From assembly GCA_001643675.2 (NCBI GenBank), contig LSRY02000005.1:1860001-1924000 (forward strand): a DNA stretch of 64,000 nucleotides. Direction: 5' to 3'. Of this stretch, positions 1-64,000 are shown piece after piece. The notes below the pieces were generated by a model. The model did not search any database and was not told the DNA's origin. It saw only the letters and a list, made by a program, of their open reading frames with translations. This stretch comes from Monocercomonoides exilis PA203 (lineage: Eukaryota; Protista; Preaxostyla). The stretch's first letter is position 1; each line of letters begins with the position of its first letter. The translations under genes were made by a program, and so were the position numbers.

Positions 1-2029
1 GTTCTGCTTGTTTGTTTTTGTGCGGAAGAAAGAAAGATCTTTCTCGTCTGGCTGGCCATAGGCTACACGAATGTCTGTAAATAACAGTGAGAAATAAATA
101 ATTCAAAAAAGAAAGAAAGAAAGAAAGAAAGAAAATCATTAAAAAATGATTCTGAACAACAAAATTTCACACATTCATCGCAGTTCACCTGCGTTCCGTG
201 AGTCCAGTTGACCTGCAGCGTTTGCCTCAGTCTGTTTGGAGAAGAAGAGTTGTGTTTGATAAGAACGCATTCGCTTCTGTGCAGAAACAAGTCCATAAAC
301 TTTGGATATTCAGCCACATACACAAAATGAAGTGCTTCGTCTTCATTTTCAGCAGTTTCATTGCGAAAAGAGCTTATCGAATTGGAAAAGACATAATTTC
401 CACTTGTCTTTTGTGATGTATGTTTGGATTCATAACTTGAAGATCTGTCCTCTTTCATCCCTTTCAAAGAATTTTGCTTGAAGTGTTCTTGAATGAAGTG
501 AGCTTTCGTGTTTGTGAATGAATGGACAACTTGCATTTCCTGCCCCGTCGGCTTTCCTGTCAGAAAACGGCGTGCAACCAGCGGAAGAGACGGAGACTGC
601 AAGTGGAGCGGCACCTGGCTTTCTGTTGGGAGGTCACGGAGGCTGATGAAATGAGTGTTATTCGAAAAAAATGGATGATCCTGCTGAGAGGCTGATGATG
701 TGTGCGTTGAATTCGCACCAACTGGTATGTCAATAAGTGAATACAATAGCTTTGCGCCAGAAGCTGTCTTGTCTTTGTTTTCTGAATGATCGCCTTGACT
801 TGCCTCAACAGGATGTATTAGAGAAAATGGATTGATTTCTGCCAAAGATGATATTCTTTCGCATTCCCCCGGTGTTTTGCACAAATGCTTCAAGCAGCTA
901 ATAGTATTCTGATTTTCTGTTGCCGCTTTTCCTTCATTCTCTTTGTCATCATTGGAATAATTTCTAATCTTCTCTCTATTTTCCTCTTCCATTGCCTCAC
1001 TCTCTTGCCCATGTGCACAGCTCAGCAATGACAGATCAAGATAGACGTGCGTGTCAGTTGTAGAAAATGGATTGTGCAGCAAAGATGCATTGAATCTGAG
1101 TGATTCTTCTCCCACATCCACAACAGCCGTGAGCGTTTGAACAAAGTGAAGAATATGTTGCTGCTTTGATTGATCTCTTATCGGTCCATCTGAGTTATTT
1201 GTTGAATTTTTGTCTCCATTTGTGCGCAAATGCTGGTCCTTCCTCACAGAAAGATGATAATTCATTTCTAAGAATTGTGCAGAATTCAACTTTTTTACCG
1301 ATAAAAAGCTCAAAAATGTTTTGTGTAAATTATTCTCACGTAAAAGTGAACGCCCTGGTATAAATGAAAAAAAAGTCGCAAAATCATCAGTTGATATGAC
1401 TTCTCGTGGATTTTGAAAAATATGTGAATGCCCTTTTGTAAATCATAATATTAATATTGTCGAGTTAAATAAATAATCTTTTTAACCATAATGTGGTGAA
1501 TTAGACATGCAAAAGTGCTCCGTTTTTATTGTGTCAGAAAATAATGATGGAAAAGAAAATCCAAAAACTTGGCCAAGCAAGTTGTTCACTTTTGAAGTTT
1601 CGCAATACGTTCTAAATATCAAAAAATTGCATAATTGATAATTATATCAAAATACCTTTTCATAGGGAATGTAATTACTTGTTCAGCCCCAATGGGTGAA
1701 ATAGGATTTATAAGGCTTCCGAAATCTTTTTTCCATTTTCCTTTTGTGTGATGTTGAAGGAAAAAAGTTGACTTCGAACGTGCAAAATCAAATTTCAGCA
1801 TCCGCGAAAATATCCATGATTCTTGCACTTCAAAAAAATAAAATAAGTTAATGATTTAAAAGAAATATGATTGCGTACAAGAATGTATTGTGCTGTATTC
1901 AGTTTCCTGAACAATATGATAATGAACAATAACTTTTGAGGAAGATATTGGACGTATCAAAAATTCTTCTCCGAGGCTATCACTTGCATTTTCAAGTGAG
2001 AAAAGAATAACCATTAGGAAAATGTGCAT
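1..2029 (-). CDS. PIGT: GPI transamidase component PIG-T/Gpi16 (divergent, 3' end runs off window)
   Basis: Spliced model: exons 2029-1879, 1827-1656, 1611-1487, 1432-189, 62-<1, all GT-AG and frame-consistent. Signal peptide MHIFLMVILFSLENAS, then DSLGEEFLIRPI, TKGKWKKDFG..PISPIGAEQVITF, VNNLLGQVFGFSF, NPREVISTDDFATFFSFIPG and FVQTLTAVVD. These match in order the human PIG-T blocks [62 protein letters not shown] and LRQTLSVVFD (recalled). Includes ORF 63..1313. Confidence 0.8.
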
Positions 2030-2453
2030 AATGTAGGATATGCAAATTTTGTCTCCAAAATGGTTCACTAAATATATTATGGGTTCAACTGCATGAAAAA
2101 ATTCTAAAAATCAAAGCTTAAATTGATCATATGCGTTCAAATGTGTTATTTAATATTTTCTGTTGTTTAAACAATGATTTATTTTCAATCTTTATTGTGA
2201 AAAAAAAAAAAACCTTATTGATTATTGATTTCTATCAATTCAGTTGAATTTGGAAAAGAATGGGGAACAGATTCTGAATTTTTCTGTCTTCTTAGCATTC
2301 AAAAATGAAAAAGTTTGACATGAATTGAAAGATTGCTTCATTTTTCTGTGCTTTGCAAAGAATAGTTCGCTTTTTTTTTTCTCGTTTTTATTCTATTTCG
2401 GATAGACTGTGATTAGAGAAATTCTTAAAAAAAATAACTCGGTATCTCATGTA

Positions 2454-2857
2454 TAGTTTGTGTCAATAATGGTGGACACTTTCAATAACTGTGGATATTG
2501 GCATTATCTCAACAACTATTGATTGTTCCTTTTTGACAATAGACCCAACTATTCCCTCAATGAATATGAACTTATAAGACATACAGAAATGTTACAACTC
2601 ACTCCCAAGAATCAAGAACTTAACAGATTCAATTCTCGGAGAAACTCGGGAAAATAAGATTCTTCGAGTTTCTCCGGGAAAAAAATAATTATTATAAAAT
2701 TTCACAGAGTTGGATAAGTGATTTTTGCAATTCACATTAGTTCATATTTGTTGAAAGAATGATTGGGTTGATTGTCGAAAAGCAACTGTCAACGATTGTT
2801 AAGATAATGCAACTGTCCACAGTTATCGAAAGTGACCACCATTATTGACACAAACTA
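2454..2857. mobile_element. Fold-back MITE, Tc1/mariner-type (TA TSD)
   Basis: TA|TAGTTTGTGTCAATAATGGTGG...CCACCATTATTGACACAAACTA|TA. Imperfect TIRs of about 120 bp, plus a central hairpin at about 2633-2680. Non-coding. Confidence 0.85.
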
Positions 2858-3033
2858 TATCCTCATTTTTAATCAAAAAATTGCACAAAATCCAGTTTTT
2901 GTGGAAACGAATGTCTCAAATTCCAAATGAGTTTGTAATGAAGAAATATATTTCGAAGAAAATTGTCAGTTTTTTTCTTTTTTATAAATTTAACAAAACA
3001 ACATCATTTAGCTGATCCTTTTTGCAAACATGC

Positions 3034-3190
3034 TTTCGTTCGAGTTTTGACCAAAAATTTAATCTCAAGGGGATAAAGAAAAAAATTATGATTCTTTTTT
3101 ATATCGTCAAAATATGTGTGTATTTTCCGATTTCGTTCATTTTCTCTTTATTTCATTGAGATAATAATTTTGATCAAAACTCGAATGAAA
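3034..3190. repeat. Degenerate inverted repeat (probable old MITE core)
   Basis: TTTCGTTCGAGTTTTGACCAAAAATTTAATCTCAA versus the reverse complement of TTGAGATAATAATTTTGATCAAAACTCGAATGAAA. Weaker similarity extends outward to about 3010-3215. Confidence 0.6.
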
Positions 3191-3869
3191 ATTTGATTTT
3201 GAAAAGGAATAGCCATTTAGTATTTTTTTTTTAATGTGGGGTGTTTATTGCACAGTCGTGCTCCATAAGAAAAAAAAAAATGAAATTGATCAGCAATTGT
3301 TTCTCTATTTAGAATTTTTCAACCCAATTGAATGGTTTTTAAAAAATGATTTTGCGTTATTTCGTATGTGTTTTTTAAGAAAAAAAATATGCTGGATTTT
3401 TTTCCAGATGAAAATGAACATGCAAGTATTTTTCATCCAAAATTTTGAATTCAATGCATTTTTGTCTGCTGCGATTCCATCGAGACTATTTCATGTGAGA
3501 TACTTGACAATAATTCCATATTTGTTCATTTCCTTCCATTTTCTCCTGCCATCATCGGAAATTATTCTCACAATTCAGAGATGATTTCTATCCGATGTTC
3601 TCTCATTTTGTGGATGATAATTTTATTTCTGAAAAAAGAAATGACAATGATCATAACAGCCATAACAACAGATCTGAAAGAAATATCTTTGTTTCTCTCC
3701 AAAATTGATTCTCACAAATGCAAATGCAAAAAAAGATGGTATTAGCGCTGATGCATTGATGGATGTACACCCTTTTCGTTCATTTTTTTTTGTCAAATGA
3801 TTTTGCTTTATCTCTGTGTGCGATGAAAATGTTGAATGCATTTTGGGTAATTCACTTTTAAAAGCATAG

Positions 3870-5308
3870 GCGTTGAATATCACCGAAAAGTTCAATGGTT
3901 CGCAAGAAATGTTATTTTTGAATTAATGATTACTGTTTCTCCTTCCTTTCTTTCTTGATGTTTAATTTTTTGAAGAATTGTTCGAAGAACTGGAAAATTG
4001 CTCCAAAATTGAACAGAAGCAGAAAATCGAGGAAATGAACAGACTAATGGATAAAATGGACAACAAAGAAGTCAATTCTGTATTCACTGTTGAAAATTTC
4101 AAAAAAATGGATAAAATGATTAAAGAAAAGATAATGCCATTTGAAAATGCACTTGCTCTGTTAATAAATTTGGGATGTTGCAAAGCTCTGAAAAAAATAT
4201 GTATTTATGGGTTTAGCAAGCTTCATTGAGAAAAAGATTCGAGAAGATGATTGCTAAAGAAGAAAGCAAAAAGGATGAAAAGAACGAAAAGCTTTTGGTC
4301 GATCTTTGCGAATACTATCTTTTGCTTGGCAATGGATCATCTTCAGAATTAATTTTAATATGTGTGCCTTGTCTTGTGAAAGCTGCATCGAATAAAGAGG
4401 AAAGCGAAGAAGTTCAAAAAGAAGTAGAAATAGCTTTGCTGGCTTTGAGTTTCGTTGGTATATGGGAGGTTTGATTTATTTATAACTTGATTTCTTGAGT
4501 TGTTTTGTTTGGTTTATTGGAAATTTTGCAAATTGAAAAATAGAAAATAGATAGAGAACTATATTTGAATGAGATCACAGAGATTATCAAGTATCATCAG
4601 AAACACCGAAATCTCACTCATCTTGCATATCTATCGGCTTGGCAGTTTTTGTTCAACAGGTACCATTGTAAAAGAAGTTTGGAATATGTAATTGCGTATG
4701 AATTGCATTATGCGAGAGAAGCAACAAGAGAATTGAACGAGCTGATTAAATGCGTGGATTGGAAGAGAAAAGAAGAGGAAAAAGAGGAAAAAGAAACAAA
4801 AGACACTTTTGCTTTTAAGGGATGGATCCAATCACTGGAAAATTTCTTAGACCCGTACAAAATTGGGGACGAAGAATTTGTGGGGCTTATTGGGAGCATT
4901 GTTCAAGTGCTTCGAGCAACAAAAGAGAATAACGGAGATGCTAACAGCTGGAGCACTTATTTCTTGATAAAATTAGTAGAAAATGGAGCTGTTAAGACCG
5001 ACGATTTGTTGAAAAGTGGAACAGTTGATATTGCTTTGGAAGAACTTCAGCAAACAACACTAGATAACGAAACGGTATCAAATTGTTTATTGTTCTTATT
5101 GAATCTTTCATGGCGATTGGAAAAAAAGGAAAAAAATAAAATGGAGGAAGCGAAAAGAAAAGAGATGAAAAGGAAAGCGATAGAAAAGATTGAGGAAGAA
5201 GGATTCGAAGACATCATCGAAAGTCTATGTGAAATACTTGTTGTCATAAGATTTCAATTTGGTTCTATATTACCATTTAATAGTTCTGATTATTTTGTGA
5301 ATATTTGA
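3870..5308 (+). pseudogene. Lineage-specific multicopy alpha-helical protein family, copy 1 (one frameshift)
   Basis: TEKFN|ELFEELENCSKIEQKQKIEEMN...LLVDLCEYY...VPCLVKAASNKEESEEVQKEVEIALLAL...IIKYHQKHRNLTHLAYLSAWQFL...EEEGFED. Introns 3898-3975 and 4469-4543. 1-bp frameshift near 4222-4229. Start not resolved. Homologous to copies at 6652 and 15750. Confidence 0.7.
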
Positions 5309-6651
5309 TGAAATGAAATGCTTTTATTTTGAAACAAAAATTTTTATTTTCTTTTTTTGAAAATCATTCATAAAAACGAAAGCAAACATTCATTTGAAAC
5401 TTATTCAATAAGAATTAGATTTTTTTATAAGACTTTATTTTAACAAAGTGAAGAAAATGATCATCCTTAAAATAGTATGAACCACATTTTTCATTTTTGT
5501 CTTTTCTTCTTCAATAGCCTTCCTCTCTTGACTTGTCTGCCCATCAGTTTCAAGCAGAAGAATCAATATCAACTTGTTCACTCATCAGCTTTAAAAGTCT
5601 CGGTCCTGCTCTTTTGAGCAGTCTTGTGTCCTTCCAGCTTCTTTCCTAATTTCTCGAATTGATTGTAATTTCAGAGAGTTGAAGAGAGAAACCAAAACTC
5701 AGTGAACGAAAATGGATTTTTTGAGATGAGTGCGAATTGAAAGAAAATTATGTTATTTTTTCTGTAATTGAAGTGTAGATTTTCACTTCAACACCCAAAT
5801 ACCAACATTCTCTTTCGCATTTTCTCTCTCTGTTTCTACTTCCAATGCTCCTCTGCAAACAGTCTTCAAGAATAAAATATCAACAACCAATTCTGAAAGA
5901 GTAAAAGAAAAGAACACTTCACAAGGAACAAAAAAGACAAAGAAACAATATTCCAAAAAACTGGCTTATATTTTCTGTCAAAAGGCTTTCTTTCTATTTT
6001 TTTGAATCCTTTTTTGATAGCCCAGTTTCATTGGATTCCATCATTTTATTTGAAGCATTTCAAAAGGATGCAGTCACTTCTTCAAAATGCAGAAGAAGAA
6101 TTTGAAGATGAAGAAGAGAAAGTGGAAAGTGATGATGATGACATTGATTATTGAAACAAAAAACATTAAGAAGAAGAAGAAGATGATAATGATGATATTA
6201 TATAACGAACATTGTTACGATGCTGAATACAAAGTGAAGTTGCAAAGAGTCCTTTCAAAACACATTGATATTTGATGGAATGCAACGCAAAGTGTGGTTT
6301 CACAGATAAACTCAAGAAAAAGATGATGAATTGATTGATGAAATGTCGATTGATGCTGCATGAAAGAAAATGTGAACGAAAAGTGAGACCGAAGCAGATG
6401 AAGAAGGTAATAATGAGAAGAATGATTCATAAGGATGAAAAATCTTCAATTTGTGTTGAATAGCTAATTGTTAAGCAGAAGACTTTGCTTCTGAATGAAA
6501 TCTCTTTTCTTCTATTCTCATTGCATTATGTTCCCCTTTGTTCGTTTTCCGCAACCTGCATCTTTTGAATCTCTATTTCCATTTCATTCCGTTTTTTTTC
6601 TTCTTTTCCGAGACTTCAACAAAAGGAATATAAGCGGATAGAGAATTCGCT

Positions 6652-7973
6652 TCACAAATACACAAAATAATAAGACGAGTCTTCAAACGGAAGGTCATTT
6701 TCTGAAAGGCTTAAATAATATGGAATCAATTCACAAAAGCCTGTGATGATATCTTCGTATCCTTCTTCTTCCATCTTTTCAAACAACTCCATTTTTGTTG
6801 CATTTCGCTTAGCTTCGTCCGTTTCATCTTTCTCCTCGTGTTTTTGTCTTTTTGAAACATTCAAAAAGAAATACAAGCAATTTCTCATCACATTGTCATC
6901 CAACGTTGGCCGCTGCATCCCCTCCAAAACAGTATCAACAGCTCCTCCTTCAAACAAGTCTTGAACGTTCACAACTCTATTTTCTGATGCATTTCTCAAG
7001 GGATAAGCGCATTCAGAGCTAATATCTCTGCAATTATCATTTGCTGCTCGATATATCTGAACAAGGCTGTTGATAAGTTCGACATTTCCTTCTTTCCACA
7101 TTGTGAAATCGTGAAAATAACGTTTCATTATTCGCATCCACCTCAAAATAAAAAGCTCTTCTTTCATTTCATTTTCTCTATTCCCCACCATTTTTCTCAT
7201 CCAATCCACATTTCTTGTCAGCTCTTCCAATTCTCTTTCTGCTTCTCTCGCTAAATGCAGTTCATTTGCGATTACTTCAACAGGTGAATAATTGTTAAAC
7301 AATCCATACACCAAAAACTGCCATGCAGACTGATAAGCAAGTCGTGTCAGATTGTGATGTTCTTGATGATTCTGGATTGTGCCTCTGAACTCTTTCAAAT
7401 ATACTTCCTCTGACATTTTCTTTTAAAAAAAGAAAATAAAAGCCAGTCAATAAAATAAAAATGGACAAAAATCACGTCCACTATATCCAAAGCCGTTCAA
7501 TGCGAGCAAAGCCATTTCCACCTCTTTTCGTGTCTCTTCGCTTTCATCTTTCCTCAATGCAACTTTTATAAAACAAAGCACAAAAGTTGAAATCAATTTA
7601 GGTGAAAATCTACGGCTTAATGATAATAGCATTCGCGAAGATCAACCAGAAGCCATTCATCCTTTTCTTCTTTCTTCTCATTTTCAAAAAGCAATCTTCT
7701 TTTCATATCTTTCACATAACACAGAAAAAGAAAAGCTTGATTCTGCCAATTCTTTTAATGCTCGACGATATCCCAAATGCTTCAACAATAAAACATTTTT
7801 TCCCCATTGCGTTCTCTTCTCTCCAGTCATCATAGATATTCTGTCAAATAAAAATATATTGGAAAAGGACTGCAATCTTTCATTGTCCATTTCATCTATT
7901 GTTGAATTCATCTTTGCAATTTTCTGTTTCTGTTCAGTTTCTGTGCAATGACCCGGTTCGTCGTTCAAAACTT

Positions 7974-8016
<43 letters not shown>

Positions 8017-8052
8017 TCTCGACTTGGGTTTAATCTTTCGACCGACAACCAT
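6652..8052 (-). pseudogene. Same multicopy helical family, copy 2 (several frameshifts)
   Basis: TEQKQKIAKMN, KVALRKDESEETRKEVEMALLAL, HQEHHNLTRLAYQSAWQFL and EKMEEEGYED are spread over three frames (7684-8052, 7447-7632, 6652-7416). Confidence 0.7.
7975..8014. repeat. A40 homopolymer filling the family's first intron position
   Basis: Minus strand reads G-T40-GAAG (8015-7971). Confidence 0.8.
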
Positions 8053-8565
8053 CGCTTTATTTTTCCTTGTAACAAAGGTCCAATTTCGACATCGTGATTA
8101 AAATTTTGGAAAATATTTTTTATTTAGGAATTTAGTTCCACACAGTGCTTTCAAAGATTTTCCACAACTTTTAAATATTTCTTCATATTATAATGCACGA
8201 GAATGTCAGAATTATAATTATACGATTACAGAAAAAGTTTGGAACAGGTAATTGATTATTTCATGAATACGAAAATTCAGTCCCAAATGGGGTGAAATTG
8301 AATTTATGAAAAAAGCAACGATTTATACCAATTTTTTTCTGCATTCTTTTCATAAAAAGTGTAGCATTCTCAAGGAAAAATAATTTAGTCAAATAAAGAA
8401 ATTGAAAAAAATAAAAGGAACAATTAAGTGGAACAAAATTCATAAAACAAATAATTATGTAACAAACATTTCCTTTTTGAAAATACAAAATGGCAACAGA
8501 TCATCGGTTTATCTTTTACCATCCTTTGCAGATAACTTTGATATACTTTTGGGAGGATATTTAAA

Positions 8566-11500
8566 ATGATAAAAGAGGACAACAAATCAATGAGTTCGAT
8601 AACAAGTGGAGTTTCAGTCGGATATGCTCAGTCAGAAGGGCTCAGCAAAATAGAAACAGTCGGCTTTTCTGTTTTTTCTCCTCTTTACGATCAACCGAAA
8701 CATCCGAACATGAAATGGGAAATTTTCATATGGTCAATAACAATGCTGCAAATGGTTACGATTAGTTTCTTTCGAATCGACATCTTGACGCAAGACGTGA
8801 ATAAGATTTCACAGGTTTGCTGGTTTAATTTTTTATTAATTGAATTAACAAACAAAAATGCTTTTTCTATGTTTTGCAAAATGCTTATCAATTTTTTATG
8901 GAACATGCACAACAAAACTTCGCAGTATTTATGCTATCTTGATGGAACATATCTTGGATATCTTGTGGGAAAATCTGTTTCAGTTGTAATAATGGGATTC
9001 ATGTGCTATTTCATTTTGCTTGTTGTGTACTTACTGGCTGTGGCCGTTTTTCAAGGTTCTATTTCTGGCTCACAGCCATGGATAATATCATTACTTCGTT
9101 GGATTGTGCGAGTAACATATACGATCTTGTTTATCCCGTTAATTTCATTTTGCATAACTTCTTTTGATTGCTATGAATCAGGAGGGCAAATGATTCAGCA
9201 CGGATTCGAAAGCATTTGCTTTAACGATTCAATGTCTATTTCTGGATTTGTTATCTCCGTTGTTATTCTCGCTTATATTTTGTTATCTTCTTTTTTTGTT
9301 AACAATATGATTTACAACCATAATCCGAAATATGGAGGATTATGGTCATCTCCTTGCGGATTATGGCAAGCATTGGATTCATCACTTGTGTATGGATGTG
9401 TGTTTGCAATGAGAATGCTGTATGGCTGGCCTTTCTGGCGCGGAGTTGTAACTGTTGGATCTTCTCTTGTCTTGACAATGTATTTTGTGTATATTCAGCC
9501 AATATACAAACTGAATGGAAATTTGCTTATGGCATGCAAATGGTGCATGTTCGGGTGTTTAAGACTGTTTGGCGAAGTTGGGTATGCAATTGAAGGGGCA
9601 GCACACAATTGGATTGTTACAGTTGTTCTTCAAGTCGTTGGAGTGATTTCTGGAATTGTTATGTGTATCGTGCTTTTGCCTAGGATTGGTCGAAAATCGA
9701 GAGAGAAGAAGTATCTCTTAACTGCTTTTGGGAACCAGCTTTCTGATATTTGTTCTGAAAGTTCGTCTTTGGCCCTGCCTCCATTAAAGAAGCCAGATCG
9801 AATTGAGCCGTCGCTGCGCTTTATCCAAAAGAAAGAGTATCGTACAATGATTTATTTAACATTTGCAGACTATGTGTACACGCAAGCGCTGAAGACGAAC
9901 AAGAGCAACTGCATGCTGTACTTCCAATATGCGACTTTTCTGGCATCGTATCGCAAAAACTACGTGAAGGCCAACACGCTTTTGAGGAAAGCACGAACAC
10001 TGTCTCCTAACTTGTTTTTGAACTTTGTGCTGTTCTGCAAGGCGAAGGAGAATGGCGGAAGAGTCAACGGAGACAGCGGCGGGAACGGGACGAGTGACAT
10101 GAATTCGTTTGCCTTTACTTCTCTATTAGCAAAAGCAGAGAAGCACCACGAGCTGGCAGTGAGTGCGATGAAGGACTTTTTCGAGAATGCGACAGCGATC
10201 CAGCCTGATTACAAATCGATTCCAGTACTTCTGAATTCGATTGTGAAGAATGAAGACATTGCTCGAAAGAGCTACGAAGAACTGATTGCGTCGCACGGGC
10301 AGAACACAGCGGTGTTGAGGAGCTATGCGCGCCTGCTGTTGGACATCTACGACGACGAGGACGAGGCAGAGATGATTCTGAATCGAGCAGACAGGATCGA
10401 AGAAGAGTCTACCAGCTCTGGCGATTCGTTGACGCACACGCAGGCAACAACATCTGCTGATGCTTTGCTTGCCGTGGGCGAAACAGACGACGCTGGAGAT
10501 AGAAAACCCGGGGGAAATGTGAAAACGAGCGCAAGAGGCGAAGATAGCACTGAGAGCGAAGCGAATTATGTTCGTACAGTTAGATGCGGAAGTTTGGAAG
10601 TGACAGCTGGGAGTGTTTATGAGAACCCTGATTCGGGTAAAGGGGCTGAAGGCGGGGCCATCGCGAGCCCTTCTTCTTCTGACCTGCAGAATTTGGATGG
10701 GGAACAAGATGCCCTTGCAAGAAGCGAGATGCAATGGCAGCATTCTTCGAATGACGACAGAAGACATCAAAAATACAATAAAAAAAAGAGAAAGAAGAAG
10801 AAGAAGAAGAAGAAAGATGCAATGATTGTAGATCTGATGATGGGAGGGCGCGGTGAAAGCGGGAGCCAAGCAAATAATATCTCCTTGTTGAGGTTCACAG
10901 TGATATGTTTGCATTTAGTTGATGTAACTGCACTTATAATTGCGCTTGTTGTATATGTTGTGATGTCGAATATATACCAGAAAGACTTGGACACATTGAG
11001 GAATGTGTGCGACTTATCATACCACACTGCTCGTTCTGCTGCAATCAGCTATAACTTCTTTGTGTACGATATCAAGTACAAGTTTGTGAATCAGACGATT
11101 GTAGATGAGTGGATGTCGACGATGGTGCGGAAGACAGAGCTGCTGAAGATGCTAAAGGAGACGTCAGAGAGCCTGGCATCGATGCTTGGCAGAGTGCACG
11201 AGTCTACCACAAATATGGAGCCGTGGGAGACAGCAAGCATCGATACGTACTCGTTTATATTCACCACTAAGAACGAGACACAGTCAGATGGCAGTGTGGA
11301 GGAAGTGGTGGACATCAAACAACAGGTGCTCCATCCGTCGTCAATGTTGGAGGTGATTGCAACAGTGTCACAAATGATATACCACCTCTCAATTTCAGAC
11401 ATGGCTGCGCGCCCTGAAAACCCTGATTATCTGCCAAATATTCAGTATTTGGTGTTCAACTGCCCTGTTCCGATCTTGGACGGAGCGAAAAGAGTGATTA

Positions 11501-14406
11501 TGTCATATTTTGATATTATTAACTCAGGGTGCAATGAAATTATAACTGTAGTTGTACTCATAATAACCATATGCCTTGCTCCTCTAACTGCTATCCAGCT
11601 AATTCTCTTCGTCAGAGTGACGAGAGCAGCTGTGAAGAATCGGATAATGGCTTTCCATGCGATGCTGGATGTGCCAAAGAACAAGATGCAAGGCGTGATA
11701 CGCCGACTTCTGAGAGACGAGGATAACGATGATGATTTTTCTATGTCAGCTGCGTTGAACGAGAATCAAGATGCAAAGGCACCTGATAGCTGCTCCAGCG
11801 ACAAGTATGAGCGTTGGGAAGATGGTGAAGCACAGTTTATGGATGAAGGCACAGACGAAAGCTCGCCAAGTCCTCATCCAAAGAAAAGCACTCGGACTCC
11901 TCGCAGTGGAAAGTGTATCGAAGAGAAGCTGACTGACAATAGCACAAGTTCTTCTTCCACAAGACGTGCATCAAAAGAATTGTCGCATAGAAAGACACCG
12001 CTGGCATTTAACTCGTCTGCGTTGGAACTTGACTCTGAAGAATCGAATTCTCCTCTGCTTGCTGGGCCTGAGCCTTCAGTTGTGTCAATATCGGAAGCAT
12101 TACTTTCGCTTCCTTCTCCGAAATTGCTGTTTGGAGAACAGATTATGTCGACCTCTTCGACTCCAGGATTCCATTTTCAATCTCCCAGAATCGATGAAGA
12201 GAATATGAGAGTGGCACAAATATCTGAACAGAATTCTGGATCTGGTAAATCAGCACGAACATCTCCATTGGATGATCTCTTTTCAGTCAAGCAAAAACAT
12301 GAAACTGAAGTCGCAGCATCAGAAATTCAATCTTATCGCTCGAGGAACGATGGTTCAACTGCTGATCATGTGGTCTTTAAGACATCTGAGATTGAAAGTG
12401 TAACCCAAGATGCTGCTAATCACAAAAGAGCTTCAGAAGATTCTGGGACAGTTGGAACAACCGGAATAACTCCAGCACAGACTGGAAGTAGTTTAAAGAC
12501 TCAACAGTCTCCGTCGTTTGGTGGGAACGTGAATTCTGCGATGCAGTCGAACAAGCAACTGACCAACAATCAGGGTATTGATCTGACAAACGTTGCACAG
12601 TCGCCATCACTTTTGTCAAAGCTATTTCCTGGGAATGGGAGTCAATTGTATTCCGGGATAGTTCCCTCATATTCTGTTTATTCGCAGCAATCGATCTCTG
12701 AGTGCGGCACAAACCCTGTTTTCAGTCCAGCGCGGGTGATATCTCCTGCTGCTTCTTCAAATTTATATCGGAAGAGCTTCTCGTTGCCGAATAGCCAGAA
12801 TACGCATGTTTCACAATTTGAAAAGCAATATGCGGCTCCTAAAGTAAATAAATTATCGAACATAATGCAAAAAGTATCCGATGATAGTGAACCACTTGTT
12901 CATAATCAGCAAATACAGAATAAAATTTCTGATACAAAATTTCAATTTGATGATGAAGATTCCGAAGAATCTGAAAAATACAAGCAGATGGGATTTGTTA
13001 GAAATGCAGTTGACGATACAGCTTGGGAAGAAGGAATGGAAAAGGAGATCGAGAAGCTCGAAGCAGCATACAAACAGCTGCCAAGTCCGGTTACAGGAGT
13101 AATCATTGTTACGAGTGTTCTTTCAGTGCTTCTGGGTGTTGCTACGATCGCATCTACAGTTGTGCTGGTGATATTTTATGTTGAAAGCTTCAAACCAACA
13201 TCTGCAAACATCATCTTATCAGGAATGCGCGCATCGATTCTCTTTCAGATACAATATTTACTGTCAACAATACTTCAGCCGATTCCAATTCTGAAAACAG
13301 ATCAGTCAATCACATTTCCTTCATCGCGTAATCCCATTTTGTACAACTCGTCTCATTGCTCGGGCTCTCCAGCGGTTGCACGCGACTTGCTGGTTCCGAT
13401 GTCGAGATATTTCGAAGCTGTGCATCTTGACTGCCATTTTGGCGATTCAGATTATACGCAGACGGATGATTTCACCTATGATACAGTTTCTGTCACACGC
13501 ATGAAGACGGCGATTAACCACCAGATGCTGCTGAAGGAGGCACAGTGCTACTTGGCTGATTCGGATGACTGTTCGCAAGCAGATGAGTATCGGATGTATG
13601 GGGTGAAAGGAACTATTTATGGCCTGACAACACTTTTGGCACGACTGAGAGTGAATCTTGAGAGGATTTCAAAGATGGATGTGAGTGAAGTTACGATTAT
13701 GAACACGGAAGCGCGTTTTGTTATGACCGCTCTTCGAAGTGATATTGTTCAGGGCTTAAACAAAATGACAAACATGATTTTGGCTACTGGAAAAGAAGAA
13801 GTGCAGGAATCGATCACGATTTTGATTGTGGTTATTGTGTGCTTTTGTTTGCTGTTCATCATATCGATGTTTGGAAACGGATTGACATGGATTGAGGAAA
13901 TCAAATTTATTGAGAATGTATCAGAGAAGTTGTTTAACCTGTTGCCAATGAAAGAAGGCGAGAAAGAGATTGAGATGTTACCATCAATGGTTACTGGGCA
14001 TGCTTCATTTGACAAAGGAAGAGAATCAATTCTCGATGCCGCTCAGCAACTTCTTGCTTCTGTGAAGCGAAATGAGCACATTGAAACTATAATGGCAACA
14101 TTTTTCCAGCTTTCATCAACAGTGCTGGCTGTATTTACGGAAGAAGAAAAAGAAATGGCTGCTAAGAATTACGTTGGAATCGAAAAGCACAAGAAAGAAC
14201 ACATTCTCATAAGGCAGAGGTTGACATTGATAGGAGACCAGCTTTGTTCAAAGAACGATGCGGTGAAAGCAGTTGGAAGAAGAAAGGTTATTTCGTTATT
14301 TGATATGCACTTTACTGACGAAGATATCACCTGTGCCGAAGCTGTTTATGGATTGAATGTGGGAGAGCAAAAAATTGATGAAGAAGAAAACAACATTAAT
14401 CTGTAA
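8566..14406 (+). CDS. TmcB/TmcC-like multi-pass membrane receptor with TPR-like region and C-terminal hemerythrin-like domain
   Basis: N-terminal cluster of hydrophobic helices; TmcB-type helical block (AMKDFF...ARKSYEELIASHGQNTAVLRSYARLLLDIYDDEDEAEMIL); two TM-loop-TM modules separated by Ser-rich linkers; terminal MVTGHASFD..FTEEEKEM..NY..HKKEH..HFTDED. Probable 111-bp in-frame intron 8815-8925, giving about 1909 aa. Confidence 0.8.
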   Translation: MIKEDNKSMSSITSGVSVGYAQSEGLSKIETVGFSVFSPLYDQPKHPNMKWEIFIWSITMLQMVTISFFRIDILTQDVNKISQVCWFNFLLIELTNKNAFSMFCKMLINFLWNMHNKTSQYLCYLDGTYLGYLVGKSVSVVIMGFMCYFILLVVYLLAVAVFQGSISGSQPWIISLLRWIVRVTYTILFIPLISFCITSFDCYESGGQMIQHGFESICFNDSMSISGFVISVVILAYILLSSFFVNNMIYNHNPKYGGLWSSPCGLWQALDSSLVYGCVFAMRMLYGWPFWRGVVTVGSSLVLTMYFVYIQPIYKLNGNLLMACKWCMFGCLRLFGEVGYAIEGAAHNWIVTVVLQVVGVISGIVMCIVLLPRIGRKSREKKYLLTAFGNQLSDICSESSSLALPPLKKPDRIEPSLRFIQKKEYRTMIYLTFADYVYTQALKTNKSNCMLYFQYATFLASYRKNYVKANTLLRKARTLSPNLFLNFVLFCKAKENGGRVNGDSGGNGTSDMNSFAFTSLLAKAEKHHELAVSAMKDFFENATAIQPDYKSIPVLLNSIVKNEDIARKSYEELIASHGQNTAVLRSYARLLLDIYDDEDEAEMILNRADRIEEESTSSGDSLTHTQATTSADALLAVGETDDAGDRKPGGNVKTSARGEDSTESEANYVRTVRCGSLEVTAGSVYENPDSGKGAEGGAIASPSSSDLQNLDGEQDALARSEMQWQHSSNDDRRHQKYNKKKRKKKKKKKKDAMIVDLMMGGRGESGSQANNISLLRFTVICLHLVDVTALIIALVVYVVMSNIYQKDLDTLRNVCDLSYHTARSAAISYNFFVYDIKYKFVNQTIVDEWMSTMVRKTELLKMLKETSESLASMLGRVHESTTNMEPWETASIDTYSFIFTTKNETQSDGSVEEVVDIKQQVLHPSSMLEVIATVSQMIYHLSISDMAARPENPDYLPNIQYLVFNCPVPILDGAKRVIMSYFDIINSGCNEIITVVVLIITICLAPLTAIQLILFVRVTRAAVKNRIMAFHAMLDVPKNKMQGVIRRLLRDEDNDDDFSMSAALNENQDAKAPDSCSSDKYERWEDGEAQFMDEGTDESSPSPHPKKSTRTPRSGKCIEEKLTDNSTSSSSTRRASKELSHRKTPLAFNSSALELDSEESNSPLLAGPEPSVVSISEALLSLPSPKLLFGEQIMSTSSTPGFHFQSPRIDEENMRVAQISEQNSGSGKSARTSPLDDLFSVKQKHETEVAASEIQSYRSRNDGSTADHVVFKTSEIESVTQDAANHKRASEDSGTVGTTGITPAQTGSSLKTQQSPSFGGNVNSAMQSNKQLTNNQGIDLTNVAQSPSLLSKLFPGNGSQLYSGIVPSYSVYSQQSISECGTNPVFSPARVISPAASSNLYRKSFSLPNSQNTHVSQFEKQYAAPKVNKLSNIMQKVSDDSEPLVHNQQIQNKISDTKFQFDDEDSEESEKYKQMGFVRNAVDDTAWEEGMEKEIEKLEAAYKQLPSPVTGVIIVTSVLSVLLGVATIASTVVLVIFYVESFKPTSANIILSGMRASILFQIQYLLSTILQPIPILKTDQSITFPSSRNPILYNSSHCSGSPAVARDLLVPMSRYFEAVHLDCHFGDSDYTQTDDFTYDTVSVTRMKTAINHQMLLKEAQCYLADSDDCSQADEYRMYGVKGTIYGLTTLLARLRVNLERISKMDVSEVTIMNTEARFVMTALRSDIVQGLNKMTNMILATGKEEVQESITILIVVIVCFCLLFIISMFGNGLTWIEEIKFIENVSEKLFNLLPMKEGEKEIEMLPSMVTGHASFDKGRESILDAAQQLLASVKRNEHIETIMATFFQLSSTVLAVFTEEEKEMAAKNYVGIEKHKKEHILIRQRLTLIGDQLCSKNDAVKAVGRRKVISLFDMHFTDEDITCAEAVYGLNVGEQKIDEEENNINL

Positions 14407-15749
14407 AGGCTTTAGACTATGTACGTTTTATATGCATATAATATTTGCTTTACCCAGATTTTGGCTGCAATTTATTGCATTGCCGTTTTTGAGAAAATTA
14501 AATGGGTATATGTTTGAAAAGATTGTCTTCTTTTCATTTTTCTTTTTCATTTTTCTTTTCTCTCTCTCTTTTTTTTTTAATTTTATTTCTTGATTTCTTA
14601 AAAGAATGTATATTTACACACTTCAAACATATGTGAAAGTGCCTCTCTTTTTAGCTTTGTGTATGTTTGCTTCTTTTTTACCCATTTTTGTGCCTATTCC
14701 TCTTTCCCCATCTCCCTCTCTCTTTCTGCTTCTCTTTCTCTCTCTCAATATATGTGTCATTTTCGTTGATATGTAAAGTATTGGCTCTTAGTGTTAATGC
14801 TATTTATATGTTACTGTTGCAAATAATCATATATTTCTTTCTCTTTAAATCTGCTGGTTCTCATTTCTTTGTATTTCTTGGAAAAAGAATCATGATTTAT
14901 TTTTCTTTCAAACAATAAGAATATAGTTGCTTTTTTTCACTTTTTTCATTTTCTTTTCTTCTTTTTTTTTCCCAATATATTATTATTTCACTTTTTTAAA
15001 GTTGTCTTTTTCAATATATTGCTTTTATTTTTGAATTTTATTACTGTTGCGAATGAAACATTAAAAACGTGCAGTTTTTTAATAACTAATCACCTTCTAA
15101 AGTCTCAAAATTGTTCATGGTTTTGTGTTTTGCATTTTAAAAGTATGTATTTTTATTTCAGAAATGAATATGTCCATTTCATTCATTCTATTGAATGAAA
15201 ACATAAGCAATGATAAATATTAGCTCTTGTATTTTATTGTACCATACGCATTTGCAAAAGCTATTCTTTATTTTGAACTTTCACATGAAAATATTGATGC
15301 AATTCTTTGGTTAAAAACTTGAAAATTGTTTCCTCAAAAAAAGATAATTAAAAATGAAAAAAAAGCTTAGCAATCTTTCAAAAAGATAGATCGTTACAAA
15401 GAAGATTGGTTTTCAGTTCAAGTATTGAACGAATGGGACCATTTGAGCAATTCAAGCTTCAAGAAATTCATTCGACACAGATAAAAACGAATTTGATAAA
15501 AACTTTCAACTTAGCAATGATCATTTTTTCCCCAAGGGTTTGCAATATCAAAGATCAATCCTGCAAGAAAAAGACGGTCAAGAAAAGATGATTTAAACAG
15601 ACAGGAACTTGTTTGTTTAATATCATTCACTATCCTTTTCCGAATAAAAAGGTTTGAAAATAAATTGCTATTTGCTTTCGGCATTATGATGTGTTAAAAA
15701 AAAAGATTGAAAGAAAACAATATAACTTATTCCCTCATATCAATGATGC

Positions 15750-17165
15750 TCACCAGAATAGCATATAATCGAAAAGATTATTTGGCGGATCGTAATAATC
15801 TTTAAAATAAAATAAAACACAAGAAATGCTAAAGATCTCATCTTCAAATCCTTCTTCTTCCATCCTTTCGAGCATTCTTCTTTTCTTGAATCTCTGTCTT
15901 GCTTCTTTGAAATCGTCATCTGTTCTTTGATTAAGTCGTTTGAATAGTTTCGCAACGAATCTCAAATAGCATTTCATAAGTCCGTCGTCCAAAGTGGACT
16001 GCATCATCCACTCCAAAAAGCTGTCACCGACTCCACTCCTCACAAGTTCATCAACGTAAACTGTTCTTTTTTCTATCATTTTCTGAAATGTTCCAATGCA
16101 TTTTTCATGAAAATCTCTGAAATTATATTTTGCTGCTCTGCACAATAGATCCATGCCCATAATCAATCTATCACATTTTCTGGTTGATTTTTTTTGAGAA
16201 ATCAAAAATGTTTCAAGCACATCAAACCATCTGATCAACATTGATACGTTTTTCATGTCTTTCTTTCTTTCCTCGTTTTCCTTTAATATTTCCTTTCTCT
16301 TCCAATCCACACATTTTTCAAGATCTTCCAACTCCCCTCTTGCTTCTCTCAAAAAATGCAACTCATCAGTAATGATCATTTCAAATTTTTCGTTCAAAAC
16401 AAAACGGCGCACAAGAAACAACCAGACGGATTGATAGGCAAGTCGTGTAAGGTTATGATGCTCCTGGTGATGCTTTATGATATCTTTGATCTCACGCAAA
16501 TGAAGCCTTTGCTCAACTTTCTGATTTTTTAAAAAAAAAAATACAAAAAAGATACAATGACTTCAAAAGTGAAATAGAAGTGCTCAGACATAATATTTAG
16601 GAACACAACTCAATGCCAATAATTCCATTTCCACTTCTTTTTGAACTTCCTCGTTTTCGTCTTTGTTCGATGCAACTTTCAGAAGGCAAGGCACGCAAAT
16701 TGAAGCAATTACAAATGAATTGCTTCCTCCATGCAAAAGATAACATTCACAAAGATCAACAAGTCGCTTTTCATTCATTTCTTCTTTCTTTTCTTCTTCT
16801 TCGATGATCATCAGCCGAATCATATTGCTCAATGAAGAATAGTTAAATCCACACATCCATATATTTTTTATCATTTTGAAATATCCAATGTGTTTCAATA
16901 TCAAAATGGCATTTTCCATTGATATTTTCTTTTCAACAATCATTTTGTCGATATCATTGTACAGTTCATTCGTGAATGTTGATCCCTGCTCTTTTCTACA
17001 CATTTCATCCAGCATCCCATTTATTTCTACTATTTTCTGTTTTTGATCATCGGAATTGCAAAGTCTTAATTGAAAAAAAGTTTCTTTTCAATAAAAAATG
17101 ATACCTCAGAAAGCACAAAAGAGAATGGTTAATAAACCCCAAAACTCCGTTGAAAAGTTCTCCTT
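15750..17165 (-). CDS. Same multicopy helical family, copy 3 (apparently intact)
   Basis: Exons about 17165-17138, 17083-16590 and 16520-15750. Introns at the same two positions as copy 1. Motifs DQKQKI, LVDLCECY, VPCLLKVASNKDENEEVQKEVEM, HQEHHNLTRLAY, MEEEGFED. Start uncertain. Confidence 0.65.
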
Positions 17166-18677
17166 CAGTAATTAAAGAAATACATTGGAAACAGACATTT
17201 TTGCGGTTTTGGTATGTTCAAAGAATTGCAAAACAATCATAAAAGGAGATTCACATATATTAATTGTTTCAAATGAACATGGAATGTATATTGAATATAA
17301 ACTTTTATCAGTTCCGTTGTCATTCTTATTTTCTGTCAAATTACGAAATGAACAAATTTTCAACTCCAAAACAAATAAAGTAAGGGATTTCAAAAAATTT
17401 TTAGAAAGTTTTAAGAAAGATGTTAAAACGTCACTTTATTGAAAAGAAAGGAAATGATGTTGATAATCCTTTGATGCTAGTTAGTATTATTCCTTTATGA
17501 ATTCATGTTTCCAAATTTGTTTTCATGAAAGCTCAAAACTCTTGTGCATTTCATATTTTATTTGAATGTTTGCAAATGGAAGTGGTGAATCATTTTTGAA
17601 TTGTTTACAGAAAAAGAAGAATGATAATTCGTTTATTTTTGATGTTAAATATCATTTCTGCAATTCTGTAATGAAGTCTTGAAAGAATTTTCATTTCATA
17701 ATGGATTGGGAACTGGGAGAAAACAATTAAAAGCGAAAGTTATCGGAGAAAATTCAAAAAGATCTTCTTTTTCAGCTTTCAGAAAAGTTTCAGAAACTCT
17801 TCATTGTTTTCCGAAAAACGTGTCAAATTTTTTCAAAAATCGAAGAATAAGATTTGTATTTTATGAAGCATTGATAGTTGCAATATATATTAGAAAGCAA
17901 TTGCAATTTTGAAAGCATTTTGATCTTCTCTTTACGCACATGACGTGTCAATAATGCAGAAGCATTCATTCGAACTTAAAAATATATTTGAGTGTTTCGT
18001 TCATTCAAAAAGATTCAGTCATTGTCGTTGATTTTAAAGGAGGCGAATAAACTTTGTGCAATTAAAAAAATGTTCTCATAATAATTTGAATTATATCTGT
18101 TTGAACTTGCATAGAGCTTATATGTTGAGATGTTTGGAATCTCTCTTTCAGAATTGATTTCGAAAAAAAATAAATGTTTTCATTTTTCAATTTACACACC
18201 AATGCGTTCATTCGTTTCAACGTTATAAGTGTGAACTCTCAAAAATCAAAAATCAGTTAAAAACATTTTTTGTAATTATTTTCATTTATTTCTGGAACAA
18301 ACTTTTTCAATATTTTCTGCATTGGATAATAAAATGATTGTCTTTTGTGAATGTTTTGACCAGAGGGTTTGTCAAAAGGTATTTAGAAGTTTATTTTGAT
18401 GAGACTTAATTTAACATGTGTCTATTCGACTGATGCACATTCGAAAGTTTTATTTATTGAAGGCACATCCATTCATCGGAAAATATCTACAAGATGATTC
18501 ATGACATCATTGATTAGTGTGTTAGCAAATCAACATCTCCTCCGAAACAAATAGAATTTGTCCTTTAAAAACGATGATTTCATGATGTTATCTGTTTTGT
18601 TTCAAATTTTCGTGTTTTTCAAATTTCTGAATCAGTTTTTTGAAGCCATTATTAACCCGTAACTAATTATCAGCTTT

Positions 18678-20192
18678 ATGTTTTCTCTCCATTTTTGTAA
18701 TATTGTATTTTTCACACTTTTTTTGCATGTCTTTTGCGATGATAATTCAACTTCTTTTTATGTAAACTCAAAAGATGGTTCCAATAACGAAGATTGTGGA
18801 ACGGAGCAAATACCATGCAGAGAGCTTCAGTATTTGTTAAAGAAGACTGATAGTATTTTAAATCGAAATATAACAATAGGGTTAGGGAATTATTCCGAAG
18901 GAAAGATTGATATTCTTAAAGGGGAAGTTAGTATTTTCAATTCCGAAAGTTCGGATAAAGGTTGCCTTATTCGCAATAATAATGATGATTACTGTTTCAA
19001 AGTTGAAAGTGCTGCTTTGTCAATGGAGAAAGTTGATTTTATGTTGGATTGGAAGCAGAGTGTATTTCCTGTTGGTTTCATTTTGAATAACGCCTCTTTT
19101 TCACTGAGTTGCACACGACTTGCTGTCCAGTTCGAATATGTAGGGAAAATGCTGAATGAAGTTCATCAGATGATCAGTGCACATATCTCAAATGTTTCAA
19201 TCGGAAACGTTAATCTTTCTGATATTTTGTATTGGGATAATAGTCAAAAATTGAGTTCCAATGAGGCTTGCGATTGGAGTCATGGTCTCATTGAACTCAA
19301 TAACTGTACGTCAAAGATATATAGTTCTAAGTTATCTGGGATTTCTGGAGCGTTATTCATGGATAAAGGTTCACTTGAATTGAATGATGTTCAGTTTTCG
19401 ACAAATTGTTATGAGAACAGTTTTTTTTCAAGAAGACCTTTAAGATGTGTGGGCGATGGAATTGTGTATGCATCTGGAACTTATGAACATAATGGAGCAG
19501 ACGACAAAGGGAATTATTTTGATTTGAGAAAATGTAGAGCTGCTGGACCATCATTAACAGGGAAAAGAGAACCATTTTTTTCACCAATAATAACGAATGT
19601 AATAGCTAGTAATTCAAGTGATTCAAATAAGTACAATTTACTTGTTTTAATTAAAAATTTGTTGCCATGTGAAGTGAAGTTATGCATTTATGGGAAAAGT
19701 TCTGAAATTACAATTCTTGATTTTGATTCGTTTAATTCTTCCTATGCTCAAATTGATATTGCGAAGAATATTATCCCCTCAACATTCAATGTTTCATTGC
19801 AATACCCAGGGGCGAATAACACAAAAAAATATTCTCCTCGGCATGAAGTGGATGCTAGGTATCTTGCGGGAAATGGAGGCGGTCTTGATAGAACAACAAA
19901 AGTTATTTTAATAGTTGTTCTTTCTGTGAGTTCAGCTCTGTGCGTCTGTGGAATTGTCATTGTAGTTTCGGTGGTCTGCTTCGTCAAACGGTCAAGAAAG
20001 AGGAAAGGATATTCGGGAATGAGTGGATATCCTGTGATAAAGCCAGTGGAAATAAATGGAGAATGTTCTGGATCAACAATTGTATATCAGGCAGCATCAA
20101 CAATTCCGGGTGCGCATACTGATAATTGCCAATCTGAAAATGCAAATCAAACACCAAATGCTTCAATTTGTCCGGATATTGAATTGAGATGA
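18678..20192 (+). CDS. Type I single-pass surface glycoprotein (beta-helix/pectin-lyase-like ectodomain)
   Basis: Signal peptide, FYVNSKDGSNNEDCGTEQIPC motif, many NxS/T sequons, TM VILIVVLSVSSALCVCGIVIVVSVVCFV, stop-transfer KRSRKRK, and a short tail with YSGM/YPVI. 504 aa, intronless. Confidence 0.75.
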   Translation: MFSLHFCNIVFFTLFLHVFCDDNSTSFYVNSKDGSNNEDCGTEQIPCRELQYLLKKTDSILNRNITIGLGNYSEGKIDILKGEVSIFNSESSDKGCLIRNNNDDYCFKVESAALSMEKVDFMLDWKQSVFPVGFILNNASFSLSCTRLAVQFEYVGKMLNEVHQMISAHISNVSIGNVNLSDILYWDNSQKLSSNEACDWSHGLIELNNCTSKIYSSKLSGISGALFMDKGSLELNDVQFSTNCYENSFFSRRPLRCVGDGIVYASGTYEHNGADDKGNYFDLRKCRAAGPSLTGKREPFFSPIITNVIASNSSDSNKYNLLVLIKNLLPCEVKLCIYGKSSEITILDFDSFNSSYAQIDIAKNIIPSTFNVSLQYPGANNTKKYSPRHEVDARYLAGNGGGLDRTTKVILIVVLSVSSALCVCGIVIVVSVVCFVKRSRKRKGYSGMSGYPVIKPVEINGECSGSTIVYQAASTIPGAHTDNCQSENANQTPNASICPDIELR

Positions 20193-21086
20193 ATAACTTA
20201 CACAAAGAACAGAATTCGATAGACACGTTTTATGATGCTTTTCATTTAGAAATAAAGCGTGTTTATATTTTTTTATGTATTTTTATTTGTGTGATATTTT
20301 GTTTTAATGGTTATGCATTTGAATTAAAAATGTTTGATCCTCAGAAGTCTTTTGCTTTTGGTCGAAAATGTTGCTGTTCATTTCCAAAACAATATGTATT
20401 TTTTTTTTTCTCTTTCAATGCAATTTCAATTGAAAAAGAGTGAGTATGTTTCTGTGTTTTTTATGTATTTATTGTGAAATTAAGTGAAAAAAAAAAAAAC
20501 GGGAGAATAAAAAGTCCAGGTTTATGATTCACCCAATTAAAAATGGACTTCCAAATGATACAAGATGTCTGTTTTTTCTATTTTCGATTGATGTGAAACC
20601 TGTTGCATTTTTAATGAAAGTATTTTTGAAAATAAAAGATAATTTCGTTCTTTATTATAATATTTGACATACAAATATTATTGGAAATTTTGAAATAAAA
20701 CGCATCTTGAAAAATTTTTGTGAAAGCTTTTTTGATTTTATTTAATGAAAGGATCTATCATTATTTTTCAAAAAATTTCTTCAAATAGATTGTGAATCAA
20801 ATGCTTTCTTTGAATGTTCATTATCAAAATCATATTCAAATCAACGAAATGCAACTTTAATTGTTTTTTTTCAAATTTATTGTTCGTTAAAATAAAGGAT
20901 TTTTATAGGAAAATAAATCGTTATCAAAGACATTAAAAAAACCATCTTTTTGATAGTTGAAAAATTCAATAAGAAAAAAAGTCCTCCATCTGAAATGAAT
21001 GCAATTAAGAAGAAGATACAAAACAATTCCACGAACAAATAAAGAGAAAATGCTAAAAAAATTCAGAAAAAACAAGAAAAATGCAA

Positions 21087-22049
21087 TTATAACATTTGAT
21101 TTTTAATAAATCTGTTCCCTTCGCTTTGCTTTCCCTGGTAATAATATCTGCACACACCAAAGTGAGTTGAACTAGATGGAACCTTAAATTAACAAAAAAC
21201 AAAATTTGTTAAAACAATTCAAAGTACAAAAACAAAATTTATTGCAGACTGATTCTGTTATATCACTTGTAGCTCCAATTGAACCTTCGATCGCTGCTTG
21301 TGAAGTACTTATCTATAACGTCAAATAAAAATAAAAATAAATACATAACAAATAACACATATATTAACATTATATATGGTGCTCTCTTTCAACAAAAAGA
21401 ATTGAACAAACTTCAAGTGGAGCACTTGGAACGCAGAATTCTCCTCTTCGAGCAGCTTCTTGCTTTTCTGCCGTCGACACAGAACCAGAATCAAGAAATT
21501 TTAAATTAGGCATTCTCCACAATACATATAGTCTGTAGCGTTGGTAATCATCATCATCTTTCCCCATCAAACGGTTAGGACATGCTGGATTTTTCAGAAG
21601 TGATAAATACTTGAGGTTTGGAGTGCAATGGCGAAGCCTGTCCAAAAGCAATTTAATGTTTGCTATCTTGTTGTTGTTCATCCACAACGTTTCCAGTTTT
21701 GGAAGGTCAGGAAATTCAGATTCATCAGTTAGTTCATTGTTATCAAGAATGAGACTTTTAAGTCCAACAAAAGGCGCAATATTATCAAGTGAACTAAAAA
21801 TTACATGAAAAATATATATAAAATATTAGACTTTAGTAACAGCGCTAACTTCAATTTATTATGCGACAAATCCAAAGATGTTACAATTGATCCATATTTC
21901 TTTCCATATAAATCAGGAAGCACGGTCAATCCTCGCCCAACGACTGATAAATTTCCTGCAACTGGCTCAGCTTCGGGAAATTCTTCTTCTTTCTCAGAAT
22001 CCGAAGAATCACTTTTTTTTTCTTCAAGTGACATTTGATCAGGTACCAT
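21087..22049 (-). CDS. LRMDA: Leucine-rich repeat protein, LRMDA/C10orf11 ortholog
   Basis: Exons 22049-21850, 21793-21412, 21312-21250, 21182-21087 (246 aa). LRRs LDLSHNKL, LILDNNEL, LWMNNNKI; cap LSLLKNPACP..DDDDYQRYRLYVL..PNLKFLD; C-terminus CRYYYQGKQSEGNRFIKNQML* matches the family tail (human [21 protein letters not shown], recalled). Confidence 0.88.
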
Positions 22050-22086
22050 TGTTTAATACATTTCTTGCCCTCTGAGCGAATTGCCC
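22050..22086. promoter_or_regulatory. Putative ultra-short bidirectional promoter/5' region
   Basis: Lies between divergent ATGs at 22049 (-) and 22087 (+). Confidence 0.5.
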
Positions 22087-25000
22087 ATGGTTTGAATTTC
22101 TTTAACAAGCTTATCCAATAAAACTAACAATTTCCCCCTTTTCCTTCTTTTAATCAATGCTATACTTTCAACATTTTTGTTGATATTCAATTTTTATTAT
22201 TTTAGTCGGTAGTTCCGGTGCAATCGTTCCGACAGCAGTCGCTATTGGGCTTTTGTTCTGTTGCAAATTGTTATGAATTGTTTGGACGAAGAGAATATTA
22301 AATTTATTTTCGAATTTACATTTTTTTTTTCATTTTTAAGGAATTCATCTTCACAACCAAAATATCGCGGTAATGTTTTTGTAATACTCGAAAATAATGT
22401 TTCCACCCATGCCCATTTATTCTCTGTTTCTCAAGAAGTTTCTGGGAAGCGTGAATATCTTGTTGCTATTGAAGTTAACGCACCTTTTTTCAATCCAATG
22501 GTATACAATCCTTTTTATTAAACAGAAATAACTTTCAAAAATTTTATTTGCTATAATTTTAATTTTTTTGAAGCTTCAAGACGAAACAACAGTAATGTTT
22601 CGAGATCTTCAAGGAACAATATGGTCATTAACTTTTCGAAATCAAATGGAAGTTAATTATTTAATGGAGAACATCACAAAAATAAAAGGACAGTCAATTC
22701 AATTACCCACACATTCAAAAGGATATGAGCCTGCAGCTCCTTCTCAATTTCCCGCTTCCCAATCTTTTTTTGCTGGTCATCAGTCATTTCAACAACAGAG
22801 TTCTGCTTCAAAAGTATTTGCATCAAACGAATCTTTGCAAATGTATGCTCAGCAAAGGCCGTTCACATATTCACAAGCTGCTTCTTTCGGACAATCGCTG
22901 GCAGAAGGCGCCAAACAAAGAGAAGTTGGGCTGAGTGGCGAGTTTCTGTCTTCATTCCCCGAGGCAGCAGCAGTGTATGGCAGCTCACAGTTTCCATCGT
23001 TTTCACCAAACTTCCGCAATTACGCTGCCTTTTTCTCGATGCTTCGCGGCGAAGGCGACAAAGGCGCTGACGGAGAGCGCGAATGGGAGCGTGAGTGGGA
23101 GCGGGAGCGGGGGATGGAAAGGGAAAGGGAGCGGGGTGGGAGAGAAAGAAGCAGCAGGCTTCGTGTTGGAGGAGGAGAAAGAGGAGGAGGAATTGGAAGT
23201 GGCAGCGGAGTCAGCAGCATCGGGTACGACACGGGGCTGCGCGATCGGAGGACGCACTACGATGCGCGGCAGGTGTTTGTGCCGCCGTTCATCTACACGC
23301 CACACATCCGCCTTGAATCGTCTGCTGCACCTGCTGCTCCTCCCTTTGCGATACCCTTTGCACCACTCACCGACCAATCAGACGACCGCCTCTCTTTCTC
23401 GCTGGACGAGGTGCTGAAATGGCCTCGTGTGTGCTCTTTGCACAGGATGCAGCCTGAAAAGCACTGGAAATCGATCTGCTCGTCGTCTGCAGTGCTGAAG
23501 GAGGCGGCAGAGAAGGAAGGAGTGAGCCTCCGCCCAGCGCTGCTGTTGAAGGCGCTGGCGGAGCTGGTGGATGTGGCGGAGCTGGTGGAGTGTGCGATTA
23601 CAGAGAAACAGGAAGGGCAAGTGAATGAAGGCGCTTCAGATTTGACTCGGAATAAGTCTCCATCTTGGTGTGATTTGAATTTGGCTTCAGAAGGAAATGC
23701 ATCGTCAGCTTCTTTGCCTCATTCATTGTCATCATCATCATCACCACCATCATCTTCTTCTTCTTCGACTTCATTGTCAGAAACAAACTGTGAAGGATCA
23801 ACACAAACAACTACTTTCACTCCTGCTACAGATTCAGAGCAACCAAATACATCTGGTTCAATTTCAACTTCATCATCATCAGCATCATCATCAGCAGCAG
23901 CACCAGAAGAAAGCACATCTTCTTCAGCACATCCCAACTCTTTCTTAACTCCTTCACTTTCTCTTTCACATTCTCCTTCTCCTTCGCCTTCTCCTTCTTC
24001 ATCTCTTTCTCCTTCTCCACAACACCCAAATCAACAACAACCACATCAATCCCAGCAGCAACAGCAACAACAACCTTCCCAGCAACAACAACAGCCAAAC
24101 TTCTACTGCCAGCACCCTCCCTCAGCCTACGGGCTGAGCTGCCCCCTTTTCCCTCTGAAAGGGCAGGACGGGATCGGCTCTGATGTGAGGTCACACAAGA
24201 CGAACGTCGCACTAATAGCTTCCACGTTGACTCAGTCTTTTGTGTCCCCCGTGGTGAGGCTGATGCGCTTTGTGGATGTGAGCCGGCTGGGCAGGGCGTG
24301 CAGAGGAGGGTACTGCTTGAGAGTGCTTGGGGACGGGTTTGGCGCATCGGGTGTGTTTGGCGAGGTGAGGAGGAGGTGCGAACAGGAGGAAAACAGAGAA
24401 GAAAACAGAGAAGAAAGAGAAGAATGTGTGAAGAAGATGGCAGTGAGGCTGAGGAAGTTGAATGAAAATGGAAAGTTTGGCGTGGATGAGACAGGGCAAA
24501 CGACGAATGAAGCAGGAAAAGATGAAAAAAGCTCAAAATTTGGAGGAAGCAAAGCGAAAACAGAGCCGCCGTCGATTCTGAGCACTGCTGACACACTTTC
24601 AACAGGCTCTTCTGTGTCAAACGCACAGGGCATTCAGAACAGCAAGTTAATTTACACTTCTTCTTCTACTACTACTTCTTCTTCTGTATCAACATCTGAT
24701 TCTCAAACTTCTCCTTCAAAAGATCGTTCTTCATTTAAATTATCATCTTCCTCTTCTTCTTCCTCTTCTTCTTCCTCTTCCTCTTCCTCTTCTCAGCAAT
24801 CAACAAACCCACAGTTTCCAGACAGCGTCTTGCACAAAGCCATCCACGCCACTCCGTTTGTGCCAAGAGGAGTAGCTTCATTAGTCGCACCTCATTCATC
24901 AGCCAATACTAATTCTGCTTCTTTAACTTCTTCTTCTGCTTCTGCTTCTTCTTCTTCTTCTTCAATAACATCATCTTCATCATCATCTTCTCCTTCATCT

Positions 25001-25297
25001 GCATTGACACAAGAGATAATTCCCTCTATGTTGAATGTACAGTCAATACAGAGGCAGACTTCGAGTGGTTCGCAATCATCATCGAATGGCCCAGCAAATA
25101 CATCTGCCATTTCCTCTTCTTCATCAACTTTGCCAACTTTGCCAACTTTGCCAACTTTCTCATCATCATCAACATTATCTTCTTCTTCTTTAGATGCTCT
25201 TCATAACATTTCACCTTCTTCTTCTTCTTCTTCCTCCGTCATCACCTCAAACAAAACACTTTCTCTTCCATCATCATCATCATCATCATCATCAACT

Positions 25298-25329
<32 letters not shown>

Positions 25330-25522
25330 TTCATTCTCAAACACCTCCACACCACACACAGCCATATCGCCCCAGCATATGATAGATCTTTCTCAATCAT
25401 CCACAATAACTCAGTCTTCTTCTTCTTCTCTTCACATTTCACAGGGTGCTTTGCCTTCAACAGCTTCTGCTATTCTTCAGCAGCAGCAGCATCAAGGAAA
25501 CAAGAATAATAACAATACAACC

Positions 25523-25558
<36 letters not shown>

Positions 25559-28500
25559 TCTTCTTCACAAATGCCTCCATTTCCTGTTTATTCCAGCGCC
25601 CTCAGCGATTACCCCTTCTCTTTTCCCTTTGGAATGCGTCCATTGAACCAACCTCAACTCTCTCAAACAAACAACAACAGCAACAGCAATACTAACAATA
25701 ATATTCTGTCTGAACAAAACAGCCTTTCGAATCCTTCTTCTTCTTCTTCTTCTTCTTCTTTCTCCTCCTCCTCCTCCTCTTCTTCTTTCTCCTCTTCTTC
25801 TACTTCCTTGCCGTCTTCTTCTCTTGTTCCCATCCCCTTCTCGCTGTATTCACAGCCTCCCTCTTCATTCACTCACCTTCAGACACCCAATGAACAGCAA
25901 GTCATTCACAGGAATGCCAATCTGCAGATGCAAGAGACAGGGCAAATGGCAAGCCAGCTTCAGCTTCAATTAAATCAACAGAACAGTCAACTGAATAACC
26001 AGCTAAGTCAACAAAATCAACAAAATCAACAAAACATGCAAAACATGCAAAACATTCAAAACCAGCAAAATCTACTTAATCCAATGCAACTCATGCAAAA
26101 TTCACGGCAATTTCAATCTCTTCAAGCAGGACAGCTTCTTTCTCCTCGTCTAAGCCATTCTGTGTTGGGTGATTTGGATGAGACAGGCCACTCATTCAGC
26201 ATCTTTGGAAAGCACAGGAGAGAATTCACAGCCGATTCCTATCTGTTTGAAGCAATGTCCCCGTCTTCGCATGCTTCTTCTTCTTCTTCTCTTTCTTCTC
26301 TCTGCACTCCTTCCTCTTCTTCCTCTTCATCCTCCTCTTCTTCTACTTCCATGTCCACATCCAACTTCTCCATCTCCACCAACCACACAGGAATCACCTC
26401 TCCTGTTTCCCCTTCTTCCACTTCATCTTCTTCAGGCACCTCCCTCTCTCGCTCTGCCTCCCCTTTCTCTTCGTTAGAGCCAGAATCTTCTCTTCTTCTC
26501 ACACCCGACGCCTTCCAAACACTCCACTCAAAGGCATCGATTGCTTCGGGGTTTTCACGGCGTTCGCTTCGAAGAAGAGCAGCGCCTTCAACGCGATCGA
26601 TTGATAACAGGAAGGAGAGGAGGAGGAGGAGGATGAAGAGGAAGAGGAAGAGTCTGAGGAAGGGAGAGAGAACGAGGAAGAGGAGAGAAGAAAGAGATAG
26701 AAACAAAGAGGAGAATTGCACGAGCAATGAGAAGAGCCAGGAAAGGAGCGGAGGAAGCACAGGAATGAGTGCAGATGAAGGAAATGAGGATGCTGAGGAT
26801 GTTGAGGAAGATGAAGAAGAGGAAGACGAAGAGGAAAAAGAGGATGATGAATCAGAAGAAAGCGAGGAGACGAGTACAACAGACACAGAAACAGACACAA
26901 GTTCATCAGTTTCACACACTCCAAGCAGAACGATCAGCCAAACCACAGAAAAATCTCCGTCTTTCACAGTTTTTGCAGACATTGCGGAGAAATTGCGACG
27001 CTCTTCGGAGAAATTAAAGGAGGGGAAAGCGGAGGAAATGAAGGGATTCCAGCCGGAGAAATTACGTTCTTCCTTCCCGTTTGAGATCGGAAATGAAAAT
27101 AGAAATGAAGAAGAAGAAGAAGGCAGAGAACTATCCAGAGGAAGAAGTGATTCAAACAGAAGACGAGAAGAAAGAGAGGAAAGAGAGGAAAGAGAAGAAC
27201 GGGGCATTTCAACCCCGAATGTGGACAACTACAACCACTCGAGCTCCACCAAGACGCTTCCGCTGTATGCGCTTGTCTCGCGAAAGGATGCCTCTCCATC
27301 AGCAGCAGAGGCAATGACCGCTTCTCCGCTGCCTTCACCCACGTCACTCACAGTACAGAACATGCCTCTCTCAACCAGCGACAGGATCAGCTCATCTGAA
27401 AAGCACAAGGGAAACAATGATAATATCAATGAAATGTCTCCGGTTTCTGCGTATTTTGTGCCACATCAGCACAGCTTCTCCTACGTCACCTCACTCCATT
27501 CTATTCCTCTGACAGCTCCGCAGCCGAAGCACCTGCCTCCGACGCCTCCTTTTTGTGGGTCGCCAACATCGTATTCACCGCTGCTTCATTCACATTTGGG
27601 AATATCTTTTGAGTCGCTGGATGTGGGCAGCACAAAAGACAGAGGAGAAAGTGATGATGAAACGTCATCATCGTCAAGTGAGTTTGAGGGAATTTCTGGG
27701 AGTGCGAACGGGAAACCAGCAGTGGTCAAAGGAGAAAGAGAAAGAGAAGGAGAAAAAGAAGGAAGCGGAGTAGATGGAACAGGTGTTGGAGATGTAATGA
27801 ATGCAAATGCAGAACAAGAGAGCAACGGAAGCGGGAGCAGAAGAAGCAGCCAGCAAAACTACCGTGGCAGTCTGTCTGTTCCGTTCAAGACACTTCCGCC
27901 GAAGCAAACACGCTCTCATCAACAAGCACAACACATACAACCACATCAGCGCCAAAGCCAAAGTCAGGACACAAACAGCCTTCCTTTGAATGAAGCAAGA
28001 GAATCACAAGAAATCACGCTTGTCCCGAGAAAAGATTCCCTCGAGTCTGAAAAGTGGCAAATGGCGCATTCGCACCACAGCTCGTCTTCTGTTGCGAAGA
28101 AGCTGAATGCGACAGCCGAGTCTCCAGCATCGATTGAATCGCTGAGATCGATGTCACCTTTCTCACACGCGTCAAGCAAGTCAAACTCATCTGCCTCGCA
28201 TTCGCATTCGGAGTCTCCGTTGCATTCACACACGAGATCTCATTCACATTCTCACACACCGTCTCATGCACACTCACACTCACGCTCACACTCTCATTCT
28301 CACTCACAGTCACAATCTCAATCACAGTCTCAGTCTCAGCCGCAATCGCTTTCTCAATCACAGGCAAGCTCACTGGCCTCTTCTGTGACTGTTACACAAA
28401 CAGCAGCAGCTGCAGTTGGTTTGCCATTTGCAGCTGCCCAACCACAGCCAAGTGGAATGGCTGATGCTTCGCTCGCTCCAAACTCATCTTTGTGTATTCC

Positions 28501-31500
28501 ATCGGCTGATCCTGTGAATGGAAATGCACTTTATTTCACTAACGTATCAAGTGTTGCTGTGAACGCTGAGCCGTCACTTGAAATTGCAAGTTACAGCTTG
28601 CAATTGCAATACCATCCGACAGATGAAAACTTTGCTCCTGCAAATGAAGTGACAGCTTCCTCATCTGTTTCATCATCATCATCATCAACATCAACAACAT
28701 CATCCGTTTCTTCAAACAGCCCCTCCTCCGCCAAGAAGAACGCCCACAAGCGCACACGCTCCATGATCAACGTGATTGACCACAAGCAGCGCATGGAAGA
28801 TGCCAAGCGCTTGTTTGCATTGTATTTCTCTCGGGACGATAACGACGCTGAGTGGGTGCGGATGAAAAAGGAGAAGAGCCTTTCATTTGGAAGGTTTGAA
28901 GACAATGCACCGCTTCCACCTTCGCAAAGCACACGGTCAGAGTCAGCCGTGCTGGGGAGATACGAAGACTGCTATCAGAACGAGCAGAGGAAGTATGAAG
29001 CGAAGGAAGGAATGGAAGGAGTGGGAGGGGTGGAAGGTGATGAAGGAGTAGAATACGATGAGGAAATAGAAAGAACAGTAACTGTAGAGACAGAATCGCA
29101 GATGTCGCTGTCGCTTTCAGGGGAGCCTTCGAATGAGTCGAACCAACAGCGCATTGATTCGAAAGAGCAATCAGTCAACTTCATTCATTTGTCCACTCAT
29201 CCCCCCTCAAGTGCATTTGATGTGAAACGCAACATTCTCACTGTCTCAACTTCTGTCCCTGCTATCCAGCCAGCCATCGTCCAGCGGCCTTCTTCTCTGT
29301 TTCCTCCTCTGGCAAAGGCGACTCAGGCGCAACAGGCGGAGCATCAGGATGTGCTCAGAGTGGATGCAGAGAAGCAGATGTATTCGGCACTTTATCCGCC
29401 TCCTGACAGTTCATCTGCACCAAACTTGGGTGTTGTTGCTGCTGGTGTTTCTAATCAAGGATCATCATCATCTTCTTCTTCTTCTTCTAATGCTGCTCCT
29501 TCACTACATTTTGGAATGGCAAATGAATTGCATGATCCTTCTATCAGAAATAATAACATAGACATCTCAAAAGCAACAACTACAACTCAAACGCAGCTGG
29601 CTTCTTCTGCTCCACGATCTCATCTTTCTCCAACAATTTCTCCGTCTTTTTCTCCGGCTGCCGAGTCTTCCACACCCAAAACACTTCCTTTCCACAGCTT
29701 TCTCTCAACCGCTCCTTCTACACCTTCCTCTGCGCGTCATCTGCATTCCAACCGCCGATCAACAGAACAGGCAAGCGGAGCAGCTCAGCCACACAAGTTC
29801 CACCGCATCTCCTCATTTAACGAGTCAACCGCACCTTTCAAGGCCAAATCCCATCTTTCCAACAACACAACCTCACATCCGCTTCCCTTTGGCTCACTTT
29901 CTGTCTCAATGTCTCCTTCTCCCTCACCTTCTCTTTCTCCCACGTCTTTGACTGTTTGCTCGCTTTCTCCACCAGCCAGTGTTTATGCGCCTCCCAAGCG
30001 ATCTCGATCAACTGTTGCGCCCAGCACTGCCCCCACTCATCACTACCCTCTCCATTACTCTGTGTATGATTCAGACTTCTTGTCGACTTTTAGTAATGCA
30101 GCTTCTGCTTCTGCTTCAAACTCGAATTTGAATTCTTCTTCTCCTTCCTCGTCTCCCTCTTCCTCTTCCTCTTCCTCTTCTTCTTCTTCATCAAACGCTT
30201 CACTCTCTGCTTCGCCAGACATCGCATATCACTCCTCCTCCAAGCTGGCCACATCGCCCCATCACTTTGACAGAAACATTCATTCTGCTCTTTCTCCTCT
30301 GCGCAACAATCACTTCAAGAACTTCAATAACAACAACAACATCAACAGTAACTTCATTTCCACTCAGAATTCCCCTGCTCATTATCCTCTCCCGCCCCGC
30401 TCCTTTGAGGAAGAGCAGAGTGCTTACAGACCGTCTGCCGAAGCACGTGCACTGCTTCGTCCTCGCCACATGCCAACACTTTCGTTTCCAGCTGCAAGTA
30501 ATTTCCGCAAAGTTGTCTTGCCTTCTTCGACATCTCCTCCACCTCCTTCCTCTGCTTCCTCTGCTTCTTCTGGCTATCCGACTCTGAAAGGTGCATCTGT
30601 CACTTCTTCTTCCTCATCATCTGCATACAACTTCCAGAATATGGCAGCACGAACAACAAGTCCATTGTTAACACAGAATAATGATGACAACAATAACAAT
30701 AACAATAACAGCATCAACAAAATAGGAGCAGACATTTCATTGAACATCAGCGAAACTCATGATGAACTGCGCCTCACGAACCAGAACCAGAACCAGAGCC
30801 AGCTTGCCGATCTTTCACCTTCTGCGAACAGGCTCTTTGCCACATTCAATTCTCCCTCGCCCAGCCTCCATGCCTCCTACTCCCCCTCACTCGAAGACAT
30901 CGCACCAGCATCGCCCTGGCTACACTCACCAATCTTGAACTACTGCCAATCTTCATCTTCGCTTGCCACATCCCCCACAATCTCCTCCTCTTCTTCATCT
31001 GTCGCCTGCTCGCCTACCTCTGCCATCTCTGGCTACACCTCCTCCATCTCCAACTCCCACTCCACCCCGTCTGACCGCACTTACTCTCTCGTCCCTCGCC
31101 CAGCGTTTCCTGAAGGAGAATCTATTTCTCCGTTCGGATTTGTCTCCACCACCCCAATTTCTCCGTCGTCTGCGTTTGGCGAGCAGCACTCCCCCTTTTC
31201 CTCTCTTCCAGTGGGGATGAACCGCTATGTGCAGTCTTCAGGCTCTATTCGCTCTTCTTTCCCGCTCTCTCCACCTCCGACATCACCTGCGCAATCAAGC
31301 AATTCCCGCCCTTCCTCTCCACTTGTTGCATCACCTGGGGCTTTTGACGCTCATATGCCGTCTTTTGTTTCTTCATCTAGCGCCTCGACTTTTGCTCCTA
31401 TTTCATCAGCTTCGACTACCTCTTCAGTATTCCTTTCATCTTCTTCCACACCTTCTTCTTCTTCTTCCTCTTCGTCCTCATCTTCTTCATCTTCCTCTTC

Positions 31501-32776
31501 CTCTTCATCTGTAGCAAACACCCCAAATTCATCATTTTCTTTCACATCCGCTTCAGCATTCTACAACTCCTCTCAAAATTTCTCTGTAATTCCTCCATCA
31601 AACTCTTCCTCTTCCTCTTCCTCTTCTTACACCTCCTCTTCATTTTCCTCGTCTTCTTCCTCTTTGTATTCCCCATCCTATTCCCCTCCCTCCCCCACCC
31701 CCTCCGACACACTCACTGCCAGCAGCACATTCACCTCCACCTCTTCTGTTGCATCGTCTCTTGTGCCCACTCAAGGAATCCACTTCGCCGATGCCCAGCA
31801 CAACATGTTCTTCTCTATGGACCCTCTCACACCGCTGCCGAACTCACCATCACATACACACAGTCGGTCTGTCTCCTCATTCACGAATTCATATCTGAGG
31901 CGGTCAACAGTGTCAAATGGATTGGTTGCAAACTCCACGAACTCGCTTGCTTCCACGTTAGGTTCAATGCGAATCACACATCCACACCAGCCCCAGACGC
32001 ACGTGCTACAGTTACAGCAACAGCAACAGCAGCAGCAGTCACTCGCACAGATGCTGCGTGGATCAGAAGCCCCATCTCCAAACACGCACCTGTCGACAGC
32101 AGCTGGAGTGTACATGCTTCAGAGTGCTTCGCTTGCTGCAGCGCAATCTGCTTGCTCCACGATGCCTTCGTCTCCACGTTCATCCACATTCAGTCAGAAT
32201 ACAAACAGTTCATTCGATGCAAATGTTCCTTTTTTGTCGCTGGCGTCTGAATCAACTGCAAATGCTCCAATTGTTCCATCTTCATCATCATTGTCATCAT
32301 CGTCTTTATCTTCGTTGAATTCTGAGGGTGAGAAGGATGGACAAGCAAATGAAACACAAAACAGCATTTTGGAGAATAGAAATGAGAGCAGAGGAGATGA
32401 CACAAACCGAATGGAGCTGTCGCTGGTGGATGTGCTGGACTCGTTGGAGTCATCAAAACCACTCGAAAAATTACATGTTTCTCCATAAGACAGATATGCA
32501 AGTGAAACTAATTCATCTTCCTATAACCCTTGCTTGCAAGCATTTCTAACGTTGGTGAAGGAAGAAAATGTTATAAGTGATTCCGTGCAGCATCAAAATG
32601 AATTAGTTGATGCTTCGAATCAACTGCAATCATCGTCAGCATTTGCTGCGCAAAGCAGATCAAATAAAAGCTCATCAGCTGGAACAGTGGAAGAAAATGA
32701 TGAAAATTCCATTAGAGGAACAGAATACATTCGAAAGCGAATGGAAGCTCAGGCCAATGCTGTTCAACAAGAATGA
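22087..32776 (+). CDS. Giant (about 3450 aa) Ser/Gln/Pro-rich disordered protein with N-terminal PH/WH1-like (FKBP15 N-terminal-like) domain
   Basis: Exons 22087-22089 (ATG only), 22206-22279, 22341-22500, 22574-32476, 32561-32776, all frame-consistent; last intron has CTAAC near the AG. N-terminus VANCYEL..KYRGNVFVIL..HLFSVSQ..LVAIEV..TVMFRDLQGTIWSLTFRNQMEVNYLM. The rest is mostly low complexity. Confidence 0.75.
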
Positions 32777-33064
32777 ATACTATCTACGTTGAATACTGTG
32801 TTGTTATAGCCATGTTATATTTTAGAAGAGCACCACCTTCTTTTTTGTTGTTGTTTTTTTTATCGTTTTATAAGTTTCTTGAAATTTTTTGTTAATTTTT
32901 TAAACTTTAATTGTGCTTTTATAATGCTTTAATTTTCATTTAGATGGAATGTTTTAATCGAATGAGTGAATGCAATTTCGTTTGATAATTAAACATTTTA
33001 AATTGGTTCTGTGAAAATTTTCTTTTTTATCCTTTTTATTTTCTTTTTGTTAAACAACAAATAT

Positions 33065-33889
33065 TTATATGATGTTGTAACATTCAATGAAAATATCATT
33101 CCCCACTTTTGCTGTGTTCGAAGTGAATTTCATTCCCGCAAATGTGAAATTAAGAAACCCTGTTTCCTTTGTTGCCAAATACACTCCTCCTCCTCTTCCT
33201 GTGCTGTTGTTGCAGCTGCAATGACTGATTGCCGAGTCAATCATCTTCATTGATCCAGATGCACTCAATGTGAAGAATATTGCTCCTCCTTTTTCACCCA
33301 ATTCTGCTTTGCCTTCTGTGATGTTGCTCTCATTGATAACCAAACAAATCTTATTCTCACTCTTTGATTCCAAAATGCTCGCTCCATTGTCACTTCTCTT
33401 CACTCCTGAAAATGATGATTTGTCAATTTGAAGGTTTATCCCTCCTTCACCCACTTCATTTATCTTCAATCCTGCTTCAGATTTCTTGATTGCCAAAATG
33501 CATCCTCCACTTTCATTCAACGATTTCACATGAACATTCTCCAAATGGCAAGAAACTCCAGCGTCATGAATGACAAATATGCTGTTTCCAACATTGCATG
33601 ATTCCATCGACAAATCATTCACATCCACACTGCATCCAATTGCATCCACAAACACACAATCAAATCCATTGTTCACTTCTGCCTCTGAATAAAATGAACA
33701 TCCAGTAATTACCAAATCTCCATAAATATTTGAAATAATTGTTTTGGCTGAGTTGTCAAATCCTGATGTTTATTGGAGTTGGATATTTGTCAATTCAAAA
33801 TGAATATCATTTCCCATGAAATATTCCACTTGACTTCCAATTGCCTTTTCAAAATTCAATATTGCTTTTGCATCCTCCTCCTTTGTTTC
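33065..33889 (-). pseudogene. Internal fragment of a large beta-helix surface-protein family gene
   Basis: GEKGGAIFFTL, GRGGGVYL and FTSNTAKVGNDIFIEC motifs. In-frame TAA near 33770. Truncated at both ends and abuts a transposase fragment. Confidence 0.65.
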
Positions 33890-34326
33890 AATCTATCACT
33901 GCTATTACTTCAATCTCAATGAACGGAATGGGATACACAGAAGTGGTTCGAGGAGCAATAAACCACGAACTATTTGAAGCGTATTTGAAAAGATTCTTGC
34001 TATCCATAAAATCATTTGAATCTTCAGTTATTGTCATGGACAATGCGTCGATTCATCATGTGAATACTGATGAAATTATTTTTCAGTCTGGACACAAAGT
34101 TCTGTTTAATGCTGCTTACTCCCCTGATCTAAATCCAATCGAAAACATTTTTGGAATCTGGAAAGCCAAAGTTGAAGAAAACTCGTTGAAATGGGAAGAT
34201 GAGTCTCATTTTATATCAACAATGCTTCAAACTTTTCAGAAAATTTCAGCACGCGAAGTTAGAAAAACAATCATGCATGTGGAAAACGATGTGGGGCCTT
34301 TGGTTTTGGAAAAAAAGGATTTGTAA
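33890..34326 (+). pseudogene. Tc1/IS630-family (DDE_3) transposase, C-terminal fragment
   Basis: VIVMDNASIH...FNAAYSPDLNPIENIFGIWK. The first catalytic Asp and the HTH are missing. Confidence 0.85.
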
Positions 34327-35103
34327 TGTTTAACTCACAATCTTTGACTTTTTTCATTTCAACCAGTTTAAACATTTTCTATATTCACTAATAAAATAAA
34401 AGAAAAATTAATAATCATGAATAGTCTTTGTTTTGTTTTAAAGTTAAAAAAAATCGATTGAATTAAAAATGAAAATGATAAAAAAGTTTATATGTTTCAT
34501 ATTTCTCTATTTATAAATCGAAATAAAGTCAGACATATTCCAATGATAAAATATTCAAACAATAATTGTGAATGTGAATATTCTCTAAAAAATAAAGTAA
34601 TTCTTGAATAAAAATCATGAATGCAAAATATACACTCTAATTGCAAATTTCCTTATGTAGATAAATAAAGTTGAACATAAAATATTTGATTCCGAACCTT
34701 CAAGTCAATGTTGATACAAAGGGATGGTTAAAATAAAATAGATGAAAGCTCATTCCACGCTTAGGAAGTTTGAAACAAAACATAATATCAATTTGATAAC
34801 TTCCTGTTCTTAAAAACTGAAGGTTATTGTAAGATTAAGAAATAAAAAATAGAAACACAATCTAACATTAATCACAAAAGAACAATCAAAATGAAACGCA
34901 AACGTGAATGCAACGTGTGTATTTTCATTTATTGTATCTCAAATGTCAATCATTTTAAAGAAACAATTAAAAAGAAACCAGTTTGAAAACACTTCTTCTT
35001 TTGTTTTTAACCTCTATTAATAATGGCTCTGCAATAATTTTTTAACTTTCCGGTATGATCAACATTATTTTTGGACAGATCAACATTTATTACGGACAGA
35101 CTG
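33890..35103 (+). mobile_element. 5'-truncated Tc1/IS630-like DNA transposon with right terminus
   Basis: DDE_3 fragment followed by 21-bp tandem subterminal repeats (35057-35077, 35078-35098) and terminus GACAGACTG|TA, which reads TA|CAGTCTGTCC on the minus strand. Confidence 0.7.
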
Positions 35104-35396
35104 TAAGTTTAATCAACACACTTTTCATATTTTATTAATTGTTTTGAATATATAAGGAAAAGTCAGAAGTCAGAAATTAAGATCATATTACTATTCCTAA
35201 TCTCTGATGGGGGGGGGGGGGGGGGTTAGCTCCTCCATCTCTGATTAGTGCCTCCCCTGAGGAGATTAGGTTATAGCAACGGGGCTGACTAAGTTAGAAT
35301 TTGATTGAATTTTTTTTTTTTTTGATTTTTTTTTCATTTCAAAAAAAATTATTTTTAAAAATAAAAAAATGATCATAACCAAAAAATTTTTTGAAA

Positions 35397-37055
35397 ATGA
35401 GTGTTGTGCAAAATAAAAAACAACAAGGATTAAAGAAAATTAGAAGTTTAATGAGATCCTTCCAATATCGACATATTGAAAGTTGATTAGAACGTGTTGC
35501 AACGATTATTTCTAATGGAGAAGCTCGGGTTGCTGATGCTGCGAACATGAAGGAATTTACTCGCTCGGCAATTGATAGAGCAGTTGCAGCAGTGGAAAAA
35601 GGAAGAAAAGCAGGACAGAATGGAAGACCAGAATTATTCAACAAGGAAGAAAAGGAAACTATTTTTGGTGTGCTAAAAATCGAATGTGAAAGTGGGACAA
35701 GTTACAATGCTGCACAAATGAGGAAATTAGTTTGTCACAATTTTAAATTTGTTGTTTTTATTTATTTTTTATATATTCAGATGAACACTGTTATAAATGA
35801 TAGGAAAAAAGACGATTTTGATGAAGAAGATGAAGAAGTGAACATTTCTAAAGCATATCCTTATCAATACACAAAAAGGAACCCCGATCTCAAAGTTTCT
35901 CATCCTCGAAATGTCGACATCCAAAGGCTCTCCGCATCAAATCAACAAACTCTTCTTCCATTTTTCACTCTTCCACAAAACCTTCATGATCAACATCATT
36001 ATTCTAACTCTCTTATCTTTAATATTGATGAATCTTCTCTCCGACTCTCTGATTCTTTCTCTTCTCTTGTTTTCCATCCTTCCGACATGCCTGCCGGTTT
36101 CTCCAAAACACCAATGAACATGCCGAATGCAACTCTTGTCGTTGCATCTGCAGCTGATGGCTACTCCCTAAAAAGCGTCGTTCTGTGGACTTGTCACAAA
36201 TTACCTGATGAACTGCGCCTTGTTCTGAGTTCGCAGTTGGATGTTTGGGGCGATAATGAAGGCTGGATGACTGAAACTCTATTCCTCAAATATGCTGAAG
36301 AAGTGTTGCTTCCAGGAATTACACAAAGAAGAGAAACTTTGAAGAAGAGTGATGAACGTTGCCTTCTCCTTCTTGATTCTCATTCTTCGAGAGCGCAGCC
36401 TGACTTGTGGAAGAAGTTCGCCGATTCTTCAACAGATGTGGTCACCTTCGTACCCCACACCACTCACATCGCACAGCCTTTGGATCGTGGAGTGTTTGCT
36501 GTGTTTAAAAAGACAATAAATGCTAATTATGAAGCTCCTTCTTCTTCTTCTGTTGTTTTGCGACGAGAAGCGCTTGCTGATGTGCTTCCACAAGCTTTAC
36601 AAACTTCTTTGTTGCCTTCTACAATCAAATCATCATTTGCGAAGAGCGGAGAACTGTCACATCAGTGGCACGAAGTGTTAGCGAAGCTGCCAAAAGAACC
36701 TTCTGTAACTCTGAAGAAAAGAACAAAAAGGTTTGATTATTTTGGAAAATTAATTACCGATGAAGAATTCTTAATAGAATGGAAAAAAGAAAAGGATGAA
36801 AGAAAAGAGTCAAAAAATGAAGAAAAAGATAATGAAGAAATTGAAAAGGCTTTGTTTGAAGATGAAAAACCGAAAAAAAGAAAATTCAACCCATTGAAAA
36901 TTTTTAATGATGATTTTTCTGATGATGAAAAAAAAGAAAGAAATACTCGAAAATTTGTCAAACGAAAGCTTGTAGATTATATTTTAGACCTGTGCGACAA
37001 GTGGCAAATTTTGTCATCAAGTGACACAGGTGACCGACAAAAAAATTTTTTCTGA
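35397..37055 (+). pseudogene. pogo/Fot1-like (DDE_1, DD35D) transposase with premature stop, an intron and a MITE insertion at the 3' end
   Basis: ATG at 35397; in-frame TGA at 35484-35486; intron 35730-35780. Motifs IFNIDES, AADG, GWMT, LLLLDSHSSR-(35 aa)-QPLD, VFAVFK. Confidence 0.85.
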
Positions 37056-37319
37056 TCTTAACCATAAACATATTCAAAATATCTCATATGCGATTAAAAA
37101 TTTTATATTTTTCTCAAATATTAAATTAACTTTGTTTGTGATAATTGTTCACAGAATGTCTCATATTTCAACAATATTACGCATTTCCTGTAATAGAATA
37201 ACATTACATTTTTGTTTTTGAGAAAAAAACTGTTTGTATTGGATTTTTTTTTTTTTTTTTTTTTTATTTTTTGGTGACCGACAGAGTGAAAAAATTGCTT
37301 GTCGTGTCGCACAGGTCTA
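36985..37319. mobile_element. hAT-type non-autonomous element (MITE), 335 bp
   Basis: Perfect 15-bp TIR TAGACCTGTGCGACA / TGTCGCACAGGTCTA. Exact 8-bp TSD TTATATTT (36977-36984 and 37320-37327). Subterminal GGTGACCGACA motif at both ends. Confidence 0.92.
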
Positions 37320-37849
37320 TTATATTTATTATTAACATTTTTTAAAAAACGAAATCAATACACAATACACAAAAATAAATTTGATTATTTTTTATTCGGG
37401 TTTTCAAAAAAATATTCGGGTTAATAAATCACCCAATTTTGATATTATCACTCATTTATTCTTTTTTGGTTTCTGTGCATTTATAAAAATCTGACTTAGA
37501 GGAATGCAATTGTGAATAATTTTGACATTTTTTAAAAAAAATAACAAATACAATATTTTTTAAAAAAAAGCGATCATTTTGCACAAGTCAGATTTATTCA
37601 CAAAATTGATCAGAAACTTTCACAGACATAATAAAAACTCTAAAATAATATTTCGTTAGATTTCAAATTGTGCAAGGAAAAATAAGCATATTCATTCTCT
37701 TATTGCAAAAGTGGGAAATAAAAAGACGATTTGTGTGATTTTTATAATTTATTTTGATTTTCAATCATAATACACCTTTTTTTGCTATTTCTATACGTTT
37801 GTTGCAATTTCAAAGCAAATATAAAGAATATTTAAGTAACTCTAATAAC

Positions 37850-39594
37850 ATGCAAAAAACGAACATTGACAAATTTATTTCTTATGAAACAAATTCTTCA
37901 AAAGAATTTAACAACAGCTTATCAAGTTATTACAGTGATAGAGTGAAAATTCCATCAACTTCCGAAAGCTGCAAACGAAAAGGTTTCTTTATGAATCTTT
38001 AGCATAAATGTCTTATTAAAATTAGAAAGATTTTCTGCAGAAAAAGTATTAGACGAAAAAAAGATTTTGAGTTTATACCTTCATCCTGCACGCTCACCAG
38101 ATTTTGTAACAGCAAAACATTCATCAAAAAAAGCTGCACGCAAGAGATGCTCCTCAAGTCTCGCGGATAGAAGAAGTTCGTCTCGAGGAAGGAATTATCA
38201 TCTTCCATCACTAAGCCATTATGAAGATGAAGGATCTGAGCATTATTGTTCCTGTTCCACTTCTCAAAAAGTTCAAACATCTCTTCCTCCATCTTATGCA
38301 CATAATAGTGAATTGAATACAAAACGACGCAATTTTGTTGATGAAAGCCCAAAGTGTACAAAGAAAGCTGAAAGATTTTCAACCACAGATCAAAATTTTC
38401 ATGCCAATTTAGCTTCTAAAAAAATGAACGAAAGAAATGAAGATGCTGCTTTTGCAGTAGAAATGAAAGAAACCTGTTCGTATTTGGACTCGTTGAAAAA
38501 TGTTGGCATGAAAGATAATTTGAAGAATGCGTCAGATGAGAAGGAAAGTGAATATTTAAATGAAAAAGTGAGTGAAGAAAAATATCCAGATGAGAATTGC
38601 GACTCGAATTCAGACGACCAAAATCTGAAGGAAGGGAAGATGGTTCTTTCTGTCTATGATGAGCTTTTTGAAGCAAACTTTGAACCAGAAAGCTGGCTAT
38701 CTGCTGAGGTTAGCGATCCCGATGAAGATAAAGCACTAATGCCAGCGGATGATACAAAGGAATCCCTGTCTGCACTGATGAAAAAAGCAAACTTTGCAAA
38801 TGACGGGTTCAGCAGTTTCGAAGGAGATGAAGCCAAAAAGGACAGATATTCTGAGAATTGTGATGAAGACACGGAACAAATCTCATTCAAAATTAAAGAA
38901 TCTTCTTCATTAACTTCCTCTGGCAATGAGGCCGAACAAAATTATTTTCCAAGATCTCTTTTGCCTTCTTCGACTGATTCTATTCCCGCTTCCATGCCTT
39001 CGGGTGTTTCGCCTTTTCAAAGTGATTCGATGTTTCACCAATCAACAAAACAACCAGGCTTTTCATCTGCTCCTTGCACAGCTTTTCCTTCTTTCTGCAC
39101 TCCGTCATGCGACTCCTCCCTTTCCGAGTTTATTCCATCAGATGCTGGCTGCTCACCTTCTTTTCCCAAAAGAAGAGAACACTCAACTACCCGTCAAGTT
39201 GCCACAGCTCCGCTTCGCCGCAGTCGCTCGCCTGGGCAGCGGTCCAAGCGCCTCCAGGCAACACAGTCACGCCCATCTGTTTATTCATCAACTGCATCTT
39301 TTCCTCACCAGAGCTATTCTTCACGACGACGCTGCTTATCATCCGCTGAAGTACAGCACATTTGCTCGTTTGACAAGCCAAGTCGCTCTGCTTTCTCGCC
39401 TGATGATCCAAACAGAGTTAGATCTTCTCTTTCTTCTTCCTCATCTTCATTTGCTATGCGAAGCAGTTTTGCCAGTGGCAAAGGCGGAACACGTGACGAT
39501 AGCAGAAAGTTCGCTCGAGTTACCCGTTCGTTGCAGAGCTCGATGGATGGGACATTGAAAAGACAGTGCAGAGACGAACCGGGTTTGTTGTGAT

Positions 39595-39661
<67 letters not shown>

Positions 39662-41434
39662 GATTTATTTGATTTTATTTTGAATGTTATTGATGTTCTC
39701 TTTATGCGTTAACAAAATCCATGCTATTATAAAATATTATTCTCACTAAATATATTTAACTGAACATTAATGAATATGCATATATATGTTTATTTAGACT
39801 GGATGTATTCTGTTCGTGAAAGTGTGTGGAAGAATGCTCTGAGAAGAATCATTAGCAGATTGAATGAGACAGACTCGAAAGAGGAAGAGATGGAAGCACG
39901 ATTGCAAATTGTGAGAAGGAAAGAAGAAGAGGAAAAGAAGCTGGGAGCGCTTTTGGAGAAGGAGAAGAGGGCGAAAGAGGAAGAAGAGAGGAAGAGAAGA
40001 AGAAAAGTTATGATGCATCATCTGAAGTTGCAGCAGAAGAGAAGAATGGAAAGAGAGAAGAAAATAAAAGAGATGAAGGAGAAAGAAAAGAGGGAGATTG
40101 AAGAAAGACTGAAGAAGGAAGAAGAAGAGAGAAAAGAAATAGAAAGGCAGCAGGCTGCGAAGCAGAAAAGAGAGTGGAAACAGCGAGAATTAAATGAAGA
40201 AAGACATAGGCGCAGGATAGAAAGAGAAGAAGAGGAGAAGAAGAAGCAACAGCTGTTATTGGAACAGAAGAGAGAAAACGAAGCGTATGAAAAGTATGTG
40301 TGTGAAGATAAGCAGATTAGAAAAATGCTGGCTGAAAAAGCAAAGAGGGAGAAGAGATTGGAAATTGAAAGAGAAAAAAGAGAAAGAAGAAAGAGAGACG
40401 AGAAAGAGGAGAAGGAGAAAGAGGAAAAGAAGAGGCTGGCGAAAGAGAAAGAGTGGAGAGGAAGGGAATTCGAGCTGAAGATGCAACGGCAAGTTGAATT
40501 AAGTGAGAAGAAGAGGAAGAAGAAGAGGAAGAAAACTAATATGAGAAGTGATAATGAAGAAAATTTGCAAGCTTTGAAAACATCACAAAGGAAAACAAGA
40601 AGAATTAGAAAGGGAAAAATGGATGAAAATGTTATTAGAGAAGAATTGGATGCAAAATCAGGTGAAAGTGCCAATGGTGTTTGTGCAAACAAACAAGAAA
40701 TAGAGAAGAATGAAGAATCAGATAAAATGGAATGTTTTGAAGGGGACGATAGCATTAATTACTATGGAAGAGAACAACCAAAAGAAATTGCGCCTGCTGA
40801 TGTTTCAGAGGATGAATCTCAGAATTCAAAGTTCGATGCTCTTTTGTATGCTGTTGAAGAAGAAAGAAGCAAAGAAAGTGAAGGAAACTTGAAAGACAGA
40901 AAAGAGATGGAAGAAAAGGAAGAGATATGTTTTGTTGAACAAAAAGAACAGATTTTAGATGTTGAGATAGAAGAATGCAAGTCAAGAACAGAAAGTGAAG
41001 AATTTGACGAATGCTGTTGTGTGAATAACGAAGACAAAAGCAAAGAATATGAACATGAAAAAATAGATTCGGAGGAAAAGAAGGATGATGAAGGAGAAGA
41101 ATCTTTGATGTGCAAGCAAATAATTGAGGAAGTTGATGAGGAGCAAAGCGGAAAAGAAGAGGTGATTAGCAATTTTGATGAAAAAGAAGAAGGAAATATT
41201 GCCATGGCAAATGAAAAAGCAAATGACAAAACGGGAGAAGCAGAATTAGAAGACATTTCTGATTTTATTGTGCAACAGAAGATGATTGAGATTGGAGAAT
41301 ATGTAGAAGAAGAAGATGATGAAAAAGAAGAAGATGAAAAAGAAAAGAAGGAAGAAACAAGCAAGGAGATGTTTGAACAAAGAATTGAAGAGGAACAAAA
41401 AGAAGAACTGCCATTTGAAGATGATATGAGATAG
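37850..41434 (+). CDS. Hypothetical low-complexity protein (about 1100 aa) with long E/R/K charged helix
   Basis: Exons 37850-37982, 38041-39582, 39798-41434 joined by two phase-1 GT-AG introns. Ser-rich middle, ER/K tract at about 39880-40520, acidic tail. Confidence 0.7.
39597..39660. repeat. T64 homopolymer inside intron 39583-39797
   Basis: Direct count of the T run. Confidence 0.85.
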
Positions 41435-42651
41435 ACACAAAAACAAACTGGAAATTAATTGAATGACATTCGAAAGAACTGAGCTTGATTCACTGTCTCT
41501 GTATTGCCAGTCAGAAATGTTATGTTCTCTTCTCAATAAAGGCAAGCATGAGCTTATTTGATCGATCGTTATACCTTTTTATAACAAGTTATTGAGGATG
41601 ATTAAGCAATTTCTGAAAATGATAGTGAAAAAAATCATTGACTTCATCTTCGGATTTTCGAAAAAAATGAAAAACGAACAGCTTCATCTAAATAACAAAG
41701 AGAAGGAAAAACAGAACGGAAATGATTGGCAGGTTATCTTCTCATTATCTATTGGACAAATTCAATGAAACAATCTTCAATATAATTATTAATACTTAAA
41801 AAGATTTTGAAAGAAACTATTCCAAGATGAATGCGAGATTTCAGATCTCCAACAAAATAATACATGAATTTATTTATTTATTTACAACAACTTTACAATA
41901 TTACGAGTGTTTTTATGCATATCTATGTAGATATTGGTTGCTCCTCTACGATTTATATTTGCTTTTCTTTTTTTTTTTCAAATAACATATTTCAAATGTT
42001 TATGTATTTTGAATAAGTACTTTTTTTTTTTCATTTTTTTAAATGAAAAAGGTTCATATGCATCTATCTTTTCAATAAAAATGTTGATTTTTTCACGTGA
42101 AAAAATATTAATTAAAGGCTTCATTTATAATTATTATTTTTTCTTCTGAGAAATTTTTTTATTTAAAGTTGTATGTGTCTTTATTTTTTATTCACTTCAA
42201 AATTGCTTCATCATCATTTGAAATTGTGAAAGTTTATTTTCAAACCTTTCATTTTTAAACAACTTCATTTCAATTTCATTTGTTATCGCGAAATACCTGT
42301 AAATTTTTAATTCCAAAAAAAGAAAGAAAGAAAAGTTGATGGATAAATGAGGAAAATAAAACATAAAAATAATAGAGAGTCTGCATTGACAAATACAATG
42401 TGTATTGTTGATGCAGGAGTCATTTTTTTTAAATATCGTTTTCATTTTTTTATCATTGATTTATTAGAAAAGAATCTTTTGATGAATGATGAACGCTAAT
42501 AAAATATCATTTTTAATTGACAATCATAACTCTCCTTTTGTTTGACAATTATAGTACAGATTTTTCTCTTTAAAGAAAATTTCAATATCAAAACATAAAT
42601 GCCCCATTTTTTTTATTGTTCAAAGTGGCCAGCCATTAAGTTCAATATAAA

Positions 42652-45600
42652 ATGGCTAGATTGTCACCTTTGCAAAAAGAACAAATTACAAATGATGTAG
42701 GAATCGAGAATAAAAAAGTTGGGGATATCGTTTGCTTGGTAGAAAGCGATTTTATAGAAAGCTTCATGAATGATGAACCTATTGGACAAATCGACAATAC
42801 AAAACTTCAGGATACTACTCCAAATAAATTAAAGAAAGGTTTGAGCTATTAATATATATTTGATGTGAAATTATTGTTTTTTCTTTTTTGAAGATATTTT
42901 GCTGTGTCAGCATTTCAACGTGATTTCTGAAGCAAACTGGCAAAAACTTGTTGATGCATATGACGGAGGACCAAAGATCATGCGAAAAATTGTGGAGGTT
43001 AATGGTAAAAAAGTTGTTGACCTTTCAGGTCGCGATTATTCATTCAAATTTGTAAATGCTCCGGCTGATACAATGAAGGATGAAGAGCTTCAATACACAT
43101 TTCTTTTTCCGCCAAAATCTGTGTCATTTCCAATGAATTCTACCTTTAAAGATATGATAAGATTGATAATGAAAGAATTTAATTTAACTCAATCACATGC
43201 TTTGATTTTTTGGAGCTCCAATTCGCCATCTCACAAATTCAAATTCACGGATCTTGAGAGCTTTGAAAGATCAGCAAGTTACAGCGGAAGTGTTGACCTT
43301 ATGAAAGTCGAGCCATTCCAAACAGACGAGTTTATTGTTCGAATCAAGGATGTTTTTTCAGATGAAAACACAACAGCCTCAGCAGGAGTCAGCAGTTCTC
43401 CTTCAACCAGCTCAACTACCTCATCTACAGTGGCTCCTATGAGTGCACCATCAACTGCATCAGCTAATTCATCCAACAAAACAGCAACTTCAACAACTTC
43501 ATCATCTGCTCCTGGAAAACCCTCTTCAGGAGCATCATCAGACGCCAAAGGAAGCCAAAGCAGCAGCTCTTCTTCCTCCTCTGCGCCTGCTGTTTCATCC
43601 TCCTCCGTCACGCCCTATTCCTCCTGTCAAACATTTCCCCCAGCATCAGAGATTGCTGCCAAACCGTCGTGGCAGAAGCCCGAGCGCCCAGGTCTTGTGG
43701 GGCTGGACAACTTGGGCAACACGTGCTACATGAACAGCGCACTGCAGTGTCTGTCACACGCTGTTCCGCTGACAGCACGCATGCTGAACTACTCGTTCGC
43801 CTCAGAGCTGAATGTGGAGAACGTGCTCGGCTGCGAAGGGAAGATGGCAGCGAACTATGCAGAGCTCCTGCGGTGCCTGTGGAGAGGCACTGAAAAGAAG
43901 ATTAGGCCAATGAAAATCAAAACAGTGATTGGTCATTTTTCTCCACAGTTTGCGGGGTTTGCACAGCACGATGCACAGGAGTTGCTGTCGTTTATGTTGG
44001 ATGCTTTGGTATGTTATCGAGTCGGGTTCTTATTTTTCTTTATAGTGTGCAATGAATGATTGTTATGTCTGTATTTCAATGAATTTTCATTCATACACAT
44101 CCTTTTTTAAATTTGTCATTCTTTTCCTCGTTTTTATCATCTTTTTTTTTCTTTTCCTTTCTTTTTATTTCTCACTCACACAGCACGAAGACATGAACCG
44201 TGTGAAGAAGAAGCCGTATGTGGAGCAGAAAGAGGCAGTGAAGGACGATGCGACAGAAGCAGCCGAGGCGTGGGAGCGGCATCTGCAGCGCAACCAGTCG
44301 GCGATTGTGGATCTCTTCTGCGGCCAGCTGAAGTCGACGATCGACTGCCCTGTGTGCAAAAAGAGGAGCGTCACATTTGACCCTTGCAATGTGTTCAGCC
44401 TGCCCATCCCAGGCAACAATGGAAGGCTGGTGTCGGTGGTGTTTGTGCCGCTGCAGAGGCCGATGGGCGAGAGAAGAGGAGAGGAGGAGAAGGAGAAGGA
44501 GAAAGAGAAAATGAAGAGTGAGGCGGAAGAAGAGGGAGAAAACAAGTATTGGAGATTGTTTGAGGACGATAACATTGTTCCTGGAATGACAGAAGATTCA
44601 TCATCATCATCTTCTTCCTCTTCCTCTTCCTGCTCTTCCTGCTCTTCCTCATCCTCATCCCTATCCAATCCGCCTCTCCCTAACTACCCTTCCATCTGCC
44701 TCACACCAAACCCTTTCATCCAACGAGCCATCAGCCTCATTGTAGACGTGCCACACAACGGAAACTATCTGAGCCTGCTGACTGCGCTTTCACCGCTTGT
44801 AGATGTCCCTCCTTACCGCCTGATGGCGTGTGAGCAGTCGACTGGGAGTATTTCACGCTTCTTCTCGCCTTACGACCCGCTCGGCACGAGCTTCACGAAG
44901 CCTGTCATTGTGTATGAGGTGGAAGGGTACAACACGATGGAGAAGCCGTCAGTTTCTGGCTATAATTCTTCTCAGATGGCAGTTTCGTCGGCGTCGGGGC
45001 TGTGCCAGCTGTGGAAGGCGATGATCTGTAGAGGCGGAGGAGGAGGTGTAGGAGGAGGGGATGGGATGCAGTTTGACCCGTCTTTGGCGGTGGATCCGTT
45101 GATTGATGCGAGAATGAGAGAGGAAGATGCACAGATCAGGAAGATGATTGAGGAGGAGAAGAGGAAGAAGCAGGCGGAGGAGGAGAAAAAAAAGAAAGAG
45201 GAGGAAGAAAAAAAGAAAAAGGAGGAAGAAGAGAGGAAGAAGAAAGAGGAAGAAGAAAGGAAGAAGAAAGAAGAAGAAGATATTCGCTTAGGACTTCGGC
45301 CAGAAAAGACAGAAGAAGAAAAAGCGAAAGAAGAGGCCGAGCGGATCGAAAGAGAAGAGAGAGAGAAAGAAGCAGAGGAGAAAAGGAAGAAAGAGGATGA
45401 AGATGCGAAGGCAGCAGCAGAACTGGCTAAAGAACTGGAAGAGAAAGACAGGAAAGAACGGGAAGAGCAGCTGCGAAAGGAGAAAGAGGCGTTTGACTAC
45501 GAAAACGACCGGTATGTGCTGAAGACGGTGTCATGTACAGTTTCAATCATGGCGTCGTATTCACTTCCATACAACAGCCATCCAATCACTCCTCCTCTTC

Positions 45601-48600
45601 TGGTGGCGCTGCGGTTGAAGCACAATACTCTTGATGACTTACACGATAAAGTGTGGATTATGCATAGAAGGTTCATTGACCCGCTGCTGTATGCGTGTTG
45701 GAGAGAGAGGAGGGTGGAGGTGGAGAAGGAGGAGAGGGAAGGGAAGAATGTGGAGGTGGAGGAAGAAGTAGAGGTTGAAGAAGATGAAGAAGAAGAGAAG
45801 GAGAAGGAGGAGGAGGAGAAGGGAAAAGAAAATGTTGAAGGTTCTGAAGCAGATAAGAAAGATAAGGAATTAGCTGAGCATTCTTCTTCTTCCTCCTCTT
45901 CCTCTTCTGATAATTCATCAACAGATTTAGCAGAAGGAGCGAAATGCGAATGCGGATGTGATTGTGATTGTGAAGGTTATACTATCAATGATCAAACAGG
46001 AAGCACTTCTTCTGATAGCAGCATTCAGAATGAAACAAAAGCAGAAGAAAAGAAAGCAAACGAGGAATCTTCAGCATCCAATGATACTTCTGACACAAAT
46101 GCAACTGCAGATTCCGAACAGCCAAAGAAGAAGAAGAAGAAGACAATAAAGTTCACCTCTATGAAGAATCTTCCTTATTCTGAACCTCTTTTTGGTGAGG
46201 GTAATGCACATCTTGTTGCTCCGCATTCGATGGGGACGACTTTTGGCATCGAGCACACGCTTCCTGTTGAGCCGTGGTATTATTCGCAGAGGATGACGTG
46301 CTGGCAGCCGGAGAAGGTGAGGGGAGAGGAGAAGGAGAAGATGGAGAAGGAGAAGAGGGAAAGAGGAGGGAAAGAGGAAAGGAAGATGGAGGAGAAAGAG
46401 GAGAAGAAGGAGAAAAGAGCGATGGAAGTGATTAGAGAGGATACAAAAATGGTTGATGATGCAAAATGCAAAGAAGCAGAAAAGAGCAAAGAGAAGGAGA
46501 AGGAGAAAGAGAAAGAGAAAGAGAAAGAGGAGAAGAAAGAAGAAGAAGAGTTGTGTGATTTTAAGTGCCCCTGGCGATGGCAAGAGCAACTTGATAGCGA
46601 CAACACAAAAACTCTTATTGGTTCAGAATTGATTGAGAAAATAATACCTGATTATTCAAGAGGTATTGACAAGTCAGACAAAATGAACGAAGCAAAAGAA
46701 GAAGGAAAAGCAAGCGAATCTGATGCATCGTCTGCACAAACAGCGAAAGATGAAGAAAAGGAAGTGAGGAAGTTAATTAAGCAGCTTAAAAGTATGCTCA
46801 GTGATTATCCAGAAGAATCTAAGCTTCCGCTGGCTTATGGACCGCATCCACCTCCTCTTCCGCTTCTACTTGAATTGTGCAGAAAAGGAGCATTTGACGA
46901 GGAAGAACCAACTCAACAGAATTCTCAGAGTTCGTCTTCAATTAAAATGGAGGCTGACGTGAATGAGAAGGCAAATGATGACAAAAGCACTGAAAATGCA
47001 TCTCTGTCATCTCAATCGCAATCAAGTGACTCTTCCACATCAGACGCATCTGGCAAACTTTCCACTCACCTCCGTCCTCCGCTTCCCTCTCTGTCAGCAC
47101 TCACCGGCACTCTCACATCATTCTACCCTCTTCTCGAGCGCTGGCTCTTCTCTCTCCCTCCTCCGCCTCGTGCTCTCACTCCCTATCGCATTGTCTGTGA
47201 TCGTGTGGCGTTTGTGAAGGATCCTGTTGAAATTCCCAGGGGAGCTGAGGTGTGTGCTTCGAATGAGGCATTGGCACAGCAGGAAGGGTTGAGCATCTGC
47301 TGGCTGGCAAACACAGGCTACTGGGGCAAAGAGAGCACGTGTGTGGATTGCTTTAAAGCAGGCGATGTGGCAGAGCACGAGACGATGCAGCGGAGGAAGA
47401 AAGAAAGAGATGTGACAGCAGACAACAAAGTGAGTTTGATGGACTGCTTCAACCAGTTTGTGAAGGAGGAGCAGCTGTCAGAGGGAAATGAATGGTACTG
47501 CACACGATGCAAGGAACACAGGCTGGCGCTGAAGAAGCTGGATGTGTGGAGGCTTCCACCAGTAATGATTGTGCAGCTAAAGAGATTCACTTCGGCGAAT
47601 CAGAACGCTGCAATAAGCAGGTGTGTGTTAGCGTTGGAGATGGTGATGGCTGTGGTGCTTTTTGATTGATATTTGAAAGATTCTCATATTTTTTTTTATG
47701 TATTTTATGATATTTTATTTTTGAATATAAAAAATATTTAATTTTCTTTTCTTTTCTTTTTGATAATTCTTTTTTGTTTCTAATTTCCAATGTTTTTTCT
47801 TTATTTCTTTTTTTTTCAGCATAATTCCCTCTGTCTTCTCAATGGACGAGGCAGAGAGGCAGAAGATCGACATCAATGTAGATTATCCACTGGAAAATCT
47901 GAATCTTTCGAAGATTGAGCAGTGCGACCCAGCTATTGTGCAGACAATGATGGATCGAGTGAAGGCGAAGGAGAACGAAAGAGAGAAAGCAAGACAGGAG
48001 TTGTGGGAGACTGCAAAGGAGAAAGAGGAGAAAGAGGAAAAACAAGAAAAACCAGAAAACTCAAAAGAAGCTGAAAAGAAAGGAGAAGATGGAAAAGCCA
48101 AAGAAAGTGCTGACAAAGCAAAGGCTTCAGATGAAAAGGCTTCAGACGCTTCTTCGAAAGCAGGCTGTCAGCCAATCTATGATCTCTTTGGAGTGATTGT
48201 TCATTCAGGAACAGCTGGGGCCGGGCATTACACAGCATATGTGCTTGACCCTGCTTCTCCTCCGCCTGCTTCTTCTTCCTCTTCTTCTTCTAGTAATTCT
48301 TACTCATACAATTACTCCTCATCCACTTACTATTCCTCCTACAGCTACTACGGCACAAACGGGAAATGGTGTTCGTTCAATGATGGAATAGCCACGACAA
48401 CATATCCGTCTGTGGTGAAGACGAAGGACGCATACATCCTGTGCTACAAGCGGAGAGGGCTGGAGTGGAGCCAGAAGCTGATTGACGAGGCAGTAAAGGA
48501 AGCAGAGCGAGTAGAAGCGAAGTGGAAGATCCCAACACAGCCAGATTTGCCTGATCTGAAAGATTTGCCTGACTTACCAGTTGTATCTGATTTGCCTGAG

Positions 48601-50517
48601 ACAAAGAAAGAGGAAGGAATGAAAGTGAATGAGAGTGCAGAGAAAGGAAAGGGTTCTACTGATTCTGCAGCAGATGCACAGAAGAAAGCGAATGATGATA
48701 CTGTTTCAATCACATTCACTTTCAAGAATATCATGTTGCCTTCTACGCCTGATGAAGAAATCAAACACACAAATCTTGGTGAGCCAGTTACCATTTCGTT
48801 TGATAAAAACGCCAGCCAAGTGAGGATTGTGCAGACGCTTATCAAAGAACTGGAGCTGAATCCGAGCTATTCGATCAAGCTGTGGACGGACGGGGTGAGT
48901 GAGCAAGATTCAAAACCTTTCAATTTCATTGACATGGAAACGCTGCTGAAAGGAGCAGGGGGGAAGAGGTCGGTGAAGATTGAGTATTCTTCGTCTTTCT
49001 TGTTTGACAACTATGCGAGGCATCTGAAGGTGTATGTGGATGCACCAGAGCCTGTGACAAGAGGCATTCCAGGTGCAGAGGTGGAGATAGATGGAGATAA
49101 AGAGAAAGAGAAAGAAAAGAAAGAAGAAGATAAAACCACACCAGAATTGAAGATGGATGAGGATGAGTCTGCCGCTCCATCAGTTATTCCCACAACATCA
49201 CCACAAACACCATCGAATGACTCAAAAACAACTGAAATAACACAGCCAGGCAAGTCAGATGCTCCTTCTTCCGCCACAATCACCTTCACCTTCAAAAACC
49301 CGATGACAGACATGACGCCAGACGACGAGATCTGCCACACCGATTTGGGCGAGCCTTTCTCAGTCACTTTTGACGAGAATATGAGCAACTCGGATATGAT
49401 TGTGAAGATGATGAAGGAGCTGAAGCTGAAAGAGACGAGCTTAATTAAGTGCTGGAGCGTTGGGGAGCGCGCAAAGGCATTCAAATTCAGCAACCTGAAG
49501 ACGATGCTGGAAGGGGCAGGAAACAAAAACGAAGTTTGTGTTGAGATTCTGCCTGAGAACAGTTCAGATACAATGGCATTCAAGCTTAGCTGCTACAAGG
49601 CTTATGCTTCCACTCCATCTGCTGCAGCTGCTGGCTCTTCAAATTCGTCGCTGCATTCATCAGCTGCTTCAGCCACATCGACTTCCTCGAGCAGGACAGA
49701 CAACTTTGACTACGATGACACAATAAACTGTGATGCAAGAAGCATGGAATTTGAGTTCCGATTCAAGAATGAGCCAACACCCGGAATGACATATTACGAG
49801 CTGATGCACACGTGCACAGCACCGCCGGTGAAGGTCAAGCTGTATGAGGGAATGGATGCGATACAGATTATACGCACACTCATAAAGAATCTGCATTTGA
49901 ACAAAGAAATGCACATAATGTTCTGGAATTCACTGCCGCATCCTAGGCCATTCACCTTCTTTGATTTTGAAACCTTTGTCAAGGCAACAAGTGAAGTCAA
50001 TAAAGTGACCATTGAGCTGCTGAGCAAGTTTAATAAAGAACCAAAGGAGTTTAACCTCAACTATTACTGGAAGTGGTGCAATGAGGTGGTTGCGGATGAC
50101 ACTTCATCTATTAATGAAGATCAGCCAAGTGCTGGTTCTTCTGTATCCACAACATCTTCTGTTGTCGATACGAAACCTCCTCCTTCACAAACAACTTCAG
50201 CGTCATCTTCATCATCATCATCATCTTCATCATCATCATCATCATCATCTTCTTCTTCTTCTTCTTCTTCTTCTTCTTCTTCTTCTTCTGCACCTTCAGC
50301 TCCACTCCAGTGCATATTTGTGCTTCCATCCTTAGAAGGTGATGTGGATCTTGTGGATCTTGAGAACATTACAAAAATTGAGGAGGAAGAGAAAGTCAGG
50401 GCAGAAGAGAGAAAAGCCGAACAGGCAAGAATTGCAGAGGAAAAAAGGCTGAAAGAAGATTTGAAGAAAGTGCAAGAGGCAGAAGCCGAGATGGCAAAGG
50501 CAGCTGCTGTTAAGTGA
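42652..50517 (+). CDS. Ubiquitin-specific protease, USP4/11/15 (Ubp12)-like, DUSP-UBL-USP plus three C-terminal UBL-like repeats
   Basis: Exons 42652-42838, 42894-44008, 44184-47620, 47820-50517 (about 2478 aa). DUSP (GQIDN..W..LVDAYDGGPKIMRK), Cys box GLDNLGNTCYMNSALQCL, QHDAQE, LHEDMNRVKKKPY, CPVC and CTRC Zn pair, QLKRF, His box HSGTAGAGHYTAY, FND, AYILCYKR. Confidence 0.92.
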
Positions 50518-51563
50518 TTCGAATATTTAATCAATGTTTTTTTCTTTTCTTTTCTTTTCTTTCTTTTTCATCTTTTTGTCAATTGTTTGCTTTGTTTCTT
50601 TCGTGCCCATTTTGGATGTTTTCATTATCTTTAATTAAATTTTATTTTCATTTGGAATTCATGTTTCACTGTATTTTTTTATTTAATTTAATTTTATTTC
50701 CTGGAGCTATTTCATTTCATCGTGTTATTCGTCGGGTTCGTTCGTTCATTCAGTTGTCTTTTTCTCCAACTCTTAATTCGTTTGTTAATGAAATCGCGTC
50801 TTTTTTATCACTTGTGGTTTTTTATTTGTTGTTTTTTTAAAAAAGATTTGAGAGGAAAAGAGATGCTAAATTTTATAAAGGAATAACAAGACGAATTGAT
50901 GAAGCTGATAAATTTGATTTTGTTCTTTTTTTAAGATTTAAAAGGGATTAAAGATTTCTTTTCAAAAATTGATTATTTCCGTTATAAATTATCCACATTG
51001 AATGTTGGGATTCTGTGAAAAAGTGAAAATATAATCTATTATTTAATAATGTTATTAAAAAAAGGATAAATCATTGCATTATGCTTGCTTATTCATTCCA
51101 GATTTCAGATTTCATATTTTTATCAAAAAACCAAATTGTGAAAAAAAGTGGGACAATTAAATATGATGTGAAAAATTACTTATAAAACATGAAAAGCTCT
51201 CACATTTAAATACAAAGAACTTTTCGGAGCGTTTGTGCGCAATGTCCAAACAAAATTCAAAACATACAAAAGCAAGTAAAATCGAAATAAATGATAAGAT
51301 TATCATTCCGAATTCAACAACAAAAAACATTTTTGTTTTCAAAAATTGTGCGATTCAATAAAATGAAATTATAAATTGTCAAAAATTATTAGGAAAAGAA
51401 AATGAATATTTTCTTATTTATAAATACAACAAATCAACAAGAAATAATTCGAAAACTACATATCAAAGAGTGAGCAAAACTTACATAATTTCAAAATCAA
51501 ATGGATCAATAAAACACTTCATCTTCATATGCACATCTGGACAATACTATTTTCTGTTTTGTT

Positions 51564-54155
51564 CTATGCTTTCTTCTTTGATCCAAAGCATCCAACTGAG
51601 CTTTCCTTCTTATTTGCCTCTTTGGTTGTCTTTGGAGCATCTGCTGACGCCCCTTTCGTTTTCCTTTCAGCCAAAAGCGTCTCAACTTCTCTATCATATC
51701 TCTCCAAATAAAACTGCTTTATCGTATTCCTCCTCGTCTTCAGCGAGGCGGTTGTCAATCCATTTTCCGGCGACCAATCCTCTGCACACAGAATAACTCC
51801 TGCAATCACCTCGTATCGCTTCACCTGCCCAGCCGACAGCGCCTTCGCCATCAGCTGCTTGAAATAGTTGAGATAAAACTGCTTCACAGCAGGTGATTGG
51901 CACAATGCTCTTTTCAGCTCTTCTGAGATGCCATTGCCTGCAACGGGGGTTGCGTAAGTAACTGATGGAGGAGAATACTGCGGAGCTGGAGACATGGAAG
52001 AATCAGAGGTTTCTGCTGGAATGCTTTCAGGAATCTCATTTGATGAAGAAGATTGAGTCTCTGTGGATACTGGAGCCACACTTTCACACACAACAACAAT
52101 CGAGTTTGCAGCAGGAGATGCTGTTGGCGAACTTTGACTGTTCGAATAGTCTGCTTCAACAGCCTTTTCTGGAGCAGAGCTTGAAGCATTGCTCTTCTCA
52201 CCAGACGATTCATATGACGAAGCAGGCGAAGCGCTTTCAGAAGGTGTCTTTGCTGGTGATGCAACAGGAGTCACAGAATTTGAATAGCCTCCTTTTTTCA
52301 TCACCCACCACTCCTTCACGCCCGGCCACTTGTCGCTGCCTGTCTCCTTCGCATTGCTTTCATCCAAAAGCGCCTCCCACTTCGGACACACAAACGCCAC
52401 AAGAAATTCCATCCCAATCGGTGGAGCGATCACCCATGCAGCCACATACTTCGCCAGATTCCGCTTGGCATCTCCGTTGATTGAGACAGAATCGTACATC
52501 CTCTCCAGCACATCAACACTCACAAACTCACCCCGTGCCATTTTGCACATGTTGTTTCTTCTGTCAATAATCCTCAGCGATTCGATTGGCTCGCCTGGCT
52601 CTCTTTCTTTTTCTCCTTCTTTCACTTTGCCGTCTTTGCCTTTCTTCAGCGGCCCCAGTTTTGTGTACGGTCCAGGAACCCACTCGCCAACATCACCTGT
52701 TCTGTAGAAGCCATCTTCCAAAAACACCTTTTTTGTAGCTTCGTCGTCTTTGTAGTATCCCTTGAACACATTCGGTCCTCGGCACAAGATCTCCCCCCTT
52801 GGATGCGGGGTGTCTGTTGTCAAATAGCCCATCTCTGGGATTGACTCCAGACGCACTTCAACATACGAGAACGGAATCCCAACTTCGCCAAAATGGGTGC
52901 CGGAAACATGCGGGCCAGTAATTCCGCAGCTGGTCTCTGTCTGCCCATATCCTTCTCCAAACGGCACAGCAAGAACAACATGAAGAAATTCTGCTATTTC
53001 TGGTTTGAGTGCAGCTGCTCCGCTGATGACAATCTTAACTTGCCCACCGACGACATCGCGAACGCTCTTGAATATCTTGTCTGCCCATGTGTCGCATTTG
53101 ATGCGCCTTTCATACGGAAGCTTTCTCTTCCAGTCGTATGCATACCAAAACATTTTCTTCTTGATCCAGGCAAGCTTGTTAATGTTATTTGTGATTGCTT
53201 CGTACATCTTTGTCAGCGAACGGGGAACTCCAGTTAAAGTGTTTGGACGAAATACTTTCATATCAGACACGAGTTGAGTCATTTCTCCATGAAAGTATCC
53301 AACACAAGCACCTTTTTCCAAATGTGCATATTCAATTGTTCTATCAAAAACGTGAGCCAACGGAAGGTAAGAAAGCAATTTTCCTTTTTCAAAATCTGGA
53401 GCAACTTTTGATCCCATCATCATATATCCTGAGCAAATATTTTCGTTTGAAAGAACAACGCCTTTTGGATCTCCAGATGTTCCAGAAGTGTAAACAATTG
53501 TATATATATCTTCTGAAAATATTTCTGCATCTTCAAAGCGATGTTCCTTCCCAGTTTCTATGATTTGTGAAAATAAATAGTCCATATCATCAAATTTTTT
53601 TCCAAAAGTCGTCTGATTGTCTATTCCAATTATTGTTTTAACTAATGGAATTTTTCCGGTTGCCCGCAATTCTGCAGCCATTTGTACGTGTTCCGCATCA
53701 ACGAAAAGTGCAGTACAGTCGGAATGATTGATAAGATGTGTATCAATCTCTTTTCCATATGAATCATAAATTGGCACAGATACAAAACCTTGAACTGCAC
53801 ATGCCATATCAAATATCAACCATTCTGGACAGTTTTTGGATAGAATGCCAATGTGATCTCCTTTGTTCAATCCAATGTGCCTCAGTCCACTTGCTAAGTT
53901 ATTTACAGATGTTTCAAAATCAGAAAACTTTGAATAAACATATTCCCCCCAGCTTCCATCGGGAAGTTTTTTGCGAAATGCAAGCGCGTTGTTTTTTGGA
54001 TAAGTCTTGCACCAAATCCTAAAGCGATTCTTCATTGTTTCTCCATGAGGATCAAAAAACGGAATGTCCCTTCCAAAGTTTTCGACTTTGTGAATTTCTC
54101 CTCCTTTTTCATACGTTAAGGTGCCTACGCTGGATGAAGATTTTTCTGCTTCCAT
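51564..54155 (-). CDS. Long-chain fatty acyl-CoA synthetase (AMP-binding)
   Basis: YTSGTSGDPKG, SYLPLAHVFDR, GYGQTE, GEILCRGPNVFKGYYKD, RTGDVGEW, IIDRR..KMARGEFV, GLTTASLK. Intronless. True ATG at 54155 (ORF track starts at TTG). Confidence 0.93.
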   Translation of the reverse strand: MEAEKSSSSVGTLTYEKGGEIHKVENFGRDIPFFDPHGETMKNRFRIWCKTYPKNNALAFRKKLPDGSWGEYVYSKFSDFETSVNNLASGLRHIGLNKGDHIGILSKNCPEWLIFDMACAVQGFVSVPIYDSYGKEIDTHLINHSDCTALFVDAEHVQMAAELRATGKIPLVKTIIGIDNQTTFGKKFDDMDYLFSQIIETGKEHRFEDAEIFSEDIYTIVYTSGTSGDPKGVVLSNENICSGYMMMGSKVAPDFEKGKLLSYLPLAHVFDRTIEYAHLEKGACVGYFHGEMTQLVSDMKVFRPNTLTGVPRSLTKMYEAITNNINKLAWIKKKMFWYAYDWKRKLPYERRIKCDTWADKIFKSVRDVVGGQVKIVISGAAALKPEIAEFLHVVLAVPFGEGYGQTETSCGITGPHVSGTHFGEVGIPFSYVEVRLESIPEMGYLTTDTPHPRGEILCRGPNVFKGYYKDDEATKKVFLEDGFYRTGDVGEWVPGPYTKLGPLKKGKDGKVKEGEKEREPGEPIESLRIIDRRNNMCKMARGEFVSVDVLERMYDSVSINGDAKRNLAKYVAAWVIAPPIGMEFLVAFVCPKWEALLDESNAKETGSDKWPGVKEWWVMKKGGYSNSVTPVASPAKTPSESASPASSYESSGEKSNASSSAPEKAVEADYSNSQSSPTASPAANSIVVVCESVAPVSTETQSSSSNEIPESIPAETSDSSMSPAPQYSPPSVTYATPVAGNGISEELKRALCQSPAVKQFYLNYFKQLMAKALSAGQVKRYEVIAGVILCAEDWSPENGLTTASLKTRRNTIKQFYLERYDREVETLLAERKTKGASADAPKTTKEANKKESSVGCFGSKKKA

Positions 54156-54668
54156 CAAAATTTTTTTGCACCCTTTTTAATTTTTTCATGGATTACTCAA
54201 TATTTTCTTATTCTTTTTTATTCTCCAAATACACAATTAATACCAAATAAAACATCAAGAATAAAAATGAGAAATGATTGATTTAGGCAAAACGTGGTAT
54301 TCAGAATAATTATATATTTGCAATTAATTCAGAAAGATTTAAAGTCAGTAATCAACAAAATGCAAACACAAAAAAAATGAAAAGAACTTCATTTAACAAA
54401 AGAACCAATAAAAATAAAAAAATAAAAAAATAAATGAAAAAGCAATCTTGTAACAGTATAAAGCAAAAAAAAACACATATACACTCACTTAGCAATATTT
54501 AATCATAAATATTTTTTAAGGTGTTGGTTATGTTAACTTTGAAGCTCAATCACAAAACCGATCGATTTTTTTTTTTCTTTTCAAATCAATTGTTATCTTA
54601 TGGGAAAAAAAAGAAGATGGAAGGATCAAAGAATCGTTTGATGAATAGAATAAAGGAATTATTTTTTT

Positions 54669-57261
54669 TCAAGCACTGTGAAGCTGAGAAGAAGAGGAGG
54701 AGGAGGAAGAGGAGGAGGAAGAGGAAGAGGAAGTAGATGACAAAGAAGAAGCAAATCCCGAATGAGAAGGAGATTGGTTTTGGTTATCTTTGCTCTGGGG
54801 AGAGAAAGAAGAAGATAGAGAAGAAGGAGAAGAAGATGAAGAAGATAGAGAAGAAGAGCGATTGAGCGGTGTGTTGGCGTTCTGAGTGATGTGGAATGGA
54901 TGTGGTGAAGAAAATGTGTGTGAAAGAGAAGAAGGAGATGATGACGATGAAGATGAATGTGAAGAAGGAGGAGAAGGAGAAGAAGAATGAGAAGAAGAAG
55001 GCAATGAAGGGGAAGATAACGAAGAAGAAGAAGAAGAAGAAGGAAGTGCAAGTGATTGAGAGATAGGAGCAAATGGTTGAATGTTTGCAGAAGGAAGAGG
55101 AAGAGAAAGGTGAAGCGGAAGCGGAAGAGGAAGAGGAAGAGGAAAAGAAGGTTTTAGGTTCTGTTGCTGTGTGAGGGCGAGTGAATTACCTGTGTTGAGG
55201 GCAAATTGTGTTTGAGTGAATGAAATGTTGGATGAGGAAGAGGAAGAAGAGGAAGAGGAAGAAGAAGAATTTGAAGAATCGACTGGCCGAAATGGAAGCT
55301 GAGGAGGAAAAGAAGAAGAAGAAGAAGAAGATGATGATGATGATGATGAAGCAAATGGGTGTGAAGTGATTGAAGGTATAAGCAAAGAAGGATCAGTTGA
55401 AACAAGAGAAGAAGAAGAGGAGGAAGAGGAAGAAGAAGGAAACGGACGAGAAGGAGAAGGAGAAGAAGAAGATGCAGAAGAAGAAGAAGAAGAAACAGAA
55501 GCTGAGAGGAAAGCAGAAACAGAAGAAGGGTTTGCAGAGGGAAGGGTATTTGTCCAAGGGCTGATTGCACTGGAAGGAGAAGGAAGGAGACGCTGGGAAG
55601 GAATAGAGAGCATGTGAGGATAAGGGAGAGAGGGAAAAGAAGGAGGAGAGGAGGAAGAAGAGGAGGAAGGAGAGGAGGAAGGAGAGGAAGAAGAAGAAGA
55701 TAGTTTGTGAGGTGTGGATGTGGCATTAATAGCAGGAAGTGAATGAAAACCACTAGAAAGTGCAGAAGAAGAAGAAGATAAAGAAGAAGAAGAAGATGAT
55801 GATGATGAAGAAGAAGAAATATCATTTGCCTGTGAAGAAAGCTGCAAGCTGTGAGTATTGCGAATGGAAGGGGAGTAAGTGACACCAGGAAAAGGAGGGA
55901 CAGAAGAAGAAATAGGAAAATGCATTGCTAATGGCTCTGAAAGAGGCTTTTCATCAGAAGAACGCTTGGGAATGTAGATGACTTCAGATGGTTGTTTGGA
56001 TGAGTGAGAGGAAGAGGATGAGGTTGAAGAGGATGTGGTGGATGTGGAAGAAAGAGAAGAAAGGGAATAAGGGGAAGAGAGGGAAGAGAGGGAAGAGTTG
56101 AGAGAGGGAAGGAGCGAGGGAAGTGACAATACTAATGTGAAAAGACAAATGGAAATTAAAAGAAAAGAAAAAAGATGAAAATTTTTTTCAGAATTTGTAA
56201 GGTTTTATTCATAAATAAAAATAAATAAATAATTGTCATTATAAAACAGAAAATAAAAGAGAAAACAAAAAAACACACATTTTCCGCTTTCTATTTTATC
56301 TTTTCCTTCTCTCTGCATCTGAGCCAGCTCCATCGCAGCAGACAGCGTCTGTACAGCTGTGTGTGTTGGCGCATGTGAAAGTGGCATGTGAGAAGAAGAA
56401 GAAGGAGAAGGAGAAGGAGAAATGGAAGAAGAAGAGGAGGAGGAAGAGGAAGAAGAAAGAGAAGTCAAAAAATCTCCTTTCCCTCTCTTCTCCTCTTCTC
56501 CATTATTATTTTCTACCCCAACATCTTCTCCTTCTCCTTCTCCTTCTCCCTCTCCCTCTCCTTCTCCCTCACCTCCTCCTTCTTCTTCTTCTCCAATCCC
56601 ATCCTTCACATTCGCCTCCTTCAGCAGCATAATCATTGCCACCGGGTCGATCGACAAGTCATTCTTCTTCTGTGCATTCTGCAGTGCCTGTATGAGAGCT
56701 CGTGGCTTCCTTCCTTTCTTCTTCTTCGTCTTCTGCCAGATATTCATCAGATAGTTGATTGTGTTCACTTGTGGCGTGTATGTGGATGAAGGAGCAGAAG
56801 ATGTGTCAGAAATGGAGGAGGAGGAAGAGAAGGAAGAGAAGAAGGTTGTGTGGTTATTTGATGGAGTGGATAAGGGTGTTTGAAGCAAAGATGAAGAAGA
56901 AGGAAAAGAAGAAGACATGTTTTCTGATTTAAAGTCAGCAGTTGCAGAGCCAATTTCCTTTGGCAGTGAAAACATTGGATTGTTCATGGAATCCATTCCG
57001 AAAGAAGGATATGGCAAGAAAGAAGAAGCAACAGAAGAAGAAGAAGAAGAAGTTGAAGAAGAAGAAGGATTAGAAGAAGAAGATGGATGCATCTGAATAG
57101 CACTTGGTGAAAAGCCCAGCTGTTTCTCCATCCATGCAATGTCCCTTGGAACAAATGGACTTCCTTTCTCTTCTTTCTCTCCTGCGTTGCTTTTCTCTTT
57201 GTTTTTTATCCAATTCGCCCCTTTTTCCACTGACATCAACGTGGAGAGGAGGAAATCTGAA

Positions 57262-57293
<32 letters not shown>

Positions 57294-60200
57294 AGATGGC
57301 TGAGAAAAAGAAGAAGCAGCAGGAGGAGGAGGAGTTACAGGAAGAGGCGTGGTGTGTTTGTGATGTTTCGTCTTCGAACCCTTCGGCCTTCCTCTTTTCC
57401 TCTTTCCTGCCTTCTCCTCTGCCCCCAGCATCTGCCCAAGCTCTCCAATCACACCAGAAACAGAGTTAGAAGCAGAAAGAGAAGGAGAAGGAGAAGTTGT
57501 GGTCGTATTCAAAATTCCTTGTCCTTGGCTGGCACTTCGAGATCTGCGTGCTCCTCTGCTTTTGTATGCACGTGGCTTCACCAGCGCATCAAACATGTGT
57601 TCTCTGCTGTTCTTGTGCTTCAATCGCTTTGCAGCATCACTGCTTCCGCTAATACTTCCACTCCCATTTCCATTTGCTCCTTCTCCTTCTCCTTCTTTCT
57701 CTCCTTCTTTCCCTTCCTCTCCTTCTTCTCCCTCTCCCTCTCCTTCTGCTTCGCTCTCTCTGCTGTTCTGATTGAAAATCCCACTCAGCGTCGACGTGAA
57801 AAACAGGTCTTGATTCGCATTGATCGCCTTTTCTGACAGTTTTCTCTGTCTTTTTGTGGTTAAAAGAGGCTCTTTGGGGAAATGGCTGTACCGATCACGC
57901 TGGCTGTGCTTGTGTCTGCCAATGTGCTTGGGAGATGGATCAGATGAGGAGGAGGAGGAGGAGGAAGAAGAAGAAGAAGATGTGGTGTTTTCTGAGGTTT
58001 TTCCTTGTACTTGTTCTTGTTCTGTCTTCACTTCTCCTTCTAAAGAGCCAAGTTCGTTCTTGATGTTTGCTTCTCCTTCAGCTCCTTCATCTTTCCCTGA
58101 ATTCTTTTTCTCTTTCTCTTCTTCCTTCATATTCACTCCTCCTTCGTTCTCCCCTTCTCCCTTCTTCCCTCCTCCGTTTTTCTCCTCCTTCGCTCTGATC
58201 TTCTTCAGCAGCATCTTCTTCTTCATTTCTGCCTCTTCCTTCACCTTTCTCAGCACCTCCAACCGCATCAGCTTCAGCCTTTCTTCCAAAGTTAACTCTC
58301 TTCCTCCCTTCGCCCGCGCCTTCTTCTTCTTCTTCTTCTTCTTCTTGTAGCTCTTCTTCAAATGCACTATATGCTTCGGTTTAACACTTGCTCCTCTTTC
58401 TCCTTCTTTTCCATTGTTTTTCTGTTTCTTTGTGTGGTTTTTGGGTTTTTCTGTGTCTTCTTCATTGTCTTCCTCTGATTCTTCTTCCCCATCATTAGCA
58501 TCTTTATCATCATTGTTAACCTCTTCTTCCTCTTCTTCTTCCTCATCCTCTTCCCCTTCTCCTTCTTCCTCCTCTTCTTCTTCTGACATTTTTCTCTTCA
58601 ACGACCTCCTCTTCCTCCTCTTTCCTCTGCTGAGCACACTTTCGCTCCTGCTGTGTTCTGGAACTGGAGATAAAGGTTCTCTTCTTGCCCTCTCTCTCCT
58701 CTTCGCCTTGCCATCCTTGTTTTCCCTCCTCCTCCTCTTCAGCATCTGCACGATGGCAAGCATTTCTTCCTCTTTGCGCTTCTTTCGCTCGGCTTCGCTT
58801 TCTTCTTCGATGGAGTCTTTTGCATTCTCTTCTGACATTTTAGTCTTGCTGTTGATGTCTTTTGGAGTGTGTTCTTTGAGTTGTGAATTGTCTTTTGTTT
58901 CTTCTTTTTCTTCTTCTCTTTCTTCTCCTTCTGTTTTCGCTTTCACTTTTTTCTCATCTTCTTCTTGTTTTTCTTGCTCTTCTGCTTTTAAATGTGAAAA
59001 TTCTGTTTTATTGTCTGCTTCTTCAAACACTTTGCTTTCAGAATTTGAAAGTTTCAATTCATTTTCTTCTGCTTTCTCCATAACATTCAACGATGTTGAT
59101 GAGTCTTTTATCTCGCTTAAATGTTTTCTTCCTCTTCCTCCTTTCCTTCCTCCTCGCTTTGTTTTGCCTTGCTTGGCATTGACAGTTGTTTCGACTTCAT
59201 TTTCTTTCTCCTTCTCTTTCTCCTTCTCCTTCTCCTTCTCCTTCTCCTTCTCTTCTTTCTTCTCTTCTTTCTTTTCTTCATCATCATTTGTACTTTTCAT
59301 CTCTTGTTTTTGTTCAAGTTTATCTTCACTTCCTGTTTCACCTTGTTTTTCCTCTTTTTCATCCTCTTTTCTCTCTTCTGTTTCTTCTTCTTCCTCTTCT
59401 TCCTCTTCTTCTTCCTCTTCTTCTTGTGTATTCTCTTCACTACTCAAAAATGACAAGTCTATTTGTGAGTCATCATCCTCATCTTTTCTGCTTTCCATTG
59501 GTTCTTCAATCTCCTTCTCTTTTTCTTTCTCTTTCTCTTTCTCTTTCTCCTTCTCCCTTTCTTTCTCCTTCTCCGCTTTGCTTTTCTTCTTCGTCTCCTT
59601 CTTCCCTTCTCTCTTCATCTTACCAATTTTCTCTTTGTTCTCTTTGTTCTCTTTATCCTCTTTATTCTGCTTCTTCTTCTGTTCTTCCCTCATTTTTATC
59701 CTCTCCGACACTCTTGTCGGCTGCAATGGCTTCATTCCATAGCCAAAACGAACAGGTTTGGTATTGCTGAATGTGTTGTCTGCTTCATTGCTATTGTTCA
59801 GATGAATAGAAGAAGAGGAGGAAGAAGAAGAAGAGGAAGAAAGAGGATGAAGAGAAGGTGATTTTGATCTTGAACGTGATTGAGATCGTGAATGAGATTG
59901 TGACAGTGATGAAGTTGATGCATCTTCGCTGATTGTTTCTTCGTCACTCTCATCTTCATCTTCTGCTTCTGTTTCTTCTCTTTCTCTTTCTCTTTCTCTT
60001 CTCTCTTTCTTTTCTCCTTCTTTGCTTTCTTTGCTTTCTTCTCCTTCTCCTTCTCCTTCTCCTTCTTCTCCTTCTTCTTTCACATCTGCTTTCTCCATAT
60101 CCTCTTCATCTCCTTTCTCCTCCTTCCCTTCCTTCCCTTCTGTCAATGAATTCTTCTTTGCATTTGCCATTTTCTTTCCATTCTTCTTTGAGCTCTTTCT

Positions 60201-62782
60201 TAAATCCATCTCTTCATACCCTCCTTTTCCTGCTTGTGTTCCAATCTTCTTTTGACTTCCTCCTTTCTTCCTCGTCTTCGATGCTCCCTTTCCATTCAGA
60301 TTTGTCAACGAAATAGTCAGTTCTGCTTCATCTTTTTCTTCCTCTCTTTCTCCTCCTTCTCCTTCTTCTTCTTTCTGTCTTTTGTTCTTCTTCTTCTTCT
60401 TCCCCACATGATGATAACTCATCTGCTTTCTTTTTGTTGTCTTTCTTTTCGAAGTTTTGTCTTCCTTCACATCATCAAGTGCAAAGAGCATCGCATACAC
60501 CTCTTTGGAAGCAGCTTTGCCTATCACAGATCTTCTGCCTGAATGTAATGAAGAAGAAGAGGAAGAAGAAGAGGAAAAAGGAGGAGGAGAGGAAGAAGAA
60601 GCTGTTGAATATCTCACCATCGCCTCATCATCTTCTTCTTCTGCTGGAACAACACCCACTTTCATTCCCTTCTGTTCTGTGTGCGTTTTCTTTGCCTTTT
60701 CTGGCTTCATTTCAGAAAGCTCATCAAAATCAATCGAATCATCATCTTCTTTATCTTCTTCTTTATCTTCTTCTTCGTCGTCGTCAAACAGACTCGAATC
60801 TTCGCTGATTTCTTCATCAACTTTATCAGCATTGGTGTTGCTTCTTTCCTCTTTCTTTGGAGATTCATTTGTGTCTTGTTGGAGTGACGTGAGGGTTTTT
60901 ATTGCTTCATTTGAGGAAGAAGAAGAAGAAGAAAGTAAAGTTTTTGATACGTCAGATGATGTGGAAGCATGTGTCAATACATCTGCCTCATCTTTTATTG
61001 AACTGAATTCATCTTCTGTTTCCAACCCACTTCCATTCAATGTCTGATGACTTTCACTGGATTTCCCTTTCCTTCTGTGAAAACTACTTCTACCGTTATT
61101 ATTATTATTATTATTGGTTGCTGAATATGAAAAGTTCTCTTTCAAATTTTGTGTCTTTCCTTCTTCACCAAATTCAGCTGCTGTTGCTGGCGCTGCTTCG
61201 GCTGAGGTGATTTCGCTTATCATTTTCAGCAGCTTCTCATCCACTTTCTGCAGAAGCTCATTCGAATCGATGCTAATCTCACTAATGTCCCCATCTATTG
61301 CATCGTCGTTCTCTTTGCCTTTCTCTTTCTCTTTCTCTTTGTTTCTTTCTTTTCCTCCTCCTTTTCCTCCTCCTTTATCATCATCTTTTTCTTTTTCTTT
61401 TTCTTTTTCTTTTTCCTCTTTTCTTTCGTTCTCTATTTCTTCCTTCCCTTCTCCTCTTTCTCCTTCTTCTTCTTCTTCCCTCATCTTCAACAGCATCGCT
61501 GCTTTCTCCTCTTCTCTCTTCAAAAGCGCGCTCATCTGCCTCCTTGCCTCTGACAGCATTCTCTTCTTTTCCTCCTTCAGCCGCTCTCTTTCTGCTTTCC
61601 TCTTCTCCTTCTCCTCCCTCTTCTTTTCCCGCTCTTCTTGTTTTCTCCGCTCTTTCTCTTCCCGCTTCATCCGCGTGAGGGAGGAAGAGGACGAAAACAG
61701 AGTGTAATTAATAGGGACGATCTTTCTGAGTGATAAGGCCTCTGAGGAAGATGGAGATGATGATGATGATGTAAATGTTGATATGGCATTGTATTCAAAC
61801 ACATTTTGAAAAGTATTTAAAATTGAAATTTTTTCAAAAAGATGCATGCCTCTTCTCTCTTTTCTTTTCGCTTCTTCTTCTTCGTTTGGCTCTTCATTTG
61901 ATTCTTTGCTTTGCTTATGCTGCTTGGAATTCTGCTCGTTTGCAGAGTCTGTGTTTGCGATTGTAGTCTCATGCTCTGAAATTGTGGATTCTTCAATTTT
62001 TTCATCAAATGCTAGCATTCGTGCAATTTCTATCTTTGTTGCTCTGCGTGTTCTTAATAAATGAAAAAATTAGAGAGAGAGAGAAGAAAAAAGAAAAGGA
62101 AGATAGAGATCAACAATTTCCAAAAAGAAAGATGAAAAGAAAACTCAAGTTTAGGAAGCATACCTTTTTGTTGTTTCTGCTGGTTGTGTTGGGTCGTTCC
62201 TCTGAAATAATTAATTTATGAGAATTTTTAAAATACAAAGCAACAAATTTTGTGTGCTTATACTGATTTTCTACAAAACGGACAATACCAATGGGGTAAG
62301 GTCTTTAATTCTGCTTGCCTTAACCTCACACATCTTAGATGAAACCTGTTTAAAAAAAGAATAAATTCTTGTCCAATTTCAACAATAATAATCATTAACC
62401 ATTCAAAACACTTTTCGCATTGTATCATTAGTCCTATTTCAAGATGATAATTTCAATTGATCCAAATCATAAAATGTTTACAGGAGAATATCAAATTTTG
62501 AAAAATTAAATTTGAAAAAATAGCAATTAACGAAGATTACAAAAGCAATTTCATAAAATTATATCACAAATTCATGATTTCATTATTTTCAATGATGGCT
62601 TCTCTAAAATACTTACCGTCATCCTTTCCTTGGCAGAAGCATGCTCTTCTCTCTTCCCTTGGAGTATCTTCAAAACGCGGAAATGAATTAATTTGTAGCT
62701 TCGTATTTCCATCTTCTTCAATCATTTTAATATCAGAAAATTGATCATCTTTTCGTAAACCAGTTTGTATTTCAATTTCCAT
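54669..62782 (-). CDS. PHD-finger and AT-hook chromatin protein with very long low-complexity body (about 2518 aa)
   Basis: Exons 62782-62617, 62433-62400, 62345-62264, 62201-62164, 62052-56279, 56131-54669, all frame-consistent. Spliced PHD: CFCQGKDDGLMIQCEKCFEWFHLRCV..LPHWYCPFC. AT-hook KRKRGRPKGSK. Many basic NLS-like runs. Confidence 0.85.
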
Positions 62783-62858
62783 AAAAATCTTTGAGAATTA
62801 TTTGGCTACTTTTGGGATGGAGCCATACTATAAATCATTAAATAATAAATTGATTGAA
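62783..62858. promoter_or_regulatory. Putative short bidirectional promoter (PHD gene / LSM4)
   Basis: 76 bp between divergent ATGs; contains CTATAAAT. Confidence 0.55.
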
Positions 62859-63504
62859 ATGCTTCCTTATGCAATTTTAAAATATGCAGTAAATCATCCT
62901 GTTGTATGTATCTTTTGTTTTCTCAAGTTTTTAAGTGGTTTATAATTTTTCATTTTGTGAAATAATTGTTTTAGATGATTGAATTGAAAAATGGGGAAAC
63001 GTACAATGGAAAATTATCATCATGCGATTTTTTAATGAATGTCACACTCTCTGATGTTATATGCACATCGAAGGTTTGAAGCGATGCAAATTGCCAAATT
63101 TTTTGCATTTGTTGATTATTTTTATTTGTCTCAAGGATGCGCTTCGCTTTTGGAAAATTGAATCATGTTCAATTCGAGGAAATGTTATCAAATCTATTCG
63201 TGTGACGGATGATGTATGCTATTTTTTTAAAATTGTTTTCTTTCATGTTCAATTCATATATGATTCAGACTCTTGCACTTGCTCAAATTGACGCAGATGC
63301 AATGGGAGGTTTGTCAAATACTTTGTGATATTTTCTTTTTTCATCAACTTGTTTTTTGATATTTTTATACTTTTATTCTTTTCTTTTTTCTTTTTTTGTT
63401 CAGCTGCGGCATTTGATAGTCAGTTTGATGGATCCAGAGGAAGAGGAAGAGGAAGGGGAGGGTTCAGAGGAAGGGGAAGTGGAAGAGGAAAAAGTTCGTA
63501 TTGA
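62859..63504 (+). CDS. LSM4: U6 snRNA-associated Sm-like protein LSm4
   Basis: Exons 62859-62903, 62975-63073, 63136-63213, 63269-63308, 63404-63504 (120 aa): [74 protein letters not shown], then an RG/RGG tail [20 protein letters not shown]. Confidence 0.93.
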
Positions 63505-64000
63505 TATTTCGCTTTTTCTTTTGATATGATTTAAAGAATAATTCAAAATGCAATTCAGTTTTCATTTCGCTTTGTTTTTTTTGCATAACACATGTTAATT
63601 ATTTGTTTTAATGTTTTAAAAAATAATAATTATTATAAATACATTCATTGTTTTTGTCATATTTATTTCCTTCAACAGCCCTCTAACCGCAAAACTATTC
63701 ACTGAATTTTTTTTTTTTCTAAGGTGAAAACCGAAATAATCAACTGTAACGTTTCAAAGTTATCAATTTCTTTTCCTTTTCGTATTTCAGATGAGGGAAA
63801 ATGCTTTTCAATCAAAAACACTTTTGAAATTCTTTTTAATAATCATCATAATGATTCATTTCCTTTATTTCGCATGAAACATAAATAAAAATGAATATTT
63901 TGAAACAAATGCGTAAAAGTTTCATGGTTTTTTTTGAAAATGAAACGATGCAGAAAAGTAGAGAAAAAGAAAGAAAAAAGAAAAGAAAGCAAACTTGAAG

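Follow-up and report, generated by a model that had tools for sequence, protein, structure and literature searches.

MONOS_691 of Monocercomonoides exilis, an oxymonad gut protist, is a TmcB/TmcC-family multi-pass membrane protein with about 12 membrane helices and a terminal domain whose hemerythrin fold is genuine, as judged from a profile match, an AlphaFold model and canonical paralogues. This domain carries only the Fe1 half of the hemerythrin metal site. The build, in which a TPR_TmcB domain is followed by two TM-loop-TM modules and a terminal hemerythrin, is the standard one for at least 58 M. exilis genes, and it also occurs in Blattamonas and Streblomastix.

MONOS_691 is transcribed, spliced and encodes a large membrane protein

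We analyzed a stretch of 64,000 nt, referred to as the window. Positions 8566-14406 of its + strand correspond to MONOS_691, with 100% identity to the annotated protein P0001. The unspliced gene is a single open frame of 1946 codons on the + strand, whereas the annotated protein has 1909 aa, because an in-frame intron of 111 nt is removed. RNA-seq contigs from four runs of one study cover the gene entirely with zero mismatches and skip exactly 8815-8925; the spliced joint in these contigs is 8811->8923 (cut +3). We conclude that MONOS_691 is transcribed and spliced. An Rfam scan of the whole window gave no match. Below, ORF numbering refers to the unspliced frame and mature numbering to the protein after removal of the 37 intron codons. 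The parts of the gene, all on the + strand, are as follows.

8566..14406, +: MONOS_691 coding region, start to stop; TmcB/TmcC-family membrane protein, fully covered by RNA contigs
8722..9693, +: N-terminal membrane domain, about 8 hydrophobic helices, includes the intron (Kyte-Doolittle scans)
8815..8925, +: in-frame GT..AG intron, 111 nt, 37 codons removed (residues absent from the annotated protein; spliced RNA contigs)
10078..10413, +: TPR_TmcB domain (PF25474), presumably cytosolic, ORF aa 505-616 (Pfam)
10414..10878, +: linker of low complexity; a poly-Lys tract starting at ORF aa 739 adjoins the next membrane helix (sequence reading)
10879..11625, +: first TM-loop-TM module, loop presumably extracytosolic (hydropathy; spacing in relatives)
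10879-10980, 10981-11514 and 11515-11625, +: TM, loop 1 (about 178 aa) and TM of module 1 (hydropathy)
11626..13074, +: Ser-rich linker, probably disordered, 483 aa (length differs widely between paralogues)
13075..13893, +: second TM-loop-TM module (hydropathy; AlphaFold2 model)
13075-13194, 13195-13794 and 13795-13893, +: TM, loop 2 (about 200 aa) and TM of module 2 (hydropathy)
13894..13986, +: conserved juxtamembrane helix and linker with the motif W..E...F..VS.KL..LLP, joining the last membrane helix to the hemerythrin fold (alignment)
13987..14340, +: hemerythrin-fold domain with half site, ORF aa 1808-1925 (TIGR02481, AlphaFold2, PDB matches)

Twelve peaks, predicted from hydropathy only, mark MONOS_691 as a large multi-pass membrane protein. 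Eight of them fall within mature residues 53-332 and make up the N-terminal membrane domain, for which Pfam gave no family match. These roughly eight helices are followed in order by TPR_TmcB, the two TM-loop-TM modules and the C-terminal hemerythrin-fold domain. PF25474, the TmcB/TmcC family, is named after the Dictyostelium tiny-macrocyst proteins. MONOS_691 matches it at E 2.5e-17 and 63.4 bits, well above the gathering cut-off of 27, and resembles the family further in being a large multi-pass membrane protein. The helices of module 1 span ORF residues 772-805 and 984-1020 and those of module 2 span 1504-1543 and 1744-1776; this spacing is also kept in 29 relatives. Loop 1 is 156-207 aa long in 24 of the 29, the five larger values being split-helix artefacts, and in MONOS_691 it has two NxS/T sites and 2 Cys. 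A Pfam scan of MONOS_691 found neither a PAS nor a cyclase domain, and no other recognizable output domain (kinase, MCP, E3). The initial annotation, which had described a TmcB-like protein with a multi-TM N-terminus, two TM-loop-TM modules and no recognizable PAS or cyclase, is borne out on each of these points.

Four helices lie between the TPR block and the tail, and because this number is even, both should be on the same side of the membrane, presumably in the cytosol. Both loops would then face outward or into a lumen. A cytosolic C-terminus had been anticipated; the shared side follows from the four intervening helices, and its being the cytosolic side is a presumption.

The terminal domain has a hemerythrin fold

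The profile TIGR02481 (hemeryth_dom) aligns with the tail over positions 6-124 of 126 (E 9e-12, 45.1 bits vs a curated 51.75), and Pfam PF01814 matches weakly (E 0.009, 16.9 bits vs a gathering cut-off of 25.3). By these scores the tail has significant homology to hemerythrins while falling short of curated membership in TIGR02481 or PF01814. A direct search of PDB chains with the MONOS_691 tail sequence alone returned no hemerythrin. The family profile of tails matches bacteriohemerythrin 4xpw and DcrH-Hr in the PDB and, among 1.84 billion representatives, about 100 proteins of bacteriohemerythrin size (about 100-170 aa), aligned in register.

The AlphaFold2 model of the tail (pLDDT 73) has four main helices. 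Its nine best PDB matches by VIA-align are all hemerythrins (Z 11.8-13.4, rmsd 2.4-3.0), with alignments that start at model residue 27 or 28 and include the loop. DcrH-Hr is the best of these (Z 13.4, rmsd 2.6 over 117 residues); for helical bundles in general, values below about 13 can stem from a shared arrangement. In structural alignment the tail is 16-18% identical to hemerythrins vs about 6% to other bundles. Foldseek alone placed DcrH-Hr at E 0.02, short of its significance line, so that re-scoring with VIA-align was required. The top shape match in the ESM Atlas is a bacteriohemerythrin cluster (TM 0.72). The model thus shows the hemerythrin fold that had been expected for the last 140 or so residues.

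The domain begins about 30 residues past the last membrane helix, and columns W4, L18, L21 and P23 of the intervening juxtamembrane motif are at least 95% conserved. Its computed limits lie a few bases from those first proposed (about 13975-14345), and the motifs then listed, TG..FD, F.EEE.EM...Y, HxxxH and HxxxxD, are all present.

The tail retains half of the di-iron site

In the hemerythrin signature H-HxxxE-HxxxH-HxxxxD, five His are joined by a Glu and an Asp (PMC9388753). Five of these seven canonical ligands are kept in the MONOS_691 tail. The same alignment columns read H,H,E,H,H,H,D in canonical proteins vs R,x,E,H,H,H,D in the MONOS_691 clade.

Glu 14143-14145, His 14188-14190, His 14200-14202, His 14308-14310, Asp 14323-14325, +: retained ligand equivalents
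Arg 14020-14022 (for His25) and Val 14131-14133 (for His54), +: replaced Fe2 ligands, Arg1819 and Val1856 in ORF numbering

The absence of the first two signature His had gone unmentioned in the initial annotation.

The half-site clade spans three oxymonad genera, Monocercomonoides, Blattamonas and Streblomastix. Across 39 non-redundant sequences with a median identity of 36%, conservation in the ligand columns is R 95%, E 97%, H 100%, H 100%, H 97% and D 100%; the five remaining ligands, three His of Fe1 and two bridging carboxylates, therefore stand at 97-100% vs a mean of 51% per column of the domain. The conserved Arg is encoded by four different codons across paralogues, and the second Fe2 ligand position varies (V, T, Q, E, S, A, Y). 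Within the Arg clade, His is back at the first position in three members and occurs at the second in one; given these exceptions the half site is not frozen. A clade-specific surface motif, RQRLT (95-100% conserved), directly follows the HxxxH helix, and conserved acidic residues adjoin the bridging Glu. The Glu-rich surroundings (EEE.E motif) might furnish substitute ligands for a second metal.

Half-site and intact tails share one architecture

How many paralogues share this build had been raised by the initial annotation. In the M. exilis genome, 58 of the 69 TPR_TmcB loci have a downstream hemerythrin or hemerythrin-like domain, the status of 20 loci being read from the genome-wide TIGR02481 scan alone. 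The other 11 have no hemerythrin downstream, so the fusion is not universal; the full-length paralogues L040, L047, L048 and L049 gave no hemerythrin by HMM searches or Pfam. Counted from the hemerythrin end, 58 of the 62 loci found in the assembly terminate TmcB-type membrane proteins. Of the other four, two are copies of the 3' end of one TmcB-type gene, one is a short fragment, and one is a giant open frame that has no TPR match.

All seven ligands are present in at least six full-length paralogues (L042/L062, L053, L057-L060). A 2650-aa ORF, L042:1206-9155 (G000:C47:111705-119654), passes both Pfam Hemerythrin PF01814 (31.4 bits vs 25.3) and TPR_TmcB; such paralogues have the architecture of MONOS_691 together with the full ligand set H,H,E,H,H,H,D. 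In the tree, this canonical group and its sister, the 41-row Arg clade, are parted by a 100/99 split, and within the Arg clade sequences from M. exilis and Blattamonas are intermingled. We conclude that the MONOS_691 tail descends from a canonical di-iron hemerythrin, since M. exilis itself has paralogues of this architecture that keep all seven ligands, pass curated cut-offs and are sister to the Arg clade. Membership of Streblomastix rests on P0027, since a second, truncated protein, P0161, lacks the tail.

The architecture had been put forward as undescribed. We found no description of a TmcB-hemerythrin protein in the literature on TmcB/tiny-macrocyst proteins or on hemerythrin in oxymonads, which agrees with that claim; the number of genes and their presence in other genera mean that it is no one-off. 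PF25474 is the only common family given for the TmcB clusters of the ESM Atlas (Preaxostyla, Parabasalia, Chytridiomycota). The parabasalid and chytrid clusters have no hemerythrin family given, which is weak evidence that they differ from MONOS_691.

Loop 2 resembles bacterial sensor domains

The AlphaFold2 model of loop 2 (29 sequences, pLDDT 86) is a helical bundle running unbroken into both membrane helices. Its best VIA-align matches are the ligand-binding domains of PilJ (8wdf, Z 11.9) and McpN (6gcv, Z 11.1), followed by QseE, PcaY and Tsr; for PilJ, McpN, PcaY and Tsr together the range is Z 8.7-11.9, common among helical bundles, for which matches with Z below about 13 can reflect a common arrangement. 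The equivalent piece of a paralogue has protein-language-model neighbors in PilJ, CZB, CHASE3 and 4HB_MCP clusters (0.81-0.85). Loop 2 of MONOS_691 has no sequence relative in Pfam or the PDB. Judged from the models, loop 2 appears four-helix-bundle-like, resembling bacterial PilJ/4HB sensor domains, and we claim resemblance only. An internal duplication giving rise to the two TM-loop-TM modules was considered and rejected: BLASTP found nothing, and hhalign gave loop 1 vs loop 2 a probability of 1.3%.

MONOS_691 differs from known hemerythrin-containing sensors

The closest known parallel is DcrH, an MCP of Desulfovibrio vulgaris whose C-terminal hemerythrin (PDB 2awc, 2avk, 3waq) is the best structural match described above. 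Both DcrH and MONOS_691 are membrane proteins from anaerobes that end in a hemerythrin fold. In DcrH this fold is cytoplasmic and an extracytoplasmic domain is framed by two membrane helices, an arrangement that MONOS_691 presumably shares. DcrH binds O2 and, unlike MONOS_691, has HAMP and MCP domains together with the full set of seven ligands (PMC9388753). Neither HAMP (PF00672) nor MCP (PF00015) matched MONOS_691 at E up to 1, and the bacterial matches P0069 and P0127 do carry both. MONOS_691 differs further in being eukaryotic and in its roughly 12 helices and TPR_TmcB block.

Eukaryotic hemerythrin-like domains serve sensing rather than O2 transport in the iron sensors FBXL5 and plant BRUTUS/BTSL, and BTSL2 has one subdomain lacking a di-iron center (PMC12022348). 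These proteins are soluble components of E3 ubiquitin ligases, whereas Pfam found no F-box/LRR or RING/CHY E3 module in MONOS_691, and their ligand changes differ from those seen here.

A single-metal module is the favored explanation for the tail

O2 binds at Fe2 in hemerythrins (PMC9388753), and both Fe2 His are lost from MONOS_691, which makes classical O2 sensing unlikely; judged from the ligands, canonical O2 binding by this tail is likewise unlikely. We propose that MONOS_691 is a transcribed TmcB-family protein of about 12 helices whose half-site hemerythrin tail, near the last helix, works as a single-metal module. The tail would no longer bind O2 at a di-iron site and would most likely hold a single metal ion, at Fe1, while the side chain of the Arg would occupy the former place of Fe2 and pair with the two carboxylates. 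Beside the last membrane helix, it could act as a conformational module that depends on metal occupancy or redox state and tunes or relays the state of the receptor-like body. Taken whole, we regard this as a somewhat probable account. Its single-metal sensor step, taken by itself, is tentative; the remainder is well supported. The initial annotation had suggested an O2, metal or redox sensor. This suggestion is partly supported: the hemerythrin fold stands and classical O2 sensing is unlikely, which leaves a single-metal or redox-state module as our best guess.

The tail could instead be a metal-free pseudo-hemerythrin, a four-helix bundle kept for structure, dimerization or partner binding. 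The H2 hemerythrin-like subdomain of Arabidopsis BTSL2, which has no di-iron center, offers a precedent (PMC12022348), the RQRLT motif is a possible binding site, and MONOS_691 has no output domain. The five ligands are, however, the most conserved residues of the domain in three genera and dozens of paralogues, and such conservation is difficult to account for if the domain has neither a metal nor a comparable polar network in its interior. We therefore consider a metal-free tail unlikely.

It is more improbable still that the tail is a working di-iron hemerythrin sensing O2 (or NO or iron) in the manner of DcrH or FBXL5, with other residues or water replacing the missing His. Domains of the FBXL5 type reportedly function with asymmetric ligands around the di-iron center (PMC12022348), M. 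exilis, an anaerobe sensitive to O2, has an enlarged set of O2-stress genes (PMC6759080), and the fold, five ligands and acidic residues beside the bridging Glu are all kept. Against this, the two ligands lost together are those of the iron that binds O2 (PMC9388753), the cationic Arg should repel a second cation, and the variable second position provides no consistent substitute ligand. Intact-site paralogues also exist and could cover O2 sensing, for which we consider them better candidates than MONOS_691.

Least probable is that MONOS_691 is no receptor and its eight-helix N-terminal domain a transporter or channel capped by a regulatory tail as in P1B-5-type ATPases: a bacterial membrane transporter with a cytoplasmic hemerythrin-like tail exists (PMC9388753), the N-terminal domain has no known family match and a signalling output domain is absent, but Pfam and NCBIfam show no similarity to transporter families, loop 2 is similar to ligand-binding sensor domains, and more than 1300 residues separate the tail from the N-terminal domain.

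Implications for sensing in oxymonads

Little has been established about how anaerobic protists sense oxygen, redox state or iron. To our knowledge, oxymonads are the only eukaryotes without any mitochondria. In this group the TmcB-hemerythrin family is a candidate for sensing metals or redox state. Hemerythrin has been counted among the O2-stress genes of M. exilis (PMC6759080); because nearly all hemerythrin loci of the assembly end TmcB-type proteins, that hemerythrin may consist of receptor tails rather than a free protective protein. A wider reading, which we regard as possible but doubtful, joins two claims: that the half site is a new hemerythrin-derived metal center in which three His, two carboxylates and a buried Arg replacing the second iron come together, and that the TmcB-hemerythrin family, some 60 oxymonad proteins in which intact tails exist alongside half-site ones, would then be the main membrane reader of oxygen, redox state or iron in these anaerobes.

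Intact di-iron and half-site tails sharing one receptor chassis amount to a natural experiment, with both tail types under selection since before Monocercomonoides and Blattamonas split. Knowing what the half site binds would widen the known chemistry of the hemerythrin fold, and it would also offer a handle on membrane signalling in a group without characterized receptors.

A transcribed TmcB-like membrane protein

The MONOS_691 locus is a single uninterrupted open frame of 1946 codons, in a stretch that corresponds to G000:C47:1860001-1924000 of the 82 Mb M. exilis assembly. Its parts are as follows, with residues in ORF numbering (mature numbering after the intron is 37 lower).

Features of the MONOS_691 locus
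Window 8566-14406, + strand: open frame
Window 8815-8925, + strand: in-frame GT..AG intron, 111 nt
aa 505-616: TPR_TmcB (PF25474)
Between TPR_TmcB and TM 772-805: low-complexity linker including a poly-Lys tract
aa 772-805 and 984-1020: TM helices of the first TM-loop-TM module (hydropathy), enclosing loop 1 (~178 aa)
Between TM 984-1020 and TM 1504-1543: Ser-rich linker, 483 aa
aa 1504-1543 and 1744-1776: TM helices of the second module (hydropathy), enclosing loop 2 (~200 aa)
aa 1808-1925: terminal domain (the tail), preceded by a conserved juxtamembrane helix
Window 14209-14226: RQRLT motif, R112-T116 of A1, our alignment of 12 paralogous tails

At 100% identity, the product matches MONOS_691, which public databases list for the oxymonad Monocercomonoides exilis as a 1909-aa 'uncharacterized protein' with PF25474 as the sole family recorded; the intron accounts for the 37-codon gap between ORF and annotated protein. 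RNA-seq contigs from four runs of one study covered the whole length without mismatch and contained a joint omitting exactly the 111 intron nucleotides. We conclude that MONOS_691 is transcribed and spliced. A contig in two of the four runs also joined 9179 to 10024, leaving out 844 nt whose ends read AG..AC; the shorter side of this joint is just 26 letters, and it is probably a paralogue chimera rather than a genuine splice. The window holds two more giant open frames, 22568-32488 (+, 3306 codons) and 56205-62018 (-, 1937 codons); neither had a Pfam match with an E of 0.001 or lower, and neither was among the TmcB loci of our genome-wide scan.

The initial annotation had described a multi-TM N-terminus, a TmcB-type TPR-like block and two TM-loop-TM modules, and each was borne out: hydropathy gave 12 peaks, eight within residues 1-370 and four strong later ones framing the two loops, and PF25474 matched at 63.4 bits (cut-off 27). 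The PAS and cyclase domains that it had found missing were likewise undetectable in our Pfam scan, as were kinase, HAMP, MCP and E3 domains. Module order and loop lengths were constant in 29 relatives, with linkers ranging from ~220 to 1800 aa. Because four helices separate the TPR block from the tail, both should lie on the same side of the membrane, probably the cytosol, as suggested by the TPR fold, the poly-Lys tract and the disordered linkers.

Loop 2 and its two helices, modelled from 29 sequences (pLDDT 86), formed a helical bundle running on into both membrane helices. Bacterial sensor domains ranked top in an exhaustive structural search (PilJ LBD, Z 11.9; McpN LBD, 11.1; further matches to QseE, PcaY, MCP2201, a sensor kinase domain, TorS and Tsr), and the language-model neighbours of the equivalent paralogue piece were PilJ, CZB, CHASE3 and 4HB_MCP clusters (0.81-0.85). 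Such Z values are common among bundles and no sequence-level match supported the likeness, so we treat these modelled similarities as leads only. Homology between loops 1 and 2 was rejected by sequence comparison.

The tail is a hemerythrin-fold domain with half a metal site

Profile and structure searches agreed on the origin of the tail. NCBIfam TIGR02481 matched over positions 6-124 of 126 (E 9e-12), although its 45.1 bits fall below the curated 51.75, and Pfam PF01814 matched weakly. The A1 profile matched Methylococcus bacteriohemerythrin and DcrH-Hr in the PDB; against 1.84 billion representatives it retrieved oxymonad tails first, followed by ~100 bacteriohemerythrin-sized proteins (roughly 100-170 aa). 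The nine best PDB matches to the AlphaFold2 model (pLDDT 73) were all hemerythrins, led by DcrH-Hr 3waq (Z 13.4, rmsd 2.6 over 117 residues) and then bacterial and invertebrate proteins, with identities of 16-18% versus ~6% for unrelated bundles ranked lower. By Foldseek alone the probability was 1.0 but the E value 0.02, and a bacteriohemerythrin cluster was the best match in an ESM Atlas shape search.

The hemerythrin signature is H-HxxxE-HxxxH-HxxxxD, in which Fe2, the O2-binding iron, is held by the first two His and Fe1 by the remaining three, with the Glu and Asp as bridges between the irons (PMC9388753). With all matches aligned to the family profile, canonical proteins had H,H,E,H,H,H,D in the seven ligand columns, and MONOS_691 and its relatives R,V,E,H,H,H,D; thus exactly the Fe2 ligands are lost. 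The hemerythrin-like terminal domain of the initial annotation therefore stands as homology and fold, but with five of seven ligands it fails the defining metal signature.

Among 39 non-redundant oxymonad tails (median pairwise identity 36%), the Arg replacing His25 was 95% conserved, the Glu 97%, the three His, in order, 100%, 100% and 97%, and the Asp 100%, against a column average of 51%; the His54 position varied (V, T, Q, E, S, A, Y, I). The paralogues encode the Arg by AGA, AGG, CGA and CGC; the residue has thus persisted despite synonymous turnover. These data show that the Fe1 half-site is under strong purifying selection. The half-site relatives (the Arg clade) share RQRLT directly after the HxxxH helix at 95-100% conservation, and neither the intact-site paralogues nor bacterial hemerythrins have it; a possible role is as a site of partner binding or modification.

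The half site recurs in three oxymonad genera

The M. exilis genome contains 69 TPR_TmcB loci and 62 distinct hemerythrin(-like) loci (A1 and TIGR02481 matches merged), 18 of which surpass the curated TIGR02481 cut-off; scan counts are lower bounds. A hemerythrin(-like) domain lay 2.7-8.3 kb downstream of 58 of the 69 on the same strand, and almost all of these pairs shared one giant open frame. The architecture, which the initial annotation had not seen described, is thus common in this genome, although we found no description of TmcB-hemerythrin fusions or of the half site in the literature. The remaining 11 loci had no hemerythrin match downstream, and the full-length TmcB open frames L040, L047, L048 and L049 (2282-2598 codons) had no detectable hemerythrin tail or other Pfam domain. 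At least six full-length paralogues retain all seven ligands (L042/L062, L053, L057-L060); the 2650-aa L042 ORF, 1.74 Mb upstream on the same contig, passes both Pfam TPR_TmcB and Pfam Hemerythrin.

No free-standing hemerythrin gene was seen in the genome scan, whose counts are minimum values. The only short hemerythrin loci inspected, L061 (G000:C47:469549-472920) and L065 (G000:C47:217000-221500), are ~96% identical over 1.9 kb to the 3' end of the L042 gene, copying loop 2, the last TM and the intact hemerythrin of G000:C47:111705-119654 on the same contig. A stop interrupts the hemerythrin of L065, and both loci look like segmental duplicates or pseudogene fragments. Two gene models also drew attention. 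P0013 (MONOS_12628) departs from the family midway through the hemerythrin domain, whereas the genomic frame of its locus (L012, G000:C7:1764855-1768334) has the full domain (R,V,E,H,H,H,D); its 3' model is probably wrong. The 3353-aa P0015 of Blattamonas nauphoetae (L031, JARBJD010000021.1), with hemerythrin-like matches near 1475 and at 3165-3338, is probably two tandem TmcB-hemerythrin genes fused in one model.

Every long match outside M. exilis that we traced lay in Blattamonas nauphoetae (GCA_033064195.1 = JARBJD; PMC10703272); Streblomastix strix SNRW01 gave one match (R,T,E,H,H,H,D) and a JGI metagenome one fragment. Long matches beyond oxymonads that have the canonical site were not TmcB proteins but bacterial sensors of the PAS/GAF/SpoIIE, MCP or GGDEF-EAL kinds.

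In a maximum-likelihood tree built on loop 2 and the tail together (47 rows, leaving out fragments L018 and L041, taking only the second tail of P0015, and with row Bn_P0045 being M. exilis locus L051), a 100/99 split set six canonical or near-canonical M. exilis paralogues apart from the other 41 rows, a clade whose first position is Arg. Several Arg sub-clades mix M. exilis and Blattamonas sequences, and therefore the half site is older than the split between these genera. In three Arg-clade members the first position is His (CAC) again, and in one from Blattamonas the second position is His. MONOS_691 lies within a recent M. exilis expansion of ~16 close paralogues. The tree was midpoint-rooted only; we take the direction to be from canonical to half site because bacterial and animal hemerythrins are all canonical.

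A receptor-like protein with a hemerythrin-derived tail

Bacterial DcrH and P1B-5 ATPase are known examples of membrane sensors with a hemerythrin tail, and FBXL5 and BRUTUS of hemerythrin-like sensors in eukaryotes; in the M. exilis genome paper, hemerythrin appears only among O2-stress genes, with a presumed bacterial origin (PMC6759080).

The tail could be a metal-free scaffold, for which the iron-free H2 subdomain of BTSL2 is a precedent (PMC12022348); against this stands the selection on the Fe1 half-site. MONOS_691 might instead be an unrecognised transporter with the tail as regulatory cap. That the tail is still a di-iron O2 sensor is at odds with the loss of both Fe2 His.

Taken together, we conclude that MONOS_691 is a membrane protein of receptor-like build, with a tail derived from hemerythrin and the TPR block as its sole evident module for binding partners. 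This tail would not bind O2 at Fe2; on our preferred reading its three-His site would hold one metal, and the Arg would take the place of Fe2, pairing with the two carboxylates. Ordering of the N-terminal loop of DcrH-Hr depends on redox state (PMC9388753), which makes conformational coupling plausible here as well: metal occupancy or oxidation state would shift the conformation of the tail, ~30 residues from the last membrane helix.
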